In this document: piece by piece, positions 1 through 64,000 of the stretch
Numbering within the stretch: the first letter of the stretch is position 1
Layout: every line of letters starts with the position of its first letter
NCBI GenBank assembly: GCA_949290295.1
Contig: CASERH010000001.1
Location: forward strand, 67,969 to 131,968
DNA length: 64,000 nt
Direction: 5' to 3'
From: an uncultured Pseudomonadota bacterium
GTDB taxonomy: Bacteria > Pseudomonadota > Alphaproteobacteria > RF32 > CAG-239
Position numbers and translations under genes: made by a program
The notes under the pieces: model-generated
The model's database searches: none
What the model was told of the DNA's origin: nothing
Seen by the model: only the letters and a program-made list of their open reading frames with translations

Positions 1-1286
1 CTGATGTCATCACATTAAAGAACTATTTTGAACAAGACGGCACCCTAAATGATGTTGGCGGCATAAAATACCTGGTAAAGCTGTCCGATTCTGCCACACC
101 GTTGACCAATGCAGAGTACTATGCCCAATTTATTTATGACAAATATCTACGACGTGAGTTAATAGCCACCGGTTTTGATATTGTCAACAACGCCACCAAA
201 GAAGACCTGGATTCTGATGCCTCCGAACAAATAGAAGAAGCCGAAAAACGCTTATTTGAGCTTTCCAACCAAGGAGATATCAACGGAGGCTTTGTAGATT
301 TTTCCCAAGCCCTGACCTCTTCTTTGACACACATCGAACAAGCCTATCAAAAAGATGGCAAGATCTCAGGTCTTCCCACCGCTCTGGATGCGCTAGACAA
401 TAAAACCGGTGGCCTAAACAATTCAGACTTAATCATCATCGCCGGTCGTCCGGCCATGGGAAAAACAGCTCTTGCCACCAACATTGCCTATAATGTTGCC
501 GAATATATGCTGCATGCTAAAGGTCTGGATGAAAAATCCAGAGGTGTTGCTTTCTTCTCACTGGAAATGTCGGCAGACCAATTGGCCTCTCGTATTCTTT
601 CAACCGTAACCCAAACCAACGGTCACAAAATGCGTACCGGCGAGTTGGATAACGCAGAATTCACCCGCATTGCCGCCGCTGTTAGAGAGTTAGAGAAGAT
701 TCCGCTCTATATTGATGACACACCGGGATTGAATATCAACACCATTCGCACCCGCGCCAGAAGACTAAAAAGAAACAAAGGCTTGGGTTGCATTGTTATT
801 GACTATATCCAATTGATTTCAGGCACCGGCTCCAAACGCTCTGAGGGCAACCGTGTTCAAGAACTTTCTGAGATTTCTCGTGGATTGAAAATTTTAGCCA
901 AAGAATTAAATCTTCCGGTAATTGCCCTATCTCAGCTAAACCGCGGTGTTGAACAAAGAGACGATAAACGCCCCGTTATGTCAGACCTGCGTGAATCTGG
1001 TTCTATTGAGCAAGACGCCGATATTGTTATGTTTGTTTATCGTGAAAACTACTACCTCCAAAATGAAGAGCCTCAACAAAAAGCCTCTGAAACACCGGAA
1101 CATTTGCAGAAACGTATGGAAGAATGGGAAGCCAGAAAACGCGCCACCCAAAATGTTGCCGAGGTCATCATTGGCAAACAGCGTCACGGCCCAACCGGAA
1201 CAGTTCAACTGTTCTGGAATGGAGATTACGCGCAATTTGGTAATTTGGCAAAAGAAGAATATTTGCCTGACAGAATAGGAGATTAG
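1..1286 (+). CDS. dnaB: Replicative DNA helicase DnaB, 5'-truncated by the window edge. The reading frame is open from position 3.
   Basis: Walker A (GRPAMGKTALA) and the DnaB C-terminal RecA-like domain (IIGKQRHGPTGTV) are present. The in-frame upstream peptide DVITLKNYFEQDGTLNDVGGIKYL matches the DnaB N-terminal/linker region. The ORF-track start is TTG at 102. Confidence 0.9.
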   Translation, partial: DVITLKNYFEQDGTLNDVGGIKYLVKLSDSATPLTNAEYYAQFIYDKYLRRELIATGFDIVNNATKEDLDSDASEQIEEAEKRLFELSNQGDINGGFVDFSQALTSSLTHIEQAYQKDGKISGLPTALDALDNKTGGLNNSDLIIIAGRPAMGKTALATNIAYNVAEYMLHAKGLDEKSRGVAFFSLEMSADQLASRILSTVTQTNGHKMRTGELDNAEFTRIAAAVRELEKIPLYIDDTPGLNINTIRTRARRLKRNKGLGCIVIDYIQLISGTGSKRSEGNRVQELSEISRGLKILAKELNLPVIALSQLNRGVEQRDDKRPVMSDLRESGSIEQDADIVMFVYRENYYLQNEEPQQKASETPEHLQKRMEEWEARKRATQNVAEVIIGKQRHGPTGTVQLFWNGDYAQFGNLAKEEYLPDRIGD

Positions 1287-1287
1287 A

Positions 1288-1506
1288 ATGCCTGTCAATT
1301 TTATGAGTGTTTTACTATATGTCTTAGCGGCAGCCCTGGGTATTGCCGCAGTTGTGACCTTAATTGCGTTGGGCGCTACCATTTTTGCGGTTGTGTTTAC
1401 CTACGTATTCATTCCGCTTTTTCTCATTGCGGGAATCCGTTGGTTATGGCTGAAATATCAACTCTCTAAAAGAGGAAAGATAGAATACTTCAAAGATGAT
1501 GAATAA
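1288..1506 (+). CDS. Small hydrophobic membrane protein of 72 aa
   Basis: Two predicted TM helices. It lies 1 nt after the dnaB stop. No family recognised. Confidence 0.35.
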   Translation: MPVNFMSVLLYVLAAALGIAAVVTLIALGATIFAVVFTYVFIPLFLIAGIRWLWLKYQLSKRGKIEYFKDDE

Positions 1507-1579
1507 AAAGCCTTCTTCATTTATCCTTAACGAATAAAATAATATAATGACAAAATAAATAATTCGGATATTTGATGAC

Positions 1580-2020
1580 ATGGCTCAAAAACCCTTCTGG
1601 AAAACAAAAAAGCTAAGTGAATATACACCTGAAGAATGGGAATCTATTTGCACCCATTGCGGTAGATGTTGCCTCATCAAGCTACAAGATGAGGATTCGA
1701 ATGAGGTTTATGAAACCGATGTCATTTGCCGTTATCACGATTGCCAAACGCACCTCTGCACAGAATACGCCGACCGCTGCAAGCTTGTACCCGCCTGCCT
1801 AAAACTCACTCCGGAAAATATTGGCAAGATTTCTTGGATTCCAGAAACCTGCGCCTACTATACTTTAGCCCGCACCGGAGATCTACCGGCTTGGCATCCT
1901 CTAAAAACAAAGAAACCTCTGCCCGAAGAACTCAAAGCCTCAAGCTCTGTTGTAAGTGAACTTTTGGTACCGGAAGATGAACTTGAAGACCATATTATAG
2001 AGGATGCAGACGATGACTGA
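1580..2020 (+). CDS. ycgN: UPF0260/YcgN-family cysteine-rich protein, copy 1
   Basis: Carries the pattern EW..C..CG.CC..K.......TCAY..L....LP.WHPL characteristic of E. coli YcgN. Confidence 0.7.
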   Translation: MAQKPFWKTKKLSEYTPEEWESICTHCGRCCLIKLQDEDSNEVYETDVICRYHDCQTHLCTEYADRCKLVPACLKLTPENIGKISWIPETCAYYTLARTGDLPAWHPLKTKKPLPEELKASSSVVSELLVPEDELEDHIIEDADDD

Positions 2021-2480
2021 TGATTGGCTGGATTCTCCCTTTGACCCAGAGCAACGCTACGAGCATTTAGAAGATGTTGAACCGGAGTTTTGGAAGAAGA
2101 AAAAGCTGGAAGATATGTCACCAAGAGAGTGGGAGCTTTTATGCGACGGTTGTGGCAAATGCTGCCTAAATAAACTTGAAATTCGCGGCCGCATCAAGTT
2201 CACTCGCACTGTATGCCGATTTTTAGATTGCCAATCTTGCCTCTGCAAAATATATGAACACCGTTTTAAAAAAGTGCCGGATTGTCGCAATATAGACTTG
2301 GCCGCCGTGAGAGAAAAGCCTCGCTGGTTGCCAAAGACTTGCGCCTATTGGCTTTTAGACAACGGCCAAGATTTGCCCGATTGGCACCCCTTAAAAATGT
2401 CTTTACGAAACCGAGAAGTTGTATCAGAAACCGGAGTAAATGACTATGAAGATTACATTGTTGACTGGCCGGACCTCTGA
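2004..2480 (+). CDS. ycgN: UPF0260/YcgN-family cysteine-rich protein, copy 2 (tandem paralog)
   Basis: Same Cys/His pattern as copy 1 (REWELLCDGCGKCCLNKL...KTCAYWLL...LPDWHPL). Overlaps copy 1 by 17 nt. Confidence 0.65.
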   Translation: MQTMTDDWLDSPFDPEQRYEHLEDVEPEFWKKKKLEDMSPREWELLCDGCGKCCLNKLEIRGRIKFTRTVCRFLDCQSCLCKIYEHRFKKVPDCRNIDLAAVREKPRWLPKTCAYWLLDNGQDLPDWHPLKMSLRNREVVSETGVNDYEDYIVDWPDL

Positions 2481-3153
2481 TATTGCAGAAGCTTTAGGGA
2501 TGGAGATAAAGATTATAAAATCTCCCTTAGCCAAACGCCTAACCCTAAGGATTGACGATAAAAATCATCTCCCGGTACTAACCATTCCCAAGTATTGCAC
2601 ATCTCGCAAAGCTATCAACTTTGTGGAAGAGCATCGCGACTGGATTCGCAATATGCTGGCCCGTTTACCCACAGCCGAAAAATTTGGAAACGGAGAAAGC
2701 ATCTCCATAATGGGAGAAAAAGTTATCATCACCCACCACCGCGGCCAAAGAGGAATAGCTCTCAAAGATGGCTTTTTGGTTGTTGGCGGCGAACCGGAAT
2801 TTTTACATCGTCGTGTAAGCGATTTTTTAAAAAAACTTGCCGCCAAAGAGCTGTCAAAACTTTCAATTGCCAAAGCCAAACAACTAGGCAAAACCGTTCA
2901 TCATATAAGCATTAAAGACACCAAATCCCGCTGGGGCAGCTGCTCCAGCAAAAACAATATCAACTATAATTGGCGGATAATTTTGGCTCCCAAACATGTC
3001 ATTGATTATCTCGTTTGCCACGAGGTTTCTCACCTCTTGCACCAAGATCATTCTGCAAACTTTTGGAATTGCGTTGCCACCCTTTGTCCTGATTACCAAG
3101 ATGGACGCCGCTGGTTAAAAGTAAAAGGCAAAGAGCTTTACCGCTACATTTAA
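2440..3153 (+). CDS. YgjP-like (DUF45/M48-related) zinc-dependent hydrolase
   Basis: WGSCS...N..NYNWRIILAP followed by HEVSHLLHQDHS (HExxH). Domain order is typical of YgjP/SprT-like proteins. Confidence 0.6.
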   Translation: MTMKITLLTGRTSDIAEALGMEIKIIKSPLAKRLTLRIDDKNHLPVLTIPKYCTSRKAINFVEEHRDWIRNMLARLPTAEKFGNGESISIMGEKVIITHHRGQRGIALKDGFLVVGGEPEFLHRRVSDFLKKLAAKELSKLSIAKAKQLGKTVHHISIKDTKSRWGSCSSKNNINYNWRIILAPKHVIDYLVCHEVSHLLHQDHSANFWNCVATLCPDYQDGRRWLKVKGKELYRYI

Positions 3154-3226
3154 TTTGCAAGTTGATTTTTAAAACTTGGTACCCTATATTTATCTTAGTA
3201 CAACATAACATAAAAAGGAAAACTGA

Positions 3227-3955
3227 ATGGAAAACAAATCATATTCACAAACAGCAGCCTCCGCCTCTATTAGTGAGGGTCTGCGCCAATATATGATAAA
3301 AGTTTATAACTTTATGGCGGCAGGATTGTGCCTCACCGCTTTGAGTGCCTATATTATTGGCAACACCTCTTTACTGGGACTGTTCTTTAACGTTAATCAG
3401 CTCGGCCAAGTTACAGGTATGTCTGGATTCGGCTGGTTAATGTTTATTGCTCCGCTGGTAATGGTTTTTGCCTTTGGATGGGTGCTAAATAGAGGAACAT
3501 CTGCTCAGGTTCAAGGCTTGTTTTGGGCCTATGCGGCAGTTATGGGAGCATCTCTGACGCCGATTCTCTTGGCTTATACCGGTGCCAGTGTTGCCAGGGT
3601 TTTCTTAATCACAGCCGGCACCTTTGGCGCCATGAGCCTCTATGGCTACACCACCAAAAAAGATTTAAGCGGTATGGGCTCTTTTTTAATGATGGGCTTG
3701 TTTGGCATCATCATTGCCATGATTGTTAACATCTTCATGAAAAGCCCCGGTGTTGACTATGCTATTTCCATTTTAGCCGTTGGCATCTTCGTTGGCCTGA
3801 CTGCTTATGATACTCAAAGAATCCGCGATATGTATTATGAAGGAGATAGTAGCGAGATAGCCACCAAAAAAGCTATTTCCGGTGCTTTGTCACTGTATCT
3901 TGACTTCATTAACATGTTCATTTACCTGTTGCGTTTCTTTGGAGATCGCAGATAA
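3227..3955 (+). CDS. Bax-inhibitor-1/YccA family inner membrane protein
   Basis: Seven hydrophobic segments. The N-terminal YMIKVYNFMAAGL and C-terminal DFINMFIYLLRFFG are typical of the BI-1/YccA family. Confidence 0.7.
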   Translation: MENKSYSQTAASASISEGLRQYMIKVYNFMAAGLCLTALSAYIIGNTSLLGLFFNVNQLGQVTGMSGFGWLMFIAPLVMVFAFGWVLNRGTSAQVQGLFWAYAAVMGASLTPILLAYTGASVARVFLITAGTFGAMSLYGYTTKKDLSGMGSFLMMGLFGIIIAMIVNIFMKSPGVDYAISILAVGIFVGLTAYDTQRIRDMYYEGDSSEIATKKAISGALSLYLDFINMFIYLLRFFGDRR

Positions 3956-3973
3956 ACGAATTTGAAGAAAAAA

Positions 3974-4004
3974 GATCCCGCCGATTTGGCGGGATTTTTT
4001 TATT
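3974..4004. terminator. Bidirectional Rho-independent terminator
   Basis: GATCCCGCC-gattt-GGCGGGAT hairpin flanked by an A-run and a T-run. It sits between convergent genes and overlaps the stop of the minus-strand gene. Confidence 0.7.
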
Positions 4005-5079
4005 TCTGAAACATAACTAAAGAACTTCCTTCTTGTTCTTGAGATTGTTTTAGAGCCTCTATGGCTTGTTCAATCAATTTTTTTGCCGACCGCGCCGGAT
4101 TAGGAAAGACGCTGGCGCCAACACTAACAGTTAGGTCGTGAGTCGTAAAATTATCGCTCACGCCTTCTCTAAGCAAGGCCATAAGTTTTTTTATCTCCAC
4201 ATCCAAATCATACCCGCTCATCAAATCAGGCATCAATATCCAAAAATGATATTTCAGCCCTCTGGCCACGGTATAATTTTTTTTCAAACTCAAAACCAAA
4301 GTGTTGGCAAGTTTTTTGATAACAAATTCTTCCAAATGAAGTTTTCTGAAAGATTCAATATTGTCAACATTAACCCCAACAACGGCAATCAAATCTTTCG
4401 GCAAACGAGAATCCTTATAATTCTCATTGTTAACAGCCATTTGAACCCTGTCTTCAAACAAGAAGAAATTTGGCAAACCTGTCAAATCGTCATATAAATT
4501 ATTGAAAAACGGTTTACTGCTTTTGTTTTGGTGATTTCCCACTAAAATAAAAGAAAAATGCTTAGTATCAGGCAAATAGATGGCCTGGAATTCAACCGGA
4601 ATAACTTTCCCCTTGAGAGAGCGTAATCTAATTTTTTGCTTTTGAGCAGAGGTCAGCATCTCGCCGATACTTGAGGTCATAAGATTCCAATCTTGCTTAT
4701 CAACAAACGAAAGGAAGGGCTCGCCCAAAGAAGACTTCATATCTTTGATGTCCAACATTTGCATTGCCGTAAAGTTAAAATAAACGGCTTTATCATCGCT
4801 GACCATAACAATCGGCCGCTCAGAGCTATTCATAACTAAGTTAACGATATCGTTAAGATTGACATCCAAATCTTGCCAAAAATACTTTTCCTTAATTTTT
4901 TTCTTTTGTTGTTTTGGCAACTCTGTTTGAGGGGGCTGAGCATTAAAATTTTCAAGGTCATTAAGAACAATGCCATACTGATCTGCCTTTTTGAGCAAGG
5001 CCAAATCAGCCTTTGCGGCAGAAACAAACCCTGCATGCCCCTCAAGATTTTCAATATTTAAAGAACTATCTTCACTCAT
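4000..5079 (-). CDS. Signalling protein with a degenerate GGDEF (diguanylate-cyclase-like) domain
   Basis: YDDLTGLPNFFLFEDRV is the GGDEF domain N-terminal signature, but no intact GG(D/E)EF motif is present. The N-terminal half looks like a PAS/sensor domain. Confidence 0.5.
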   Translation of the reverse strand: MSEDSSLNIENLEGHAGFVSAAKADLALLKKADQYGIVLNDLENFNAQPPQTELPKQQKKKIKEKYFWQDLDVNLNDIVNLVMNSSERPIVMVSDDKAVYFNFTAMQMLDIKDMKSSLGEPFLSFVDKQDWNLMTSSIGEMLTSAQKQKIRLRSLKGKVIPVEFQAIYLPDTKHFSFILVGNHQNKSSKPFFNNLYDDLTGLPNFFLFEDRVQMAVNNENYKDSRLPKDLIAVVGVNVDNIESFRKLHLEEFVIKKLANTLVLSLKKNYTVARGLKYHFWILMPDLMSGYDLDVEIKKLMALLREGVSDNFTTHDLTVSVGASVFPNPARSAKKLIEQAIEALKQSQEQEGSSLVMFQK

Positions 5080-5206
5080 CTTATTTATCTGTTTTTTTGT
5101 AGTTTAGAATCTATTTATCAAAAACACAATGCCAAAATCTTTGTATTTTTTTAATAATATTAGAATATACTCCGTTCATCTATGCAAAAAAAGAAAGAAT
5201 TCAACC

Positions 5207-7279
5207 ATGGCGGAAGAAGAAAACACCAAAGAAAATTCAGAAGAGTCTCTTTCTGCGGCGGCAGAAGAAGATGCTGTTTTGGCACCAGCGGAAACTTTAG
5301 ATAAAGATACACAAGAAAAAGCTGTTTCTGACAACACATATTTGGTAAAAGAACGTTTTGAAATTGACTATAGTCATCCTTTGCCGGAATTAAACGCCAA
5401 CGGGGCCAAGGCCTACATGGTCAAAGATAAAATAAATCCACAGCGTGAACTTTTTGCCCTTCTGTGCGACAACAACTTTCCGCCCAGACTTTCCATGTTG
5501 CCCTATTTGAAATCAATAGAACACCCGAATTTGCTAAATCTGGTGGATTACAGTGTTGTAGACTATAAGCCGGAAAAGACAATGAACATGGCATTAATAT
5601 ACAGTCGTCCGACCGGCCCAAAGGTCTCCCAGGCAATCCCAAAAGAAAAACCAAGCTTTGAAAAATTTAAATCCTTGGTACTGTCGTTAGTTTCCGGCTG
5701 TGAAGCTCTGAAAAACTACAATCTAACTCACCGAGCCATTCGCATGGACAACATCTTTTTTAAAGATGAGAAGGGCTCTGAACTCGTGTTAGGGGATTGC
5801 GCAGCATCATTTCCTGCCCTATACCAGCCTAATGCCTATGAAACCCAGGAGAGCCTATTATGCATACCCCAAGGACGCGGGCAAGGAAGCAGCGGTGACG
5901 ATGTTTACTCTGCCGGAGTTGTTTTATTAGGGCTTGCTTTAGGCCACGAAATTGCTCCCAAATGTTCGTGTCCGGAGTTACAGCGTCTAAAACTAAAAAA
6001 AGGTTCTTTGGCAACCCTTTCTGATGGAGAAAAAATTCCCGGTCAAATTATGCCTCTTTTGAAAGGAATGTTAGAAGACAGTATTGAAAGTCGTTGGAAC
6101 AGCTCGCAAATTTACAATTATCTTGACGGAAAGAATCCAACCTTTTCCTCTGAGCCAGGAGATCGCTCCATGAGAGCCTTAAGCATTGGCGGAGAAAAAT
6201 ATTACACGGCCAAATCCGTAGCTTTGGCAATATTGGAAAATCCGGCAGACGGCCTAAGTGTTATTAAAAGCGGCAAACTTTTGGAGTGGATAAAGAACGG
6301 CCTTGAAAACGAAAAACTCCACAATAAAATAGAACGATTAATCAACGCAGAGAAAGAAGGAGAATCAAACAGATTGCTTTTGCCGCAAATCTGCATTTAC
6401 TTAGACTATAGTTTGCCGATCAAGTGTGATACCATGTATGTTTTTCCGAGTGGTCTTCCCAAAGCCATATTCCATAGCTTAAAAACAGGTAGATCTTTGG
6501 AGCCCTTCCACCAAATTTTATCTGGAGATTTAATCAAAATCTGGTACCAAGAGCAACCCTATTTACACGCTCCTGCAAACAGTAATGAATTTAGAGTTTA
6601 TCTAAGCCGCAATGATTATGGTTATGGCATCGACCGTATCATTTATGATTTTGACGATGATTTGCCCTGTACCAGTCCCCTAATTGGCAAAGAGTTTGTA
6701 AACACCCCATCAAAATTATTAAAAGCTCTGGATTCGAACTATTCAGAAAACAAAGAAGACAAGCCATACGACAAAAATATCATAGCCTATCTGCGCAGCA
6801 AGATGGGCAAAAAAATAGATGGCATATTAACCGATATCAACGCCAATCAAGATGCCCTACAAATATCGGCTGTCATGAGATTGTATGCCAATATTCAAAA
6901 CAAAACAGGTCCGGTTCAACTTCTAAACCTGACCAAATGGTTGGTAAAAACTGCCAAGCCGATTATAATGAATTATCATAATACGAAATACCGTAAATAT
7001 TTGGAACAAGAGACCATAAAAATTTCCAAAAGCGGCAAAATTATAGAGCTTTACGAAATTCTTGAAAACGAGGAGGCTCAAAAGAAGGACCGAACGGAAT
7101 ACGCTTCTGTTTTGAAAAAAGTGAACATTTTGGTAACCGAACGCAACCGTATTTTGCAAGGGAGCCCGAAACTAGATGAAGAATCCAGAGAGCTGGCTAT
7201 AAAATTTGGCTCGATTCTTTCAATTTTAACCATGTTGAGTTCATTTATTCTCAGCATTATTTATTGGGTGTTTAAATGA
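5207..7279 (+). CDS. Eukaryotic-like Ser/Thr protein-kinase-fold protein (likely pseudokinase) with a C-terminal TM anchor
   Basis: HRAIRMDNIFF aligns to the HRDLKPENILL catalytic loop, with the catalytic Asp replaced by Ala. GDC replaces DFG. DDVYSAGVVLLGL matches subdomain IX (DxWSxG). The C-terminal FGSILSILTMLSSFILSIIYWVF is hydrophobic. The ORF track starts at 5129, but that N-terminus translates an AT-rich promoter, and MAEEEN at 5207 is more plausible. Confidence 0.55.
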   Translation: MAEEENTKENSEESLSAAAEEDAVLAPAETLDKDTQEKAVSDNTYLVKERFEIDYSHPLPELNANGAKAYMVKDKINPQRELFALLCDNNFPPRLSMLPYLKSIEHPNLLNLVDYSVVDYKPEKTMNMALIYSRPTGPKVSQAIPKEKPSFEKFKSLVLSLVSGCEALKNYNLTHRAIRMDNIFFKDEKGSELVLGDCAASFPALYQPNAYETQESLLCIPQGRGQGSSGDDVYSAGVVLLGLALGHEIAPKCSCPELQRLKLKKGSLATLSDGEKIPGQIMPLLKGMLEDSIESRWNSSQIYNYLDGKNPTFSSEPGDRSMRALSIGGEKYYTAKSVALAILENPADGLSVIKSGKLLEWIKNGLENEKLHNKIERLINAEKEGESNRLLLPQICIYLDYSLPIKCDTMYVFPSGLPKAIFHSLKTGRSLEPFHQILSGDLIKIWYQEQPYLHAPANSNEFRVYLSRNDYGYGIDRIIYDFDDDLPCTSPLIGKEFVNTPSKLLKALDSNYSENKEDKPYDKNIIAYLRSKMGKKIDGILTDINANQDALQISAVMRLYANIQNKTGPVQLLNLTKWLVKTAKPIIMNYHNTKYRKYLEQETIKISKSGKIIELYEILENEEAQKKDRTEYASVLKKVNILVTERNRILQGSPKLDEESRELAIKFGSILSILTMLSSFILSIIYWVFK

Positions 7280-7755
7280 TAAAACCATTAAGAACGCGCC
7301 AACCGGCTAAAGCGAAAATAAAGTTCAATCTTTTGCAAAAGATTCTACTTCTTTTGGGATTGGTTATTTTGGTAATAACGGCCTTACCGGCAGTTGTAAT
7401 CTTAATCATCGGACTGCTGCCGACAATCACAATTATCTTGATAGATTCAAAAAATACCAGCAAACTGACAATGGTAGGTTGTTTTAATTTGGCCGGAGTT
7501 TTTGTTTGCCTGATGAATATTTTTAATCAATTTAACCTTAATCATGCCATTACAATTCTTGGCAATGTTTTCAATATAATCATCATGCTGGGAGCCGCGG
7601 CTTTAGGAATGGTTCTATATTATGAGTTGCCAAATCTTTTTCTGTTCATCTCCAAGGCATCAGCCCAGAGACGCCTTCGCAACATTGACAACAAGCTCGA
7701 AAAAATTGCCGATGAGTGGGGGCAAGAATGTATTGCTGAAGTAAATCAAAAATAA
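7276..7755 (+). CDS. Polytopic membrane protein, translationally coupled to the kinase-like gene
   Basis: ATGA start/stop overlap with the upstream gene. At least four TM helices. No family recognised. Confidence 0.4.
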   Translation: MIKPLRTRQPAKAKIKFNLLQKILLLLGLVILVITALPAVVILIIGLLPTITIILIDSKNTSKLTMVGCFNLAGVFVCLMNIFNQFNLNHAITILGNVFNIIIMLGAAALGMVLYYELPNLFLFISKASAQRRLRNIDNKLEKIADEWGQECIAEVNQK

Positions 7756-7758
7756 ATC

Positions 7759-7789
7759 CAAAGCCGCGTTTTAAAACACGGCTTTTTCA
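7759..7789 (+). terminator. Rho-independent terminator
   Basis: AAGCCGCG-ttttaaaa-CACGGCTT hairpin followed by TTTTT. Confidence 0.55.
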
Positions 7790-7790
7790 A

Positions 7791-8669
7791 TTAAGATTTC
7801 ATGCCTTCAATTGTTTTGGCAATTTTTTTAATTGAATTCAATTCTATTTGCCGCACACGCTCTTTAGAAATATTATAAAGTTTGCTCAAATCATCAAGTG
7901 TCACAGCTTTCTCGAATAATCTGCGCTTAAATAAGATATCTCTTTCGCGTTTATTTAGGCACACAAGAGCCTTATTAAAAAGTTCACGGCGGTATTTCAT
8001 CGTTTCGGCATAAGCCAAAACCTCTTCTTGATTGGGCTTCGTATCAGCAATAAAATCCATCCATTCGCTACCACTATCAGAAGAAGCATCTATTTGAGTA
8101 TTAAGAGAGCCATCATGAGATTTAAGACGCATATTCATATCCGTCACATCTTGCACGCTGACATCCAAAGATTCGGCAATGCCATTTAACACCTTTGGAG
8201 AAAGCTCTCTGTCATCGGTAACATTGAGCTTATTTTTTATTTTTCGTAAATTAAAAAACAACTTTTTCTGTGCCGCGGTCGTCCCTATTTTAACCAACGA
8301 CCACGAGTTTAAGATATATTTTTGGATAGAAGCTTTAATCCACCACAAGGCATAAGTTGAAAATCTAAACCCCTTATCCGGTTCAAATTTTTCAATAGCA
8401 TAAAGAAGTCCGATGTTTCCCTCAGAAATCATCTCTGCTGCAGATAGGCCATAACCTCTGTATTTGGCAACAACTTTTACCACCAAGCGCAAATGAGAGG
8501 TGACCAAAACTTTAGCTATTTCCGGATTTTTTGTTTTCTGATATTGAACAGCCAGGTTGTATTCTTCATCCTGAGCCAAGATAGGATATTGCCTGATTTT
8601 TTGCAAATATCTGACCATGTTAAACTCTGGAGAAAAGTCCGCTCCACCAAGATTTTGGACATCATCCAT
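7791..8669 (-). CDS. rpoH: RNA polymerase sigma-32 heat-shock factor RpoH
   Basis: Sigma-70 family regions 2 and 4. The RpoH box QKKLFFNLRK is present. Confidence 0.85.
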   Translation of the reverse strand: MDDVQNLGGADFSPEFNMVRYLQKIRQYPILAQDEEYNLAVQYQKTKNPEIAKVLVTSHLRLVVKVVAKYRGYGLSAAEMISEGNIGLLYAIEKFEPDKGFRFSTYALWWIKASIQKYILNSWSLVKIGTTAAQKKLFFNLRKIKNKLNVTDDRELSPKVLNGIAESLDVSVQDVTDMNMRLKSHDGSLNTQIDASSDSGSEWMDFIADTKPNQEEVLAYAETMKYRRELFNKALVCLNKRERDILFKRRLFEKAVTLDDLSKLYNISKERVRQIELNSIKKIAKTIEGMKS

Positions 8670-8821
8670 GTTCGTTTCACTCCTGTTTAAGCATTCAGTC
8701 GTTCAACGTACGAGTTCTGGTCTCAAAAAAATCGACGCTTATAGGGTTGCGCTAAATTAGCAAAAGCGCAACCTATCCTTTAGTATGAGAAAGGTTGAAA
8801 AATTCCATTTTGAGTTGCTGT

Positions 8822-9793
8822 TTAGATATTTTCTAAAACACCCATCAATTGTTTGAAATCTGTTGGAAAATAAGATTCAAAAAACATTTGTTTTTGAGTT
8901 TTTGGATGAATAAAGCCGAGGCTTTTGGCGTGCAGGGCTTGCCTTGGAAAATTATTAATAAAATCTCTTTTATCTGAAGGAATGGCCTTATTCGTAATTT
9001 TTTTTGCTTTAACATAGAGCTGGTCACCCACAAGATTACAACCGATTCTGCTCATATGCACTCTGATTTGGTGGGTTCGTCCGGTTTCAAGGTTACATTT
9101 AACAAGAGAAGCAACATTCTTGTAATTTTTAATGGTTTGATAGTGTGTCACGGCATGTTTGCCATTTTTTTGCACAACGGCCATTTTCTTGCGATCATAA
9201 GGACTACGACCTATATCGGCGTCAATTATACCATTAAGCGGGTTAGGCACCCCAAAAACAACGGCAAAATAGGTTCTTTCAATAGAGTGTTCGGCAAACT
9301 GAGCGCACAAATGCTGATGCGCGGCATCATTTTTTGCCACCACCAAAAGACCTGAAGTATCTTTATCTATCCGATGCACAATTCCCGGACGTTTCACCCC
9401 GCCGATACCGGAGAGATCTTTGCAATGGTAGAGCAAGGCATTAACCAAGGTTTTATCTGGAGCTCCTGGAGCCGGATGAACGGTCATTCCGGCAGGTTTA
9501 TTAACCACGATAATGTCTTCGTCTTCATAGATGATATCAAGCGGGATATTTTGAGGTTGCGGTTCGGCATCAACTGCAGGAGGAACAAGAATTTGGTAGA
9601 TGTCACCTTCCTTTACCTTAAAAGAGTTATCTCCAATGGTGTCTTCGTCACAAGTAACATTACCCAAGGCAATAAGACGCTGCACTTGGGAGCGAGAAAC
9701 ATCAGGAAAACAATCGCTTAAAAACTTATCGATTCTTTTTCCCTTATAATCTTTATTAACCATTGGTGTGGTATAAATAACCGCATCAGACAT
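8822..9793 (-). CDS. rluD: 23S rRNA pseudouridine synthase, RluD/RluA family
   Basis: S4 domain at the N-terminus. Catalytic motif HRIDKDTSGLLVVAKN. Adjacent to rpoH, as in many alphaproteobacteria. Confidence 0.8.
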   Translation of the reverse strand: MSDAVIYTTPMVNKDYKGKRIDKFLSDCFPDVSRSQVQRLIALGNVTCDEDTIGDNSFKVKEGDIYQILVPPAVDAEPQPQNIPLDIIYEDEDIIVVNKPAGMTVHPAPGAPDKTLVNALLYHCKDLSGIGGVKRPGIVHRIDKDTSGLLVVAKNDAAHQHLCAQFAEHSIERTYFAVVFGVPNPLNGIIDADIGRSPYDRKKMAVVQKNGKHAVTHYQTIKNYKNVASLVKCNLETGRTHQIRVHMSRIGCNLVGDQLYVKAKKITNKAIPSDKRDFINNFPRQALHAKSLGFIHPKTQKQMFFESYFPTDFKQLMGVLENI

Positions 9794-9868
9794 AATTGAG
9801 GCCTAAAAAGTTAAAAACTTAAGGCTTATAATAGAGACAAAAAACAAACTTGCAAGCGAGATTTAGGC

Positions 9869-10144
9869 ATGGACAAACTCAAATTAATTAAAACTGTTGT
9901 TGTTATTTTAACTTTTTTATTGGTTTTTGGCATATTAACAGCACTGGGAAGTATTTACAAGAAAGTATCAGCACCGGCAAAAGAGATAGAAAACATTGAC
10001 CTCAAACAACCAACCGGCAGCAGCATAGAAGATTTTAAGGTAGAAAACGGCAAGCTCTATCTCCTAGTTAAGTATGGTGGCGAAAACGACCGTATTTTAA
10101 TCATAGAGCCCGGCAAAGCTCCTGCGGAAATAAAGATTAATTAA
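9869..10144 (+). CDS. Small single-pass membrane protein; first gene of the accessory operon
   Basis: N-terminal TM (VVVILTFLLVFGILTALG) and a beta-rich C-terminus. No family recognised. Confidence 0.35.
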   Translation: MDKLKLIKTVVVILTFLLVFGILTALGSIYKKVSAPAKEIENIDLKQPTGSSIEDFKVENGKLYLLVKYGGENDRILIIEPGKAPAEIKIN

Positions 10145-10156
10145 AAGGAGGATGAA

Positions 10157-11005
10157 ATGGCTGAAACAGATTCTCAAGATGAATTTGACCGTCTTTTAGA
10201 TGACTTCATCTCTCAGCAACTGGCTGATGCGGAAGACAACCTCACAGACCTCGCTGAGCTGAAAGAAACAGGCAAACCAGCGCCTCAATATCCGGAAGAT
10301 GAAGCCGAAACTATTCAAAAGCTCTACCAAGAAGAGCGCCAGCTATACGACGCCTACCACAATTTTCGCAACGCTATAACAGCTGTTGCCAAAAATGCCA
10401 ACATGGAACCGCCGCATTTTGAATTTGGTGCCAGATATATCTACCCACGCTTTCGCCCTTCCAGAACCAAACAACTCAACCAAGATATCTTCAGTGGTTG
10501 GGAGCTCTTGGCCATGGCGCAACCGGTCAGACTGTCATCTCTGCCGGCCAACGCCTCGGATGAGCAAATTTTAAATTTTGCCGAAAAAACAACCGATGAG
10601 AACTTGCAATGCGCTCTAATTTCTTATGTCGAAATCTTAATAGAGCTGGATGGTTGCGAAATTGCCTACAATATGCGCAAAGCCAAAGCCGAAAAGCGCA
10701 AAATAGAAAAAGAGATTTTTGAGGAACACCAACGCCGCAAAGAGCGGATGAAAAAGTATATTGAAGCCATCGAGGCACAGCATTTTCCGATAGATGCGGA
10801 AAGATTGGTCAACAACTTTTTCAAAAGCGTACGCAAAGATCCCGAAGGCGCACAAAAGATATTAGAAACGAATCCGGCCACCTTTGCGCCCATCCAGGTA
10901 GAAAAGATTCCGCCACGCTTTTTTGGGATGATAAAGCCCAAACCGGAAGACGGAATCAGAGTAAATAAAGAAATCGGAAAATTTTTGAAGAATTTGAAGG
11001 TCTAA
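10157..11005 (+). CDS. Hypothetical acidic cytoplasmic protein of 282 aa
   Basis: 13-nt spacing after the previous gene. Acidic N-terminus (DEFDRLLDDF) and a K/E-rich coiled region. No motif recognised. Confidence 0.35.
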   Translation: MAETDSQDEFDRLLDDFISQQLADAEDNLTDLAELKETGKPAPQYPEDEAETIQKLYQEERQLYDAYHNFRNAITAVAKNANMEPPHFEFGARYIYPRFRPSRTKQLNQDIFSGWELLAMAQPVRLSSLPANASDEQILNFAEKTTDENLQCALISYVEILIELDGCEIAYNMRKAKAEKRKIEKEIFEEHQRRKERMKKYIEAIEAQHFPIDAERLVNNFFKSVRKDPEGAQKILETNPATFAPIQVEKIPPRFFGMIKPKPEDGIRVNKEIGKFLKNLKV

Positions 11006-11083
11006 ATGGTACAAAAATATAGACAAAATTCAAATTTATGATAAGATATAGATAATATACTTTCACAAAGAAAGGAATTAACC

Positions 11084-12775
11084 ATGGCAAAAGAAACCTC
11101 CTCTCCACGCAAAGAAGCACAAGCAGCAGCCAACAGCGGTAGAAAAAGCGGAGAAGAAAACACAAGAACAACAAACAGAGCCCCAACGGAGGCAACCAGA
11201 CCTGTCACACCAACATCAGGGGCGGGAAGCACGCCTACCGGTAGTGGAGAAAGCGGCACAAGTAGCAGCCCCACCCCGCAGCAAAATGATGGAAATTCTG
11301 GGCAAAAACCCGTCACGGTTAATCAAGCAACTCCTCAACCCGATAAATCAACAGACCGAGAGTTTACCGCTGAAGATCTCTCCGATTATGTTGCCTCACT
11401 TGCCAAAAAAGACCCTAAAGAATTATCGGTTGAAGAATTAAATGTCCTCAAAGAAAACACCTCGGATCCTGAAGAAAGACAAAAATACGAGGATATGATA
11501 AACCAACGCAATCTTCCTGGAGACGGAAAGGCACCTGAAGCAGGAAAGATTGAAAAGACTGATGACCCTGATGATCCCAAAGAAGATGACGACAAATTTG
11601 ATATTCAACAAGGCGATTTCATTGAATTCTTAATGAAAGATGTAGTGTTGGCCGCAGCGGCTTGGGGAGGCAAGAAGGTTTCAGGCCAAGTTGGTCTTTG
11701 GACATACCGAGGTCTTTCTTGGGCATATCACAAAGTAGATGATAAACTCTATACTCCAGCTAAAAAAGAACTTGCGGAAGCCTGGGATAACCTAAAGAAA
11801 AACACCAAAGAGGCCTTCAGAACCGTAGAACAATACCAAGTAAAAGATACCTTAACTGGCGACAACAGCACCGTACAATTCACTCATGAAGTTTTAAAAG
11901 AGCACAACAAGGTTATTGACGATGCCTTAAAAAGTCCCAAAAGAATTGAAGCCTTTGGTCGTTTTGCCGCAGCCGTGGTCAATGGTAAGTTAAAGGAGGG
12001 AACTTACAATCAAAATGGCCATGCTGTTTGGTTTGATAAAGAAACCCGCACCACTATTCCGCTTGAAGGCAAAACAATGCAGGATCTCATTAAAATGGTG
12101 CAGGAAACATCTCAAGCCATAGACGCCTCAGACAGACCAGTCGGAGAAAAAACCGCCCTAAAAGACCTGGCAGCCAAAGACTTTTCGGTTATAGTCGGAA
12201 CCTACACCCTGCTTGAAGGCCAAAAAAACATCTTTATGTCCAACATGGCCACCGCCACACTTCTGCAAATGAAGGCGGAAAATAAAGATTATCAATACTC
12301 AAAAGAAGAGCTTGAGGCCATGAAAAATCGTGCCGCCATAACCTTTTTCACCGAGCTGAGAAAAATAAGAAACGGTCAAAGCCAGTTCAAAACGGTTGAG
12401 GAATTTTTGGAAGCCAGCGGCAAAGCTGTCCAAACAGCCTACAACAATGTTGAAAAAGGACGCTATGATGAAAAAGGCAAAATGCCGCCAGCTAATGCAG
12501 AGTTAGTCCTGCTCAACAACCTCAACACATTGCAACGCCAAGAAAATCCCCAGGACATGTTAGCAGAGGCCATGCTGTTTAGCGAGACAATGAGAAAGCT
12601 ACAAGAGCGCCACAATAACGTGATTGCCCAAGAGGAGGCCGCTCGCAATGCACGAACTGGTAGAGGTAGAGAAGACAGAAGAACAAACGGAGATAGAGGA
12701 AACAATGGCGGTAGAGAAACCGGTGGCGATAGAGGAACCGGCGGTGGCAGAAGAAACAGCGGAGGAAGAGATTAG
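11084..12775 (+). CDS. Hypothetical 563-aa protein with a disordered S/T/P/G-rich N-terminus and a C-terminal RGG/GGR repeat tail
   Basis: First 100 aa are low-complexity (TPTSGAGSTPTGSGESGTSSSPTP). C-terminus is RTGRGREDRRTNGDRGNNGGRETGGDRGTGGGRRNSGGRD. The middle is a globular helical domain. Confidence 0.4.
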   Translation: MAKETSSPRKEAQAAANSGRKSGEENTRTTNRAPTEATRPVTPTSGAGSTPTGSGESGTSSSPTPQQNDGNSGQKPVTVNQATPQPDKSTDREFTAEDLSDYVASLAKKDPKELSVEELNVLKENTSDPEERQKYEDMINQRNLPGDGKAPEAGKIEKTDDPDDPKEDDDKFDIQQGDFIEFLMKDVVLAAAAWGGKKVSGQVGLWTYRGLSWAYHKVDDKLYTPAKKELAEAWDNLKKNTKEAFRTVEQYQVKDTLTGDNSTVQFTHEVLKEHNKVIDDALKSPKRIEAFGRFAAAVVNGKLKEGTYNQNGHAVWFDKETRTTIPLEGKTMQDLIKMVQETSQAIDASDRPVGEKTALKDLAAKDFSVIVGTYTLLEGQKNIFMSNMATATLLQMKAENKDYQYSKEELEAMKNRAAITFFTELRKIRNGQSQFKTVEEFLEASGKAVQTAYNNVEKGRYDEKGKMPPANAELVLLNNLNTLQRQENPQDMLAEAMLFSETMRKLQERHNNVIAQEEAARNARTGRGREDRRTNGDRGNNGGRETGGDRGTGGGRRNSGGRD

Positions 12776-13263
12776 TGAAAAAAATCTACAAAATCTTTAG
12801 AACAAGCTTAATTGGAATACTCTGGACATACCTTTTCCTTATTGCCGCCAATTATACGATGTATCAGTTATGGAGTTTCAATTTCATGTCTGCCCGCAGT
12901 TGGCAAACAATTTCTCGTTTTTGGGAAAGCGGCGGAGTTATAAACACAACAGCAGACTACGTCTTTTTGCTAATGCTTTTTGCTCTGCCTTTTTTATGGA
13001 TTTGGGGCTGGATAAAAGCGCTAAAAATAGATTATTTGAGCATTTTTCTCTATCCAATTAATGCTTATAACCGCTACATCATCAACAAATATGGTCACGA
13101 TTCCTCAAGAATAGTTTTGAAGAATCTAAAATCCAGCCAAAAAATGATAGAAGAAATAAAAAGTCAGCTGGAATCCATAAAACCGGCAAAGACCAAAGAA
13201 GTTGGCAACATTCGTGCCGAGGTACAAAAACAACTAGAAAAATTAAATACCCCAAAACACTAA
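12775..13263 (+). CDS. Polytopic membrane protein, paralog A
   Basis: GTG start overlapping the previous stop (TAGTG). Its N-terminal 90 aa align to the N-terminus of the next gene (I..W..LFL...W.F....W....W.SG.VI....F.L....W..GW.AL). Confidence 0.45.
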   Translation: MKKIYKIFRTSLIGILWTYLFLIAANYTMYQLWSFNFMSARSWQTISRFWESGGVINTTADYVFLLMLFALPFLWIWGWIKALKIDYLSIFLYPINAYNRYIINKYGHDSSRIVLKNLKSSQKMIEEIKSQLESIKPAKTKEVGNIRAEVQKQLEKLNTPKH

Positions 13264-13322
13264 ACAGTTATTAACCAATTTTGTGCTAGAATACAAAATA
13301 AAAACGTTGGAGAGCCGAGTAT

Positions 13323-14585
13323 TTGAAACCGCTTTTAATTTTAATACGAATAGCCTTTGTAGGTATCTTCTGGAGCATTTTGTTTCTAGAAGGTATTCGT
13401 GTTATTATGCTGACCAACTGGCATTTTGATATTTTGCGCATAGATCACTGGCTGTATGCCTGGAATTTATGGCTTTCTGGCTGGGTCATTGATGACCCTA
13501 AAGAATGGGCCTTTATCCTGATAATCTTGACTTTTGTTCCTGTTTGGCTGACGGGCTGGACCGCCTTAAGCCTAATTCACTGGGGTAAAATTATAGCAAA
13601 CGTACTTGAGCTGCCAATCAAATTGTTCAATAAGTTATTTGAAAAACAAGTCAAAAAAATTGCCAATACAGCCAGTGTCAAGGTTGTAAAGAAAAAAAGG
13701 TCCTACAAAGAGATTCGCCCGCGCAGCATTCGTCCACCTCTGGAAGAAAGCGCCTACGCCCTGCCGGCAGACAAAAAGGCGGCTCTTTCCGGTATAGCTC
13801 CCAAGAGCATCCCCATTTCCAAGCCCGCCAATAACATCACCAAAGAGGTTGATGCGCCTGTTGAGTTTAGCCATTCTCTGTTTAAGTTCGATGACGACGA
13901 CAACAGCGGATTTGACTTTGATTTATTTGATGAAACTCCCAAAGAAGAGCCTGCAAAACAAGAGCCAACCCCAACAAAAGAATCCGCAAAACAAGAGAAC
14001 AAAGCTCCAAACACAAAAGCACAAAGGAATGACAATAAGGGCAAAGGTGGTCAAAAGAACATCTCCTCCCCCGCACCTCATGGCAGTACCAATTCAACCT
14101 TAGAGGTCCTGAAACAGAAAGGATATGAAGTCATCACGGGAGCCACCATAAAGAGCACGCTTATAGATTTTATAGGTGTTTCGGGCACTCAGATTTGCCT
14201 TTGCTTAAACGATAAAGAACCGGGAGATTGGTTGGCGGATGAAGAGCGTTTCAATGATGAAGAACCTCTGTGGTTTTCAGAAAGTTCGCACAGAATTTCT
14301 CCTGTCAGAAAAATAGATATTGCGCGTTTAATTTTAACGGATAAGCTAACCGAAGCCGAGATGTCTTTCAAGGTAGAAGCTTATGTTATTGAACAAATCG
14401 GCAATATAATCAACGCGGAGGATATGTTTGATATTTGGGATAATATGAACATTCATGTTACCAGAATTGACAGAGGAACCCCCAAAGAAATAAAGTTATT
14501 TAATAAAACACTGGAAGAAGCCGAAGGTAAAATTGATAAGGCTGATTTTGATAAAGTTAGAAAACTAATTCGCAGTATTGCATAA
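13323..14585 (+). CDS. Membrane protein, paralog B, with a low-complexity linker and a C-terminal cytoplasmic domain; candidate T4CP partner
   Basis: TTG start 13 nt after a GGAGAG RBS. TM N-domain homologous to paralog A. K/E/P-rich linker and D/F-rich acidic patch (FKFDDDDNSGFDFDLFDE). It sits immediately upstream of the T4CP. Confidence 0.45.
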   Translation: MKPLLILIRIAFVGIFWSILFLEGIRVIMLTNWHFDILRIDHWLYAWNLWLSGWVIDDPKEWAFILIILTFVPVWLTGWTALSLIHWGKIIANVLELPIKLFNKLFEKQVKKIANTASVKVVKKKRSYKEIRPRSIRPPLEESAYALPADKKAALSGIAPKSIPISKPANNITKEVDAPVEFSHSLFKFDDDDNSGFDFDLFDETPKEEPAKQEPTPTKESAKQENKAPNTKAQRNDNKGKGGQKNISSPAPHGSTNSTLEVLKQKGYEVITGATIKSTLIDFIGVSGTQICLCLNDKEPGDWLADEERFNDEEPLWFSESSHRISPVRKIDIARLILTDKLTEAEMSFKVEAYVIEQIGNIINAEDMFDIWDNMNIHVTRIDRGTPKEIKLFNKTLEEAEGKIDKADFDKVRKLIRSIA

Positions 14586-14598
14586 AAAAGAGGAATAA

Positions 14599-16866
14599 AT
14601 GGCAGTAGAGAAAAAAGGAGAAGAATGGGAAGAATATAACAGTGCCGTCCGCTGGATGGTAATAACGGTTATTATCTCCACTCTCATAACCATATTTTTA
14701 GCTTTGGTTTCAATGCCGTTAGGATACCTTATCGGCACGGGTATTTCAAAAGAAAGCTTAGGGGATGTTTCCCGCTTTTTTGACCTTGTATTCAATAAAC
14801 CTGGCTATCTTTATTCTCGCTATTGGAACTGGATAAAACAAGTTTTTAATTACCACGGTCCTTTTTCTGTAAGCCTGTGGATTCCTATTTTGCCCTTTAT
14901 CAGCCTCCCGGTTGGTTTAATTTTTGGGGTCATTACTAATCCATACAGATTCCAATCAAACATCCACGGCTCTGCCCGCTTGGCTACGGAAAAAGATATC
15001 AAAAAGATGGAACTGTTGGGATTCGATGGCTTTTGCCAAGTGGTTGGCAAATTCAACAATAAGCTTCTACTGTTGAAAGAAACGCTTTCCACGCTTTGTT
15101 GCGCACCTCCGGGAACCGGTAAAACAGCAGGAGTTGTTGTTCCGACAATTTTTCATTCACCGACCTTAAGCATCATCGTAAACGACCCCAAGCCGGAATT
15201 GTGTTTTCAAACATCCGGTGCCAGAGCCAAGGTTGGTCCTGTTTTTATCATCAACTGGGGTATGGAAGATAATCCTGCGGAAGGCATATACTACCCAAGT
15301 TGGAATCCTCTTTCTCCCGGTGCGGTACCGGCGCCTGGACCTTCCAGAGATATGTATGTAGATTCCATGTGCAAGGTTTTGGTAGAAGACCCCAAAGGAG
15401 GAGCAGACCCTCACTGGTCGACAACTGGTCGTGCGGCCCTAACCGGCTTTATCCACTTTATAGTTTCCAAGTGCGAAAAAGCAAGAGCTAATGACTACTT
15501 TATCGGCCGAGTTTATGAAGGCAAGTTAGACGAAGAAGATAAAAAGGTTCTGGAAGGCTACTATTTGGAAATGAATGATCCTGCAGCCGCCAGAGCTCTT
15601 CAAAATTTAAGAAACAATACCCTAAACATAGACAACTATTTACCGATTGGTACCTGGGCTTTGTTGCCGGAAAAATGGATTGGGCGAGAAGCCTGCATAG
15701 CCATGATTTTGGAGTGGATTACAGAGGCACAAATTAAACAATCTCAGGATATCAAACGCCGTATGGATGAAGGCGACCAAATGGCGGCCATGGCAGACCC
15801 CATGAGAGATTTGTTGGAGGAAGCTATTGAAGAGGCTCGTAAATTTGGCTACACGCAACGCTGTATCGTTGAGTTGAGCCAGTTAAGCTCTATGCCGGAT
15901 AAAGAAAGAGGCTCTGTTCTTTCAACCGCTTTTGCCGGCATCAACATCTTCAAAAACTCCGCCGTGGTAGCCCGTACAAGCTTCAGCGATTTGGCCTTCA
16001 AAGACTTGCGAGGACTAAAAGACCCCATTACCGGGGAATTTAAGCCTATTTCCGTTTATCTTTCGGTAAACCAAGTAGATGCCAGAGCTTTGAGTGTAAT
16101 TTCAGGAACATTCATTGACCTGATGTCCTCTTATCTGATAGCAAATCCACCCAAATTTAAGAATCCGACCGACGGTCAGATGGGTCCCTACTCCTGCCTA
16201 TTTGTACTAGACGAGTTTCCAACCATGCCCAAACTACGAGCCGTTATCGACGGGCCGGCAGTTGGACGTGGCCAAAAAGTATCATACTTGCTGATTGGCC
16301 AAGATTTGGGCCAAATATCCGGTAAATATGGTAAAGATGACCTCGAAACGGTTATCTCCACAACAGCCTGTAAGGTTATCTTGTCCCAAAACAACGAGCA
16401 AACAGCCCAACGTTTCTCAAAAATGATTGGCAACAAAACTGTCCAAACAACGTCTTACTCAAAGAACGAAGGTGGTTTTGGAAAGGGTGTAAACCCCTTC
16501 TCTAAAAACGTAAGCTACCAGTTACAAGGTGTTTCGGTTATATCTACAACACAACTATTAAGCTTGCCAATGCTAAAACAAGTTGTTTTGATGCAAAGTT
16601 ACATCGACAGGCCGATCATGGCAGATTCTCCTCGTTGGTACTTGGATAAAAAGATGAAGGCTCTGCGCAACCTTCCACCGGCACCAAATGTCCCAGACTG
16701 GATTGTTGCTCAAAGAGAAGACATTAATGATGATATGTTGGCCAAACTGGGTATAGACTATGATCCAAACGAAGATTTTGATGATTCCGAGTTTGCAGAA
16801 GATGAGGAGTATGATGAATCTTCTGAAGAAGCAGAAGACACCTCTACCGAGCAAGCCCCTCAATAG
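14599..16866 (+). CDS. Type IV secretion coupling protein (T4CP), VirD4/TraG/DotL family ATPase
   Basis: Two N-terminal TM helices. HGSARLATEKDIKKMELL matches the VirD4 HGSARWA box. Walker A is CCAPPGTGKTAGVVVPTI. FVLDEFPTMPKL is the Walker B box FLLDEF, and LLIGQDLGQI is the T4CP IGQ/Q motif. C-terminal acidic tail is DDSEFAEDEEYDESSEEAEDTSTEQ. Confidence 0.8.
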   Translation: MAVEKKGEEWEEYNSAVRWMVITVIISTLITIFLALVSMPLGYLIGTGISKESLGDVSRFFDLVFNKPGYLYSRYWNWIKQVFNYHGPFSVSLWIPILPFISLPVGLIFGVITNPYRFQSNIHGSARLATEKDIKKMELLGFDGFCQVVGKFNNKLLLLKETLSTLCCAPPGTGKTAGVVVPTIFHSPTLSIIVNDPKPELCFQTSGARAKVGPVFIINWGMEDNPAEGIYYPSWNPLSPGAVPAPGPSRDMYVDSMCKVLVEDPKGGADPHWSTTGRAALTGFIHFIVSKCEKARANDYFIGRVYEGKLDEEDKKVLEGYYLEMNDPAAARALQNLRNNTLNIDNYLPIGTWALLPEKWIGREACIAMILEWITEAQIKQSQDIKRRMDEGDQMAAMADPMRDLLEEAIEEARKFGYTQRCIVELSQLSSMPDKERGSVLSTAFAGINIFKNSAVVARTSFSDLAFKDLRGLKDPITGEFKPISVYLSVNQVDARALSVISGTFIDLMSSYLIANPPKFKNPTDGQMGPYSCLFVLDEFPTMPKLRAVIDGPAVGRGQKVSYLLIGQDLGQISGKYGKDDLETVISTTACKVILSQNNEQTAQRFSKMIGNKTVQTTSYSKNEGGFGKGVNPFSKNVSYQLQGVSVISTTQLLSLPMLKQVVLMQSYIDRPIMADSPRWYLDKKMKALRNLPPAPNVPDWIVAQREDINDDMLAKLGIDYDPNEDFDDSEFAEDEEYDESSEEAEDTSTEQAPQ

Positions 16867-16875
16867 GATTCAAAA

Positions 16876-17430
16876 ATGTGGGAGTGGTCCAAATCACGAA
16901 AAAAAAACATTCACGAAGGGTCTTTGAAAAACCGCTTTGAAGACCTTATCTCTCCACCCTCGGCATCACCTTCTGACATTGAAATACCATCTCCGGAGCA
17001 GATGAAGGAGCTTGTTCTGAGCGAAATAAAAAGAGAAAATCTCCTCAACATTGAACTAAAAAAATGCACTTATCATCCGCAAACATGGAATGAGATGACC
17101 AAAAGCTCAACACAATACCTAAGAATGAGAAAAACATTTCTTAAACTAATAGGATATTCTGCACAAGAAGATTGCAGAAAAATAGGATTTGATGAAGAAG
17201 ATATAGAGCTACTAAAGGAAAAAATATCTCCGGAAAACTATAACACCCACATAAAGATTCCGCTTGAATTTGGTGGAAAATTAGACATGGATAACCTTTG
17301 CCTGATAAAAACGCACCCTCTGCATGACCAAATTCACCACTTGATAGACATTCAAATCAGTTGTGGTTTTTTGCAAAAATATAAATTTATTTATATTCCT
17401 TGGTTTGAAGGAAAAATTTATCATGATTAA
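16876..17430 (+). CDS. HNH/colicin-E9-type DNase toxin domain protein
   Basis: The C-terminal THIKIPLEFGGKLDMDNLCLIKTHPLHDQIHH aligns with the colicin E9 DNase HNH motif [30 protein letters not shown]. It starts 10 nt after the T4CP stop. Confidence 0.65.
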   Translation: MWEWSKSRKKNIHEGSLKNRFEDLISPPSASPSDIEIPSPEQMKELVLSEIKRENLLNIELKKCTYHPQTWNEMTKSSTQYLRMRKTFLKLIGYSAQEDCRKIGFDEEDIELLKEKISPENYNTHIKIPLEFGGKLDMDNLCLIKTHPLHDQIHHLIDIQISCGFLQKYKFIYIPWFEGKIYHD

Positions 17431-17869
17431 TTCTTTACTATCTCAAGCTCAAAAAACAAAACACTTTATCAGTTTTTCACCTATGGAACCTGCTTCCATA
17501 GAGCAAACAAACCAAGAGCTCATAAGCTCAGGCACCCCGCCTCTCCCATCTGATTTTTGCGACTTTTTAAGCTTGTGCGACGGAATTTATTATGATGGAT
17601 TAGAACTTTTTGGCACCAAAGAACACCCTCGCCCAACCAAAGAATATATTTTTACAAATATAATAAAGGCCAACAAACCTTTTTCAGAATACAGTTTTTT
17701 CTCACAAAAACTCATCATCGGAGGCATGTCTGAAAACTTTATTATATACGATTCCAAAAACAAGCTGTTTGCAGTCATAGACAGAATAAACCTATGCTCC
17801 CAGATAGAATTTTCTTCTTTTGAGGAGCTGTTGTCTCACCTTTTGCGCCATTGCGAAATAGAGCTTTAA
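17423..17869 (+). CDS. SUKH (SMI1/KNR4) superfamily immunity protein
   Basis: [26 protein letters not shown] matches the SUKH-1 LP.dY..FL...NGG...l.lfG signature. The ATG at 17423 overlaps the toxin stop (ATGATTAA). The ORF-track start at 17363 is probably too far upstream. Confidence 0.6.
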
Positions 17870-18048
17870 TCAGAAGATGAATCCTCTTGATCTTCAAGTT
17901 GTCTCAAATCTTCCTCATCAATCTCCGTTGCCTCAAACCGATATTTCTCATTAAACCAATTACCAAGATCTATATCGGCACACCTTTTGCTGCAAAACGG
18001 ACGATATTTCATATCTGTCACTTCTTTTTTACAAATCGGGCATTTCAT
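17866..18048 (-). CDS. yacG: DNA gyrase inhibitor YacG (zinc finger)
   Basis: CPICKK...[12 protein letters not shown] pattern in a 60-aa protein with an acidic tail. Confidence 0.75.
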
Positions 18049-19202
18049 TTTTCAACTCTTCCACACCCCTTACAAGTTGGGCATTCCGCACTCAAAACAT
18101 CAAGCAGTGACGGCCGTCTTCTGGCCCGAGAAACCTCGACCAAACCGGCACGACTTAGTCCGTAAACAAACACTCTTGTTGTATCGTGATGCAGGTTTTC
18201 TTCCAAAACATCAATTGCGTTTTTAAGATATTTATATTCAGAAAATCCGGCAAAATCGATAACAATCTTGCCCGACAAATTACGAAGAATAATTTGTCTG
18301 GCAATCTCTTCCGCAGCCTCAATATTTAAGCGACCAAGGCTTCCTTGCCCGTCATCATCACCACTGTCAACATCTATTGCCACGCAAGCTCTGGTTTCCT
18401 CAATTGTGATTCTGCCACCGCTCTTAAGCTTTATTTCTTTTTGCAAAGCCTCTAAAATAGCATCCTCCAGGCCATATTCTTCAAAAGGATTGGCACTGTA
18501 TTTAACGTCAAAATCCTCCCCCAGAATTTTCTCAAGATTATGGTCATTTACCACAATGGTTTTAAGGGTTTCAACATGATGATTAATTGTTTCCATTAAA
18601 ATATTGTTGCGTTCCAACAGCAAAGTCGGCGCTTTTGATGTCTTTGCTTTCTGGCGAACGGCATCAAACTTATTGCGTAAAACTTCCATTTCTTCGACAA
18701 TACTATCCTGCTCCGCATAAACGGCTGATGTCCTGACAATCCATCCCTCCTGACCGGTTGTATTGTCTTGTACTGTCTTTTTCAGTTCTTCAGCTTTCAG
18801 TTTATCACTAATTTTGGAAGAAATTTCCACATTCATTCGATAAGGACAGTAGACCAAATTATGTCCGACAAATTGCAAAGAGCGCACCAATCTTGCGCCT
18901 TTTTCGGCTCTTTGTTCTTGAGCTACCTGCACTACAACTTCTTGCCCTTCGTTTGCATTCAGGTCATCTCTGCCATATTCCTCTGCATTAATAAAAGCTT
19001 CTCTCGCGTCTCCAATATTTACGAAATACCCCGTTTTACCGTTTGCAAGCTCTATTTTTTTAGTAATTCTGCCCAAATAGATATTTCCCTCCAAGGCCTT
19101 ACTAAGGTCAACAATTTCAAGCTTTTGCAAAATACCGTCAGCCAATCCGGCCACCCGAACAACATTATTTTTACTTTCATAAACCAGAGTATCAATCATC
19201 AT
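18045..19202 (-). CDS. rng: Ribonuclease G/E-family catalytic domain protein
   Basis: S1 domain, DNase-I-like core ([11 protein letters not shown]) and a C-terminal Zn-link CPTCKGCG. The protein stops shortly after the Zn-link, so it is shorter than canonical RNase G. Confidence 0.75.
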
Positions 19203-19217
19203 ATTTTTTCTCCCAAA

Positions 19218-19787
19218 CTATTTTATACCTGCACCCAAAAGCAAGTTGCGGGTTTCAAACAAAGGCAACCCCACAACGCCCGAATAAGAACCTATCATTT
19301 TGCGCACCAACGCCGCCAATCTTCCTTCTATCTTATAGCCAGCGGCGCCAACCCATTCTTTACTTTTCACATAATCCTCAATTTCATTTTCAGACATTTT
19401 TTTCATTAATATCCTGGTAGAATTAAGGCGTATTGAGGCCTTTCCTTGAGAATCAATAACGCAAACAGCGCTCAACACCTTATGAGCTTTTCCGGAAATA
19501 AGCCGCATAACCTTTGTTTGTTCCTCCTCGCTGTGGGCCTTTTGAATGATTTGAGACCCCACAACAATAATGGTATCACAAGCCAAAACAACTTCCCCTG
19601 GATGTTTTTTTGCAACACTTTGAGCTTTTTCCAAAGCCATTCTCTTAACATAAGCCGTTGGCTTTTCATTTTTTTTAGGAGTTTCATCAATATCTGCCGG
19701 TTCAATCAAAGAAGGCAACATTTCTATCTGCTCAAGCAACAGCTTGCGTTGCGGCGAACCGGAAGCCAAAATAAAATTCTTAGCCAT
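19218..19787 (-). CDS. maf: Maf-like nucleoside-triphosphate pyrophosphatase
   Basis: ILASGSPQRKLLL N-terminus and overall Maf-family similarity. Conserved next to rng and yacG. Confidence 0.8.
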   Translation of the reverse strand: MAKNFILASGSPQRKLLLEQIEMLPSLIEPADIDETPKKNEKPTAYVKRMALEKAQSVAKKHPGEVVLACDTIIVVGSQIIQKAHSEEEQTKVMRLISGKAHKVLSAVCVIDSQGKASIRLNSTRILMKKMSENEIEDYVKSKEWVGAAGYKIEGRLAALVRKMIGSYSGVVGLPLFETRNLLLGAGIK

Positions 19788-19853
19788 TCCACTAACCTCA
19801 ATTTAGGAATCTTAAAAAGCAAAAAAGCGCTTAAAAGACAAGCGCTTTTGGTT

Positions 19854-20282
19854 TTATTTTACATCATCGTCGTAGGTTTTTTCCATGCGCTCGTGGCGTT
19901 CCTGAGCTTCAACCGACAAAGTTGCCACCGGACGAACTTCCAAACGCTCGATTCCAATAGGATCCCCGGTTTCTTCACAATAGCCATAGACACCATCTTC
20001 GATTCTCTTTAAGGCTTCATCAATTTTAGAGATAAGCTTACGAGCTCTATCACGAGTGCGGAGTTCCAAAGCCTTATCAGCTTCCAAGGAAGCGCGATCA
20101 ATTTGATCTGGCTGATTAAGACCGCCTTCTTTTAAGTCATTAAGAGTGTCAGTAGCCTGCCCGATTAAAGATTTTTTCCAGTTAAGAAGCTTTTGGCGGA
20201 AATACTCCAACTGCATTTCATTCATATACTCTTCATCGGCAGAGGGTTTATAATCCGGGGGAAGAATGACTGTGTTTTCCAT
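19854..20282 (-). CDS. dksA: RNA polymerase-binding transcription factor DksA
   Basis: Coiled-coil N-terminus plus C-terminal GVYGYCEETGDPIGIERLEVRPVATL of the DksA/TraR family. Confidence 0.8.
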   Translation of the reverse strand: MENTVILPPDYKPSADEEYMNEMQLEYFRQKLLNWKKSLIGQATDTLNDLKEGGLNQPDQIDRASLEADKALELRTRDRARKLISKIDEALKRIEDGVYGYCEETGDPIGIERLEVRPVATLSVEAQERHERMEKTYDDDVK

Positions 20283-20394
20283 AAATTTAACTCCTTAACA
20301 TCAGAACATTTTTTAATTGTGATACATATAGCAGGTAAAATATAAAATTCCGTAAAAAAAGCAAGTAAAATTCACGTTTTATCACCTATTAGAG

Positions 20395-20817
20395 CTAAGA
20401 TGTGAGTTTGGCGAGTTCCACCTCCACCCTAAGTTCTATTTCGGCCATAATTTCTTGCAGTTTTGGGTCACTCGATTCTGCCTGATGTTCTTTAACCATT
20501 CTGGCTGTTTCGATTAATTTATCCTTAGACATATACCCAAGCAGTAAAGCATCTCTGATTTCCTCAAGTTTTTCCAGAAGAGAATAGCCTCTTTTAATGA
20601 GTTTTTTTCTGATTTCTCTTTCTTCTTCACTGCCCACCATTTGAGTGGCAAAGATGGCGTCTGTCACTGATATACCTGATGTTGGGCCAACTTGTTGGTT
20701 TTTTTTACTCATAGTTTCATTGAGATAAGCCGAAAAACTCTCTCCGCCGGATGCTTTTTTTATATTTTTTCCGGAACTGATATCGTTAGTTTTGTTTATA
20801 TCATTAACCTTAATCAA
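20395..20817 (-). CDS. Hypothetical 140-aa protein
   Basis: No confident family. The helical, charged C-terminus is faintly reminiscent of FlgM-like anti-sigma factors. Confidence 0.3.
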   Translation of the reverse strand: MIKVNDINKTNDISSGKNIKKASGGESFSAYLNETMSKKNQQVGPTSGISVTDAIFATQMVGSEEEREIRKKLIKRGYSLLEKLEEIRDALLLGYMSKDKLIETARMVKEHQAESSDPKLQEIMAEIELRVEVELAKLTS

Positions 20818-20829
20818 GCCACTTCTCCC

Positions 20830-21462
20830 CTACTGAAAAGTCCAAGTAATTACATTTTTCTCATCATCGGCGCAACTTTCAGATGCTTTGACAGGAGAAA
20901 TGGGTAAAGCATCAGCATCTCCGAACTTAACACCATTAATGGGCAATTTAAACGTATTGTTATTTATTTTAAGCTGAAAGAGATCTGCGCCATCGATGCC
21001 ACTCCAATTTATCTGGCTTAAATTCATGCATGTGCGCAAAGAAAGCTTATTAAAGGTGACATCAAAATAATCATCGCCCAAAGAGGAAGTTTCTATGATA
21101 ACTTCTCCGTTAAGCCTATGAACAATTTCTCCATTAACCAGCATCTGAGAAGGAATAAGTTGCTCTTCCTTCAATTTTTGCGGCGTCATTTCAGAAGAAG
21201 AAAGTTCTGCGTAATTACCTTCCAAGCGATAACGCGTTGCAATATTTTTTTGAATTTCTCTAATTTCGTTAACTACCATATTTTGCCTAAACATCTCATA
21301 CATATTACCCACAAGAGATATAGCAGCAACGGTCAACACTATCACAACAGATATTGCGGCAATAGCTTCCATCATGGTTGTCCCTTTTTGATCAGATTTA
21401 AGCATACAATCTCCTACCAGTTCTTTATCACTAAGGATATCATTAAAAGTTTCAGTAAACAA
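20830..21462 (-). CDS. Prepilin-type N-terminal cleavage/methylation domain protein (type IVb-like pilin or pseudopilin)
   Basis: A 27-aa leader ending in KG, then TTMMEAIAAISVVIVLTVAAISLVG with Glu at +5 and a hydrophobic helix. This is the class III signal peptide architecture with a long leader. Confidence 0.5.
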   Translation of the reverse strand: MFTETFNDILSDKELVGDCMLKSDQKGTTMMEAIAAISVVIVLTVAAISLVGNMYEMFRQNMVVNEIREIQKNIATRYRLEGNYAELSSSEMTPQKLKEEQLIPSQMLVNGEIVHRLNGEVIIETSSLGDDYFDVTFNKLSLRTCMNLSQINWSGIDGADLFQLKINNNTFKLPINGVKFGDADALPISPVKASESCADDEKNVITWTFQ

Positions 21463-21579
21463 TAATTTTGTAATATTAATTTACTTCCTTTTTTAAAAAA
21501 ATAAGTTATAGTAGTCACTGTCATAGATGCTTGGATCAAGTATCTTGAAACAGTTAAACTTTATAAAGGAATTTCTAAT

Positions 21580-22116
21580 ATGAAGAATACTATTGCTTTG
21601 ATGGCTGCTGTTTCTGCATTTGCATTTGCTGCCAATGCCAGCGCCTTAGAATACACCCCTTACGTAGCTGCTGATTACACCTACACAGATGTTCAAAATG
21701 CTGCCGAAGTACATGGTGGTAAAGTTTCTGTAGGTACCGACTACAACAAATATTTTGGTACTGAAATTTTCTACCAGCGCACAGGTTCTGACCGTGTTCA
21801 CGCGGCAGATGGCACTAACGAATATTCTCTCCAGAGCTATGGCTTGGATGTAAACGGTTATTTGCCTTTGGGTTGCGACCAAACCTTTGCTTTGGTTGGA
21901 ACAGCCGGTATTGCCAATATTGATCTTAAATACACCAACCCCGGCGAAACCCGCAAGACAGAAAACGGTTTAGGTTACCGCTTGGGTGCAGGTTTTGAAT
22001 ATGACCTCACAAGCAATGTCGCTGTCAGAGCAATGTATCGCTACACATTCACTGACAAACTTGGTGATTTAGACCACATGAACGAATATTCTTTGGGTGT
22101 TAAATACTCTTTCTAA
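21580..22116 (+). CDS. Outer-membrane beta-barrel protein (OmpA-like N-domain/OmpW-like small porin)
   Basis: Signal peptide ending ANASA. Alternating amphipathic beta strands. C-terminal aromatic residue (YSF). Confidence 0.6.
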   Translation: MKNTIALMAAVSAFAFAANASALEYTPYVAADYTYTDVQNAAEVHGGKVSVGTDYNKYFGTEIFYQRTGSDRVHAADGTNEYSLQSYGLDVNGYLPLGCDQTFALVGTAGIANIDLKYTNPGETRKTENGLGYRLGAGFEYDLTSNVAVRAMYRYTFTDKLGDLDHMNEYSLGVKYSF

Positions 22117-22133
22117 TAGACACTATTTGTTCA

Positions 22134-22169
22134 AGAAAAAAGGAAGGGATATATCCCTTCCTTTTTTCT
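22134..22169. terminator. Bidirectional Rho-independent terminator
   Basis: Perfect 9-bp stem AGGAAGGGA-tata-TCCCTTCCT flanked by an A7 run and a T6 run. Confidence 0.75.
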
Positions 22170-22245
22170 TGCAAAAAAGATATGGAAAAAAAATTCAAAC
22201 CATTTATATTATATTCAGAAAATATAAATAACAAGGTTCCGCACA

Positions 22246-22725
22246 ATGAAAAATATTTTATATTTTTGCCTACTGTTGTTAAGCTTGAGCGCCTGCTCTA
22301 AAACAGATGAGCAAAATCAAAACACCCCCGCCAAACCGGAGGCTTCTGCCGAAATAGACAGTGAAACGGTTTTTTCCTTTGATATTAATACTCTAAAACC
22401 CGGCTGTGATAATGAAAGCCAAATTGTTTGCGCCATCAATGCAAGCATTAAATGCACCATCAATCCATCTTTTGCCGAATGTGCAGAAATGAGAGCTTAC
22501 ATGCCAAATTTCATATTTATGGATGATGAAAGTCTGCAACGCCCCACATCTCAGTCATATAAGATAACCAAAATAAAACCTCTCCCTGATGGAACAGTGG
22601 AAGTTTACACTCAAAGCACCTGTAACGGCAATTGGTTTGGTCTGTGCAACGGCAATATCATCTACGTAATGGACTATCAAAACAATCGTTGGGTTGTAAA
22701 AGATTTATATGCCGTAGAAATCTAA
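22246..22725 (+). CDS. Lipoprotein of 159 aa
   Basis: Signal peptide with lipobox LSAC. Cys-rich mature part. No family. Confidence 0.45.
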   Translation: MKNILYFCLLLLSLSACSKTDEQNQNTPAKPEASAEIDSETVFSFDINTLKPGCDNESQIVCAINASIKCTINPSFAECAEMRAYMPNFIFMDDESLQRPTSQSYKITKIKPLPDGTVEVYTQSTCNGNWFGLCNGNIIYVMDYQNNRWVVKDLYAVEI

Positions 22726-23207
22726 TTTTCAGCTACAGATTTACTAAGAATATTCATAAAGGCTCGGCTTACCTGAGTTTCAGGACCGAGCTCTTTTTTT
22801 TGTACTTCAAACAGCTCATTTGAGTTCATTTGATTAAGGTCTGCTTTGAGAGAAGAATTAACGGGAATTTCCCCGCTACGATCGATATAGTTGATATCAC
22901 GATTATAATCATCAAACTTTTTTTGATAATCGGGAACAGCGATTTTTTCTGTTTTTTCCTCTATAAATTCCGATTTATCAACAGTGGCAACCATATTTTC
23001 CGACTTAGTATTAAGCATCTTTTTTTTTGGCAAAGGCGGTAACTTTTCAGGTTGATTAAATTGGACCTCCTTAGGCATAAAAAAATCAGGTTGAAGCTGT
23101 TTTCTGACATAGCGACCATAAGCAGTGACACTCACCCCGAGAGAAACTATCAACAAAAGGGCCCAAAGCGTAAATTTTTTATGCATAAAATAAACTCCAT
23201 CAACCAT
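22722..23207 (-). CDS. Membrane-anchored hypothetical protein of 161 aa
   Basis: N-terminal TM (WALLLIVSLGVSVTAYG). Remainder has no recognised family. Confidence 0.35.
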   Translation of the reverse strand: MVDGVYFMHKKFTLWALLLIVSLGVSVTAYGRYVRKQLQPDFFMPKEVQFNQPEKLPPLPKKKMLNTKSENMVATVDKSEFIEEKTEKIAVPDYQKKFDDYNRDINYIDRSGEIPVNSSLKADLNQMNSNELFEVQKKELGPETQVSRAFMNILSKSVAEN

Positions 23208-23238
23208 AATTTAACCAATCAATCCTATAGTAAAATAC

Positions 23239-23892
23239 ATGAAAAAGATTTTTTTTATATTAACATTCCTGATTTTTCCGACTTTGGCTTTTGGAGCCTG
23301 TCCGGAAATTACTTCTGCACCCAAAATAGAATTATACACTTCTTACGGAAAATTGAGATACGATTTCAGCCAAAACAACCAACAGATAACAAAATTAGCA
23401 GAAAAACAAGGAATTATAGAAAAAGGTCTTTTTGCCTCCGGGCTTTCCACAATCAATGTAAATATGGATATTACCCTAAAAACCGTAGGCGATATTATCG
23501 GCAAATATGACTTTTGTGTTTACCCCACAACCATAAAACTTTCTGTTTATTTCAGTGATCCCACCATTTATATCTCAAAACAACTTATTCCCAACAGTTG
23601 CGAATATAATGTTGTCTTGAGACATGAACAAACCCACCAACAAATAAATAAAGCAGCCTTGGACTATTTTCTTCCATTATTTGATGAAGCTGCAAAAAAA
23701 ATTGCACTCTCTATAAAACCGATAAATGTCAAATCTCTCTCAGAGATAGACAAAGCGTCTGCAGAGTTAACGGAAGAATATAACAAAAAACTCTCACCCT
23801 TGCTTGAATTTTTCAAACAAGAGTTATTAAAAGAGCAGTTAAAATTAGATAATCAAGCTAACTATCAGCATGAAAATATTCTATGCAGATAA
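23239..23892 (+). CDS. Secreted protein with an HExxH motif (putative Zn-metallopeptidase, DUF922-like)
   Basis: Signal peptide (FPTLAFGA) and VLRHEQTHQQ (HExxH). Confidence 0.4.
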   Translation: MKKIFFILTFLIFPTLAFGACPEITSAPKIELYTSYGKLRYDFSQNNQQITKLAEKQGIIEKGLFASGLSTINVNMDITLKTVGDIIGKYDFCVYPTTIKLSVYFSDPTIYISKQLIPNSCEYNVVLRHEQTHQQINKAALDYFLPLFDEAAKKIALSIKPINVKSLSEIDKASAELTEEYNKKLSPLLEFFKQELLKEQLKLDNQANYQHENILCR

Positions 23893-24561
23893 CTTTTTGG
23901 CATCTTTCAAAACAAAATCCAAAAAGCTCATTAAGCCTTTATAGGCATAATCAATGTAAGTTTTATCTTTGGCAGAATTATTGTGATAATAGATTCTAAC
24001 CGTTGTCATACCGGCTTCTTTAGCATACTCAAGGTTAGAATAACTGTCATCAACAAATACACAATCCTGAGGCCTAACACCAATCTTCTGGCAATAGCGA
24101 ATATAAACATCGGCGCTTTCGTTTTTCTTATAAACACCAAAATCTTCAACGGAATAATAGCGGTCTTTAAAAAATTCCCACAAACCCAAATGCTTGAGAA
24201 TTTTTTCAGAAGCATATCTGTCGCTGGCAGTAAACACATATTGCTCAGCGGGAACTTTTCTTAATTTTTCCAAAAGATTCTTATAAGGAACTATTTTTTC
24301 AACAGGTTTACGCCTATGATAAGCAATAAATAAGTCTCTGGGATCAATACCATAGTCTCTAAAGAATATTTCACCACCATCACGATAAATTTTAAAGGAT
24401 TCTGTTACTAATTTTTTAGTGGTATCAAAATCAAGCTTAAGTCCCAAATCTTCTATCAAAGCCTGGGCCATTGTAGTATCCAATAAATCGGCAAATTCTT
24501 CGGTTTTATTATACAGTGTATCATCCAAATCATAAATGATGATATTTTTACCAAAGACCAC
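23881..24561 (-). CDS. HAD-superfamily hydrolase (pyrimidine 5'-nucleotidase/YjjG-like)
   Basis: Motif I IIIYDLDDTLY. Motifs III/IV are K...FVDDS. Confidence 0.6.
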   Translation of the reverse strand: MVFGKNIIIYDLDDTLYNKTEEFADLLDTTMAQALIEDLGLKLDFDTTKKLVTESFKIYRDGGEIFFRDYGIDPRDLFIAYHRRKPVEKIVPYKNLLEKLRKVPAEQYVFTASDRYASEKILKHLGLWEFFKDRYYSVEDFGVYKKNESADVYIRYCQKIGVRPQDCVFVDDSYSNLEYAKEAGMTTVRIYYHNNSAKDKTYIDYAYKGLMSFLDFVLKDAKKLSA

Positions 24562-24696
24562 GATAATCTCCTTTTTTTATTTTACTCACAACCTTGGTAA
24601 TATTACCCAAATAGATAAATTCGTCAACAAAATACTTGAATAGCCGATATTCCTAAATATATCAAAAAAGTTCCAACAACCAACAGAGAGGAAGAA

Positions 24697-24987
24697 ATGA
24701 TAAAGAATATTTTTACATTAGCACTGGCGACAACATTTTTGAGTTGTTTTGAAGCCGCTGCACAAGATCAAACCCAAGCTGAAATCGGCAATCCAGGCTC
24801 TGCTAATATAATGATGGTAGAAGAAGGATACGTTGTGCAGACTGCCGCACCACAAGAAAATTCGGACAATCAAACATCTCTCAACATGCCAGACGATTCG
24901 GCAACTGTTATGGAACAAATTACCGGCACAGAAACTCCCAATAGTCTGGATATAGAAGAAGATGAAACAGTTATTCAGAACAACTAA
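24697..24987 (+). CDS. Small secreted acidic protein of 96 aa
   Basis: Signal peptide then low-complexity acidic sequence. Gene prediction is weak. Confidence 0.3.
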   Translation: MIKNIFTLALATTFLSCFEAAAQDQTQAEIGNPGSANIMMVEEGYVVQTAAPQENSDNQTSLNMPDDSATVMEQITGTETPNSLDIEEDETVIQNN

Positions 24988-24999
24988 AAACTGAGTAAT

Positions 25000-25040
25000 A
25001 AAGAGGCCGTTAGCTGTTCCAAACGGCCTCTTTTATTTTA
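25000..25040. terminator. Bidirectional terminator with an 11-bp perfect stem
   Basis: AAGAGGCCGTT-agctgttcc-AACGGCCTCTT followed by TTTATTTT. The dnaQ stop lies inside the stem. Confidence 0.7.
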
Positions 25041-25696
25041 CTTTGCAAAAAAGCATTATGAGCATTTATTTCATCTTCACTCAAAGCAAAATTTCTGGCC
25101 GGCCGCAAAGTTCTTTGTTGTTGAGTTGTCTCCATGTTTTTTTCAACTTTTGTTTTTTTAGAATCAAGCAACAAGCTTGGTTCTTTTCCACCCAAAAGTT
25201 CCAAATATACCTCAGACAGCAGCTGGGCATCAAGTAGTGCTCCGTGAAAAGTACGGCTGCTGTTATCAACCTCAAACCTTTTACACAAGGCATCCAAACT
25301 GCACCTGGCACCTGGAAACAGCAGTCTGGCAATTTCCAAGGTATCAACCACCCTGCTCCATTCAAATTCCGGCTTTCCTATTTGTTTCAGCTCATAATTC
25401 ACAAAATTAATATCAAAAGAGGCATTATGAGCAACCAAAGTAGCGTCACCCACAAAATCGAGCCAATCATCGGCAATTTTTTCAAAGGTAGGAAAATCTT
25501 TCAAAAAATCATAAGTTAATCCGTGAACTTTAACAACCTCTTCAGGCACATCTCTTTCCGGATTAATATATTGATGAAAAGTCACGCCGGTCGGCATATG
25601 ATTAATAAGCTCAACAGCGCCAATTTCAACCAATCTGTCACCCTTAGCATAGTCAAAACCCGTTGTTTCGGTATCAAACACAATTTCTCTTGTCAT
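25010..25696 (-). CDS. dnaQ: DNA polymerase III epsilon subunit (3'-5' exonuclease)
   Basis: Exo I motif VFDTETTG plus Exo II and III motifs. Confidence 0.85.
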   Translation of the reverse strand: MTREIVFDTETTGFDYAKGDRLVEIGAVELINHMPTGVTFHQYINPERDVPEEVVKVHGLTYDFLKDFPTFEKIADDWLDFVGDATLVAHNASFDINFVNYELKQIGKPEFEWSRVVDTLEIARLLFPGARCSLDALCKRFEVDNSSRTFHGALLDAQLLSEVYLELLGGKEPSLLLDSKKTKVEKNMETTQQQRTLRPARNFALSEDEINAHNAFLQSKIKEAVWNS

Positions 25697-26289
25697 AAAT
25701 TAGCTTCCAATCCTCTAATAATGTTAATAAGCTCAACCTTGAGCAAATTTTTAGGCTTATCGGTATTAATCACCACATCAGCCAACATTTTTTTATGTTC
25801 ATTACTCATTTGCACGTTATTTATCTTGTCAAAATCCTCGGCAGAAACATTATCTCTTTTCATGACACGTTGCTTTTGGATATTATAATCAACATCTGCC
25901 ACCAAAATCAAATCACAATATTTATCCCATCCCATTTCAAACAATAAAGCCACATCAATAAAAAATATATCAGAATAACAGGCGTTTTCTCTAATGACTT
26001 TTTTTAAATTTTCACGCAAAAAAGGATGAATAAGACTTTCTAAGAGTTTGAGTTTATCTTTATCATTAAAGACCAAATTGCGTAAAGCTCTTTTATCAGC
26101 CACTCCATTATGAACAGTTCCGGGAAAATGTTTTTCCAGTGTTTTTAAAAAATCCCGAGAAAAGTAGAGCCTCCTCACCCAACCGTCAATATCAAAAACG
26201 GTATACCCCAAAGAATTGGCAATTTTAGCCAAAGTAGTCTTTCCGCATCCGATAGAACCGGTAATAGCCACAAGCAACATAAAAAACAT
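25693..26289 (-). CDS. coaE: Dephospho-CoA kinase
   Basis: P-loop ITGSIGCGKTT. The coaE-dnaQ arrangement is conserved in alphaproteobacteria. Confidence 0.8.
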   Translation of the reverse strand: MFFMLLVAITGSIGCGKTTLAKIANSLGYTVFDIDGWVRRLYFSRDFLKTLEKHFPGTVHNGVADKRALRNLVFNDKDKLKLLESLIHPFLRENLKKVIRENACYSDIFFIDVALLFEMGWDKYCDLILVADVDYNIQKQRVMKRDNVSAEDFDKINNVQMSNEHKKMLADVVINTDKPKNLLKVELINIIRGLEANL

Positions 26290-26764
26290 CCTTTTATCAG
26301 AAGGTTAAACAAGTTATAAACAGAAGTCTCATTTTCTGTGCATAACTCACCCCTACCCTACCTTTTATAACTTTTTATCACCGTAAAGTAAAATTTAATC
26401 TCACAACTTACACACAGGCTTAAATTTGATTCACAAGATGTGGATAACAAAACTTACTAACAACCAACAAAAAATAAGCTTCACAACATTAGTCAATTGA
26501 AAAGACTAAAATCTTAATAAATTATTAACAAATTTCCTCAACTTTATTAACAAAGAGTTAAAATCTGAATAACTCAAAGATAAAAAAATAATCAACAACT
26601 CTCACAGGGATTCACAAACAACAAAAACATTTTAAAAATATATTATTGGCCCTGCGGGGCTGTTCATAAAAGTGCCTTATAATATTAATTGACAGAAGGT
26701 AAAAAAACTCTTATAAAAAAATCACAAATATCCCTCCTATTTAATCATTTCCAAAAAGGTTTCC
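26290..26764 (+). promoter_or_regulatory. Long AT-rich rho leader/promoter region with C/A-rich (T)TCACAA repeats and one consensus DnaA box
   Basis: TGTGGATAA at 26440-26448, which is the reverse complement of TTATCCACA. At least five copies of TCACAA/TCACAG. The 475-nt untranslated stretch upstream of rho is typical of rut-containing autoregulatory leaders. Confidence 0.4.
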
Positions 26765-28018
26765 ATGAATTTAAAAGATTTAAAACAAAAGTCTCCGACT
26801 GAGTTATTAACTCAGGCAGAGGATCTGGGCATAGAAGATGCATCTTCCATGCGTGTACAAGACTTGATGTTTGCTATTTTGAAAAAAGTAGCAGGCGAAG
26901 ATCAAACCATCAGCGGCGAAGGAACCATAGAGGTTATGCAAGATGGCTTTGGTTTTTTACGTTCAGCTCAATCAAATTACCTGGCCGGCCCGGATGATAT
27001 ATATGTATCTCCCGCCCAAGTAAAGAAATTTGGTTTAAGAACCGGAGACACGGTAGAAGGAGAGATAAGAGCGCCGAAAGACAATGAGCGCTACTTTGCT
27101 CTGGTAAAAGTAAATAAGATTAATTTTGAAGACCCCGAAAAATCAAAATTGAGAGTAAATTTCGATAACTTAACACCTTTGTACCCGACGGAAAAACTCA
27201 ATTTTGACATTATATGCGGAGAGAAAGATTACACCACAAGAGTCATTGACTTGATTGCTCCGCAGGGAAAAGGACAGAGAGGCTTGATTGTGGCTCCTCC
27301 TCGCACAGGTAAAACTGTAATGTTGCAAAACATTGCGCATGCCATAGCCACCAATCATCCTGAATGCTATTTAATGGTGTTGCTGATAGATGAGCGACCG
27401 GAAGAGGTAACTGATATGACCCGCTCTGTTAAAGGAGAGGTTATATCATCGACATTTGATGAGCCGGCCAGCCGCCATGTTCAGGTTGCAGAAATGGTGA
27501 TAGAAAAAGCCAAACGTCTGGTAGAAACCAAAAAAGACGTTGTTATTTTGCTGGATTCTATTACTCGTTTAGGCAGAGCCTATAATACCGTGATTCCTTC
27601 ATCAGGAAAGGTTTTAACCGGCGGTGTAGATGCCAATGCTCTGCAAAGACCAAAACGCCTGCTTGGTGCTGCCAGAAATGTTGAAGAAGGCGGGTCCTTA
27701 ACCATCATTGCCACGGCGTTGATAGATACCGGTTCTCGCATGGATGAGGTCATTTTTGAAGAATTTAAGGGAACGGGTAACTCAGAAATTATTCTTGATA
27801 GAAAACTAACAGATAAACGTTTATTCCCGACCATAGATATCACACGTTCCGGCACCAGAAAAGAAGAACTTTTGGTAGATAAAGAACGCTTAACCAAGAT
27901 GTGGGTTTTGCGCCGTGTCTTGATGCAAATGGGCATGACGGACGGCATGGAGTTCTTGCTTGATAAATTAAGGGTGAGCAAGGACAATAATGACTTCTTT
28001 GCCAATATGAATTCCTAA
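26765..28018 (+). CDS. rho: Transcription termination factor Rho
   Basis: N-terminal OB/RNA-binding domain. Walker [10 protein letters not shown] and R loops. Confidence 0.9.
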
Positions 28019-28021
28019 AAT

Positions 28022-28058
28022 AAAAACCCCTTTGAATAAAATCAAAGGGGTTTTTATT
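28022..28058. terminator. Bidirectional Rho-independent terminator
   Basis: AAACCCCTTT-gaataaaatc-AAAGGGGTTT followed by a T-run, between convergent genes. Confidence 0.7.
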
Positions 28059-28584
28059 ATAGTACGTAAGAAGCATCCCAAACTATAGAAATTAAGATCA
28101 TCATTACTAGCAAAACAACAAAGAATGTTCCGGACCAGCCATTGCAAATTGAGTCCTTATCCATTCCTATAATTTCTCCTTCATCAGTGATTGTTCCGCT
28201 CCAATAAACAGCAACATCATATTCTTTAAACCCTAAGAAATAGCTGATGGGCGGAGCCAACTTTTGAATAAGTATCATCACACAGCCGGCCAACAAGAAC
28301 CAATAGATACTCTTAAAAGCCGAAAGGATGAAAAGAGCAGCGGCAAACAAACCCCACATAGTTCTCAATAAGGCAGACTGAATAGGAACTCTTCCTCTTT
28401 TAAGATTAAAGAAGAAATAAACTCCCCAGAGCAAGCCGGTAATTTTGATAGCCAGATGTTTGGGAGACACAAGGCCGACAATGGTTGCAATTGCAAACAA
28501 GATAACAAAAGCAATCAACAAATAATAAGATTTTCTTTTCATAATGATAAGAATTATAGGGTTTTGATAGCTATATAGATACAA
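28057..28584 (-). CDS. Polytopic membrane protein of 175 aa
   Basis: Five to six TM helices. No family. Confidence 0.4.
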   Translation of the reverse strand: MYLYSYQNPIILIIMKRKSYYLLIAFVILFAIATIVGLVSPKHLAIKITGLLWGVYFFFNLKRGRVPIQSALLRTMWGLFAAALFILSAFKSIYWFLLAGCVMILIQKLAPPISYFLGFKEYDVAVYWSGTITDEGEIIGMDKDSICNGWSGTFFVVLLVMMILISIVWDASYVL

Positions 28585-29265
28585 CTAACCAACTAAATTT
28601 TCAATAAAATTTTTTATATCTGACATTTTATCAAAAATATTATTTATACGCATATTTTTAATGCGAGAGGTATAATCAGCTTTGTCATACAAGTCACTGC
28701 CGATAAAAGCAATGGGGATCATTTTGGCTTTTTGAGCCGCGGTGAGGCCGGCAATAGAATCTTCAACCACAATACAATTTTGCGGTTCAAACCCCATAGA
28801 TTCGGCAGCTAGCAAAAACAAATCAGGTTCTGGTTTGCCGTAAGCAACCATATCAGCAGTAAACACCTTTTGTGGCGGAAAATAATTTTCGATTCCGACC
28901 ATTTTAATTTTTTGCTCAGTTTTAGAAGCTATTCCGCCGGTAGCTATGCACTGCTCGATATAGGAAAGGTCAAAAATGTCTTTAATTCCTTCGGTCAAAG
29001 CAAAGCCTTTGAGCATTTTTTCCATATCAAGGCGCAAAGCTTCTTTCCAAAATTCTTCATCTGTTTTAATACCTAGTTTTAAGAGGACTTCTTGTTTGGT
29101 TTTATCGCTCATACCGCCCAAAAAATTGTTCACGGTATTCATATCCCAGTTAAGACCATAAACTTTGTTTAGGAGTTCCATTCTGGTTTGCAACCACAAT
29201 TTTTCGGTATCGGCAATAACGCCGTCAAAATCCCAAATAATAAGGAAATTAGATTTTTTATTCAT
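28585..29265 (-). CDS. HAD-superfamily hydrolase (beta-phosphoglucomutase/phosphatase family)
   Basis: Motif I LIIWDFDGVIADTE. Motif II is S/T, motifs III/IV are K...VVEDS. Confidence 0.6.
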   Translation of the reverse strand: MNKKSNFLIIWDFDGVIADTEKLWLQTRMELLNKVYGLNWDMNTVNNFLGGMSDKTKQEVLLKLGIKTDEEFWKEALRLDMEKMLKGFALTEGIKDIFDLSYIEQCIATGGIASKTEQKIKMVGIENYFPPQKVFTADMVAYGKPEPDLFLLAAESMGFEPQNCIVVEDSIAGLTAAQKAKMIPIAFIGSDLYDKADYTSRIKNMRINNIFDKMSDIKNFIENLVG

Positions 29266-29444
29266 ATATCAACTTTCGGTTTAAAAAAAAGTGAGTCCGT
29301 TAAAAGCCCGCAGAAAAGAATTTCAACCAGTTTATGATGAATTTATTAAGAAAGATTGAAAAACCTCTCCAGAGTCAAAAAAACGGCTTTTTGCTCTTGT
29401 CAGGGAGAAATAATGATTTTATAAACACAAAAGAGAGGTAAATT

Positions 29445-30788
29445 ATGGATAATCAAACAATATATGCTTTATCGACGGTTTTTGGAAAATCCGGTGTAGC
29501 GGTGATACGTATATCCGGAGATAAGGCCTTAGAAGCCGTTAAGGCAATGACCAATTTGGATGTTGAAAATATAAAACCAAGATATGCTTATTTTGCATCT
29601 TTGCATCATGCAAAAGATAAGAGGGAGTTAGATAAAGCCCTTTTATTGTACTTTAAGGCACCAAATTCTTTTAGCGGTGAAGATATCGTCGAATTTCAAA
29701 CTCACGGTTCCAGAGCCGTTATATCGTCAATCATGGATAGTTTATCTTGTATAGATGGTTTTAGATTAGCAGAGCCCGGAGAATTTTCCAAGAGAGCTTT
29801 CTATAACGGCAAAATGGATTTAACAGAGGCTGAAGGACTGGCAGATTTGATAGATGCCGAAACCTCCGAGCAGCAAAAATACGCCATAAGACAGATGGAA
29901 GGAGGTTTAAAGAATTTATATGAGGGATGGAGAGAAGGTTTATTAAAAATCCTTGCCCATTTAGAAGCTTATATAGATTTTCCTGAAGAAGAAATTCCTC
30001 AAAATATAATTTCTGATATGAAAAACACTGTATTTAAACTAAAACAAAACATCAAAGCACACTTGTCTGACAATTCAGCAGGGGAGAGGCTTAGAGAAGG
30101 CTTCAGGGTAGTTGTTATAGGTCCGCCAAACGCCGGAAAATCAAGCTTAATTAACACAATAGTCAAAAGAGAGGCTGTTATCGTGTCAGATATTGCCGGC
30201 ACCACCAGAGATGCCATAGATATTTATCTGGATTTAGGTGGATATCCCGTTGTATTCACAGATACGGCTGGTTTGAGAGAAACAGAGGAAATAATAGAGA
30301 AAAAAGGCATAGAAATAGCCCAAAGCAAAATAGCAGAAGCAGATTTGGTAATATGTTTGTTTGATGGATGTAAAGACTCTGTTCAACTGTTTGATAATAT
30401 TAAAAAATCATTTAAAGACAAAATGTTATTTGTAGCAAATAAAAGTGATAAATTAACATCTGAACAATGTTCAAAGATTAAAAAAGAAGGATGTTTGATT
30501 ATCTCTGCCAAAGATTATGAAAGTGTCAAAACGCTTCTTAACGCCATAGAAGATCGTATAAAATCTGTTTTCAGCTCAAGTTCCGGAGCCCTGATAACGC
30601 GCCGACGTTATAGAGAGGCCTTGCAAAAAACAGTAGAAAATTTGGAGCAGTTTAGTTTTGACAAAGAAATAGAGCTAACAGCGGAAGATATTCGCTTAGC
30701 AGCCAGAGAGCTTGGCAAAATCACCGGCAGAATAGAAGTAGAAGAAATATTAGATAAGATATTCGGCTCGTTTTGTATCGGAAAATAA
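29445..30788 (+). CDS. mnmE: tRNA modification GTPase MnmE
   Basis: G-domain GPPNAGKSSL, DTAG. C-terminal CIGK motif. Confidence 0.9.
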   Translation: MDNQTIYALSTVFGKSGVAVIRISGDKALEAVKAMTNLDVENIKPRYAYFASLHHAKDKRELDKALLLYFKAPNSFSGEDIVEFQTHGSRAVISSIMDSLSCIDGFRLAEPGEFSKRAFYNGKMDLTEAEGLADLIDAETSEQQKYAIRQMEGGLKNLYEGWREGLLKILAHLEAYIDFPEEEIPQNIISDMKNTVFKLKQNIKAHLSDNSAGERLREGFRVVVIGPPNAGKSSLINTIVKREAVIVSDIAGTTRDAIDIYLDLGGYPVVFTDTAGLRETEEIIEKKGIEIAQSKIAEADLVICLFDGCKDSVQLFDNIKKSFKDKMLFVANKSDKLTSEQCSKIKKEGCLIISAKDYESVKTLLNAIEDRIKSVFSSSSGALITRRRYREALQKTVENLEQFSFDKEIELTAEDIRLAARELGKITGRIEVEEILDKIFGSFCIGK

Positions 30789-30839
30789 TTTGACATTTAA
30801 GTGTTATATGGTTAGCTTTAGTCAAAACACTTAAATATT

Positions 30840-31214
30840 ATGCCTATGAAAAACGAATTATTGGAACAATTTCTTGCTGGTCAACCACAATATAATGTGG
30901 CAGAGCTTCAGGAGCAATTAAGCCGCTTTTATGACAGTAAAAAGATAGATGTATCTGACCTAAAAGAGGTTCTTAATTTTTTGGCCTCAGACCATAACGA
31001 CAAGAGTTATATCATGAAGATATATGACATAACCGGGAATTTTGAGCGCCAGGCTTATTTGTTAGATAAAGAGCGTCACGAAGGCAGATGGAGCTTTGAG
31101 CATATTGTTGTTTTTAACATTCTTGCCCATTGTGCACGCATAGAGCCGAGGCTGATTGTTGAAAAACTATCATATTTTCGTAAAATGCTCGAATATTTGA
31201 TAGGTAAGAAATAG
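30840..31214 (+). CDS. Hypothetical 124-aa protein inserted between mnmE and mnmG
   Basis: No family. Preceded by a 12-bp inverted repeat and followed by a terminator. Confidence 0.35.
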   Translation: MPMKNELLEQFLAGQPQYNVAELQEQLSRFYDSKKIDVSDLKEVLNFLASDHNDKSYIMKIYDITGNFERQAYLLDKERHEGRWSFEHIVVFNILAHCARIEPRLIVEKLSYFRKMLEYLIGKK

Positions 31215-31221
31215 CAAAGAA

Positions 31222-31259
31222 AAATCCGTTTCTCAAAAAAGAGAGGCGGATTTTTTTTA
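31222..31259 (+). terminator. Rho-independent terminator
   Basis: ATCCGTTTCTC-aaaaaa-GAGAGGCGGAT followed by T8. Confidence 0.6.
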
Positions 31260-31316
31260 TTGCAAAAAAGGAAAGGCTGTATTATAGCTTAGGCAATTGA
31301 AAAGAGGCAAAATTCT

Positions 31317-33167
31317 ATGACAAAAACAGAATATGATGTAATTGTTGTCGGTGGAGGCCATGCCGGATGTGAGGCCTGCGCAGCAGCAGCTCGTATGGGG
31401 GCTGATACCGCCTTGGTAACTCACAAGATTTCAACCATTGGCGAGATGTCCTGCAACCCGGCCATAGGTGGCCTCGGTAAAGGACATTTAGTAAGAGAGA
31501 TTGATGCGCTAGATGGATTGATGGGGCGTGTTATAGATAAAGCCGGCATACAATTTAGAATGCTCAATGCCTCAAAAGGTCCGGCAGTAAGGGGTCCCAG
31601 AGCTCAAGCAGACAGAGAGCTTTATAAAAAATATATGCTAGAGGCCCTAAGGGAGCAAAAAAATTTAGAGTTAGTAGAAGCCTCAGCAGAAGGTTTTATT
31701 GTTGAGAAAGGAAAAGTTTGCGGTGTAAAACTTGCAGACGGAAGAGAGCTGAGGGCCAAAGCGGTAGTATTGACCTCAGGTACTTTTTTGAACGGAATAA
31801 TGTTTATTGGCCACCAAACATATGTTGGGGGCAGGGTAAATGACATCAGCTGTACCGGTATAACACCGTATTTAAAGGATATGGGGCTAAAAGTAGGGCG
31901 CCTGAAGACAGGCACCCCTGCGAGGTTGAATGGTAAAACAATTAACTGGGATATTTTGGAATCCCAAGAGGGAGATAAAAATCCGCAAGCATTTTCTTTT
32001 TTGACTGAGAAGTTGAAAAACCCGCAGGTAAAATGCTACATCACGCACACAAATGAGAGAACGCACAAGATAATAAGAGATAATTTTTCGAAATGCGCAC
32101 TGTTTTCTGGGCTTATAACCGGCATCGGGCCAAGATATTGTCCTAGCATAGAAGATAAGCTGGTTAAATTTGCAGACCGCACCAGCCACCAAATATTTTT
32201 GGAACCGGAGGGGTTAAATACGGATGTTGTTTACCCAAACGGAATATCAACATCACTGCCGGCGGATGTTCAAGATCAGTTTATTCATACTATGGAGGGA
32301 TTGGAAAATGTAGAGATTTTGCGCCCGGCCTATGCCATAGAATATGACTATGTAGATCCGCAAGAATTAGATAGCAGATTGGCTGTAAAAAAGGTTCCGG
32401 GGCTATTTTTGGCTGGTCAGATTAATGGAACAACGGGCTATGAAGAGGCTGCCGCACAAGGTCTTTTGGCTGGAGTGAATGCCGCTTTATCTGCTTTGGA
32501 AAGAGATGATATTTTCACTGTAGACAGAGCCGAGGGCTATATGGGTGTGATGGTTGATGATTTAATCACCAAAGGGGTTGATGAGCCATACAGAATGTTT
32601 ACATCTCGTTCTGAATATAGATTGTTTTTAAGAGCCGATAACGCAGATCAGCGTTTGACAGAGAAGGGCTACAAAATAGGCTGTGTCGGGGAATATAGAT
32701 ACAGTGTATTTAAAGCCAAAGAGAAGGCTATAAATGACTTTAGAAAAGCAGCAGAGGCTGAAAATATTCTTCCTATTGAATTAGAAAAAAGAGGAGTAAA
32801 CATCAAACAAGACGGTGTCAGAAGAAGTACTTTTAATGTTATGTCTTATCACGATGTTTCACGTGAAACCATCAATAATATCTGGCCACAGTTCAAAAAT
32901 GTTGCGGATGATATTTATGAGCAAGTGGAGATAGAGGCGCGTTATTCTGGCTATATCAAACGCCAAATGGCGGATATAGAAGTTTTCAAAAAAGATGAAA
33001 ATTTGCGCTTAAAAGAAGACATAGATTATAGCAAAATAGGAGGTTTGTCGCGCGAGATGGTGGCAAAGCTTTCCAAAGTGCGCCCATCAACAATAGGAGA
33101 GGCCTCGAGAATTCCCGGTGTTACCCCTGCGGCAATCACAGCCATTTTGGGATATGTAAAAAAATGA
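31317..33167 (+). CDS. mnmG: tRNA uridine 5-carboxymethylaminomethyl modification enzyme MnmG (GidA)
   Basis: FAD-binding [13 protein letters not shown] and full-length GidA similarity. Confidence 0.9.
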
Positions 33168-33778
33168 TACCTTCTTTGCAAAAAGCCAAACAGCTATGGC
33201 AAGAGGGAATAGATTTTAGATTAAAACAACCCCACGATTGGCCCATTTATAAAGAATATGTTTTTCATACCACCAGCGTGGCAGAGTCAGCTCAAAAAAT
33301 AGCAGAAAAAACACCGTATTTAAACCCTGAAAAGGCGTATATTGTTGGCTTGTTGCATGATTATGGCAAAAAATACGATGAAAATTTGATTAGCAGATTT
33401 CATGCTCAAACAGGCTATGAAGAATTACTAAAATTAGGTTATAATGAATGTGCGCGTATTTGCTTGACTCATAGTTTTCCAAATAAAAATTTTAACAACA
33501 AGTATTATGCCTCATATCGGCCGGAATGGTTGAACTGGGCTCATCAAAAGTTGGATGAAATAGAAGAATATGATGATTATGACCGCTTAATACAGCTATG
33601 CGATATGTTTTTTGAGGGAATGTCCAAAGTCGGTTTTGAAGAACGCTTTGCCGGCATAAGAAAACGCTATGGTTTGAGTGAAGAACAAACGGTAGAACAA
33701 GAAAAATATACCAAGATGAACAAAGATTATTTTGATGAACTTTGCAAAAAAGATGTTTACAAGATATTAAATATATAG
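33164..33778 (+). CDS. HD-domain phosphohydrolase-like protein, paralog 1
   Basis: His...(~30 aa)...[10 protein letters not shown] motif. ATGA overlap with the mnmG stop. Confidence 0.5.
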
Positions 33779-33814
33779 CTGTTAGAATAGCTCCCCTAAA
33801 CAAGGGAGTCACAG

Positions 33815-34426
33815 ATGTTGCCGGATGAAGAAATAGTCAAAAAGCTTTTCGATTCTATTTGCGAAAAGACGAGAGAACCAAATATTGTAAGAGGGTGTGC
33901 GGCAGATGAATCTGTTCACCACTACATAGATGTTTCTCAGTGTGCAGAAAAGATAGCTATGCATTGTGGTTTAGATAGCCACAAGGCCAAAATTTTGGGG
34001 CTTTTTCATGACTATGGTGAATATATAGAAAGAACCGTTCCCGGCACTTTTCACGGCACAGCCGGTTATGATGAGATGATGATGCTTGGTTATGATGAAA
34101 TCGCCAGAGTGTGCCTAACTCACAGTTTTTGGGAAGGAGTGTACGACCCAGAGCATTTTTCTTATGATAAAAAAGAAGTTGCGCGAGCAGGGATGCTAAT
34201 ATCAAAAATGGAGTTGGATGACTATGACTATTTAATCCAACTAAGTGACATGCTTTGTTGCCACAGAACGTTTGTGAAACTGGAAGAAAGAATTGCTTAC
34301 ATTGTCAACAAATATAAAAGAAGCTCCAAAGAGGCAGAGAACATGAAAAAAGCGGCAGAAAAGTTAAAAGAACGATTTGATAAGCTTTGCAAGCAAGATA
34401 TTTATGAGCTGTTGGAGATAAAATAA
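33815..34426 (+). CDS. HD-domain phosphohydrolase-like protein, paralog 2
   Basis: GLFHDYGE and CLTHSF motifs shared with paralog 1. A tandem duplicate. Confidence 0.5.
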   Translation: MLPDEEIVKKLFDSICEKTREPNIVRGCAADESVHHYIDVSQCAEKIAMHCGLDSHKAKILGLFHDYGEYIERTVPGTFHGTAGYDEMMMLGYDEIARVCLTHSFWEGVYDPEHFSYDKKEVARAGMLISKMELDDYDYLIQLSDMLCCHRTFVKLEERIAYIVNKYKRSSKEAENMKKAAEKLKERFDKLCKQDIYELLEIK

Positions 34427-35232
34427 TGCAAGACTTTACCTATCACTCACATAATTCCAGCCAAGGAATAGCAGATGGGCACAATACCTGTGATGAGATG
34501 TTGTCAAGGGCTGAGGAAATAGGTTTTTCAGAGATTGGTGTTAGTAACCATTTTGTTTATCATCCCAATATTTCTGAAGAACATTCTATGTTTTTTAGTA
34601 ATCTCACAAAGGCTCTGGACTACGCCAAAAAGGATATTGAGCAGACAAAGGAAGCAGCCAGTCGCCACAAGATAAAAGTTTATGCAGGGTTTGAGGTTGA
34701 CTTTTTCCCATCAAAAATGTGGCGAAATGCATTTGAGAAGATGTTAAAAGAGGTAAAGCCGGATTATGTTATTGGTTCTAATCACAACGCCTTTAGCAAA
34801 GATGAGCAAAATATTTACAATATTTGGCGGCTAGGCGGAAAGCCGATAAAAGATGAAAGTATGAAAGAATATCTTAGAAATCATTGGCAAAACATCATAG
34901 ATTGCATAAATAGCGGCTATTTTGCTTTTATAGCTCATTTTGACTTAGCATCAAATTTAGGTCTCTGCACAGAATCGGAGTGGGATGATTGGAAGTGGAA
35001 AGTGATAGAGGCTTTTAAGCAAACAAAAACCCCATTTGAAATAAACACCAACGGCATCAGACGCTGTGGAATTCCAAGCCCAGATTGGTGGATTGTAAAG
35101 GAGCTGGTGAGGGCGGGGGTTCCGACTCTCATCAGTGATGATGCACACAATACTGATTGTTTAGGACAATACTTCGCCGAGGCAGAATCCACACTTGCAG
35201 AACTTGGCTGTAAAAAGAGATTTAAGTTTTGA
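34426..35232 (+). CDS. PHP-domain (polymerase/histidinol-phosphatase-like) metal-dependent phosphoesterase
   Basis: N-terminal YHSHNSSQGIADGH (the PHP HxH...DG motif). 1-nt stop/start overlap (TAATG) with the previous gene. Confidence 0.5.
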   Translation: MQDFTYHSHNSSQGIADGHNTCDEMLSRAEEIGFSEIGVSNHFVYHPNISEEHSMFFSNLTKALDYAKKDIEQTKEAASRHKIKVYAGFEVDFFPSKMWRNAFEKMLKEVKPDYVIGSNHNAFSKDEQNIYNIWRLGGKPIKDESMKEYLRNHWQNIIDCINSGYFAFIAHFDLASNLGLCTESEWDDWKWKVIEAFKQTKTPFEINTNGIRRCGIPSPDWWIVKELVRAGVPTLISDDAHNTDCLGQYFAEAESTLAELGCKKRFKF

Positions 35233-35359
35233 TAATTTGATTCAAAGAACAGTGTCTAACTAATTGAAATAAGAGTCTATTTTATAAGTGTCAGAATAAG
35301 GTGTTTATAACTCAATTTTTTATGTTTTAAATTTTTCATAAAAATTATAAAAATATCTT

Positions 35360-35986
35360 ATGAAAAATTTCTGCGAAAAATACAATGTTTCACGTGAAAC
35401 ATTTGACAAGTTAAAAACCTACCAAGAGCTTCTTTTGTCTTGGCAGCAAAAATTTAATTTGGTCGGTTCAGCCACACTGGAAGATGCCTGGAACCGTCAT
35501 TTTTTAGACTCTGTTCAGCTATTTTCTTTGATACCTGAAAGTGCCAAAGTTTTGTATGATTTTGGCTCTGGAGCTGGGTTTCCGGGAATGGTGCTGGCAA
35601 TTATGGCCAATGAAAAATTGCCGGATTTAGAAGTTAGTTTAGTTGAGAGCACAGGAAAGAAAACACTGTATTTAAACGAGGTTAAGGCGCAGACCAACAC
35701 AAAAGTAAATATCATAAGTGATAGAATCGAAAAAATTCCCACCCAAAAGGCTGATGTCATTACCTCAAGAGCCATGGCCTCATTAAATGAGTTGTTGGGT
35801 TATGCTCTTCGCTTTTGTAAGGAAGAAACAATTTGTATTTTTCCCAAAGGTAAAAAATATGCCGAGGAATTGGCAGAAGCTCACCGCCACTGGAAATTTA
35901 AGTGCCAAATTTTACCCAGTGAGCAAAGCCAAGAGGGAAGAATTTTAGTTATAACCAAGTTAAGCAAACTTAAAGGAGAAAAGTAG
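35360..35986 (+). CDS. rsmG: 16S rRNA m7G527 methyltransferase RsmG (GidB)
   Basis: SAM-binding DFGSGAGFPG and overall GidB similarity. The N-terminal VSRETFDKL is typical. Confidence 0.85.
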   Translation: MKNFCEKYNVSRETFDKLKTYQELLLSWQQKFNLVGSATLEDAWNRHFLDSVQLFSLIPESAKVLYDFGSGAGFPGMVLAIMANEKLPDLEVSLVESTGKKTLYLNEVKAQTNTKVNIISDRIEKIPTQKADVITSRAMASLNELLGYALRFCKEETICIFPKGKKYAEELAEAHRHWKFKCQILPSEQSQEGRILVITKLSKLKGEK

Positions 35987-36766
35987 ATGCCGAGAATTTT
36001 AGCTGTTGCCAACCGCAAGGGAGGAGTCGGAAAAACCACGACAACGGTCAATGTTGCCACAGCCATGGCCGCTGCCGGTAAAAAAGTTTTGGTGGTAGAT
36101 TTGGATCCTCAAGGCAACGCTTCAACTTCAATGGGAATAAATAAAAAAGGGCGCATGGCTTCAAGTTATGAAGTCTTGTTGGGCGAAAAAAGATTAACGG
36201 ATGCTGTTGTTTGGACAGAGATTCCCAATTTTTCGCTGGTTCCTTCTTCTCCTGACTTGGCCGGCGCGGAGGTTGAGCTGGTTGATATGAAAAACAGAGA
36301 GTTTGCTCTCAAAAAAGCTTTGAAAAGAGACGCGGTTAACTACGACTATATTTTGATAGATTGTCCCCCTTCATTGAGCTTGGTGACAATTAATGCGCTC
36401 GTTGCCGCAGATGCTGTTATTGTGCCGCTGCAATGTGAATTTTTGGCTCTAGAGGGCGTTACTGATCTAATTCGTAACATTAATCAAATAAAGAAGAAGT
36501 TTAATCCATCTTTGGCTTTGCATGGCGTTGTGCTGACAATGTATGACAAGCGCAACAATCTAAGCCAGATGGTAGAAGATGATGTCCGTCATTTCTTTGG
36601 CAAAAAGGTTTATAATACGGTTATTCCGCGGAATGTCAGAATTTCTGAAGCCCCCTCACACGGCAAGCCGGTATTGTTGTATGATTTCAAATGTCCGGGT
36701 TCTCAGGCCTATATCAGCCTCACCGGAGAAGTATTGAAGAGAGAAAAGGAATTAATTGCATGTTAG
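35987..36766 (+). CDS. parA: Chromosome partitioning ATPase ParA
   Basis: Deviant Walker A KGGVGKTT. Confidence 0.9.
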   Translation: MPRILAVANRKGGVGKTTTTVNVATAMAAAGKKVLVVDLDPQGNASTSMGINKKGRMASSYEVLLGEKRLTDAVVWTEIPNFSLVPSSPDLAGAEVELVDMKNREFALKKALKRDAVNYDYILIDCPPSLSLVTINALVAADAVIVPLQCEFLALEGVTDLIRNINQIKKKFNPSLALHGVVLTMYDKRNNLSQMVEDDVRHFFGKKVYNTVIPRNVRISEAPSHGKPVLLYDFKCPGSQAYISLTGEVLKREKELIAC

Positions 36767-37755
36767 ATAATGATTTAGATGAGCTGTTGAACGATGATTC
36801 TGTTCACACCAACCAGGCCTCTCACAAAAGAAAAAGTTTGGGAAGAGGGCTGGGCGCTCTACTGGGCGATGATTTGGAAACCGAAATCAACACAGAAATA
36901 AAACCAACTGACAGCATAAGTGTTGATGATATTATTCCAGGAAAATATCAGCCGCGCACGGAGTTTGATAAGGAAGCTCTGCAATCCTTGGCAGATTCAA
37001 TCAAAGAAAAGGGCGTCTTACAACCTCTTTTGGTACGCCACCAAGGAGATAAATATGAACTGATAGCCGGAGAACGCCGTTGGCGGGCGGCAAAAATAGC
37101 CGGATTACAAGAGGTTCCGGTTGTTATCAAAGATTTGAATGATCAAGAGGTTTTAGAGGCTGCTCTGGTTGAAAACATCTTGCGTGAGAATTTATCAGCC
37201 ATAGAAGAGGCAGAAGGTTACCAGCGGCTTATAAATGAGTTTGCCCATACCCAAGAGGCGTTGTCTCAGATTGTGGGTAAATCTCGCAGCCATATAGCTA
37301 ATACTTTGCGCCTGTTGTCTTTACCGGCAGATGTTCAGGAGTTTGTAAAAGAAGGCAAACTCTCCGCCGGCCATGCCAGAGCTCTGGTTGGGCTGGAAAA
37401 CGCGAGTTCTTTAGCCAAACAGATAATAGCCAAAGATCTTAATGTTCGCCAGGTAGAAGATTTGGTTTCGCGCCAAAAAGCTCCCAAACCGGCTAAGGAA
37501 AAAACAGAAAGAAATTCTGATATTGCCGACATAGAAAGACAACTCGTAAAAAGCTTGGGCCTAAGAATTAAGATTAGCCCCAACAAACAAGGAGGCGGCA
37601 AAGTGGTTCTGCAGTATTCATCGGTAGCAGAGTTAGATATGATTATAGAGACATTGGAGCAAAAACGCCGCGGGGAAACTTCTCAGAACACTGTATTTAA
37701 AGCTGAGGAGCCTGTAGCATCAAACGATAAATTTTCAATAAAAATTGTAGACTAA
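36760..37755 (+). CDS. parB: Chromosome partitioning protein ParB
   Basis: ParB box GERRWRAA and HTH. The ATG at 36760 overlaps the parA stop. The ORF-track start at 36691 is probably upstream of the true start. Confidence 0.85.
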   Translation: MLDNDLDELLNDDSVHTNQASHKRKSLGRGLGALLGDDLETEINTEIKPTDSISVDDIIPGKYQPRTEFDKEALQSLADSIKEKGVLQPLLVRHQGDKYELIAGERRWRAAKIAGLQEVPVVIKDLNDQEVLEAALVENILRENLSAIEEAEGYQRLINEFAHTQEALSQIVGKSRSHIANTLRLLSLPADVQEFVKEGKLSAGHARALVGLENASSLAKQIIAKDLNVRQVEDLVSRQKAPKPAKEKTERNSDIADIERQLVKSLGLRIKISPNKQGGGKVVLQYSSVAELDMIIETLEQKRRGETSQNTVFKAEEPVASNDKFSIKIVD

Positions 37756-37767
37756 GGACAAACTAAA

Positions 37768-38004
37768 ATGACTATACTAGATAAGATGTTGGAAAACTGT
37801 GAAAAAGCAGGCTACGCCACAACCAAGAACGTAAAAAAAATAGCTAATGCTAAACAAGTTATGTTTGGCGAGGCCGAGTGGCAGCGCTGTCCATGTGACG
37901 GCAACAATCCGGCGCGTTACTGCATATCAGAGACCTGCCGACAGGATATAGAAAGAGACGGTGAGTGCCATTGCCACTGTTATTGCAAAAAAGACATTGC
38001 TTGA
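37768..38004 (+). CDS. Small cysteine-rich protein of 78 aa
   Basis: CPCDGNN...C..ETC......GECHCHCYC metal-binding pattern. No family. Confidence 0.35.
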   Translation: MTILDKMLENCEKAGYATTKNVKKIANAKQVMFGEAEWQRCPCDGNNPARYCISETCRQDIERDGECHCHCYCKKDIA

Positions 38005-38009
38005 GAAAA

Positions 38010-38042
38010 AGAAAGCCCCGTTTCCTGCGGGGTTTCTTTTTA
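38010..38042 (+). terminator. Rho-independent terminator
   Basis: GAAAGCCCCG-tttcct-GCGGGGTTTC followed by TTTT. Confidence 0.6.
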
Positions 38043-38148
38043 AGGGAATATTTACCAAAAAAGGTTATTGTAACAAAAAAAGATTTGATTAAATAAGCAC
38101 ATATATGCTTTAATTGTAACAGCTAAAACAAACCGATAGGGGCTTACC

Positions 38149-39162
38149 ATGGTTTTCTTAAAAAGAGTATTGTTGGGATTAGGTGCTTTATTTTTGATTT
38201 TTCTGGGCGGAGCAGGAACTAGGAGCAACAGTGTATTTGTCCAAGGCGGCGGTTTTTTGGGGCTTATCATTGGGCTGGTTGTTTTATACATTTTTGCCAA
38301 GATGGCTTGGCGGGCCATGGGGTGTCTGCCTTCATTATTTTTAATTGCCGCAATAATTGTCTTTATTCTTTACGCCATAGGAGCCTTTAGTGACGGTTTG
38401 GGCGGTGTCGGCAAGAATGTAAAAAGCTTTTTAGGGCAGGGTATGGCATCATCTCAAAGCAGCATGGCTTCTGCAAAGATCAACCTGCTGGATGAAGAGG
38501 AGTTTGATGTGCCGATTTCAGAAAGTTTCTCTCCGGCAGCTGAAGAAGAAATAGTGATTGAAGAACAGGTAGCACAGCCGCAACAACCGCAACAGGTTCA
38601 AGAGGAAAGCTTTTTTGATAAATTGTTTGGAGGCTCTTCATCAAACAATCAGGCAGCAACATTCAACCCAAAAAATTATCCGGCCATTTACTCAACCGCT
38701 AAAGTTATAAGCGGTGATACCCTAGTTATAAGCGGTCATTACTTTCGGCTTTTCGGTATAGATGCGCCTGAAAACAACCAAACCTGCGCGGATGGAAATG
38801 GTCGTCCATACCATTGTGGACAGCAGGCAGCGGCATGGTTGAAGAGTTGGTTGCAAGATAATGAGTTAGAGTGCCGGGTTATTCAAAGAGATACAAGTGG
38901 CAACATGGTAGGCGTTTGCTCACTGGGAGCCTATGATATTGGTGCGGCTTTGGTAAATGCCGGATGGGCTGTTGTTTACAGCAAACATACAGATATCTAT
39001 ACACCCTACCAGACACAAGCCCAAAATAATGGTAGAGGTTTGTGGCAGGGAGAGTTTTACATGCCCTGGGATTGGCGCAAAATTCAGGCTCGCAAACCCA
39101 AAATCAAGGTGATAAACCAAAAACCCAAACGCAAAAGAACATTAATAAATCCGCTAGGCTAA
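38149..39162 (+). CDS. Membrane-anchored staphylococcal-nuclease (SNase/thermonuclease)-like nuclease
   Basis: N-terminal TM helices and a Q/P-rich linker. The C-terminal domain has GDT...RLFGIDAPE...G.......D.YGR...GLW SNase signatures. Confidence 0.6.
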   Translation: MVFLKRVLLGLGALFLIFLGGAGTRSNSVFVQGGGFLGLIIGLVVLYIFAKMAWRAMGCLPSLFLIAAIIVFILYAIGAFSDGLGGVGKNVKSFLGQGMASSQSSMASAKINLLDEEEFDVPISESFSPAAEEEIVIEEQVAQPQQPQQVQEESFFDKLFGGSSSNNQAATFNPKNYPAIYSTAKVISGDTLVISGHYFRLFGIDAPENNQTCADGNGRPYHCGQQAAAWLKSWLQDNELECRVIQRDTSGNMVGVCSLGAYDIGAALVNAGWAVVYSKHTDIYTPYQTQAQNNGRGLWQGEFYMPWDWRKIQARKPKIKVINQKPKRKRTLINPLG

Positions 39163-39163
39163 T

Positions 39164-39637
39164 ATGGACCATAAAATAGAAATAAATTTGCCAACACAAG
39201 AAGATACCAAAAGAATAGGAAGAAAACTTGCTCATATTGCTCGCAAAGGAGATGTTTTTGCGCTATATGGAACACTTGGCATGGGCAAAAGTGTGCTGGC
39301 CAGAGCTTTTGTACAGGAGTTGTGCGGACAAGGAGAAGTTCCGAGCCCGACATTTACTCTGCTGCAAACCTATGACGCTCCGGAATTTGAAATTTATCAT
39401 TTTGATTTATACCGCCTAAAATCGGCAGAAGAGATTTTTGAAATTGGGGTTGAGGAGGCTTTGTATTCAGGTGTGAGCCTGATAGAATGGCCCGAAAGAA
39501 TGACTGCTTACCTGCCGCGAGATATCTTCAGGCTGGAAATCACTCCGTTAGGGGAGGGGCGGAAGTTAACCATAGAAACACGTTCAGATGAAAAACATTC
39601 GCGCTTATCCGCATTGGAGATAAAAAATGAGAGCTAA
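39164..39637 (+). CDS. tsaE: tRNA threonylcarbamoyladenosine biosynthesis ATPase TsaE (YjeE)
   Basis: GTLGMGKSVLARA P-loop. Size typical of the family. Confidence 0.75.
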   Translation: MDHKIEINLPTQEDTKRIGRKLAHIARKGDVFALYGTLGMGKSVLARAFVQELCGQGEVPSPTFTLLQTYDAPEFEIYHFDLYRLKSAEEIFEIGVEEALYSGVSLIEWPERMTAYLPRDIFRLEITPLGEGRKLTIETRSDEKHSRLSALEIKNES

Positions 39638-40043
39638 CGTGCACGCTTCTTGTGTGGAGTGTAACAAAAAAGGTGTTTTAATCTACGGCCCCTCAGGGAG
39701 CGGCAAATCAGATCTTGCTTTGCGGTTAATTATGGAAAATGGCGCCAAGCTTGTAGCAGATGATAGAGTGAATTTACAAGTGTTAAAAGGCAAGATAAAG
39801 GCAACAGCACCGACAATTCTAAAAGGGCTTTTGGAGGTAAGAGGGGTCGGTATAGTGAAATTTTCCTCCGTTAATGCAGATTTGTTCTTAGCAATCAGGC
39901 TGGTTGAAAAAAGAGAGTTGGTTGAGCGTTTTCCGGAAAGCGATACCTATGAATTTAGCGGGGTGAGAATTCCGCAAATCAGCCTTTATGCTTTTGACGC
40001 CTCAACCCCGGCAAAAATTTTGGCGGCCTTGACAATGCTGTGA
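39627..40043 (+). CDS. hprK: HPr kinase/phosphorylase C-terminal-domain-only protein
   Basis: P-loop GPSGSGKSDLAL followed by LLEVRGVGIV. The truncated HprK form typical of alphaproteobacteria. Confidence 0.7.
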   Translation: MRANVHASCVECNKKGVLIYGPSGSGKSDLALRLIMENGAKLVADDRVNLQVLKGKIKATAPTILKGLLEVRGVGIVKFSSVNADLFLAIRLVEKRELVERFPESDTYEFSGVRIPQISLYAFDASTPAKILAALTML

Positions 40044-40124
40044 GGAACAAACTCTTAGCGGTTGATTCTTTGTAATCTTGGTTCTAAAATAAGGCAAATT
40101 TAATTCTGTTTAGAGAGAAACAAT

Positions 40125-40916
40125 ATGTGTCTGAAATCAATTGAGAATTTTTTGCGGCGGCAGGGCCAGCCGCTGGTTAAGTTTTTCTCCAGCTTGGGAG
40201 AATTTTCACTTTTTGTTGCTCAGGCAGTTTATAACTGCTTCACGCCGCCGGTATATTGGCGTAATTTGTGGCGCCAGATTGTGGATATGGGCTTTTATTC
40301 GCTGCCGGTTGTGGGTTTGACCACAATCTTTGCCGGAATGGTCATTGCTCTGCAGAGCTATTCAGGTTTTATGCGTTTTGGCGCTGAGGGTGCGGTTGCT
40401 TCTGTTGTGCTGATTTCCGTAACCAGAGAGTTGGCGCCGGTTTTGTCAGCCTTAATGGTTGCCGGTCGTATAGGCGCGGCCATGGCGGCAGAAATTGGCA
40501 CCATGCGTGTGACCGAACAAATAGATGCTCTAGTCACCTTGTCAACCAATCCTTTTAAGTATTTGGTTACACCAAGAATTTGGGCGGGGCTGATTGTTAT
40601 GCCTCTGTTGGTGCTGTTGGGCGATGTAATCGGTATTTTTGGCGGCTACGTTGTTGGTGTTTACAAGCTTGGTTTCAACCCTGCCAACTACGTCAACTCA
40701 ACTTTGCAGAATTTGCAGGCCATAGATATCACCACCGGTTTGGTAAAAGCGGCGGTGTTTGGATTTATCATTTCCATCATGGGCTGCTACAACGGCTATA
40801 AATCAAAAGGCGGTGCCCAAGGTGTAGGTACGGCCACCACCAATGCGGTTGTTTCCGCTTCTATTTTGATTTTGATTTTCAACTATGTCATTACCGAGCT
40901 GTTTTTCTCAAAATAG
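40125..40916 (+). CDS. mlaE: Phospholipid ABC transporter permease MlaE
   Basis: MlaE/YrbE polytopic permease signature. Confidence 0.8.
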   Translation: MCLKSIENFLRRQGQPLVKFFSSLGEFSLFVAQAVYNCFTPPVYWRNLWRQIVDMGFYSLPVVGLTTIFAGMVIALQSYSGFMRFGAEGAVASVVLISVTRELAPVLSALMVAGRIGAAMAAEIGTMRVTEQIDALVTLSTNPFKYLVTPRIWAGLIVMPLLVLLGDVIGIFGGYVVGVYKLGFNPANYVNSTLQNLQAIDITTGLVKAAVFGFIISIMGCYNGYKSKGGAQGVGTATTNAVVSASILILIFNYVITELFFSK

Positions 40917-40934
40917 TTTTATGGAGAATAAGAG

Positions 40935-41699
40935 ATGAGTGAAACCAAAATAAAAATAACCAATCTTCATAAAGCTTTCGGAAAAAAAGTTGTTCTTTCC
41001 GGGGTAGACCTAGAGATAGCCAAGGGAGAATCTTTGGTTGTAATCGGCGGTTCAGGTACCGGAAAATCGGTTTTGATTAAGTGTATACAAGGACTTTTGG
41101 TGCCAGATGAAGGGTCAATCTTGGTAGATGACCAAGAGGTTGTCGGGATAGACGAGGAAGAAAAAGAGGCTCTGCACTCCAAAATGGGCATGCTTTTTCA
41201 GGGCGGCGCATTATTTGACAGCTTGAGCGTGTGGGAAAACGTAGCGTTTGACTTGCTTGAAAATCGGGGCATGAACAAAAAAGATGCCAAGAACGAAGCT
41301 ATAAGAGTTTTGCGCTCGGTCGGTTTGGCACCGGATGTCGCAGACCTGTCGCCATCGGAATTATCCGGCGGTATGCAAAAACGCGTAGGCCTGGCCAGAG
41401 CCATAGCCTCTAAGCCGGAGATAATCTTTTTTGATGAACCCACCACGGGGCTGGACCCGATAATGTCAGACGTTATTAATGACCTGATTATTGAGTCGGT
41501 AAAAGGCTTGGGAGCAACAGCCTTGACGATTACGCACGATATGACCTCGGCTCGTAAAATTGCTGACAGAATAGCCATGCTGTACCAGGGCAAGATAGTA
41601 TGGCAAGGCACGGTCAAAGAGATGGATAAGACTGATAATCCATATGTGCGCCAGTTTATCAACGGCAGTTCGCAAGGCCCGATAAAAGTGGAGGTTTAG
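40935..41699 (+). CDS. mlaF: Phospholipid ABC transporter ATP-binding protein MlaF
   Basis: Walker A GGSGTGKS, signature LSGGMQKR, Walker B IIFFDEPT. Confidence 0.85.
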   Translation: MSETKIKITNLHKAFGKKVVLSGVDLEIAKGESLVVIGGSGTGKSVLIKCIQGLLVPDEGSILVDDQEVVGIDEEEKEALHSKMGMLFQGGALFDSLSVWENVAFDLLENRGMNKKDAKNEAIRVLRSVGLAPDVADLSPSELSGGMQKRVGLARAIASKPEIIFFDEPTTGLDPIMSDVINDLIIESVKGLGATALTITHDMTSARKIADRIAMLYQGKIVWQGTVKEMDKTDNPYVRQFINGSSQGPIKVEV

Positions 41700-41702
41700 G
41701 CT

Positions 41703-43076
41703 TTGGCAAAAAAAGACAATAAGCAATATGTTTGCCAGAACTGCGGTGCGGTTTATCCGAAATGGCAGGGCAAATGCGATGCGTGTGGGGAGTGGAACTG
41801 TATAGAAGAGGAGATGCTTGGCGGAGAAGGTTTTTCAAACTTTAATCCGAAGAAATCAAAAGGGCATATGATAGAATTTGTGCCCCTAAGCGGTGCGCAA
41901 GAGCATTTGAGCCGACTCAGCACCGGGATTAAGGAATTAGACCGTGTCTCCGGCGGTGGTTTGGTAGCAGGCTCGGTCATTTTGGTTGGCGGCGACCCCG
42001 GTATCGGCAAATCCACGCTCTTGTTGCAGGCTTGTGCCAAGATAGCGGATTCCCCGAGCGGAAAAGAAGTTTATTACATATCCGGAGAAGAGGCGATAGA
42101 CCAGGTTAGACTGAGAGCCAAAAGATTGGGCCTGGAACAATCGCCGGTTAAATTGGCCAGCTCCACCGAGATAAAAGACATAGTCACCACACTTGAGAAA
42201 TCAAATGCCGCGGTAGTGGTAATAGATTCGATTCAGACCATGTATTTGGACGAGGTTGAATCAACCCCCGGCAGTGTTACCCAAGTCAGAGCCTGCAGCT
42301 ATGAGCTGATAAAACTTGCAAAAAGAAAAGGCTTTACATTGTTTTTGGTGGGCCACGTTACTAAGCAGGGAGCCATAGCCGGCCCCAGGGTGCTTGAGCA
42401 TATGGTTGATACGGTTTTGTATTTTGAAGGCGAGAGAGGGCACCATTTCAGAATTCTGCGGGCGGTAAAGAACCGCTACGGCGCCACAGATGAGATCGGC
42501 GTTTTTGAGATGCAGGATCAAGGCTTGGTAGAGGTTGAAAACCCCTCGGCTTTGTTTCTGGCAGAGCGCCAGGGGAACATATCGGGCTCCTGCGTTTTTG
42601 CCGGAGTAGAGGGCTCAAGACCGGTGTTGGTGGAGATTCAGGCGCTAGTCAGTCCCACCAGTTATGCCAGCCCCAAAAGAGCCGTTGTCGGTTGGGATTC
42701 CAACCGCTTATCCATGGTTTTAGCGGTATTAGAGGCTCGTTGTGGCATGAACTTAAGCTCGCAGGATATATATCTGAATATTGCGGGTGGCTTAAAGATA
42801 TCGGAGCCAGCGGCAGATTTGGCGGTAGCGATGGCGGTGATATCATCACTCACCAACAAACCCCTGCCGGCAGATATGGTCGTCTTTGGCGAGATAGGGC
42901 TCTCCGGCGAGATAAGGGCTGTTTCGCAACCGTCGTTGAGGCTGAAAGAAGCCAATAAGTTGGGTTTTGCCAGCGCCATTACCCCTCCGACCCACGCCAA
43001 AGAAAAGAAATCAAGAGTGGATATTAACATTTATGAGATCGGCAACGTTCAGCGACTGATAAACTGGTTTAATTAG
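41703..43076 (+). CDS. radA: DNA repair protein RadA/Sms
   Basis: N-terminal C4 zinc finger (CQNCG...CDACGEW), RecA-like GDPGIGKSTLLLQ, KNRYG motif and a Lon-like C-domain. TTG start. Confidence 0.9.
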   Translation: MAKKDNKQYVCQNCGAVYPKWQGKCDACGEWNCIEEEMLGGEGFSNFNPKKSKGHMIEFVPLSGAQEHLSRLSTGIKELDRVSGGGLVAGSVILVGGDPGIGKSTLLLQACAKIADSPSGKEVYYISGEEAIDQVRLRAKRLGLEQSPVKLASSTEIKDIVTTLEKSNAAVVVIDSIQTMYLDEVESTPGSVTQVRACSYELIKLAKRKGFTLFLVGHVTKQGAIAGPRVLEHMVDTVLYFEGERGHHFRILRAVKNRYGATDEIGVFEMQDQGLVEVENPSALFLAERQGNISGSCVFAGVEGSRPVLVEIQALVSPTSYASPKRAVVGWDSNRLSMVLAVLEARCGMNLSSQDIYLNIAGGLKISEPAADLAVAMAVISSLTNKPLPADMVVFGEIGLSGEIRAVSQPSLRLKEANKLGFASAITPPTHAKEKKSRVDINIYEIGNVQRLINWFN

Positions 43077-43089
43077 AAGGGAAAAAAGA

Positions 43090-43818
43090 ATGTCTTCATT
43101 AAATAATCTGGACATTATCATATTGATTGTGGTTGCCATTTCGGCGCTGATAGCCTTATCCAGAGGATTGGTAAAAGAGGTCTTATCCATCATCGGATGG
43201 GTTTTGGCCACTTTTGCCATCATATATGTTTTGCCAATGGTAATGCCCTTTGCCAAAAGCTACATTTCCAATGGTTATATTGCCGGAGCGGTATCGGCTT
43301 TATGCATATTGATATTGTTTTTCATTATTTGGATATATGCAACAGCCGGGGTTGTTGGCAAGATTCGTTCAAGCAAGTTAAACGGCATGGACAGAATGTT
43401 GGGCCTGTTTTTTGGCATTGCCAGAGCGTGCTTGTTGGTAATATTGTTTTATATTTTGGTAAGTTGGATGATTCCGCCCGAGAAACAATCAGAAACCCTA
43501 ACGGAATCAAGATATTTTCAACTAGCCGGTAAATTTGCGGCACCTTTGGAGGAGATGATCCCAGAAGAAACCTTAAAGCTGATAAAAGAGAAGACTCAAG
43601 GTATGAGTGATGAAGAAACGGTTGAAGAAGAACCGGAAACTGTTGAGGAAGAAGCAAGCGATTCAGATACCGAAGAGTTGTTTGAAAAATTAGCGCAACC
43701 GCAAATCAAAAAAGCCATAAAGAAGAAAAAGAATTTGGTAGGCATAAAAGAAGGGTTTGAGGGCTACAAAGAGTCAGAAAGAGACAATTTGGATAGGCTG
43801 ATTGAGAATGTGGAATAA
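43090..43818 (+). CDS. cvpA: CvpA-family membrane protein
   Basis: Four TM helices, an acidic C-terminal tail, and the conserved position after radA. Confidence 0.7.
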   Translation: MSSLNNLDIIILIVVAISALIALSRGLVKEVLSIIGWVLATFAIIYVLPMVMPFAKSYISNGYIAGAVSALCILILFFIIWIYATAGVVGKIRSSKLNGMDRMLGLFFGIARACLLVILFYILVSWMIPPEKQSETLTESRYFQLAGKFAAPLEEMIPEETLKLIKEKTQGMSDEETVEEEPETVEEEASDSDTEELFEKLAQPQIKKAIKKKKNLVGIKEGFEGYKESERDNLDRLIENVE

Positions 43819-44010
43819 GCCAAGCGCCGAATAATTTTAATTGTAATTTAAGCAAAATGTTTTAATATTGGCTCTGCAGGTGCGAGTTGCGCCTGCGGAG
43901 TGTCACAGCTCCTCTCAAGAAAAAGAACAACTCCTTTTATGGGGAGCCGGGGGTATAAGCATACTTGTATGTCGAAGAACCCGGACTGTTCTTGAGCAGT
44001 TGTGAACTCC

Positions 44011-44045
44011 CCGCCTTTTTTTTGCTAAAAAGGCGGTTTTGTTTT
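44011..44045 (+). terminator. Strong Rho-independent terminator, possibly the 3' end of a small RNA
   Basis: CCGCCTTTTT-tttgct-AAAAAGGCGG 10-bp stem followed by TTTTGTTTT. It lies about 190 nt downstream of the cvpA stop. Confidence 0.6.
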
Positions 44046-44071
44046 AAGTAGCAAAATAAAGGAGTTTCAAA

Positions 44072-44305
44072 ATGAGAAATAAGGAAATAAAAGAGTTAAT
44101 ACGCCTGCAGGGCAGCCTAGCCCAACAGCTTCACCAAATCCGCAGCTCCAAGCAGCTGAGCATGGAAAGAGTCTGTGCCGAAACCGGTGTCCCAATGTAT
44201 ATTTTAGATAATTTGGAGCTAGGCCGCGGCGGCATAAATATGGGCGCAGTCTATGCCCTGGCCAAATACTATGGCAAAAAAGTCCGGATTTTGTTGCAGG
44301 ATTAA
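44072..44305 (+). CDS. XRE-family helix-turn-helix transcriptional regulator of 77 aa
   Basis: The HTH core is MERVCAETGVPMYILDNLELGRGG. Confidence 0.55.
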   Translation: MRNKEIKELIRLQGSLAQQLHQIRSSKQLSMERVCAETGVPMYILDNLELGRGGINMGAVYALAKYYGKKVRILLQD

Positions 44306-44312
44306 AAAGAAT

Positions 44313-44346
44313 TTCCGAACCCTGAGAAATTTATCAGGGTTCGGAA
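44313..44346. terminator. Bidirectional terminator with a perfect 13-bp inverted repeat
   Basis: TTCCGAACCCTGA-gaaattta-TCAGGGTTCGGAA between convergent genes. Confidence 0.7.
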
Positions 44347-44940
44347 TTACAAAGCTTTTCTAGAGTTAAGAGCCAGTTGTAAGGTGCCTTCATCCATGTA
44401 ATCAAGCTCGGCTCCCATGGGAATTCCTTGCGCAAGGGTTGTTATCTTAACATTAAAGTCCTTAAGGCGGGAAGAAAGGTAGTGAGCGGTGATTTGCCCA
44501 TCCACAGTTGCTGGCAGAGCCAAAACAACCTCCTGCACGCCCTCAGAAGCGATTCTTTTAAGAAGAGGTTCAATATTCAAGTCTTCAGGCACAACCCCCT
44601 CCAGAGCCGATAAAACGCCTCCCAGCACGTGATATTTTCCCTTAAATTGGGATACACGCTCCATTGCCCACAAATCAGCCACATCTTGCACCACGCAAAG
44701 AATTTTAGAATCTCTGGTTGTTGATGAACAAACCGAGCAGGGTGAAACCGTATCAAAATTACCGCAAATTTCACAAGTTTGAATATTTGTTGCCACCTCG
44801 TTTAAGGCCTCAATCAACGGCAAAAGAGATGTTTCTTTTTTCTTAAGCAGATGTAGGACGATTCTTCTGGCCGAGCGTGTACCCAAAGAGGGCAGTTTGG
44901 CAATTTGCTTAACCAGTTTTTCAATTTCGTTTCCGGCCAT
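44347..44940 (-). CDS. recR: Recombination protein RecR
   Basis: C4 zinc finger CEICGNFDTVSPCSVC and a Toprim domain. Confidence 0.9.
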   Translation of the reverse strand: MAGNEIEKLVKQIAKLPSLGTRSARRIVLHLLKKKETSLLPLIEALNEVATNIQTCEICGNFDTVSPCSVCSSTTRDSKILCVVQDVADLWAMERVSQFKGKYHVLGGVLSALEGVVPEDLNIEPLLKRIASEGVQEVVLALPATVDGQITAHYLSSRLKDFNVKITTLAQGIPMGAELDYMDEGTLQLALNSRKAL

Positions 44941-44971
44941 TATCTTTCTCTTTTTTACCAGAAATAAAACG

Positions 44972-45292
44972 CTAGAACGGAAGTTTCAAACCGCCGAGGT
45001 TAAGCCCGCCGCTCAAGGCATTCATGCTGTCTTGCATTTTGGCATCAACCTTGTTTTTGGCATCGTTATAGGCCGCCACAATCAAATCTTCCAAAACTTC
45101 CACATCCTGAGGATCAACAAGGCTGTTGTCAAGAGAGAGCTTTTTCATCTCAAATTTGCCGTTTAAGGTAACCTTAACCATTCCGCCGCCGGAAGACCCT
45201 TCAACTTCTTCCTGCGCGAGTTTGGCTTGCTCTTCTTCCATTTTCTTTTGCATCATTTGTGCTTGTTTCATAATGCCTTGAATATTCATCAT
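44972..45292 (-). CDS. ybaB: Nucleoid-associated protein YbaB/EbfC
   Basis: Family signature (MMQKKMEE...GGGMVKVTLNG). Conserved between dnaX and recR. Confidence 0.85.
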   Translation of the reverse strand: MMNIQGIMKQAQMMQKKMEEEQAKLAQEEVEGSSGGGMVKVTLNGKFEMKKLSLDNSLVDPQDVEVLEDLIVAAYNDAKNKVDAKMQDSMNALSGGLNLGGLKLPF

Positions 45293-45294
45293 TT

Positions 45295-47037
45295 TTACAA
45301 ATCCTCATCAAAATAGTTATCATTGTCTTCATAGCTGTTAAACGAGCTTGCCGCTTCTTCAGGCTCCTCCTCTTCGGTTGAGCTGATTTTGCGTGTCAGG
45401 GTTTCAATTTTAGAACCCTTAAATTCAGCCAAAATAGCCTTAACCAGCGGCAGGTCGGAAACACTTTTTTTGTTGGCGTTGTCGGCGGCTTCTTCTTTGT
45501 CAGCAATCGTTTCGCCCAAATACCCTCGCAAAACCTCAATATCCCACTTGCTTCCGGTTGCTTCAATCAAGACATGTTGCAAATTGAGTAAAAAATCGTT
45601 GTTGATTTTATCAGAAATGGTAATTTTCATCTTGCTCGGAGCAAATTCGCTAAAAGAGATATCGTGCTTAAAGGTATAAGCCAGCAAAACTTTTTTAGAG
45701 CTTTCAAGATAAGCGGCCAATTCCTCCGGGGTGTTAAAAACCAAGCCCTTTCCTTCAGAAGAAACCTCTGTTGGCACGACAGAAGGAGCTGCAACAACAG
45801 ACTGAGCCTGTTCCGACTTAGGTGTAACAGTGATAGCGGGAGCTAATTCAGATTTTTTTTTTACGTCGTTGAGAATTTCAAGCGGCGTTGGCAAGCTGGC
45901 AGAATATGCAATCCGGATGAGTATCATCTCAAGCGCGTCTATCTGGACCGGCGCCAAAGAAAGTTCAGATAGGCCTTTAATCATCATTTGCCAGATTTTA
46001 GAAAGAATGGCAATCGGAGCATTTGGCGCCACTCTGGCACAAAACTCCTTTTCGCTTTCAGAAAGGCTATCATCATTGGCAAAGGCCGGAATAATCTTAA
46101 CCTTGGCCAGCAAATGGGTGATATTAATCAAATCTTGCAAAACAGTTAAGGGAGTGGCACCGTTTTTATACATTTCTGCCAAATTCTGCACTGCCAAATT
46201 CTGCACTACGGCGTCAACCTTGCCGGCCAAAAGCTTTTCAAACAAATCAAAAGTTTGGGAGCGGTCTGCAAGACCGATCATGTTTTTGACAACATCGGTT
46301 TTAACTGCGCCGCCGCCTAAAGATATTGCCTGATCCAAAAGGGACAAGCCATCACGGCAAGAGCCGTCGGCGGCTTTGGCTATAAGGTGCAAAGCCTCGT
46401 CTTCGGCGCTCAAGCCTTCTTTGGCAATAATATTTTTAAAGTGAGTAACTAGGGTATCAATAGTCAACCGCTGCAAGTCAAATCTTTGGCAGCGAGATAA
46501 AACGGTGATGGGCACTTTGCGAATTTCGGTTGTGGCAAAGATAAATATAACATGAGAAGGCGGCTCTTCCAAAGTCTTAAGCAAGGCGTTAAACGCACTT
46601 TTTGAAAGCATATGCACTTCGTCGATGATGTATATTTTGTAGCGGGCATTAGTTGGTTTGTAGCGCACACCGTCTAAGATTTCGCGCACATCGTCAACAC
46701 CGGTTCTGGATGCGGCATCGAGCTCCAAAACATCAATATGTCTGGACTCAGAGATTGCACGGCAGTTTTCGCAAATACCGCAAGGGTTGATTGTCGGTCC
46801 GCCATGGCCGTCTTTACCTGTGCAGTTAAGCGCTTTGGCAATAATTCTGGCGGTGGTGGTTTTCCCCACACCGCGGATTCCGGTTAGGATATATGCATGG
46901 TGAAGTCGATTGTTTTTTATGGCGTTGGTAAGGGTTTGCACCAAAGCATCTTGCCCCAAAAGCTCATTAAAATTCTGGGGGCGATATTTGCGGGCTAAAA
47001 CCACATAGTTTTCTTTATTTTGAGTATCTTCAGCCAT
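45295..47037 (-). CDS. dnaX: DNA polymerase III subunit tau (DnaX); contains a candidate A10 slippery site for gamma production
   Basis: AAA+ GIRGVGKTTTARI, SRC box, Zn-binding CGICENC. The start at MAEDTQ (47037) is chosen because the ORF-track start (47088) overlaps ffs. Confidence 0.85.
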   Translation of the reverse strand: MAEDTQNKENYVVLARKYRPQNFNELLGQDALVQTLTNAIKNNRLHHAYILTGIRGVGKTTTARIIAKALNCTGKDGHGGPTINPCGICENCRAISESRHIDVLELDAASRTGVDDVREILDGVRYKPTNARYKIYIIDEVHMLSKSAFNALLKTLEEPPSHVIFIFATTEIRKVPITVLSRCQRFDLQRLTIDTLVTHFKNIIAKEGLSAEDEALHLIAKAADGSCRDGLSLLDQAISLGGGAVKTDVVKNMIGLADRSQTFDLFEKLLAGKVDAVVQNLAVQNLAEMYKNGATPLTVLQDLINITHLLAKVKIIPAFANDDSLSESEKEFCARVAPNAPIAILSKIWQMMIKGLSELSLAPVQIDALEMILIRIAYSASLPTPLEILNDVKKKSELAPAITVTPKSEQAQSVVAAPSVVPTEVSSEGKGLVFNTPEELAAYLESSKKVLLAYTFKHDISFSEFAPSKMKITISDKINNDFLLNLQHVLIEATGSKWDIEVLRGYLGETIADKEEAADNANKKSVSDLPLVKAILAEFKGSKIETLTRKISSTEEEEPEEAASSFNSYEDNDNYFDEDL

Positions 47038-47061
47038 AAAAACTTCAATCAAGAAAGAGTT

Positions 47062-47156
47062 CAAAAAGTGGAGAGCAAGCGACCTCAACCGGATTCGTTA
47101 CGGCTGCTTCCTTCCGGACCTGACCGGGTTGGCGAAAGGTCAACCCGCCGCTCTCC
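47062..47156 (-). ncRNA. ffs: Signal recognition particle RNA (4.5S RNA, ffs)
   Basis: The minus-strand sequence contains GGUCAGGUCCGGAAGGAAGCAGCC, the conserved domain IV. The terminal helix is 5'-GGAGAGCGG...CGCUUGCUCUCC-3'. It is immediately upstream of dnaX, the conserved ffs-dnaX-ybaB-recR arrangement. Confidence 0.85.
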
Positions 47157-47204
47157 TTTGGTATAGTTAGCAGATTGACGTTAATTTTCAAGTAAAATTT
47201 AGCT

Positions 47205-48653
47205 TTATTCTCCGCTTAAAACACCATTTTCTTGCGGCAACAAAGAGCCATAGATGGCAATCTGGGCGGCCTGCGGATCTTTGCCGAAAATCTTGGGCGC
47301 GCTGAAGTTGTAAGAGACATCGACGGGGTCCAAATGCTGCGAAGATCCATCATCGTCAAAGCGTCTTGGTCCGGCATCAACCACCACATCGCCGTCAGAA
47401 CGAATTTCCACAATATCAAGACTGTGCTGGTTGGTTCCATCCTCAAAAAATCTAAAAGCTCCGTTAATTCCGCTGTAGCCGTCAACACTGGTGATTACCT
47501 GGTTGATGTTTTCGGGGCCTTTACGAGAGATTTCATTAGCCAAAGCAACAGCATCATAAGCAAAGGAATAAAGACTGCTGGGGCGCTCGTTGAAGATTTG
47601 GTAATACTTGCCGGCAAAATAGTTTGAATGAGCTCTTGAAATAGCCGGATACCAACTTTTTTGCATTACGCTTTCTTTGTTAAAGCGTCCGTTTTCCCAA
47701 ACAGAAGTACCAAGGAATTGGACATCCGGATAAGCTGCATCATAGTAAGCAAACATAGAGATGGCAGAAGTTAGCTTAGCTCCGCTTTCAGGAATCAAGA
47801 GCGTGTCAAACCCAAGATCTCCGATACCTTCTTTGGTTTTTAGGGTTGCAAGCTCGCGGGCTGCTTGAGCATCACCGGCATCAGCTCTCGCCTTTAAGCT
47901 TGCCTTAAGGCGCACTACCTGAGCATGTCTTTCGCCATAGTTGGTCATGTCTTTGGCAATGGCAGAAAAATCGGAATTTTGTGGTTGATAATACCCGATA
48001 ACAGTAACAACCATGCCGTTTTTCTGGGCGGATTTAACCGCGGCTTTTGCCACCGCATTTCCGGTTGAGTTGTCTGGGATAAGCAGTGCAAGGCGTTTGC
48101 GCCCCTGAGCGGCGGCATAAGAAACCACGCGGTTAACTTGTTCTTCAATCAACAAGCCCATGGTATAAACGGTTGGCTGCAAAACCTCCTGAGCGGTAGA
48201 AAAAGCAATAACAGGGATTCCCTGGTAAATTGTCTCACCGGCAATAGCTTGTACCTCAGAGCTCATCAAGGGGCCGATAATCAAATTTGAGCGTTGACGG
48301 ATGGCGTTTTCGGCAGCAATTCTGGCACCGCTCGGTGTGCTTTGGGTATCATAATATTGCAAGATAAGGTTGGGGTTATTGATATCTTCCAAAGCAATCA
48401 TGGAAGCATTTTTAAGCCCTTGCCCATGTGTGGCGGCTTTCCCGCTCAAAGGCAGCAACACACCGACCCTAAAACTTGCGGCGTCAGTGATGTTTATCTC
48501 AGAAATATCAGTATTAAAATCATCGATTCCGCCGCGCTCCAAGACCGGGGCTTTAGGAGAGGTAGAGCAGGCAACCAGACCTAAGCAGAGCAGAATTAAA
48601 TTAAGTTTTTTTAGCACTTGCAATTTATCCCAAAATATAAAACAATCTTTCAT
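47205..48653 (-). CDS. LpoA-like/periplasmic-binding-protein-fold lipoprotein (Leu/Ile/Val-binding family)
   Basis: Lipobox LVAC and a type I PBP fold. Divergent from rsmI with yraN nearby, as in the E. coli yraL-yraM(lpoA)-yraN locus. Confidence 0.5.
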   Translation of the reverse strand: MKDCFIFWDKLQVLKKLNLILLCLGLVACSTSPKAPVLERGGIDDFNTDISEINITDAASFRVGVLLPLSGKAATHGQGLKNASMIALEDINNPNLILQYYDTQSTPSGARIAAENAIRQRSNLIIGPLMSSEVQAIAGETIYQGIPVIAFSTAQEVLQPTVYTMGLLIEEQVNRVVSYAAAQGRKRLALLIPDNSTGNAVAKAAVKSAQKNGMVVTVIGYYQPQNSDFSAIAKDMTNYGERHAQVVRLKASLKARADAGDAQAARELATLKTKEGIGDLGFDTLLIPESGAKLTSAISMFAYYDAAYPDVQFLGTSVWENGRFNKESVMQKSWYPAISRAHSNYFAGKYYQIFNERPSSLYSFAYDAVALANEISRKGPENINQVITSVDGYSGINGAFRFFEDGTNQHSLDIVEIRSDGDVVVDAGPRRFDDDGSSQHLDPVDVSYNFSAPKIFGKDPQAAQIAIYGSLLPQENGVLSGE

Positions 48654-48694
48654 AAGTTGTAACGGATATTTTACTTAATGTAAAGAGAGGTCTT

Positions 48695-49531
48695 TTGAAA
48701 AACGGCATATACATTGTTGCCACACCCATAGGCAATCTCAAAGATATTTCCGAGCGCGCCAAGGAGGTGTTGAGTGCGGCAGATATCATTGCCTGTGAAG
48801 ATACAAGAGTGGCAAGAAAATTGTTTTCACTTTTAGGGTTACCGGCTCACAAAGAGTTTATCCGACTAGAGGATCACAATGAGGCCGAGCAAACAGAGAT
48901 GTTGGTATCAGAGGCGCAAAAAGGCAAAATCATTGCTCAAATCAGCGATGCCGGCAGTCCGCTGATTTCAGATCCCGGCTACAAACTTATCCACCGTTGC
49001 CGAGAGGTGGGGGTAGATGTTTTCGCGATTCCCGGAGCTTGCGCGCTAATCTGTGCTTTGCAATTATCCGGACTGCCCACTAATAGTTTTATGTTTGCCG
49101 GTTTTATTCCCAACAAAGAAAAAGCCCGCAAAGATTTGTTTAATAAGCTGAACGACATAGACACCACGCTTATTTTTTACGAAACCGCCAACCGCATAGT
49201 CAAAACTTTGGAGGTGGCCGCAGAGGTTTTTGGTGACAGAGAATTAGCGGTGGCAAGAGAGATTACCAAGGTCTATGAGGAATGTGTTAACGGTACAGCT
49301 CGAGAGTTGCTTGCTCACTTTGCAGCCAAAGAGCCTAAAGGAGAAATGGTGCTGATGGTTTCTCCGCCGCCGGAAGATATAAAAACAGCAGGTTTGGATA
49401 TTGAAGAGTTGCTGAAAGAACAAATGAAAAAAGAAACCCTGAAAACCGCGGTAAAGAACATTGTCGAGGCCTATGGGTTAAATAAGAATGAAGTTTACAA
49501 CCTTGCGCTGAAATTAAAAAACAATGAATAA
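48695..49531 (+). CDS. rsmI: 16S rRNA (cytidine1402-2'-O)-methyltransferase RsmI
   Basis: Tetrapyrrole-methylase fold, LYIVATPIGNLKDIS. Confidence 0.8.
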   Translation: MKNGIYIVATPIGNLKDISERAKEVLSAADIIACEDTRVARKLFSLLGLPAHKEFIRLEDHNEAEQTEMLVSEAQKGKIIAQISDAGSPLISDPGYKLIHRCREVGVDVFAIPGACALICALQLSGLPTNSFMFAGFIPNKEKARKDLFNKLNDIDTTLIFYETANRIVKTLEVAAEVFGDRELAVAREITKVYEECVNGTARELLAHFAAKEPKGEMVLMVSPPPEDIKTAGLDIEELLKEQMKKETLKTAVKNIVEAYGLNKNEVYNLALKLKNNE

Positions 49532-49874
49532 CTACTATTTCGGACATTTTGCGGAAGACGTTGCTTTATGGTACTTGCGCCTAAAAGGTTATCGTAAGGT
49601 TGCCAAGAACTACGTTACCGGCCGCGGCACCGGCGCCGGAGAGGTGGATTTGATTGTAAAAAGGGGTAAAACCCTTGTCTTTGTAGAGGTCAAAAAAAGA
49701 ACCTCAATAGAAAATGCCGCCTATGCTATTGAAGCGCGCCAACAAAAGCGGATTCGCCAGGCCGCAAAAGCTTTTTTGGCGGCTAATGAAAAATACAGAG
49801 GATATGATATCCGCTTTGATGCGGTTTTAGTCACATGGCCTTTTTCTGTTTGCCATCTTGAAAACGCGTTTTAG
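49524..49874 (+). CDS. yraN: UPF0102/YraN family endonuclease-like protein
   Basis: GE.DLI....LVFVEVK.R motif. Confidence 0.75.
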   Translation: MNNYYFGHFAEDVALWYLRLKGYRKVAKNYVTGRGTGAGEVDLIVKRGKTLVFVEVKKRTSIENAAYAIEARQQKRIRQAAKAFLAANEKYRGYDIRFDAVLVTWPFSVCHLENAF

Positions 49875-49877
49875 TTT

Positions 49878-50939
49878 TTAAGATTTTTTTGATTTAAGCT
49901 GTCCGCAGGCGGCCAAAATATCTTGCCCTCTGGCCACGCGGATAGGAGCTTCATAGCCGGCATCTTCAAGGATTTTAGAAAAAGCCTTAACCTTGTTTCC
50001 GGAGCTTGGTTGAAAGTCACAACCCGGCCATGGATTAAAGGGAATGAGATTAAATTTGGCGCCGAGCTTAAATTTTTTCATGAGCGCGATTAAGGCTCTG
50101 GCATCTTCAGGTGAGTCATTAAAATCTTTAAGCATCAGGTATTCAAACGTCACATAGCGCCCGGGGCTCATGAGGCGTTGATACTCGACACAGCCGGCCA
50201 AAACCTCTTCAATCGGGTAGCGGTCGTTAATCGGCATAATCTGTGAGCGTTTCTCGTTGTTTGGCGCATGGAGGCTGATAGCTAATTTGCAGCCAAGTTC
50301 GGTCGCCACCAACGGAATTTTGGGAGCAATTCCGGAGGTTGAAAGAGTAATTTTGCGCTTAGATATAGCGATTCCATCTCCGTCAGAAAGGATTTTTAAG
50401 GCCTTAAAAACATTTTCAGGATTGTGCAAAGGCTCACCCATTCCCATCACGACGATATTAGAAAGATAGCGAGTTTCATTAACCGGAGAAGGCCACTCAC
50501 CGTAAGCATCACGGGCGACCATAAATTGGGAGACAATTTCCCCGGCGGTTAGGTTTCGGGTAATTTTTTGGCTCCCGGTATGGCAAAATTTGCACCCAAC
50601 AGCGCAGCCAACTTGAGTGGATATACAAACGGCACCGCGGTCATCTTCGGGAATATAAACAGTCTCGATTCTCTGCCCGTCGGCAAATTCCAACAGCCAT
50701 TTGTGGGTTTTATCTTTAGAAATTTGTTCGGTAACGATTTTAGGACGAGAAATGGAAAAGCAAGAGGCAAGCTTTTGGCGCAAATCCTTGGAAAGATTGG
50801 TCATCTTTTCAAAGTCGGTTTCGCCGCGAAAATAAATCCATTGCCAAAGTTGCTTAGCGCGGAAAGGTTTTTCTCCGATTTTGGCAATTTGCTCGGCCAA
50901 TTCTTCTTTAGAGAGGCCGACAAGCTCAATTTTTTCCAT
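49878..50939 (-). CDS. rlmN: Dual-specificity RNA methyltransferase RlmN (radical SAM)
   Basis: CAVGCKFCHTG (CxxxCxxC) and the C-terminal Cys. Confidence 0.85.
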   Translation of the reverse strand: MEKIELVGLSKEELAEQIAKIGEKPFRAKQLWQWIYFRGETDFEKMTNLSKDLRQKLASCFSISRPKIVTEQISKDKTHKWLLEFADGQRIETVYIPEDDRGAVCISTQVGCAVGCKFCHTGSQKITRNLTAGEIVSQFMVARDAYGEWPSPVNETRYLSNIVVMGMGEPLHNPENVFKALKILSDGDGIAISKRKITLSTSGIAPKIPLVATELGCKLAISLHAPNNEKRSQIMPINDRYPIEEVLAGCVEYQRLMSPGRYVTFEYLMLKDFNDSPEDARALIALMKKFKLGAKFNLIPFNPWPGCDFQPSSGNKVKAFSKILEDAGYEAPIRVARGQDILAACGQLKSKKS

Positions 50940-50941
50940 GT

Positions 50942-51454
50942 CTACTTAACCTTGCACTTATTGGAGATTGCTCTGTAGGCGCTGGAGAAACCGGAAAGAG
51001 AGTATGTGTCTTTTGTTTTTGTCCCTCTGGAAGATGTTCCATGTACAACCATACGGCTGCCTCTCTTCATGGCGGCCACAATCTCTTTGTCTGTTTTTTC
51101 GCTGGTGGCCCAAGCTTTATCTCCGCTGGTGAAAAGGTTTTCAAATGTTTTTGCGCCGATTTTCACGGTAACTTTTGTGCCGCTTTTGTAGGTATATCCG
51201 GCATTAAAGTTAACCACGTCAAAGCTTTTCTCGTTGGGGCGGTGGGTAACCACGGCATAGATATCGCCGCGTTTGGTGTATTTACCCTCATCTTTTTTGG
51301 GTGTTGAGGCCATATAGCAAACGGGTCCGGCACTATCACGGTAGTAATAAGCGACCCAATCACCATACTCTCCCAAGACTTGCGGAGCTGCAGCCAGAGC
51401 AGAAGAAATATTAAAAACAAGAGCTAATGCAATAAAAAATAAAAACTTTTTCAT
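50942..51454 (-). CDS. ialB: Invasion-associated locus B (IalB) family periplasmic protein
   Basis: Signal peptide and the W.......G...CY / GYTYKSG....I pattern of the IalB family. Confidence 0.65.
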   Translation of the reverse strand: MKKFLFFIALALVFNISSALAAAPQVLGEYGDWVAYYYRDSAGPVCYMASTPKKDEGKYTKRGDIYAVVTHRPNEKSFDVVNFNAGYTYKSGTKVTVKIGAKTFENLFTSGDKAWATSEKTDKEIVAAMKRGSRMVVHGTSSRGTKTKDTYSLSGFSSAYRAISNKCKVK

Positions 51455-51549
51455 CCTAAACTACCCACAATTTTCGTTAAAATTAACATAATAATAATTG
51501 AAAAATATATAAAAACTGTTAATTTCAAGAAAAATTTTAGGAAAGATGC

Positions 51550-52776
51550 ATGATACGCGATAATTACCTTGATATAAATAAACTTGTAAAAAACAAAAAA
51601 ATCTTCCGGTTGTTTAAGGTTGTTGAAAAACACGGAGGCGTTGTCCGCTTTGTTGGCGGCGCCGTGCGCGATGCCCTAAAGGGGATAGAAGGCTCAGACT
51701 TGGATTTTGCCACCAACCTTTCGCCTGATGAGTTGGTAGAGGCCTGCACAGAAGAAGGACTAAAGACCGTTGCCATCGGAATAAAATACGGAACCGTCGG
51801 AGTAATGATAGACGATTCTCTGGTAGAGGTGACCTCTCTGCGCAAGGATATAAAAACAGATGGTCGTCATGCAGAAGTTGAGTTTACGGATAATTGGGAG
51901 GAAGATGCCTCTCGCCGTGACTTGACCATAAACGCCGTTTACGCCGATGAGAAAGGTAATGTTTTTGACTACTACAACGGCATAGACGATTTGGAAAAAG
52001 GGGTGGTTCGTTTTATTGGCTCAGCCACTCAAAGAGTAAAAGAAGACTATTTACGTATTTTGCGTTTTTTCCGATTCTATTCAATGTTTGGTGTTGGTGA
52101 GCCCGACAGGAAGGCGGTTGAGGCCTGCGCGGAAAACGCCGAAAACTTAAAAAATCTGCCTATGGAGCGGATAAAAGATGAGATGTTGAAAATCTTGCTG
52201 ACCAAGAATGCGGTAAAAACCATAGAGACAATGCAAGAAAACAACATCATGAGTTATATCATGCCGCAGGCCAAATACCTAGACAGTCTTGATTTTATAA
52301 AAAAACTGGTAAACGGAAGAGTGTTAGCCAACAAGGCTTTGCTTTACTTGTTCACGATGTATCAACCCGATGTTCCGTTTGCGGAGAATTTGGCACAGAG
52401 GCTGAAGTTTAGTAAGAAAGAACGCCAAAAATTTGTAAGCTGGGCACAAGAAGGTGTTACTCTAAATCAGCTTTTGGATGATAAAAGCAGACTGCATTTG
52501 GCCTATGAATATGGCAAAGAGTTTTGCTTGGAGAAACTGCTTTTAATCACGGCGCGCAACAAAGAACCTCTGCCCAATTTTTGGGGGCTGTATGACGCAA
52601 TAGAGCATATGGAGGTTCCCACATTTCCTCTGCGAGGCCAAGATTTGGTGGATAGGGGCGTAGAAACAGCTCAAATCGGTAGAATTCTCAAAGAAAGAGA
52701 GCAAGCCTGGATAAACAGCGGCTTCAGATTAAGCAAAGAAGAGCTTCTGGAACCAAAATACAATAAGGTTTCTTAA
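51550..52776 (+). CDS. cca: CCA-adding tRNA nucleotidyltransferase/poly(A) polymerase family protein
   Basis: GGAVRD...G....DLDFAT (Pol-beta NT motif) and RDLTINA. Confidence 0.75.
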   Translation: MIRDNYLDINKLVKNKKIFRLFKVVEKHGGVVRFVGGAVRDALKGIEGSDLDFATNLSPDELVEACTEEGLKTVAIGIKYGTVGVMIDDSLVEVTSLRKDIKTDGRHAEVEFTDNWEEDASRRDLTINAVYADEKGNVFDYYNGIDDLEKGVVRFIGSATQRVKEDYLRILRFFRFYSMFGVGEPDRKAVEACAENAENLKNLPMERIKDEMLKILLTKNAVKTIETMQENNIMSYIMPQAKYLDSLDFIKKLVNGRVLANKALLYLFTMYQPDVPFAENLAQRLKFSKKERQKFVSWAQEGVTLNQLLDDKSRLHLAYEYGKEFCLEKLLLITARNKEPLPNFWGLYDAIEHMEVPTFPLRGQDLVDRGVETAQIGRILKEREQAWINSGFRLSKEELLEPKYNKVS

Positions 52777-52825
52777 AAAAGAAAAGCCGCTCATTAATGA
52801 GCGGCTTTTAATTGTGCAAAACAGA

Positions 52826-53600
52826 CTAGAAAATGTACTTCTTGCAAATTTCATAGTCTTCCGGAGTATTAATATCAGCCGGAGCATTTTTGTTAAGACG
52901 GATGTCGCCAACCAATTTAGCTCTGATTTCCATACCATTTTCAAGGGCACGGAGTTGCTCCAAGGATTCGCGCTGTTCCAACACACTAGGCGGCAAAGCA
53001 ACCATTTTATGCAAAGACGCGGCCTTAAAGACATAAATCCCGATATGGTGGTAAAGATCTTGGTTTTTGCATTTTTCCGGGTTGCGGGGTGAAGGGAGCC
53101 GTTGCTCTGGTAAAGTAAAGACAACGAGCCTCATCCTCACCGGGCTTTAGGCCCATGATGATTTTAACTACGGCAGGATTTGTTTTATCTTCTTCGCTTT
53201 TAATAACCATACCGCAGGTGGCAATATCACAGCCCGTGCGCTCAACCATTTCGATTAAGGGCAGGTTGACTTTAGGGTCGACATTGAGGTTGTCGCCCTG
53301 AAAATCGACCACAATATCATATTTGCTGCCATCGGGATCAAGAACTTTAAGTGCGGCGGCGATTCTGTCGGTGCCGGAAGGCAAGTTGGGGTCTGTCAAA
53401 ACGGCTGTTACACCGATTTTTTGGCATTCATCAACAATAGCCTGGTCGCCGGCGGCAACAGCAATGTCTGTATCAATGGCAGCCTTAACGTTTTCACAAA
53501 CGCGTTGAATAATAGATTTTCCGTTTACATCCAAGAGAGGTTTGTTAGGCAAACGAGTGGCAGCCATACGCACCGGCATCAAAGTAATTACTCTGCTCAT
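52826..53600 (-). pseudogene. kdsB: 3-deoxy-manno-octulosonate cytidylyltransferase KdsB, split by a 1-nt frameshift
   Basis: N-terminal 191-aa ORF (53025-53600: ITLMPVRMAATRLPNKPL...ALYFTRATAPF) and C-terminal 104-aa ORF (52826-53140: HHIGIYVFKAASL...SVLEQRESLEQLRALENG). Both align collinearly to KdsB in different frames, overlapping at about 53085-53105 near C4/A5 homopolymers. Confidence 0.7.
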
Positions 53601-53613
53601 GTTTTTCTGTCCT

Positions 53614-54050
53614 TTATTGGTTAAATTCAGGGTTAGTTTTGGTTTGTAAAAAAGCGTTTTTGATTTTTAAGATGATATCCTCTTTCAGCTGAGGAGAATA
53701 GGGTTTAGAGGCGTTGTTCCAAACAGTTCCTGGCCAGTCTGGGTCGCCTTTTTTGCGGCACAAAACATGAACATGGAGCTGCGGCGTCATATTGCCGATC
53801 ATAGCCACATTGGTTTGATCAGGAGAAAAGAGATTATTCATAACTTTTTCCGCCAAAGCAATTTCTCTCATCAATTGCAAGCGCTCATCCATAGTAAGAT
53901 TCAGCATGTTTTTAACATTTGCTTTGCGGGGAACAAGGAATATCCAAGGATAGTATTGATTATCTTCAAACAAGACCGAGCAAAGCTTGAGGTCAAGGAT
54001 AAAATCCTTTTGCGCTAAGGCCGGAACCAATTTAAATTCTTCACTCATCA
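53614..54050 (-). CDS. HIT-family (histidine triad) nucleotide hydrolase
   Basis: PQLHVHVLCR is the HxHxHxx triad. The start at MSEEFKL is chosen because the longer ORF-track N-terminus is not supported. Confidence 0.65.
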
Positions 54051-54052
54051 AA

Positions 54053-54739
54053 TTATCCTTGTGTTGTATTTTCAAGCAGCCAATCTTTGACCTGCGGAAC
54101 AGTTTTAACTTCCGGAATCCAAGAAAGTTCCGGCGGCAAATCAGTGGTAAAAGGGCAGCGCATCCGCAAAGGGTGAGCCCCGACATTGATAGCTGCATAT
54201 TGGTTGTAAATACGGTCATCCACGAGCAGAGTTTCTTCTGCCGCAAGACCGTATTTTTCAAAACATTTTTTGAGCATGTCCTCTTTAGCGGTATCATGCA
54301 TAAATTTTCCGTGCTGCACACATTCAATGGTCAGAAAATCGGTTACTTCGGCAAGCAGGGTGTTCAAGAGTTTCTTCTTTGTTTCCACATCAAAAGTGGC
54401 AGACATAGTAAACTGGCGATATCCAAGTTGGTTGAGTTCTTTTAAGGTGTCAACCACGCCATCATACAGCGGCCGATTGCTAAAAAAGCTAAAATCTGCA
54501 CAAAAATCTTTATCCATCTGCACACCAAGAGCAGGATGCGTTTTGAGCTCTAAAGCTCCATATTTAGGGTCGATAGGCAAAACTTTAGGAAGGTCCTCCC
54601 ATTTGAGGTCTTTGTAAGATTCCGCATATTTAGGGTGTTTGGTCAGAAAGTTAAAATAGGCAAAATTGAGATTAGCCAAAACGCCGTCCACATCCCAAAA
54701 AATATTTTTTATTATCAGTTTAGTCATCAAAATCTCCAA
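54053..54739 (-). CDS. HAD-superfamily hydrolase (nucleotidase-like)
   Basis: Motif I IFWDVDGVLAN. The C-terminal half carries motifs III/IV (LLVDD). Confidence 0.5.
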   Translation of the reverse strand: MEILMTKLIIKNIFWDVDGVLANLNFAYFNFLTKHPKYAESYKDLKWEDLPKVLPIDPKYGALELKTHPALGVQMDKDFCADFSFFSNRPLYDGVVDTLKELNQLGYRQFTMSATFDVETKKKLLNTLLAEVTDFLTIECVQHGKFMHDTAKEDMLKKCFEKYGLAAEETLLVDDRIYNQYAAINVGAHPLRMRCPFTTDLPPELSWIPEVKTVPQVKDWLLENTTQG

Positions 54740-54845
54740 GTGCTCTCAGGGTGTCACAAAAACAAATTAATGTCAATCACGGAAGATGAGAGTAGAGCAA
54801 TAAAAAATCCGCCTACAAGAGGCGGATTTTTTGAAAATAGGGTGA

Positions 54846-55778
54846 CTATTTAAAGGTCCAACCAAGCTCGCAACCTTGTTCGGCACATTCTTGGCAGTTG
54901 CGTGCCCGCTTAAAGTTATAAACAATTTCAAGCAAATTGTTTCCCCAATCTTGTTCAGACAGAGTTTCACAAGCATCTTGTGGAACATCAGAATAAACGA
55001 TAAGGAAGAACTTTCCTGCACCAAACAGAGAAATGTTTCCGCCAAATGGGTTAACCAAATATTCTTCACCAATCATATCATCAGGAATAAAGCCTGCTTC
55101 AACGGCAAGAGCTGGAGAAAGAGCATCATAAGAAGGTTGATTGGCAAAAAGAACGCGGATATTTGCCTGCAACATAGCAATTTGATCAATAGTTTGGTTA
55201 ATTTTGTACTTTCCGGTAGCCTTTGAGTATCCGGCAATAATGGCAACACTCAGGATAAGGGCAAAAATAATACCAAAATAAGCAACAATAAACCATTTAC
55301 TTTTCTTAACATAAACCTCTTCTTCATTCACAGGTTCTCCATATTTGGTGTTATCGGAGCTTTTTTTGCAAGTCAAATAAAGGAGATAAAGAGAGTACAA
55401 AAAGGTCGCCAAAGCCATAAGAACATACAAAACAGTAAAGGCAATGATCTCATCTCCAGCATAAGTGTTGATGGCACCGCAAACAGCAGTAAGAATGAAG
55501 AGGAGAATGGAGAGCCAAAACCACCAAAAGCTCTTGCCAACATCGTGCAGTCTACGGGAAGTGAAAGCCAGAGATGGAAAAAGGGTGGCCAAAGTATAAA
55601 GTCCGCTTAAAACCGAAGCAGGATTCCACAGTGCGGCAAAGATAGACAATACAGCAGCGATAGTAAAATCAATCAGTCTAAACCCCCAAAAATCATAACG
55701 GGTAGCGCGTCCAGAAAATTTGAAATAATTTGTAAAGGCGCTAACATAAGCGTCAAAAATATTTTTAGATTTTTCCAT
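54846..55778 (-). CDS. DUF805-domain inner membrane protein with a Cys-containing C-terminal domain
   Basis: FKFSGRATRYDFWGF is the DUF805/YhaH signature. Four TM helices and a C-terminal soluble domain with five Cys. Confidence 0.5.
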   Translation of the reverse strand: MEKSKNIFDAYVSAFTNYFKFSGRATRYDFWGFRLIDFTIAAVLSIFAALWNPASVLSGLYTLATLFPSLAFTSRRLHDVGKSFWWFWLSILLFILTAVCGAINTYAGDEIIAFTVLYVLMALATFLYSLYLLYLTCKKSSDNTKYGEPVNEEEVYVKKSKWFIVAYFGIIFALILSVAIIAGYSKATGKYKINQTIDQIAMLQANIRVLFANQPSYDALSPALAVEAGFIPDDMIGEEYLVNPFGGNISLFGAGKFFLIVYSDVPQDACETLSEQDWGNNLLEIVYNFKRARNCQECAEQGCELGWTFK

Positions 55779-55861
55779 GAGATAATCCCTCGTAAAAGTT
55801 GATAAGATAGGGGTAAGATAGAATAAAAGATTACTAAAGTAAAGAGAATAAAATAAAAAAC

Positions 55862-55892
55862 CGCGTCCAAAAATCAGACTGCGGTTTTTTGT
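55862..55892. terminator. Hairpin terminator downstream of the tRNA-Ala genes
   Basis: AACCGC-N16-GCGGTT with T-runs on both strands. Confidence 0.45.
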
Positions 55893-55968
55893 TGGTGGAG
55901 GTAAGGAGGATCGAACTCCTGACCTAATGATTGCGAACCATTCGCTCTCCCAACTGAGCTATACCCCC
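55893..55968 (-). tRNA. tRNA-Ala (anticodon CGC), CCA encoded
   Basis: Cloverleaf GGGGGUA...UACCUCC with G3:U70. Anticodon loop is UUCGCAA, T-arm GGTTCGATCC. Confidence 0.85.
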
Positions 55969-56008
55969 GTTAGAAACAAAGCCCACTTTTTTAGTGGGCT
56001 TTTGGAAT

Positions 56009-56084
<76 letters not shown>

Positions 56085-56252
56085 ATGTTGCAACAAAATA
56101 ATAGGTCGAGCGCTCATTCAAGCGCCTTGGGTGCCTATCCTCGCTGCGGTTGCTGTCGCTTCCCTGGCTTGGCAAGGCAGCCAAGATGTTGCAGACGAAA
56201 AGCACCCGTTGGGGTTCTTTTCGCTTAGCCATCCCAGCTGAGCTATAACCCC
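56085..56252 (-). pseudogene. 5' fragment of tRNA-Ala (21 nt) followed by about 145 nt of structured non-tRNA sequence
   Basis: GGGGTTATAGCTCAGCTGGGA (minus strand, 56252 to 56232) is identical to the 5' end of the adjacent tRNA-Ala(GGC). There is no T-arm or 3' acceptor afterwards. Several local hairpins follow (GCGAAAAG...CTTTTCGT; CTTGGC-tgcctt-GCCAAG). Confidence 0.5.
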
Positions 56253-56374
56253 AAGGTCAAGGCGACTATATGAAAACAAAAATAAAATGTCAATCTTTTT
56301 TTAGATTAAATATTGCGTGTTGTAAAAAAATGTGGTAACAAGCCAACATCTAGACCTATAAAAAATAAATTATT

Positions 56375-56962
56375 ATGAAAAACATGAAAATTATCATCGC
56401 CATATGTGGCAAGCCCGGGAGCGGTAAAAGTGTTTTGTTGGAAGCTATTTTGTTGGAGCTGCTTAAATGGTTCGGCATTATGGAAAAAGACATTAATGTC
56501 GTCTTGGTTGGAGAGCTTCTTAAAAGAGAGGTTGAGAACCAAACCCCGCTCGGAGTAAAGATTAAGGAACAGTTTGAAAAAGATGAGTTGGTTCCTCAGG
56601 AATTGATAGACCCCTTCATTCATGACTACCTGAAAAGACACCCGGCAGAAATCACCATCATTGATGGCTATCCGCGGAGTGTCGGTAGCGTTCTCTATAT
56701 GCAAGAGAAGATGTCTGAGGAATATTCTCTGGCCTTCATTAAGTCTTCGGTGCCCGATGATGTGGCCGCCGCCAGGCTGAAAGCCCGAAAAGAGAACAAA
56801 ATCTACGAGAGGCTGCAGGAATATCACGAGGTTGTGTCTCCTGCATGGAATGAGATTGTTTCCATGGCGCCCAACAACAGCTATGTTGTCAATGGCCCGG
56901 ATGACTTTGACCGCGTAATCCGCCGGATTTTGCGCCACATTCTGGTGAACGCAATGCAATAA
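56375..56962 (+). CDS. Adenylate-kinase-family nucleoside monophosphate kinase paralog
   Basis: P-loop IAICGKPGSGKS and IIDGYPRSVGSV (compare Adk LLDGFPRT). The LID is short. Confidence 0.5.
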   Translation: MKNMKIIIAICGKPGSGKSVLLEAILLELLKWFGIMEKDINVVLVGELLKREVENQTPLGVKIKEQFEKDELVPQELIDPFIHDYLKRHPAEITIIDGYPRSVGSVLYMQEKMSEEYSLAFIKSSVPDDVAAARLKARKENKIYERLQEYHEVVSPAWNEIVSMAPNNSYVVNGPDDFDRVIRRILRHILVNAMQ

Positions 56963-56967
56963 ACAAG

Positions 56968-56996
56968 AAGCCGCCCCACGGGGCGGTTTTTTGTTT
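56968..56996. terminator. Rho-independent terminator
   Basis: GCCGCCCC-acg-GGGCGG followed by TTTTTTGTTTT. Confidence 0.7.
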
Positions 56997-57466
56997 TAAG
57001 AATCACCGTAATATCTCTTTCTGAAGCCGCTTTTGCAGCCCAAGCCCCAACTCATATGCAACTGCTGTTCTTTAGTTGAGGGGTCCGTTTGCTCGGCAAT
57101 GATTTTAAAGTTGTTTTGCTGATAGAATGCGATAGCCGACGGATTTTTGGTAAACACATTAAGGCTCAAAAGCGGATATCTGCGCTGAGTAAAGCGCAGC
57201 AATTTTGAGCCGATTTTTTTATTTTGAAATTTAGGAGCAACAAACAAAGCGCCAATGTGTTTTTTATCCAAGATACTGATAAACCCTTTGATTTTATGCT
57301 TATCTTCAAACACAAATGTTTCGGCATAAGGCAAATAGTTGGCCTTGACGGAGGAAAGCATTTTTTGCCAGTAATCAGCCTCGACAAAACCATGAGAAAT
57401 CAGAGATGCCTCAAGCCAAATATCCAAAACTTTGGTTATGTCAGTGTCTTTTATTTTTCGAATCAT
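56996..57466 (-). CDS. GNAT-family N-acetyltransferase
   Basis: Acetyl-CoA-binding motif A region (GALFVAPKFQNKKIGSKLL). Confidence 0.65.
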   Translation of the reverse strand: MIRKIKDTDITKVLDIWLEASLISHGFVEADYWQKMLSSVKANYLPYAETFVFEDKHKIKGFISILDKKHIGALFVAPKFQNKKIGSKLLRFTQRRYPLLSLNVFTKNPSAIAFYQQNNFKIIAEQTDPSTKEQQLHMSWGLGCKSGFRKRYYGDS

Positions 57467-59454
57467 CAGATATCCAAATCATCGACAAATTTTGCACGTT
57501 CAATAATGAATTTGAAACGAGTTTCAGGATTTTTACCCATCAACCGCTCAACCAAGCGCCTGGTTTCAAAAGCTTCTTCCTTGCCTTCTTCTGTGTTGGT
57601 TGAAGGTATTCTAACCTGCAAAAGCAGACGATTTTTCTTATCCATGGTTGTCTCTTTGAGCTGCTGAGCACTCATTTCGCCAAGACCTTTAAAGCGGCTG
57701 ATTTCGGGCTTTTGGTTGCCTTTAACAACCTTGGCAAGGATTTTATCTTTATCATCATCGTCCAAAGCATAGTAATTTTTGCCACCGACAGCAATCTTAT
57801 ACAAAGGTGGTGTGGCGATAAACAGATGCCCGTTTTCAATAAGCTTTGGCATTTGCTGATAGAAAAATGTCATCAGCAGTGAGGCAATGTGGGCGCCGTC
57901 CACATCAGCATCGGTCATGATGATGATTTTTTCATATCTTAAATTTTCTTCTTTGTAATTTTCCTTGACGCCGCAACCAAGAGCCTCACACATATCTTTG
58001 ATTTCTTGGTTTTGCAAAATTTTATCCAAAGAGGCGCTGGCTACATTGAGGATTTTTCCGCGCAAGGGAAGAATGGCTTGAGTAAAGCGGTCGCGTCCCT
58101 GTTTGGCAGAACCACCGGCGGAATCTCCCTCAACGATAAATATCTCGGTTCCCTCTGCAGCTGCCTGCGAACAGTCAGCCAATTTTCCAGGTAAACGCAG
58201 GCGCTTGGTAGGGGTTTTTCTGGTCTGAGCTTTTTCTTCTTTTTTCTTTTTTCTGGCCTCAGCTCTGTCAATCACATATTCCAAAAGGGCAGTTGCGTTT
58301 TCGGGGTCAGAAGAAAGCCAATGGTCAAAAGTGTCCTTTACCGCCGATTCCACCAGGCGGATAGCTTTGGTAGAGGTCAATTTATCTTTAGTTTGGCCTT
58401 GAAATTGCGGGTCACGGATAAAGACCGAGAGCATAATGCAGGCATCGCTCAAGAAATCTTCTGCAGTGACAGAGGCGGCTTTTTTGATATTAGCCATTTC
58501 GGCATATTCTTTGAGGCCGCGGATAAGAGCGGTTTTAAAGCCGATTTCATGTGTACCGCCCTGGGGAGTAATAACGGTGTTGCAATAGGAGTTGCAAAAG
58601 CCATTTTCATCTTCCGGCCAGGTTATAGCCCATTCAACTTTTCCCTCATCATTTGCAAGCTCAGCCTCACCAAAGAAGGGCTTGCGGTTAATGGTTCCTT
58701 TTGAGCCGATTTGGTAATTTAAGAAATCGAGAACACCGTTAGGAAAACAAAGCTCTGCCTCAACAGGAGTAGCTTCTCCTTCACCCAAAACCTCAGACGC
58801 GCATTTCCAATTGATGTGAATTCCCTTAAACAAAAAAGCTTTGGAACGAGCCATTCGATAGATTCGATTCGGCGAAAGGTTAGAATTAACACCAAAAATT
58901 TCCGGATCTGGTTTGAAAGTGATGGACGTGCCTCTGCGGTTAGGTGCATTGCCGACCAACTCCAACGGTCCCATCGGATAGCCTCGGGAATATTCTTGCC
59001 GGTAAAGCTTTTTGTCTCTGGCGATTTCGACGGTGAGCTTTTCTGATAAGGCATTCACAACGGAAAGTCCCACACCATGCAAACCGCCAGATACCTTATA
59101 TGCATTGCCGCCAAATTTTCCTCCCGAGTGTAGCACTGTCATGATAACTTCAAGAGCGGATTTTCCCGGGTATTTAGGGTGTGGATCAACAGGGATTCCT
59201 CGGCCGTTATCAATAATGGTAACGGAGTAATCGGCATTCATAGTCACATCAATTCTGTTGGCAAAACCGGCCACAGCCTCATCCATGGAGTTGTCTAAAA
59301 TCTCAGCCACCAGGTGGTGGAGGGCGGTTTCATCGGTTCCGCCGATATACATACCAGGGCGGTGGCGTACCGGTTCCAGGCCTTCCAAGACCTCAATGCT
59401 GCTGGCGCTGTAATCACTGGCCACCGGGGCGGTTGCTTCAAACAAATCAGGCAT
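57466..59454 (-). CDS. parE: Type IIA topoisomerase B subunit, ParE-like (topoisomerase IV subunit B), or a short GyrB
   Basis: GHKL ATPase (ILDNSMDEA, GLHGVG), Toprim EGDSAGGS, and PLRGKILNV. It lacks the roughly 170-aa proteobacterial GyrB insertion, hence ParE. The start at MPDLFE is more plausible than the ORF-track start. Confidence 0.7.
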   Translation of the reverse strand: MPDLFEATAPVASDYSASSIEVLEGLEPVRHRPGMYIGGTDETALHHLVAEILDNSMDEAVAGFANRIDVTMNADYSVTIIDNGRGIPVDPHPKYPGKSALEVIMTVLHSGGKFGGNAYKVSGGLHGVGLSVVNALSEKLTVEIARDKKLYRQEYSRGYPMGPLELVGNAPNRRGTSITFKPDPEIFGVNSNLSPNRIYRMARSKAFLFKGIHINWKCASEVLGEGEATPVEAELCFPNGVLDFLNYQIGSKGTINRKPFFGEAELANDEGKVEWAITWPEDENGFCNSYCNTVITPQGGTHEIGFKTALIRGLKEYAEMANIKKAASVTAEDFLSDACIMLSVFIRDPQFQGQTKDKLTSTKAIRLVESAVKDTFDHWLSSDPENATALLEYVIDRAEARKKKKEEKAQTRKTPTKRLRLPGKLADCSQAAAEGTEIFIVEGDSAGGSAKQGRDRFTQAILPLRGKILNVASASLDKILQNQEIKDMCEALGCGVKENYKEENLRYEKIIIMTDADVDGAHIASLLMTFFYQQMPKLIENGHLFIATPPLYKIAVGGKNYYALDDDDKDKILAKVVKGNQKPEISRFKGLGEMSAQQLKETTMDKKNRLLLQVRIPSTNTEEGKEEAFETRRLVERLMGKNPETRFKFIIERAKFVDDLDI

Positions 59455-59624
59455 TATCATCCTCAAAACAAAAAAAATCACAATTTATGCCAAAGTATAC
59501 CAAATTTTGGCTCAAAACAAGCACAATTTCAAGGCTTTTCACAAAAAACAGCAGGTGTTGACAAATACAAAAAAGCAAGATAGTTTGCCACCATTAGAAA
59601 CTATTACTTAAAACTTATTTTAAC

Positions 59625-60038
59625 ATGAAAAGGAAATCTCAAATTTCTCGCAACAATCTGTTGTGGATGCTCCTTAATGCTTTTGTAGCATTTTCTGTTT
59701 TGCTGGTTGTTTACTGGGATTGTGGATTCGCTAACCCGAATTATGGTGCGGCGGTTTTGACCGTGGTGCTTTATTTTGGTCTGTTAGGGTCACATCTTTC
59801 AATCAATTGGCTGGGAAGCACACGGCTGATATCTTTTTGCAGCGCGCTGTTGGTTGCCATAATGTCTGCCTTCAGTATGGGCGCATGGGTTTGGGCTGTT
59901 GCAGGCGCAATAGTGTGTATTTACGAGTTTGGGGTTGCCAAAAACGTTTGGATACTGGCGGTGTTGGACTTGCTTTTCACGGCTATTATTGCAGGCGTTT
60001 TGTGTGGCTTGTTTTATCTGCTTTTTTGGCTTTTCTAG
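59625..60038 (+). CDS. Membrane protein of 137 aa
   Basis: Four hydrophobic helices. No family. Confidence 0.35.
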   Translation: MKRKSQISRNNLLWMLLNAFVAFSVLLVVYWDCGFANPNYGAAVLTVVLYFGLLGSHLSINWLGSTRLISFCSALLVAIMSAFSMGAWVWAVAGAIVCIYEFGVAKNVWILAVLDLLFTAIIAGVLCGLFYLLFWLF

Positions 60039-60280
60039 CGAGAAAACCAGTAGAACTCAAAAGCGTCGAGAATATCGACGCTTTTTTTGTGCGGTTTAGT
60101 CAAAAAAATACTTGCCAAAATAATAATTTAAGTATAGAAAAGCACACGGATTGGCAATGGTGCCGATTCATAATTCACACGCAGATTTTGGCGGGATGTT
60201 TTTTGATGTTTCGCTCCGGTGCCTTGGAAAGAAGGCTCAAGAGGATCTGCGGAGGTTTAACCGGAAAAGGATAAGAAATA

Positions 60281-61087
60281 ATGACCCTTCCTACATTTAC
60301 AATGCGTCAGATGATTGAAGCTGGCGTTCACTTCGGTCACCACGCTCGTCGTTGGAACCCGAAGATGGCTCCGTATATTTACGGCAAAAAAGACAATATT
60401 CACATTATTGACTTGCAAAAGACCTACCCGATGCTGTACACAGCTTTGGCCACCACTCGTGAGATTGCTGCCAACGGCGGTAAGGTATTGTTTGTAGCCA
60501 CCAAACGTCAGGCTCAAGACATCATCAAAGAAAATGCCGAGAGATGCGGCCAATACTATGTTAACCAACGTTGGTTGGGCGGAATGCTGACCAACTGGAA
60601 AACCGTTCATAAATCAATTTCTCGCCTTGTTAAATTAAACGAGATGGCCGAGAAGAATGAATATGAAGGCTACACCAAGAAAGAGCAACTGAATCTCAAA
60701 AAAGAGCAAGAGAAACTCAACAAAGAGCTTGGTGGAATCATGAACATGGGTGGCCAGCCGGATTTGGTATTTGTAATTGATACCTGCAAAGAATCTTTGG
60801 CTATCAAAGAGGCCAAAAAGCTCGGTATTCCTGTCATTGGCATTTGCGATACTAACGCAGATCCGGAGGCAGTGGATTTACCGGTTCCCGGTAATGATGA
60901 TGCCATTCGCGCCATTCAGTTTTATTCTGAATTGGTTTCTGCAGCTGTATTGGACGGTATGTCCGCTCAAATTGCAGCTCAGGGCGTAAAGGTTGATGAA
61001 ATGGTTGAGAAAGAGGAAGCTGAGGCCAAAAAGCCTGCTCGCAAGAGAGCTTCCAAGAAGGCCGCTGCTGAGGCAAGTGCCGAATAG
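60281..61087 (+). CDS. rpsB: 30S ribosomal protein S2
   Basis: [11 protein letters not shown]-terminus. Full-length S2 with a C-terminal K/E tail. Confidence 0.95.
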
Positions 61088-61188
61088 TTCTAAACCAGAT
61101 TAGAAATATTATCACACAAGCGGCGGTATTGGCATTTGATAAAGATGCAAATATCGCCGCAAATTAATCACAAAAGAAGGAACAAAAG

Positions 61189-62115
61189 ATGACAGAAATT
61201 ACAGCCGCAAAAGTAAAAGAGCTGAGAGAGAGCACCGGTGCCGGTATGCTGGATTGCAAAAAGGCTTTGGTAGAAGCCAACGGAAACATGGATGAAGCTG
61301 TTGATTGGCTGCGCAAAAAAGGATTGGCTACTGCCGCCAAAAAAGCAAGCCGTATTGCAGCCGAAGGTTTGGTTTCTGTTTATGTTGAAGGAAACAGAGG
61401 AGCTATCGCCGAGGTAAACTCAGAAACAGACTTTGTTGCCAAGAATGATATCTTCCAAGAATATGTTACTGATGCCGCGATTGTTGCTTTGAAGAGCGCC
61501 GGCGAGATTTGCGATATGAAGTCTTTCCACTGCCCGAAATGCGGTAAAACTTTTGAAGAACGTTTGACAGATATGATTGCCAAAATTGGCGAGAACATGA
61601 CCTTGCGCCGTGCCGCCGTATTGGATGTAAACGAAGGCGTTGTTGCCTCCTATATCCACAATGCTGCCGGCAGCAATATTGGTAAAATCGGTGTTTTGGT
61701 AGCCTTAGAGTCCAAGGCAGACAAAGCCAAATTGCAAGAGTTGGGCAAGCATATTGCTATGCACGTTGCCGCATCTGCACCTCTGTTTTTAAACATTGAG
61801 AGTGTTGATCCGGCAGCTGTTGCTCACGAAAAAGCGATTTTCACCGAGCAAGCCAAAGCATCAGGCAAACCGGATAATATCATTGAGAAGATGGTAGAAG
61901 GTCGGATTCGCAAGTACTATGAAGAAGTTGTTCTTGAAGAGCAGGCTTATATCATGGATCCAGACAAGAAAGTAAAGCAGGTTGTTGCCGATGCAGCCAA
62001 AGAGCTTGGTGCAGACATCAAGATAACCGGCTTTGTTCGTTTCAAGCTGGGTGAAGGCTTGCAGAAAAAAGAGGAAGACTTTGCCGCAGAGGTTGCTTCT
62101 CAGCTGAAGAAGTAA
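61189..62115 (+). CDS. tsf: Elongation factor Ts
   Basis: UBA-like N-terminus KELRE.TGAGMLDCKKAL. The rpsB-tsf order is conserved. Confidence 0.95.
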   Translation: MTEITAAKVKELRESTGAGMLDCKKALVEANGNMDEAVDWLRKKGLATAAKKASRIAAEGLVSVYVEGNRGAIAEVNSETDFVAKNDIFQEYVTDAAIVALKSAGEICDMKSFHCPKCGKTFEERLTDMIAKIGENMTLRRAAVLDVNEGVVASYIHNAAGSNIGKIGVLVALESKADKAKLQELGKHIAMHVAASAPLFLNIESVDPAAVAHEKAIFTEQAKASGKPDNIIEKMVEGRIRKYYEEVVLEEQAYIMDPDKKVKQVVADAAKELGADIKITGFVRFKLGEGLQKKEEDFAAEVASQLKK

Positions 62116-62136
62116 TTTTCTGGAATAGATATAACA

Positions 62137-62165
62137 AGAAAGGCACCATTTCGGTGCCTTTTTTA
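62137..62165. terminator. Bidirectional Rho-independent terminator
   Basis: AAGGCACC-atttc-GGTGCCTT followed by TTTTT, between tsf and a convergent gene. Confidence 0.75.
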
Positions 62166-62723
62166 CTATCGTTCATAAGAGTCTCTGGAACGCAAATGTC
62201 CTTCCATCATTCTCTGTCGCTGCTGTTGCAGTTCATATTCTTTGCGGTGCTGTTCTCTTTTTTTCTCTTCCTCGGGCGTTTCGCGGTAATTAGCCTTAAC
62301 TTCTCGCAGGGCAAGTAAACGCTTTAATATCTGGCTTTGAGAAAGGCCCTGAGTATTGCTCTTAAGAAAAGCATTAATTGTCTCAGGAGTTAAAACCTCT
62401 TCAAGATTTTTTAGGTTAAGAAGAGATTTGTCAGCCATGATTTTGTTTAGTTCAACATTTAAGGCTTCATCAAAATCTGTATCATCATTGTCATCAAGGC
62501 TTTCTTTAAGAATTTTAACCAAGAAGCCTTTAAAAAGCTTGTTTACCAGCTTAATAAAATTGCGATTAGTCACGGTTTCATTACCGGAAGCATTCATCAA
62601 AGCAAAGAGGAGAAGATTTTTAACATATTTTTTTTGAGCAGAAGAGAGGTGGAGATTTCCCTTAATTCCTTGTTTGGCGGCACTTAAGACCAAGCTTCGT
62701 TCTTTTGCAAATTTCTCTGCCAT
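62166..62723 (-). CDS. Hypothetical helical protein of about 185 aa
   Basis: No family. The start at 62723 is chosen to avoid a 62-nt overlap with rppH. Confidence 0.35.
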   Translation of the reverse strand: MAEKFAKERSLVLSAAKQGIKGNLHLSSAQKKYVKNLLLFALMNASGNETVTNRNFIKLVNKLFKGFLVKILKESLDDNDDTDFDEALNVELNKIMADKSLLNLKNLEEVLTPETINAFLKSNTQGLSQSQILKRLLALREVKANYRETPEEEKKREQHRKEYELQQQRQRMMEGHLRSRDSYER

Positions 62724-62727
62724 GGTT

Positions 62728-63216
62728 TTATCTTTCTTGGTAATTTTGGATATATGGAGCAAAGGCTTGAGCCACTTTTGAATAAACATCTTTTTTGAAG
62801 CTGATGATTTTCAGGGGAGCTTCGGAAATATCACCCCATTCAAAGGCCTTAAATTCAATTTCCTGGGGATGGGTAAGAAAGTCAATTTCCTTATCGTCAC
62901 CATAAAAATAAAATAAGAACCAATGTTGTTCCTGCCCGACAAAAGGAGAACCTCTTCTTTGTTGTCTGGCTACAATATCTGGTGGAAAGTCATAACGCAA
63001 AGGCTGTGGCAGTTTTGCTACAAGTTTGACCGAAGATAAATTTGTCTCCTCTTTGAGCTCTCTAAAAGCAGCAGCGAGAGGGGTTTCATTTGCATCAATT
63101 CCGCCTTGAGGAAATTGCCATTGCAAATCAAAGCAGTCAGCTCTGGCACACATTAAGACTTTTTTAGCGGCATTGAAAACAACAATACCGACATTCGGGC
63201 GATATTTTGACATCAT
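62728..63216 (-). CDS. rppH: NUDIX hydrolase RppH/IalA-like (RNA pyrophosphohydrolase)
   Basis: Nudix box GGIDANETPLAAAFRELKEETNL. Confidence 0.8.
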   Translation of the reverse strand: MMSKYRPNVGIVVFNAAKKVLMCARADCFDLQWQFPQGGIDANETPLAAAFRELKEETNLSSVKLVAKLPQPLRYDFPPDIVARQQRRGSPFVGQEQHWFLFYFYGDDKEIDFLTHPQEIEFKAFEWGDISEAPLKIISFKKDVYSKVAQAFAPYIQNYQER

Positions 63217-64000
63217 TCCATCACCAAATTAGATATAGGAACTAAAGCAAAAGGCTTGGTTAATTCCATGTTCTTTGCTTCTTCATAAGACACTTGCGGA
63301 GAAAAGCTCTTAATCCACTTATAAGCTTCAATAATTGCAATGGGTTTAGGGTCAATAACGACGACAACTTGCCCCTTGCTGAAAGCGATTTCTTCAGCCT
63401 TTTTGAAAGCCTTATCAATGGAGTTTCTTCTAAAATCAGAGTCAATAACAATATCAGCCTTTCTTCTGGCCAAGCCTTCAATCTTAATTTGCTCCACTCC
63501 ATCGCCATGAGTAGCATCAATCAGCATCAGGCCTCGGTTTTTGAGCTCCGTAAAAAGTTTGGTTAAGAGCTCTTTGTTGCTCTCGTCGGCCACACCATCG
63601 TTGACAACCACTCCGCCAATGGGAGCATTAACGGAAAGAGAACGTTTTAGACGCTGGAGAGCTTCATCTTGGCTAATTGTCAGACTCATAGACATTGGCC
63701 CACTGTCAGATTTTAAGAAATCTTTTGAAGACAAAAGCAAGTCAATATAAGTTTCATGACCAAACTGTCGGGCGGAAGTAATTTTTTTCTCAGCATCTGT
63801 TGCATAGGGAGATAAAGATATAGAAACCTCTGAATTTAATCCTTTAGCAACTTTATCCAATGAAAGGGGATCAAAACCAAGTCCTTTAATAATTAGTGCC
63901 ACTTTTTTAAAGTTTGGCAAAGTACTGACGCTCTCACCATATTCATTCCAGGGCTTGCGACCATCTGTAGCAATTTTGGGCAGAACAAACACGCCATCCT
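63213..64000 (-). CDS. Divergent polysaccharide deacetylase (YibQ/DUF610) family protein, 5'-truncated at the window edge
   Basis: VALIIKGLG...GVVVNDG motifs. The ORF is still open at 64000. Confidence 0.55.
   Translation of the reverse strand, partial: DGVFVLPKIATDGRKPWNEYGESVSTLPNFKKVALIIKGLGFDPLSLDKVAKGLNSEVSISLSPYATDAEKKITSARQFGHETYIDLLLSSKDFLKSDSGPMSMSLTISQDEALQRLKRSLSVNAPIGGVVVNDGVADESNKELLTKLFTELKNRGLMLIDATHGDGVEQIKIEGLARRKADIVIDSDFRRNSIDKAFKKAEEIAFSKGQVVVVIDPKPIAIIEAYKWIKSFSPQVSYEEAKNMELTKPFALVPISNLVME

Follow-up and report, generated by a model that had tools for sequence, protein, structure and literature searches.

The question raised by this locus is why three phosphoesterase genes stand between mnmG and rsmG, and what their products may do there. 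The window, i.e., the whole stretch of DNA analysed, comprises 64,000 nucleotides from an uncultured Pseudomonadota bacterium. The initial annotation had described the three genes as an insertion and had proposed a module for the turnover of nucleotides or second messengers, co-transcribed with tRNA/rRNA modification and partition genes.

Gene order, junctions and the spacer before rsmG

Three intact genes, here named HD1, HD2 and PHP, occupy the interval between mnmG and rsmG, and all genes of the region are located on the + strand. The upstream anchor is mnmG (31317-33167; PF01134 GIDA, E=4.5e-169), coding for the tRNA U34 cmnm5 modification enzyme. It is followed by HD1 (33164-33778, 204 aa; PF01966, E=4.4e-9), the clade-B paralog HD2 (33815-34426, 203 aa; PF01966, E=6.5e-6) and a gene for a PHP-domain phosphoesterase (34426-35232, 268 aa; PF02811, E=1.2e-14). 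The downstream anchor rsmG (35360-35986), coding for the 16S rRNA m7G methyltransferase, was assigned by PF02527 GidB (E=3.2e-43) and synteny, and parA, then parB, lie directly 3' of it. The junction of mnmG and HD1 is ATGA, with the TGA stop codon of mnmG sharing bases with the ATG of HD1. A gap of 36 nt separates HD1 and HD2, and AAGGGAG precedes the HD2 start codon. HD2 and PHP overlap by 1 nt in TAATG; thus both annotated start/stop overlaps were confirmed. The -4 overlap of mnmG with the first gene of the cluster was present in 19 of 38 loci, and 19 of 35 HD-to-PHP junctions had a stop/start overlap. The three genes are packed behind mnmG for translational coupling.

PHP and rsmG are separated by 127 nt of AT-rich sequence (35233-35359, + strand). 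An alignment of 24 loci revealed GANTC sites and an invariant TGTTTATAAC in this spacer, together with a TATAAA-type block about 8 nt 5' of the ATG and no Shine-Dalgarno sequence. The sequence blocks are conserved across species and TGTTTATAAC also precedes rsmG in the insert-free relative L091, and the spacer probably serves as a regulatory or promoter region belonging to rsmG itself. A promoter scan yielded 17 promoter-like sites where 23 were expected from shuffled sequences; since sites were not enriched, no promoter was assigned on this basis. An Rfam scan of 30700-38300 gave no match. The only terminator-like site on the + strand in 29200-38200 is a hairpin at 38013-38035 with a 9-bp stem containing five GC pairs, followed by a T-run; it possibly ends a long transcription unit. 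Of the proposed co-transcription, the part concerning mnmG and the three genes is well in line with the tight packing and with the lack of a + strand terminator-like site before 38013, while the extension to rsmG-parAB has to be qualified in view of the conserved spacer.

Conservation and origin of the gene block

Among 57 loci with both genes, gathered through rsmG alone as an HD-independent control, the gap between rsmG and mnmG was 30-221 nt in 53. The two genes are thus normally adjacent, as had been stated, and the block interrupts an otherwise contiguous pair. Within this control sample the HD/PHP block was present only in the close relatives L088 and L090, with mnmG identities of 79-80%. 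The same interval is filled in 37 further species-level metagenome-assembled genomes of gut Alphaproteobacteria, by one to three HD domains and zero to two PHP genes, and two further metagenome loci carry HD and PHP genes in it. These relatives list their genes under ordinary names ('HD domain-containing protein', 'PHP domain-containing protein', 'histidinol-phosphatase (PHP family)'), so that the block can hardly be regarded as a notable event in this genome. Thirty-eight complete intervals share the layout mnmG-[HD x1-3, PHP x0-2]-rsmG-parAB; as they were gathered via the HD gene, they show the positions of HD genes, not the fraction of the lineage carrying them. The commonest order was A-B-PHP, as in the window (12 of 38). 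A clade-A HD gene was present in 36 intervals, PHP was absent from six, and two PHP paralogs occurred in three. Additional genes were found inside the interval of some relatives. In L012, L022, L023, L027, L047 and L088 there is a gene for a MurA-like protein of about 475 aa, whose score does not reach any MurA cut-off; it adjoins HD or PHP genes or overlaps with them. Most intervals lack this gene, as does the window. NUDIX genes were present in L012 and L027, and genes for AAA_33 kinases also occur in some relatives. A literature search for mnmG or rsmG in combination with HD or PHP domains retrieved no paper.

The GC and GC3 contents of the cluster genes do not depart from the span of values seen in the flanking genes. 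Purifying selection acts on all three: dN/dS values were 0.055-0.145, similar to rsmG, with 0.09-0.12 for HD1 and 0.07-0.15 for HD2. That the block was recently gained by horizontal transfer or as a mobile element, or is an anti-phage defence island at a hotspot between mnmG and rsmG, is extremely improbable under these observations. Gene content and copy number of the interval do vary between species, and the HD family is shared with gut Firmicutes, as a recent acquisition might lead one to expect; against it stand the base composition equal to the flanks, the layout kept in 38 loci at species level, whose HD genes fall into the orthologous clades A, B and C, the selection pattern and the lack of integrase, transposase or repeat features among the open reading frames. 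Recent transfer was therefore rejected on composition, conservation and dN/dS. A defence system was likewise rejected: PADLOC gave a marginal generic Cas3-HD likeness for the HD proteins (E>=5e-4, <=17 bits) and nothing for PHP, and a search for phage homologues found none. Rather than being freshly inserted, the trio has long been in place and is conserved in a group of uncultured Alphaproteobacteria from the gut. It is best explained as a vertically inherited, lineage-specific module placed between the mnmG stop codon and a pre-existing regulatory spacer of rsmG.

Candidate metal sites and predicted folds of the HD and PHP proteins

The assignment of the three genes to HD, HD and PHP metal-dependent phosphoesterases was upheld, all scoring above the Pfam cut-offs. 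For PF01966 (cut-off 22 bits) HD1 reached 37.1 and HD2 26.9 bits, and for TIGR00277 HDIG (cut-off 27.6 bits) the scores were 30.9 and 20.2. The quoted motifs are present in the translations, GLLHDYGK and ARICLTHSF in HD1, GLFHDYGE and ARVCLTHSF in HD2 and FTYHSHNSSQGIADGH in PHP. With 36% identity to each other, HD1 and HD2 are two ancient paralogs, representing clades A and B of an uncharacterised HD subfamily. In 119 copies from four clades, H35, H65, D66, H80, H103, D147 and R161 are invariant wherever covered, the H35 column being an alignment gap in three clade-B copies. The six-residue pattern H..HD..H..H..D is kept in all HD copies and is, on the level of sequence, diagnostic of a two-metal site. 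It marks dinuclear HD enzymes such as YqeK, in which the residues are H21, H50, D51, H83, H109 and D127 (PMC8177086). Outside these putative ligands the clades diverge. Position 69 is lysine in clade A, including the HDYGK of HD1, arginine in clade C and the Firmicutes, and glutamate in 15 of 26 clade-B copies, including HD2. Position 32 is Tyr, Phe or Trp, and Ser in clade B. Thus HD2 has kept the six putative ligands, with Ser and Glu in place of the clade-A Tyr32 and Lys69.

The AlphaFold2 model of HD1 had a pLDDT of 97.9, and Foldseek detected no solved structure at E<=1e-3. The top PDB sequence match of the HD protein was the HDOD protein 3hc1, and several others were chains of the YqeK family (8jja, 2ogi, 3ccg, 8wmy, 2o08). 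Weak NCBIfam matches were to YqeK and NadD-HD fusion models. The YqeK equivalog TIGR00488 (cut-off 70.15 bits) failed for HD2 with 25.1 bits over about 40 residues and did not match HD1 at E<=0.01. The subfamily appears to be remotely YqeK-like, YqeK being the nearest characterised family that we found. In-frame HD-HD fusions of the types A-A and A-C occur in L012, L027 and L036, and these three independent fusion genes suggest that the paralogs act as a dimer.

A search for the HD subfamily gave 2,343 database clusters, and in species-representative genomes no fewer than 581 stretches matched it. The subfamily is shared with gut Firmicutes and bears only generic labels such as 'HD domain-containing protein', a name also given to all plasmid-borne homologues in cultured bacteria. 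The gene is solitary in Firmicutes and its neighbourhood variable, hence the context provides little functional signal: the neighbours did not cluster into shared groups, and a Pfam survey of 105 of them found only NUDIX (3), AAA_18 (3) and AAA_33 (2) recurring. Attempts to deduce a function from this context were dropped. On plasmid pBb of Bacillus bombysepticus, the last gene of a sedoheptulose-7-phosphate-cyclase cluster codes for an HD homologue with 32% identity, and a gene for a HAD hydrolase comes next; L. eligens has an HD-HAD pair as well. Two such cases are anecdotal, and HAD was not among the recurring Firmicutes neighbours.

PHP scored 55.4 bits against PF02811 (cut-off 26.4) with 163 of 164 profile positions covered. 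Nine positions, H7, H9, D17, H42, E90, H120, H171, D239 and H241, are invariant in 56 sequences and form a full candidate ligand set for a trinuclear metal site. The AlphaFold2 model (pLDDT 96.9) carries the predicted fold of HisJ/HisK histidinol phosphatases, with Foldseek matches to 2yxo (E=1.3e-14, TM 0.75), 3dcp/6nlr (E about 1e-13) and 4gyf (E=1.2e-8).

Possible roles and known systems

Our leading interpretation, held tentatively and with somewhat less than even confidence, is that the trio constitutes a vertically inherited housekeeping module of nucleotide-type phosphohydrolases co-expressed with mnmG. The HD paralogs would work as a dimer like YqeK, here presumably as a heterodimer rather than a homodimer, since three genomes encode adjacent paralogs as a single fused polypeptide. 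This dimer may hydrolyse a nucleotide-type substrate at a phosphoanhydride or phosphodiester bond, candidates being dinucleoside polyphosphates, Np4-capped RNA, aberrant NTPs and dinucleotides, and the PHP enzyme would then strip the remaining phosphomonoester. Overall, the two enzyme types would form a 'house-cleaning' pair of phosphohydrolases whose genes are expressed together with those for RNA modification. A substrate of nucleotide type is a plausible candidate; the nucleotide-related context is weak, consisting of NUDIX and AAA_33 genes in some relatives and of NUDIX, AAA_18 and AAA_33 genes beside the Firmicutes homologues. The absence of PHP from six of the 38 intervals implies that the two steps, HD and PHP, are not necessarily tied to each other.

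Alternatively, PHP could be the histidinol-phosphate phosphatase of the lineage, of HisJ/HisK type, next to unrelated housekeeping hydrolases, the shared position being meaningless. All of the top-ranking matches to PHP, in sequence as in structure, are such enzymes, the HisJ models are its top NCBIfam matches and JGI names the relatives accordingly, yet the protein stays below every curated cut-off (TIGR01856 hisJ_fam 68.7 vs 90.2; PRK07328 92.6 vs 202; PRK08123 42.2 vs 133). The gene also clusters with HD genes, often with stop/start overlap, and is duplicated in three intervals and missing in six. No his genes were evident in the 64-kb window on the basis of the first 70 residues of crude ORF calls. 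We regard this reading as unlikely. Turnover of second messengers, in which the HD proteins would break down c-di-NMPs, pGpG or (p)ppGpp, is highly improbable. The superfamily includes HD-GYP, PgpH and SpoT/SAH hydrolases, and Foldseek indicated a weak likeness to small alarmone hydrolase and PgpH (TM 0.39-0.48), but every E-value was above 1e-3. HD1 matched Pfam HDOD PF08668 with 27.2 bits (cut-off 22.9), but only at profile positions 92-132 of about 196 and overlapping the stronger HD match of the same clan; HD2 had no HDOD match. Like the match to 3hc1, this covers only some 41 residues around the generic H..HD. Searches of Pfam and NCBIfam at E<=0.01 returned no HD-GYP, PgpH or RelA/SpoT model, the GYP tripeptide is absent, and the proteins of about 204 aa are single-domain, lacking sensor, receiver or membrane domains. 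The second-messenger role given in the initial annotation thus finds no specific support.

A small-molecule pathway, derived from nucleotide sugars or sugar phosphates, would have its fuller form in relatives with MurA-like and NUDIX genes, and the window would keep the phosphohydrolase steps. The MurA-like gene within six relatives' intervals, the NUDIX genes in two of these, the plasmid-borne cyclase cluster and the L. eligens pair point in this direction; however, the MurA-like gene is missing here and in most intervals, it could be the ordinary murA of those genomes, and the HD-HAD adjacency is too rare to carry weight. This makes such a pathway very unlikely. Going beyond generic house-cleaning, a tandem HD array (A, B, C, with fusions) and a HisJ-like PHP protein may belong to an undescribed pathway of gut Alphaproteobacteria, to which some species add a divergent MurA-like enolpyruvyl transferase, a NUDIX hydrolase and a small kinase. 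Quite improbable as this is, two forms are conceivable: a heteromeric HD enzyme acting on an RNA-linked or nucleotide-derived metabolite tied to the substrates of MnmG and RsmG, or the synthesis or degradation of an enolpyruvyl-nucleotide or sugar compound.

If the enzymes proved to be a histidinol phosphatase and nucleotidases of the ordinary kind, the locus would amount to no more than a lineage-specific operon rearrangement. Its wider significance lies in an HD subfamily that is widespread in gut bacteria, has a very confident fold without a close solved structure, and failed every curated functional family tested. One poorly known lineage of gut Alphaproteobacteria has expanded it to one to three paralogs, sometimes fused, and fixed them within a gene pair that is among the most conserved in the sampled loci. 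The array may illustrate how heteromers evolve among HD enzymes, could serve as a synteny marker for the clade and is a possible functional analogue of ApaH/YqeK in Np4N or cap turnover; to our knowledge, no function of this type has been described in this lineage.

YqeK (COG1713), the symmetrical Ap4A/Np4N hydrolase of Firmicutes, is likewise a small, single-domain, all-helical HD protein of about 190-205 aa. Shared features are the ligand pattern, a near-identical GLLHDY(A/G)K and the D-x-D-(K/R)-(L/V)-I...D segment with the last Asp. Enzymes of the YqeK type form homodimers and, as versatile diphosphatases, hydrolyse Ap4N, Np4-capped RNA, NaAD analogues and 8-oxo-GTP (PMC13627108; PMC9426524), and a dimer is also suggested by the HD-HD fusions. 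In YqeK the residues R18, K54 (of HDYxK) and R133 bind phosphate and are essential for Ap4A binding (PMC13627108). The lysine is retained in HD1, whereas the R18/R133 clamp, located three residues before the first His and six after the last Asp, and the stacking pair F135/F163 have no evident counterparts in HD1 and HD2. In HD1, Tyr32 takes the place of R18, and no Arg occurs near position 153, six residues past D147; the family instead has the invariant R161 and an acidic DDYD motif. Without R18/R133 counterparts the HD substrate may differ from Ap4A. The spacing of the two extra histidines differs as well, the curated YqeK model was failed, and the structural likeness is weak (TM about 0.3-0.4, E>0.04). 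HDOD proteins, with 3hc1 the best single PDB sequence and Foldseek match, share H...GLLHD(V/Y)G, whereas H80, H103, D147 and the C-terminal half are specific to the HD family of the window. PHP has the fold of HisJ/HisK enzymes (TM 0.65-0.75), a similar length and all nine His/Asp/Glu positions expected for the trinuclear site, but only 17-24% identity, and it is linked to HD genes rather than his genes.

Ap4A hydrolase genes reside in ribosome or rRNA-modification operons in other bacteria, as in E. coli rsmA-apaG-apaH, where ApaH is a PPP-type phosphatase, and in B. subtilis yqeH...nadD-yqeK-rsfS. YqeK is encoded by one gene beside nadD, whereas the family of the window consists of one to three divergent tandem paralogs, and enzyme families and partner genes differ from those described here. 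Nevertheless, both operons contain a co-transcribed gene for a dinucleoside-polyphosphate hydrolase, a setting analogous to that of the HD genes between mnmG and rsmG.

Gene arrangement from mnmE to parB

Nine ORFs of the window, from mnmE to parB, are co-directional on the forward strand: mnmE (29445-30788), an unnamed ORF of 124 aa (30840-31214), mnmG (31317-33167), HD1 (33164-33778, 204 aa), HD2 (33815-34426, 203 aa), PHP (34426-35232, 268 aa), rsmG (35360-35986), parA (35987-36766) and parB (end at 37755). Pfam recognized the HD domain in HD1 (E=4.4e-9) and HD2 (E=6.5e-6) and the PHP domain in the third product (E=1.2e-14); the initial annotation had assigned all three families correctly at the superfamily level. 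The start/stop overlaps it had described were present as well, ATGA at the mnmG/HD1 junction and TAATG at the HD2/PHP junction. HD1 and HD2 are separated by 36 nt, with AAGGGAG ahead of the HD2 ATG, and PHP is followed by an AT-rich spacer of 127 nt. No terminator-like sites were detected on the forward strand from 29200 to 38013, and an Rfam scan of 30700-38300 gave no match.

The 124-aa ORF in the mnmE-mnmG spacer was matched by neither Pfam nor NCBIfam; it is 85-87 % conserved in the nearest relatives and 30 % in a further locus (L008), and in other relatives this spacer is occupied by another ORF, ~120 aa long and also unannotated (L010 4033-4404, L013 2604-2954). Immediately 3' of parB lies a cysteine-rich ORF of 78 aa without family match (CPCDG...CHCHCYC, 37768-38004), followed by the sole strong terminator-like hairpin of the region (38013-38035). 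Downstream of the partition genes, a 337-aa protein (38149-39162) has hydrophobic segments at its N-terminus and a staphylococcal-nuclease domain (PF00565, E=1.7e-12) at its C-terminus; after it come tsaE and an ORF similar to HPr-kinase-C. The window also carries tandem YcgN-like cysteine-cluster paralogs (1580-2020 and 2004-2480), and in one homologous locus a YcgN-family gene is situated within the mnmG-rsmG interval, flanked by HD on one side and PHP on the other (L044 4482-4919).

Age and conservation of the HD-PHP insert

Each GTDB species was represented by one genome in a scan with an HD profile; when the nine proteins of the window were then mapped by tblastn, 38 complete mnmG-to-rsmG intervals emerged, the window counted, a set that tells the position of the HD genes and not the share of genomes carrying them. 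All were from uncultured gut Alphaproteobacteria, including 'Candidatus Scatocola', and the MAGs derive from such sources as human, deer, chicken and mouse; mnmG identity to that of the window was 70-98 % across the HD-based loci. The intervals contained one (6 loci), two (24 loci) or three (8 loci) HD domains and no (6 loci), one (29 loci) or, by duplication in three relatives, two PHP genes. The gene order of the window was the commonest (12 of 38). The mnmG ATGA overlap was found again in 19 of the 38 loci, the HD-to-PHP stop/start overlap in 19 of 35 junctions. GC and GC3 of HD1, HD2 and PHP lie inside the range of their neighbours, and dN/dS against two close relatives was 0.055-0.145, similar to rsmG.

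As independent control, loci were gathered with an rsmG profile in metagenomes, 57 of which hold both mnmG and rsmG. A gap of only 30-221 nt separated the two genes in 53 of them, with mnmG 47-73 % identical to the window's; HD-HD-PHP was present in two (L088 and L090, mnmG identity 79-80 %). The edge of the trait is marked by two loci with mnmG 73-74 % identical: in L101 (74 %) the interval contains just one PHP gene, a divergent one (32 % identity, 5038-5862), and no HD gene, L091 (73 %) has mnmG-rsmG without the insert (5826-6001). Because of these control loci, the mnmG-rsmG pair can be regarded as normally contiguous, as initially stated, and the insert as a trait common to one clade. An insertion event in this particular genome, as the first description implied, has to be replaced by an ancient, conserved and clade-specific operon feature, which is well supported by the 38 intervals and the rsmG control.

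The spacer between PHP and rsmG (35233-35359, forward strand) was aligned across 24 species. Conservation extends to its length (119-184 nt) and to a number of sequence blocks, although the flanking proteins are only ~45-65 % identical between those species. The blocks comprise GANTC sites (GATTC or GAGTC), an invariant TGTTTATAAC and a TATAAA-type element about 8 nt upstream of the rsmG ATG, which has no Shine-Dalgarno sequence. The reverse complement of the invariant block, TTATAAACA, matches the DnaA-box pattern TTWTNCACA in 8 of 9 positions. Since the blocks are conserved and the insert-free L091 retains TGTTTATAAC (~5950-5990), the HD and PHP genes appear to occupy the stretch from the mnmG stop to an rsmG control region that pre-dates them. 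The spacer may act as an internal, possibly leaderless, methylation-sensitive promoter. Of the suggested co-transcription with tRNA/rRNA modification and partition genes, one part stands: HD1, HD2 and PHP are likely co-expressed with mnmG. Their co-transcription with rsmG-parAB may not be obligatory. In a relative of high GC content, a perfect parS-like palindrome is located between mnmG and rsmG (L114 ~2010-2030, TGTTTCACGTGAAACA).

HD paralogs and their gene neighbourhoods

HD1 and HD2 share 36 % identity and belong to a family of 2,343 database clusters (E<=1e-3), hosted in the species-representative scan by gut Alphaproteobacteria and gut Firmicutes. Source labels are 'HD domain-containing protein' or the generic 'nucleotidyltransferase with HDIG domain'; plasmid-borne homologues of cultured bacteria are likewise unannotated. 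A neighbour-joining tree divided the alphaproteobacterial paralogs into three clades, with the Firmicutes sequences forming one more. Clade A, to which HD1 belongs, has members in 36 of 38 complete intervals; clade B includes HD2, and clade C is not represented in the window. Among 119 sequences, H35, H65, D66, H80, H103, D147 and R161 (HD1 numbering) were invariant wherever covered, the H35 column being an alignment gap in three clade-B copies. All of these except R161 make up the extended H..HD..H..H..D pattern, which a review of the HD superfamily regards as diagnostic of a dinuclear site (PMC8177086). The AlphaFold2 model of HD1 was very confident (pLDDT 97.9); a Foldseek search of the HD model against the PDB retrieved no entry at E<=1e-3. 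In three independent MAGs, in-frame fusions of adjacent HD genes form single ORFs of 411-439 aa, two of the A-A type (L012 6359-7624, L027 6986-8221) and one A-C (L036 6923-8242). By a Rosetta-stone argument, these fusions suggest that the paralogs associate.

The Firmicutes homologues occur as lone HD genes in neighbourhoods that are unrelated to each other; the only recurring families among the neighbours (n=105) were NUDIX (3), AAA_18 (3) and AAA_33 (2). Six mnmG-rsmG intervals contain a gene for a divergent MurA-like enolpyruvyl transferase of ~475 aa, adjoining HD or PHP genes (L012 4835-6286, L022 7677-9101, L023 ~7676-9097, L027 4125-5552, L047 8096-9580, L088 ~3623-5032). Their scores of 255-283 bits stay under every MurA cut-off of NCBIfam (297 and 393). 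Two of these intervals also hold a NUDIX gene (L012 4223-4792, L027 3431-3997), and a third has a fragment of an AAA_33 kinase (L047 7621-7938); the window lacks all of these additional genes. An HD homologue (32 % identical) followed by a HAD hydrolase was found on plasmid pBb of Bacillus bombysepticus and in Lachnospira eligens (L086 4923-6208). On pBb the HD homologue is the last gene of a sedoheptulose-7-phosphate cyclase cluster (L087 1-6383), together with ROK kinase, aminotransferase, acyltransferase, oxidoreductase and TIM-barrel genes. PADLOC yielded nothing beyond a marginal similarity to Cas3-HD of a generic kind, and searches in phages were negative. The neighbourhoods all hint, weakly, toward small phosphorylated or nucleotide-type substrates.

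The PHP protein and a putative function of the cluster

The main rival explanation takes PHP simply as a histidinol phosphatase. Its AlphaFold2 model (pLDDT 96.9) matched the histidinol-phosphate phosphatases HisJ/HisK best (2yxo, E=1.3e-14, TM 0.75; then 3dcp/6nlr and 4gyf), and these were also the best matches at the sequence level, however the PHP score remained below every curated HisJ cut-off of NCBIfam. Across 56 homologues, nine positions with His, Asp or Glu do not vary; we take them to correspond to the ligands of the trinuclear site in the Lactococcus enzyme. In the first 70 residues of crude ORF calls across the 64-kb window, no his genes were evident.

Our own reading is tentative, at slightly under an even chance: the HD pair would be a dimeric, remotely YqeK-like, dinuclear diphosphatase or diesterase, alongside which PHP would serve as phosphomonoesterase, both acting on a nucleotide-type substrate in a housekeeping role and expressed with mnmG. 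The structural and evolutionary statements on the cluster are well supported; the substrate we infer.

PDB sequence matches of the HD protein were all limited to the H..GLLHDYxK stretch; the top match was an HDOD protein, and several were chains of the YqeK family (8jja, 2ogi, 3ccg, 8wmy, 2o08), the HD-domain Ap4A/Np4N hydrolases of Firmicutes. The YqeK, NadD-HD fusion and DVU_1551 models of NCBIfam were matched below threshold. In the YqeK structure, a phosphate clamp R18/R133 and K54 have been described (PMC13627108); K54 has its equivalent in K69 of HD1, whereas the clamp is without counterpart in the HD proteins. Clade B, HD2 included, departs from clade A at two candidate pocket positions, where Tyr32 is replaced by Ser and Lys69 by Glu. 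YqeK is dimeric, and the proposed association of the HD paralogs, as in the HD-HD fusions, would be in keeping with such a state.

What the first reader, a model, noticed from the sequence alone, without database searches (positions are those of the whole stretch)
45845..45870. A10 slippery run in dnaX with an immediate -1-frame stop: candidate tau/gamma frameshift or transcriptional-slippage site
On the coding strand dnaX reads GAC GTA AAA AAA AAA TCT GAA, which is A10. A -1 shift gives ATC TGA, one Ile then stop. The site lies at about 68% of the ORF (residue about 392 of 580). In E. coli the A AAA AAG frameshift that creates gamma sits at the same relative position and is also followed by an early -1 stop, and Thermus uses an A9 run. 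The geometry strongly suggests a programmed mechanism producing a short DnaX form.
Basis: partly seen in the sequence, partly recalled or inferred. Interest (0 to 1): 0.55.

Follow-up and report, generated by a model that had tools for sequence, protein, structure and literature searches.

The report
Conserved slippery A-run in dnaX
The run of ten A's in this bacterium's DNA-replication gene dnaX is real and strictly conserved in its relatives, and it most likely lets RNA polymerase slip so that one gene makes both the long (tau) and short (gamma) clamp-loader proteins, a trick known from Thermus but apparently not reported in this bacterial group.

Summary
dnaX (window 45295-47037, minus strand, 580 aa) reads GAC GTA AAA AAA AAA TCT GAA TTA G. 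The A10 run (45853-45862) starts at the third base of Val392, a few residues after the clamp-loader core (domains I-III).

One extra A in the mRNA gives ...VKKKI-stop. Two extra A's, or one fewer, gives ...VKK(K)NLN-stop. Both short products are about 43.5 kDa; full-length tau is 63.7 kDa.

About 50 distinct related dnaX sequences from uncultured gut and rumen Alphaproteobacteria all carry NTA AAA AAA AA[A/C], an A9 or A10 run. The three wobble positions inside the run never changed, while flanking wobble positions changed about 11 times each on the same tree. Both alternative frames keep a nearby stop, although the downstream sequence differs between lineages. I found no conserved RNA structure or Shine-Dalgarno-like stimulator. 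Long A/T runs are otherwise depleted in the window.

This is the architecture of Thermus thermophilus dnaX, which uses programmed transcriptional slippage. It does not fit the stimulated frameshift signal of E. coli dnaX. A second alphaproteobacterial clade with cultured species (Hyphococcus, Marinicaulis; 56-64% GC) carries the same A9 site.

Verdict: a real, well-supported new member of a known kind. No RNA or protein data were available, so the mechanism is inferred.

The parts
45295..47037 (-). dnaX coding sequence. The zero frame encodes full-length tau (580 aa, 63.7 kDa).
   Evidence: ORF list. Pfam finds DNA_pol3_delta2, the ATPase lid, domain III (aa 246-390) and DUF3646 (tau C-terminus, aa 436-545). 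NCBIfam PRK09111 scores 710 bits against a cutoff of 604. Mass.
45853..45862 (-). A10 slippery run (T10 on the plus strand). It covers the third base of the Val392 codon plus Lys393-395 (GTA AAA AAA AAA).
   Evidence: An A9 or A10 run is invariant in 52 distinct relatives. There were zero changes at the three wobble positions, against a mean of 11.4 at flanking wobble positions.
45848..45850 (-). TGA stop in the -1 frame. It is read after one extra A in the mRNA or after a -1 ribosomal shift, and gives gamma ending ...NDVKKKI (396 aa, 43.5 kDa).
   Evidence: A -1-frame stop lies within 5 codons in 51 of 51 relatives and after 1 codon in 42. The Ser codon that builds it is TCT in 41 of 44, against 22% in the background.
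45843..45845 (-). TAG stop in the +1 frame. It is read after two extra A's or one missing A, and gives gamma ending ...VKKKNLN (398 aa) or ...VKKNLN (397 aa).
   Evidence: A +1-frame stop lies within 4 codons in 47 of 51 relatives. The Leu codon that builds it is TTA or CTA in 37 of 39, against 20% in the background.
45853..47037 (-). Part shared by tau and the predicted gamma (aa 1-395): AAA+ module, lid and collar domain III, which together form the complete clamp-loader core.
   Evidence: Pfam domain III ends at aa 390. Query residues 10-385 align to residues 2-366 of the crystallised E. coli gamma construct 1jr3 (373 residues).
45295..45852 (-). Tau-only part (aa 396-580): a variable linker and the DUF3646 C-terminal domain. 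It is lost in the slipped products.
   Evidence: Protein conservation collapses immediately after the KK[K/N]S motif.
47064..47159 (-). SRP RNA gene (ffs) directly upstream of dnaX. This is context, and it fixes the dnaX start at the ATG at 47037.
   Evidence: Rfam RF00169, 63.2 bits against a gathering score of 40.
44972..45292 (-). ybaB/ebfC, immediately downstream of dnaX (context: the ffs-dnaX-ybaB-recR cluster).
   Evidence: Pfam YbaB_DNA_bd, E = 1.2e-33. Relatives have the same gene order.
44347..44940 (-). recR (context).
   Evidence: Pfam RecR_HhH, Toprim_4 and RecR_C.

Best explanation
The A10 run is a programmed slippage site that lets one dnaX gene make two clamp-loader subunits.

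Faithful transcription, or slippage by a multiple of three A's, gives mRNA that encodes tau (580 aa). Tau has domains I-III plus the C-terminal part that in other bacteria binds the helicase and polymerase.

When RNA polymerase realigns the nascent RNA on the T10 template and adds (or drops) A's in a number not divisible by three, ordinary translation meets a stop 1-3 codons after the run. The result is a gamma-like protein of 396-398 aa (about 43.5 kDa). It ends a few residues after domain III, so it keeps the clamp-loading core but lacks the tau-specific domains.

This is the mechanism shown experimentally for the A9 run of Thermus thermophilus dnaX. A -1 ribosomal shift on the in-phase A_AAA_AAA heptamers would give the same ...KKKI product and may contribute.

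Shown here: the run, its phase, both stops, and their conservation and synonymous-site constraint across a deep clade. Inferred: that slippage actually occurs, at what efficiency, and that the short product is used as gamma.
For: 1. Position. The run lies a few residues after domain III (Pfam end at aa 390; alignment to crystallised E. coli gamma). It is at 67.6% of the ORF.

2. Nucleotide-level conservation.
- A scan with a pattern lying upstream of the run, and therefore blind to it, plus targeted look-ups, gave 52 distinct intact clade sequences.
- All read NTA AAA AAA AA[A/C].
- Lys codons are AAA in 102 of 102 cases against 75% in the same genes. The preceding V/L/I codon ends in A in 51 of 51 against 17%.
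- On a neighbour-joining tree the three wobble positions changed 0 times, against a mean of 11.4 at 38 flanking codons. The first base of that V/L/I codon changed 5 times.

3. The run never falls below 9 A's, although a ribosomal heptamer needs only 7. Nine is the length at which bacterial RNA polymerase slippage becomes efficient (PMC1088944; PMC6260861).

4. Stops in both alternative frames.
- The -1 frame stops within 5 codons in 51 of 51. The +1 frame stops within 4 codons in 47 of 51.
- Both stop within 3 codons in 84%, against 5.6% expected from the same genes.
- The stops are kept in at least six different downstream sequence contexts. The Ser and Leu codons that build them are under synonymous constraint.
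- Nearby stops in both non-zero frames are the described hallmark of Thermus dnaX (PMC5009743).

5. Depth. The run persists down to about 62-66% identity to the window in domains I-III (about 55% pairwise within the clade), across 23 clusters at 90% identity. The nearest hits without a run are at 53%.

6. Long A/T runs are 5- to 8-fold depleted elsewhere in the window. Every other KKK in the window contains at least one AAG codon. Runs of this length therefore seem to be selected against except in dnaX.

7. A second alphaproteobacterial clade (Hyphococcus/Marinicaulis, 56-64% GC) has TTA AAA AAA AAN at the identical alignment position in 8 of 8 members, with stops in both frames. TTA is only 10 of 351 Leu codons in those genes.
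Against: - There are no transcript or protein data, so slippage and a gamma product are inferred from sequence only.
- The run is always in the phase required for X_XXY_YYZ tandem -1 ribosomal slippage, so a translational contribution cannot be excluded.
- The Fisher tests are not corrected for phylogeny, although the parsimony counts are tree-based.
- E. coli RNA polymerase is reported to slip less readily on A runs in the RNA than on T runs (PMC6260861). The slippage behaviour of this organism's polymerase is unknown.
- Two other A9 runs sit inside small uncharacterised ORFs in the window, so A9 is not absolutely excluded from coding sequence.
- In Caulobacter, the only alphaproteobacterium studied, gamma is made by ClpXP proteolysis, so a different route might have been expected in this class.
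Confidence: 0.65

Rival explanations
1. The short product is made mainly by -1 programmed ribosomal frameshifting on the in-phase A_AAA_AAA (or A_AAA_AAC) heptamer, as in E. coli dnaX, with the mRNA faithfully templated.
For: - The run always begins at codon position 3, which is the X_XXY_YYZ phase.
- The -1-frame stop follows after one codon in 42 of 51 sequences.
- A_AAA_AAA and A_AAA_AAC are recognised shift heptamers (PMC5009743).
- E. coli makes gamma this way at the same relative position.
Against: - No conserved downstream stem-loop: the mean z-score of 50-nt flanks is -0.1 and RNAalifold finds no consensus structure.
- An SD-like core lies upstream in only 4 of 38 distinct sequences. 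In E. coli these stimulators are needed to reach about 50%.
- A_AAA_AAA and A_AAA_AAC are much less shift-prone than A_AAA_AAG in E. coli (PMC5009743), yet AAG never appears here.
- A heptamer would not require 9 or more A's, nor the invariant A at the wobble position of the preceding V/L/I codon, because a second in-phase heptamer exists without it.
- It does not explain the conserved +1-frame stop.
Confidence: 0.2
2. The run has no recoding function. A basic KKK/KKN patch at the domain III-linker boundary is conserved for protein reasons, and AAA-biased codon usage in a 41% GC genome produces the run incidentally.
For: - AAA is the preferred Lys codon: 73% in the window and 75% in the clade's dnaX.
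- Other Alphaproteobacteria often have hydrophobic-basic-basic residues at this position, for example IKKL, VRKL and LKRL.
Against: - There were zero synonymous changes at three wobble sites while neighbouring sites changed about 11 times each.
- The V/L/I codon changes its amino acid five times but always ends in A.
- Lys at codon -19 of the same alignment is AAA 35 and AAG 17.
- The stops in both alternative frames are maintained by constrained Ser and Leu codons.
- The same run occurs in genomes of 56-64% GC where TTA is under 3% of Leu codons.
- Other KKK tripeptides in the window contain at least one AAG codon.
Confidence: 0.05
3. The homopolymer is a DNA-level contingency locus. Replication slippage switches cells heritably between tau-encoding (A10) and gamma-only or tau-by-slippage (A9, A11) alleles.
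For: A few metagenome assemblies carry A11 (L100) or A8 (L117, L090) at this site. One distant locus (L064) has a two-ORF arrangement at an A12 run.
Against: - dnaX and tau are essential in the bacteria studied.
- The in-frame run length is fixed in 51 of about 55 assemblies.
- The deviant contigs L100 and L117 have further indels nearby, or very low coverage, relative to near-identical contigs. This points to sequencing or assembly error.
Confidence: 0.03
4. The A/T tract serves another nucleic-acid-level role, such as an internal promoter element, a terminator on the opposite strand, or a DNA-bending or protein-binding tract.
For: A weak sigma-70-like match (TTGAAA, 18-nt spacer, AAAAAT) overlaps the run on the coding strand.
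Against: - Promoter-like matches are at chance level (2 found, 0.9 +/- 1.0 expected). The -10-like hexamer is not preserved in the A9+C variants.
- No terminator-like hairpin precedes the T10 on the plus strand.
- None of these roles explains the fixed codon phase or the two conserved out-of-frame stops.
Confidence: 0.04

Closest known systems
Thermus thermophilus dnaX: programmed transcriptional slippage on an A9 run (Larsen et al. 2000, as described in PMC1088944 and PMC5009743)
   Same: Same gene. A sense-strand A run of 9 or more lies after the clamp-loader core. Tau is encoded by one uninterrupted ORF. Stop codons lie close by in both non-zero frames, so any slip that is not a multiple of three gives gamma. 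No flanking stimulator is evident.
   Different: Different phylum (Alphaproteobacteria rather than Deinococcus-Thermus). The run is A9 or A10, is preceded by a V/L/I codon ending in A, and is followed by C or T rather than G. The site is at about 68% of the ORF, whereas PMC1088944 places it at seven-eighths in Thermus. Slippage here is not experimentally shown.
Escherichia coli / Salmonella dnaX -1 programmed ribosomal frameshifting at A_AAA_AAG
   Same: Same gene and same relative position: E. coli gamma is 431 of 643 residues. Same outcome, a truncated gamma ending one codon into the -1 frame. An in-phase A-rich heptamer is present.
   Different: E. coli uses A_AAA_AAG with an upstream Shine-Dalgarno-like element and a downstream stem-loop. 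Here AAG is never used, neither stimulator is conserved, the run is 9 or more A's, and the +1 frame is also closed.
Two-ORF poly-A dnaX of Chlorobi, Bacteroidetes and Verrucomicrobia (Antonov et al. 2013, PMC3711429)
   Same: An A10 run in dnaX at the gamma/tau junction, with transcriptional realignment as the proposed mechanism.
   Different: In those genomes the zero frame stops right after the run, so gamma is the default product and tau needs the slip. Here tau is the zero-frame product in all intact relatives. No Alphaproteobacteria appear among the species visible in the excerpt of that paper's poly-A alignment that I read. One distant alphaproteobacterial locus (L064) may be of this type.
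Caulobacter crescentus DnaX: gamma made by partial ClpXP proteolysis of tau (cited in PMC5009743 and bioRxiv 10.1101/2022.11.10.516041)
   Same: Same bacterial class, and the same end result of a tau and a shorter gamma from one gene.
   Different: That mechanism is post-translational and needs no slippery sequence. Most other alphaproteobacterial dnaX loci examined here (78 of 80) have no A run near the junction.

Membership tests
Thermus-type dnaX transcriptional slippage (tau in frame, gamma from slipped mRNA) | Homopolymeric run of at least 9 A in the sense strand of dnaX, downstream of domains I-III | tested here: met
   A10 at 45853-45862, starting at codon 392; domain III ends at aa 390. 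A9 or A10 in all 52 distinct relatives.
Thermus-type dnaX transcriptional slippage (tau in frame, gamma from slipped mRNA) | Full-length tau encoded by a single uninterrupted zero-frame ORF through the run | tested here: met
   580-aa ORF in the window. ORFs of 555-621 aa in the complete related loci.
Thermus-type dnaX transcriptional slippage (tau in frame, gamma from slipped mRNA) | Stop codons close to the run in both non-zero frames | tested here: met
   TGA after 1 codon in the -1 frame and TAG after 3 codons in the +1 frame. Both lie within 3 codons in 84% of relatives, against 5.6% expected. Synonymous constraint acts on the codons that build them.
Thermus-type dnaX transcriptional slippage (tau in frame, gamma from slipped mRNA) | mRNA population heterogeneous in the number of A's relative to the DNA | not testable with these tools
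   No transcriptome data were accessible. This needs RNA-versus-DNA amplicon or metatranscriptome read counts at the run.
Thermus-type dnaX transcriptional slippage (tau in frame, gamma from slipped mRNA) | A shorter DnaX protein (gamma) present in cells alongside tau | not testable with these tools
   The predicted products are 396-398 aa and about 43.5 kDa. No proteomic data were available.
E. coli-type dnaX -1 programmed ribosomal frameshift | In-phase X_XXY_YYZ slippery heptamer (A_AAA_AAG in E. coli) | tested here: inconclusive
   In-phase A_AAA_AAA or A_AAA_AAC heptamers are present. However, the efficient A_AAA_AAG form never occurs in 52 sequences.
E. coli-type dnaX -1 programmed ribosomal frameshift | Upstream Shine-Dalgarno-like stimulator | tested here: not met
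   A 4-nt SD-like core lies within 24 nt upstream in only 4 of 38 distinct sequences. None is present in the window.
E. coli-type dnaX -1 programmed ribosomal frameshift | Downstream stem-loop a few nucleotides 3' of the heptamer | tested here: not met
   The mean z-score of the 50 nt downstream is -0.10 (sd 0.83) over 55 sequences. RNAalifold gives no consensus structure upstream or downstream.
E. coli-type dnaX -1 programmed ribosomal frameshift | Stop codon in the -1 frame immediately after the shift site | tested here: met
   ATC TGA in the window. Within 5 codons in 51 of 51 relatives.
Two-ORF poly-A dnaX (tau requires slippage; Antonov 2013) | Zero-frame stop directly after the run, with the tau C-terminal domains in another frame | tested here: not met
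   The zero frame is open to residue 580 and contains DUF3646. The same holds in the intact relatives.
Caulobacter-type proteolytic gamma (ClpXP) | Gamma generated post-translationally from full-length tau by ClpXP | not testable with these tools
   This is a biochemical property. Nothing in the sequence analysis addresses it, and it could coexist with slippage.

The most novel reading that the evidence does not exclude
Thermus-type transcriptional slippage may be the standard way of making gamma in two deep alphaproteobacterial clades. One is the uncultured gut and rumen clade of this window. The other is the GC-rich marine Hyphococcus/Marinicaulis clade. The site sits at the same codon position in both, having arisen independently or been inherited and repeatedly lost. 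A possible inverted two-ORF version exists in a third lineage (L064). If so, Alphaproteobacteria alone would use at least two or three unrelated routes to gamma (slippage, ClpXP proteolysis, perhaps tau by slippage). That would be strong evidence that a tau:gamma mixture is itself under recurrent selection, and cultured Hyphococcus strains would make it testable.
Probability: 0.55. Interest if true: 0.6.

Novelty: new member of a known kind. Interest (0 to 1): 0.5.

Why it matters
Whether bacteria need the short gamma form of DnaX, and why, is still debated. Recurrent evolution of different ways of making gamma is one of the main arguments that it matters.

A recoding site conserved at synonymous positions across a deep, host-associated alphaproteobacterial clade adds independent cases of the Thermus solution. 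So does the second clade, which includes cultured marine species. Both are in a class where only proteolytic processing was known.

There is also a practical consequence for annotation. Surveys based on disrupted ORFs miss recoding that shortens the product (PMC4066793). Annotation pipelines label these genes simply as 'gamma/tau', and assemblies with a run one A too long or short can look like pseudogenes.

Finally, the contrast between general depletion of long A/T runs and strict retention of this one suggests that this organism's RNA polymerase does slip on such runs.

Tried and rejected
- **Genome scan.** It returned only distant dnaX loci (35-57% identity) and no close relatives. These served as outgroups only.
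- **RNA structure.** A search around the run (per-sequence z-scores and RNAalifold, upstream and downstream) found nothing conserved. A small hairpin abutting the run in the window itself is not shared by relatives.
- **SD-like stimulator.** Not conserved.
- **Promoter or terminator role for the tract.** Matches were at chance level.
- **Deviant assemblies.** A11 (L100) and A8 (L117, L090) were considered as evidence for DNA-level phase variation. I rejected this because L100 and L117 carry other indels relative to near-identical contigs.
- **Taxonomic names.** The sources label the clade only as 'Alphaproteobacteria bacterium' or 'Proteobacteria bacterium' MAGs.
- **Primary Thermus paper.** PMC26496 is not held, so Thermus details come from reviews and from the alignment in the supplement of PMC3711429.
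- **Literature.** No report of this site in Alphaproteobacteria was found. The library lacks most subscription journals, so absence is not proof.
- **Not attempted.** A third homology search on the L064 lineage, and structure prediction, which was unnecessary here.
Full report
**1. What is there**

The finding lies in dnaX on the minus strand.
- The CDS is 45295-47037 and encodes 580 aa from an ATG.
- The longer TTG-started ORF would run into the SRP RNA gene at 47064-47159, so the ATG start is preferred.
- Pfam and NCBIfam identify the product as alphaproteobacterial-type DnaX (PRK09111, 710 bits). It has the AAA+ module, the lid, domain III ending at residue 390, and the tau C-terminal domain DUF3646 at residues 436-545.
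- The gene sits in the cluster ffs-dnaX-ybaB-recR.

The coding strand reads AAC GAC GTA AAA AAA AAA TCT GAA TTA GCT.
- The A10 run is at window 45853-45862. It begins at the third base of Val392 and encodes Lys393-395.
- The predicted products are tau at 63.7 kDa and three short forms of about 43.5 kDa. An mRNA with A11 gives 396 aa ending ...VKKKI. A12 gives 398 aa ending ...VKKKNLN. A9 gives 397 aa ending ...VKKNLN.
- Residues 10-385 align to residues 2-366 of the crystallised E. coli gamma construct 1jr3 (373 residues). The short forms therefore keep the whole clamp-loader core and lose only the tau-specific part.

**2. Is it more than chance?**

Composition alone would not make one A10 remarkable, but the genome avoids such runs.
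- Dinucleotide-preserving shuffles of the window give 8.0 +/- 3.5 A10/T10 runs. The window has one, this one.
- Runs of 9 or more give 4 overlapping matches at 3 loci, against 19.2 +/- 6.5 expected.
- All the other KKK tripeptides in the window's ORFs contain at least one AAG codon. Only dnaX uses AAA AAA AAA preceded by a codon ending in A.

**3. Comparative evidence**

*Protein level.* The 120 best protein homologs (71-99% identity) are all uncultured Alphaproteobacteria from gut, rumen and similar samples. Nearly all keep the motif NDVKK[K/N]S, exactly where protein conservation collapses into a variable linker.

*DNA sampling.* I obtained DNA for close relatives by exact-protein look-ups. 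I also scanned the metagenome collection with a degenerate pattern for the peptide I-R-[IV]-[AS]-[YF]-S-A-x-L-P-T-P. This peptide lies just upstream of the run, so the scan is blind to it.

*The run.*
- All 52 distinct intact clade sequences read NTA AAA AAA AA[A/C]. This is A9 (27 sequences) or A10 (24-25), always starting at codon position 3.
- Third-position entropy is 0 at these three codons and 0.5-2 bits at nearly all flanking codons (Met excepted), including those with invariant amino acids. For example, Lys at codon -19 is AAA 35 and AAG 17.
- On a neighbour-joining tree of domains I-III, flanking wobble positions changed 11.4 times on average. The three wobble positions in the run changed 0 times, while the first base of the V/L/I codon changed 5 times.
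- Measured against codon usage in the same genes, AAA is used in 102 of 102 Lys codons (background 75%). The V/L/I codon ends in A in 51 of 51 (background 17%).

*Depth.* The run-bearing sequences form 23 clusters at 90% identity and 7 clusters at 80% identity in domains I-III. Pairwise identity goes down to 55%. The nearest hits without a run are 53% identical to the window.

**4. Both alternative frames are kept closed**

- After one extra A, a stop follows within 5 codons in 51 of 51 sequences, and after a single codon in 42.
- After two extra A's or one fewer, a stop follows within 4 codons in 47 of 51.
- Both stops lie within 3 codons in 84% of sequences. Alternative frames elsewhere in the same genes would give 5.6%.
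- The stops are preserved in several unrelated downstream contexts: TCT GAA TTA G; AAC TCT AAT TTA; TCT AGC CTA G/A; CCG CTT GAA; CCG ATA AAT AG; TCA AAA CTG AAA AAT A.
- The codons that build the stops are synonymously constrained. Ser is TCT in 41 of 44 (background 22%). Leu is TTA or CTA in 37 of 39 (background 20%).

**5. Mechanism**

Nearby stops in both non-zero frames next to a run of 9 or more A's, with tau in the zero frame, is the published architecture of Thermus thermophilus dnaX. There, RNA polymerase slippage produces mRNAs with extra A's, and ordinary translation of the out-of-frame ones gives gamma (PMC5009743; PMC1088944; PMC6260861).

Three features here argue for this mechanism over E. 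coli-type -1 ribosomal frameshifting:
- **Run length.** The run never falls below 9 A's. The wobble A of the preceding V/L/I codon is invariant even though an in-phase heptamer exists without it.
- **The +1 frame.** The +1-frame stop is conserved, and a -1 ribosomal shift has no use for it.
- **No stimulators.** The mean z-scores of 50-nt flanks are about 0, RNAalifold finds no consensus structure, and an SD-like core is upstream in only 4 of 38 sequences. The efficient A_AAA_AAG heptamer is never used.

The fixed phase does fit X_XXY_YYZ, so some ribosomal contribution to the ...KKKI product cannot be excluded. I put about 0.65 on transcriptional slippage as the main route. I put about 0.2 on ribosomal frameshifting as the main route. 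Together that is about 0.85 that the site is a programmed gamma-generating signal of some kind.

I rejected three other readings:
- A purely protein-level explanation, because of the synonymous-site data.
- A promoter or terminator role, because matches are at chance level.
- DNA-level phase variation. The few A8 and A11 assemblies carry other indels relative to near-identical contigs, and dnaX is essential in the bacteria studied.

**6. Beyond the window**

Among 80 distant alphaproteobacterial dnaX loci, 78 have no A run near the domain III boundary. Two do.

*L055 (Marinicaulis MAG, 56% GC).*
- It has TTA AAA AAA AAC CGT GAA at the same alignment position. The expected number of such runs over all 80 loci is 0.03.
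- Its protein relatives conserve ALKK[N/K] across most of the 120 best hits. Outgroups have MLKRDSG, MLSGG or similar.
- DNA from eight members all shows TTA AAA AAA AAN. These are Hyphococcus flavus, H. formosus, H. luteus, Hyphococcus sp., Marinicaulis aureus and three MAGs, at 56-64% GC.
- In all eight the tau ORF is intact. A stop follows after 0-1 codons in one alternative frame and after 2-7 in the other (16 in L055).
- TTA is only 10 of 351 Leu codons in those genes. A close relative lacking the motif reads TTA AAG AGC.

The same solution therefore exists in a second alphaproteobacterial clade, one with cultured members.

*L064 (37% GC).* It has an A12 run. The zero frame ends ...EKKKS-stop at 448 aa and the tau C-terminal domain continues in the -1 frame. 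This is either the two-ORF type of Antonov et al. or an assembly that is one A short.

**7. Comparison with what is known, and novelty**

- The mechanism class is known from Thermus (A9).
- Poly-A two-ORF dnaX genes are described in Chlorobi, Bacteroidetes and Verrucomicrobia (PMC3711429).
- E. coli uses ribosomal frameshifting, and Caulobacter uses ClpXP proteolysis.
- No paper in the searchable library describes a slippage site in alphaproteobacterial dnaX. Disrupted-ORF surveys are blind to recoding that shortens the product (PMC4066793).

I therefore classify this as a new member of a known kind. It is well supported by comparative sequence evidence but unverified at the RNA and protein level.

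**8. Limits**

- All evidence is from sequence.
- The Fisher tests ignore phylogeny, although the parsimony counts do not.
- The clade could not be named more precisely than uncultured gut and rumen Alphaproteobacteria.

Noticed in passing
L055 4176-4184; L156-L161 and L163 (dnaX, about codon 400): A second alphaproteobacterial clade, Hyphococcus/Marinicaulis (56-64% GC, with cultured species), carries TTA AAA AAA AAN (A9) at the identical alignment position in dnaX in 8 of 8 members. Tau is intact and both alternative frames have stops. TTA is under 3% of Leu codons in those genes.
   Followed up: yes
L064 4316-4327: A 37% GC alphaproteobacterial MAG, labelled Paracoccaceae, has an A12 run in dnaX. 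The zero frame stops at 448 aa (...EKKKS-stop) and the tau C-terminal domain continues in the -1 frame. This is either a two-ORF 'tau needs slippage' gene of the kind known from Chlorobi and Bacteroidetes, or an assembly that is one A short. With A13, both alternative frames would stop within 1-3 codons.
   Followed up: partly
window 46177-46206 (minus strand): There is a perfect 15-nt tandem duplication (GTGCAGAATTTGGCA twice, encoding VQNLA-VQNLA) inside domain III of dnaX. It is absent from a homolog (P0001) that is otherwise identical, and from other relatives.
   Followed up: partly
window 16899-16907 (+) and 23020-23028 (-): The only other A/T runs of 9 or more in the window lie inside small ORFs with no Pfam match (184 aa and 161 aa). 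They are near a type IV secretion coupling-protein gene (14599-16866; T4SS-DNA_transf and TraG-D_C). Overall, runs of 9 or more are 5- to 8-fold depleted relative to dinucleotide shuffles.
   Followed up: partly
L100, L117, L090, L088 (dnaX run): A few metagenome assemblies show A11, A8 or garbled versions of the run, which split dnaX into a gamma-length ORF. L100 and L117 also carry other indels relative to near-identical contigs, so these look like homopolymer sequencing or assembly errors. Such errors would make the gene look like a pseudogene in annotation.
   Followed up: partly
L069 2968-4239; L075 2986-4239: The Pelagibacteraceae and Rickettsiales dnaX ORFs are only 423 and 417 aa. They have almost no linker but keep the conserved C-terminal end motif, so they are naturally short tau proteins without any slippery run.
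   Followed up: no
window 45863-45888 (minus strand): In the window, a small predicted RNA hairpin (ACGCCGCTTGAAATTCTCAACGACGT) ends directly at the A run. This resembles the hairpin-plus-run layout reported to stimulate slippage in some IS elements (from my own knowledge, not checked in the papers read here). It is not conserved in relatives: RNAalifold finds no structure and z-scores are about 0.
   Followed up: partly
window 55893-56084 (-) and 60176-60281 (+): Two adjacent tRNA-Ala genes (anticodons CGC and GGC) and an rpsB leader/sRNA match (RF01815, 43.9 bits against a gathering score of 40). Both are unrelated to the finding.
   Followed up: no
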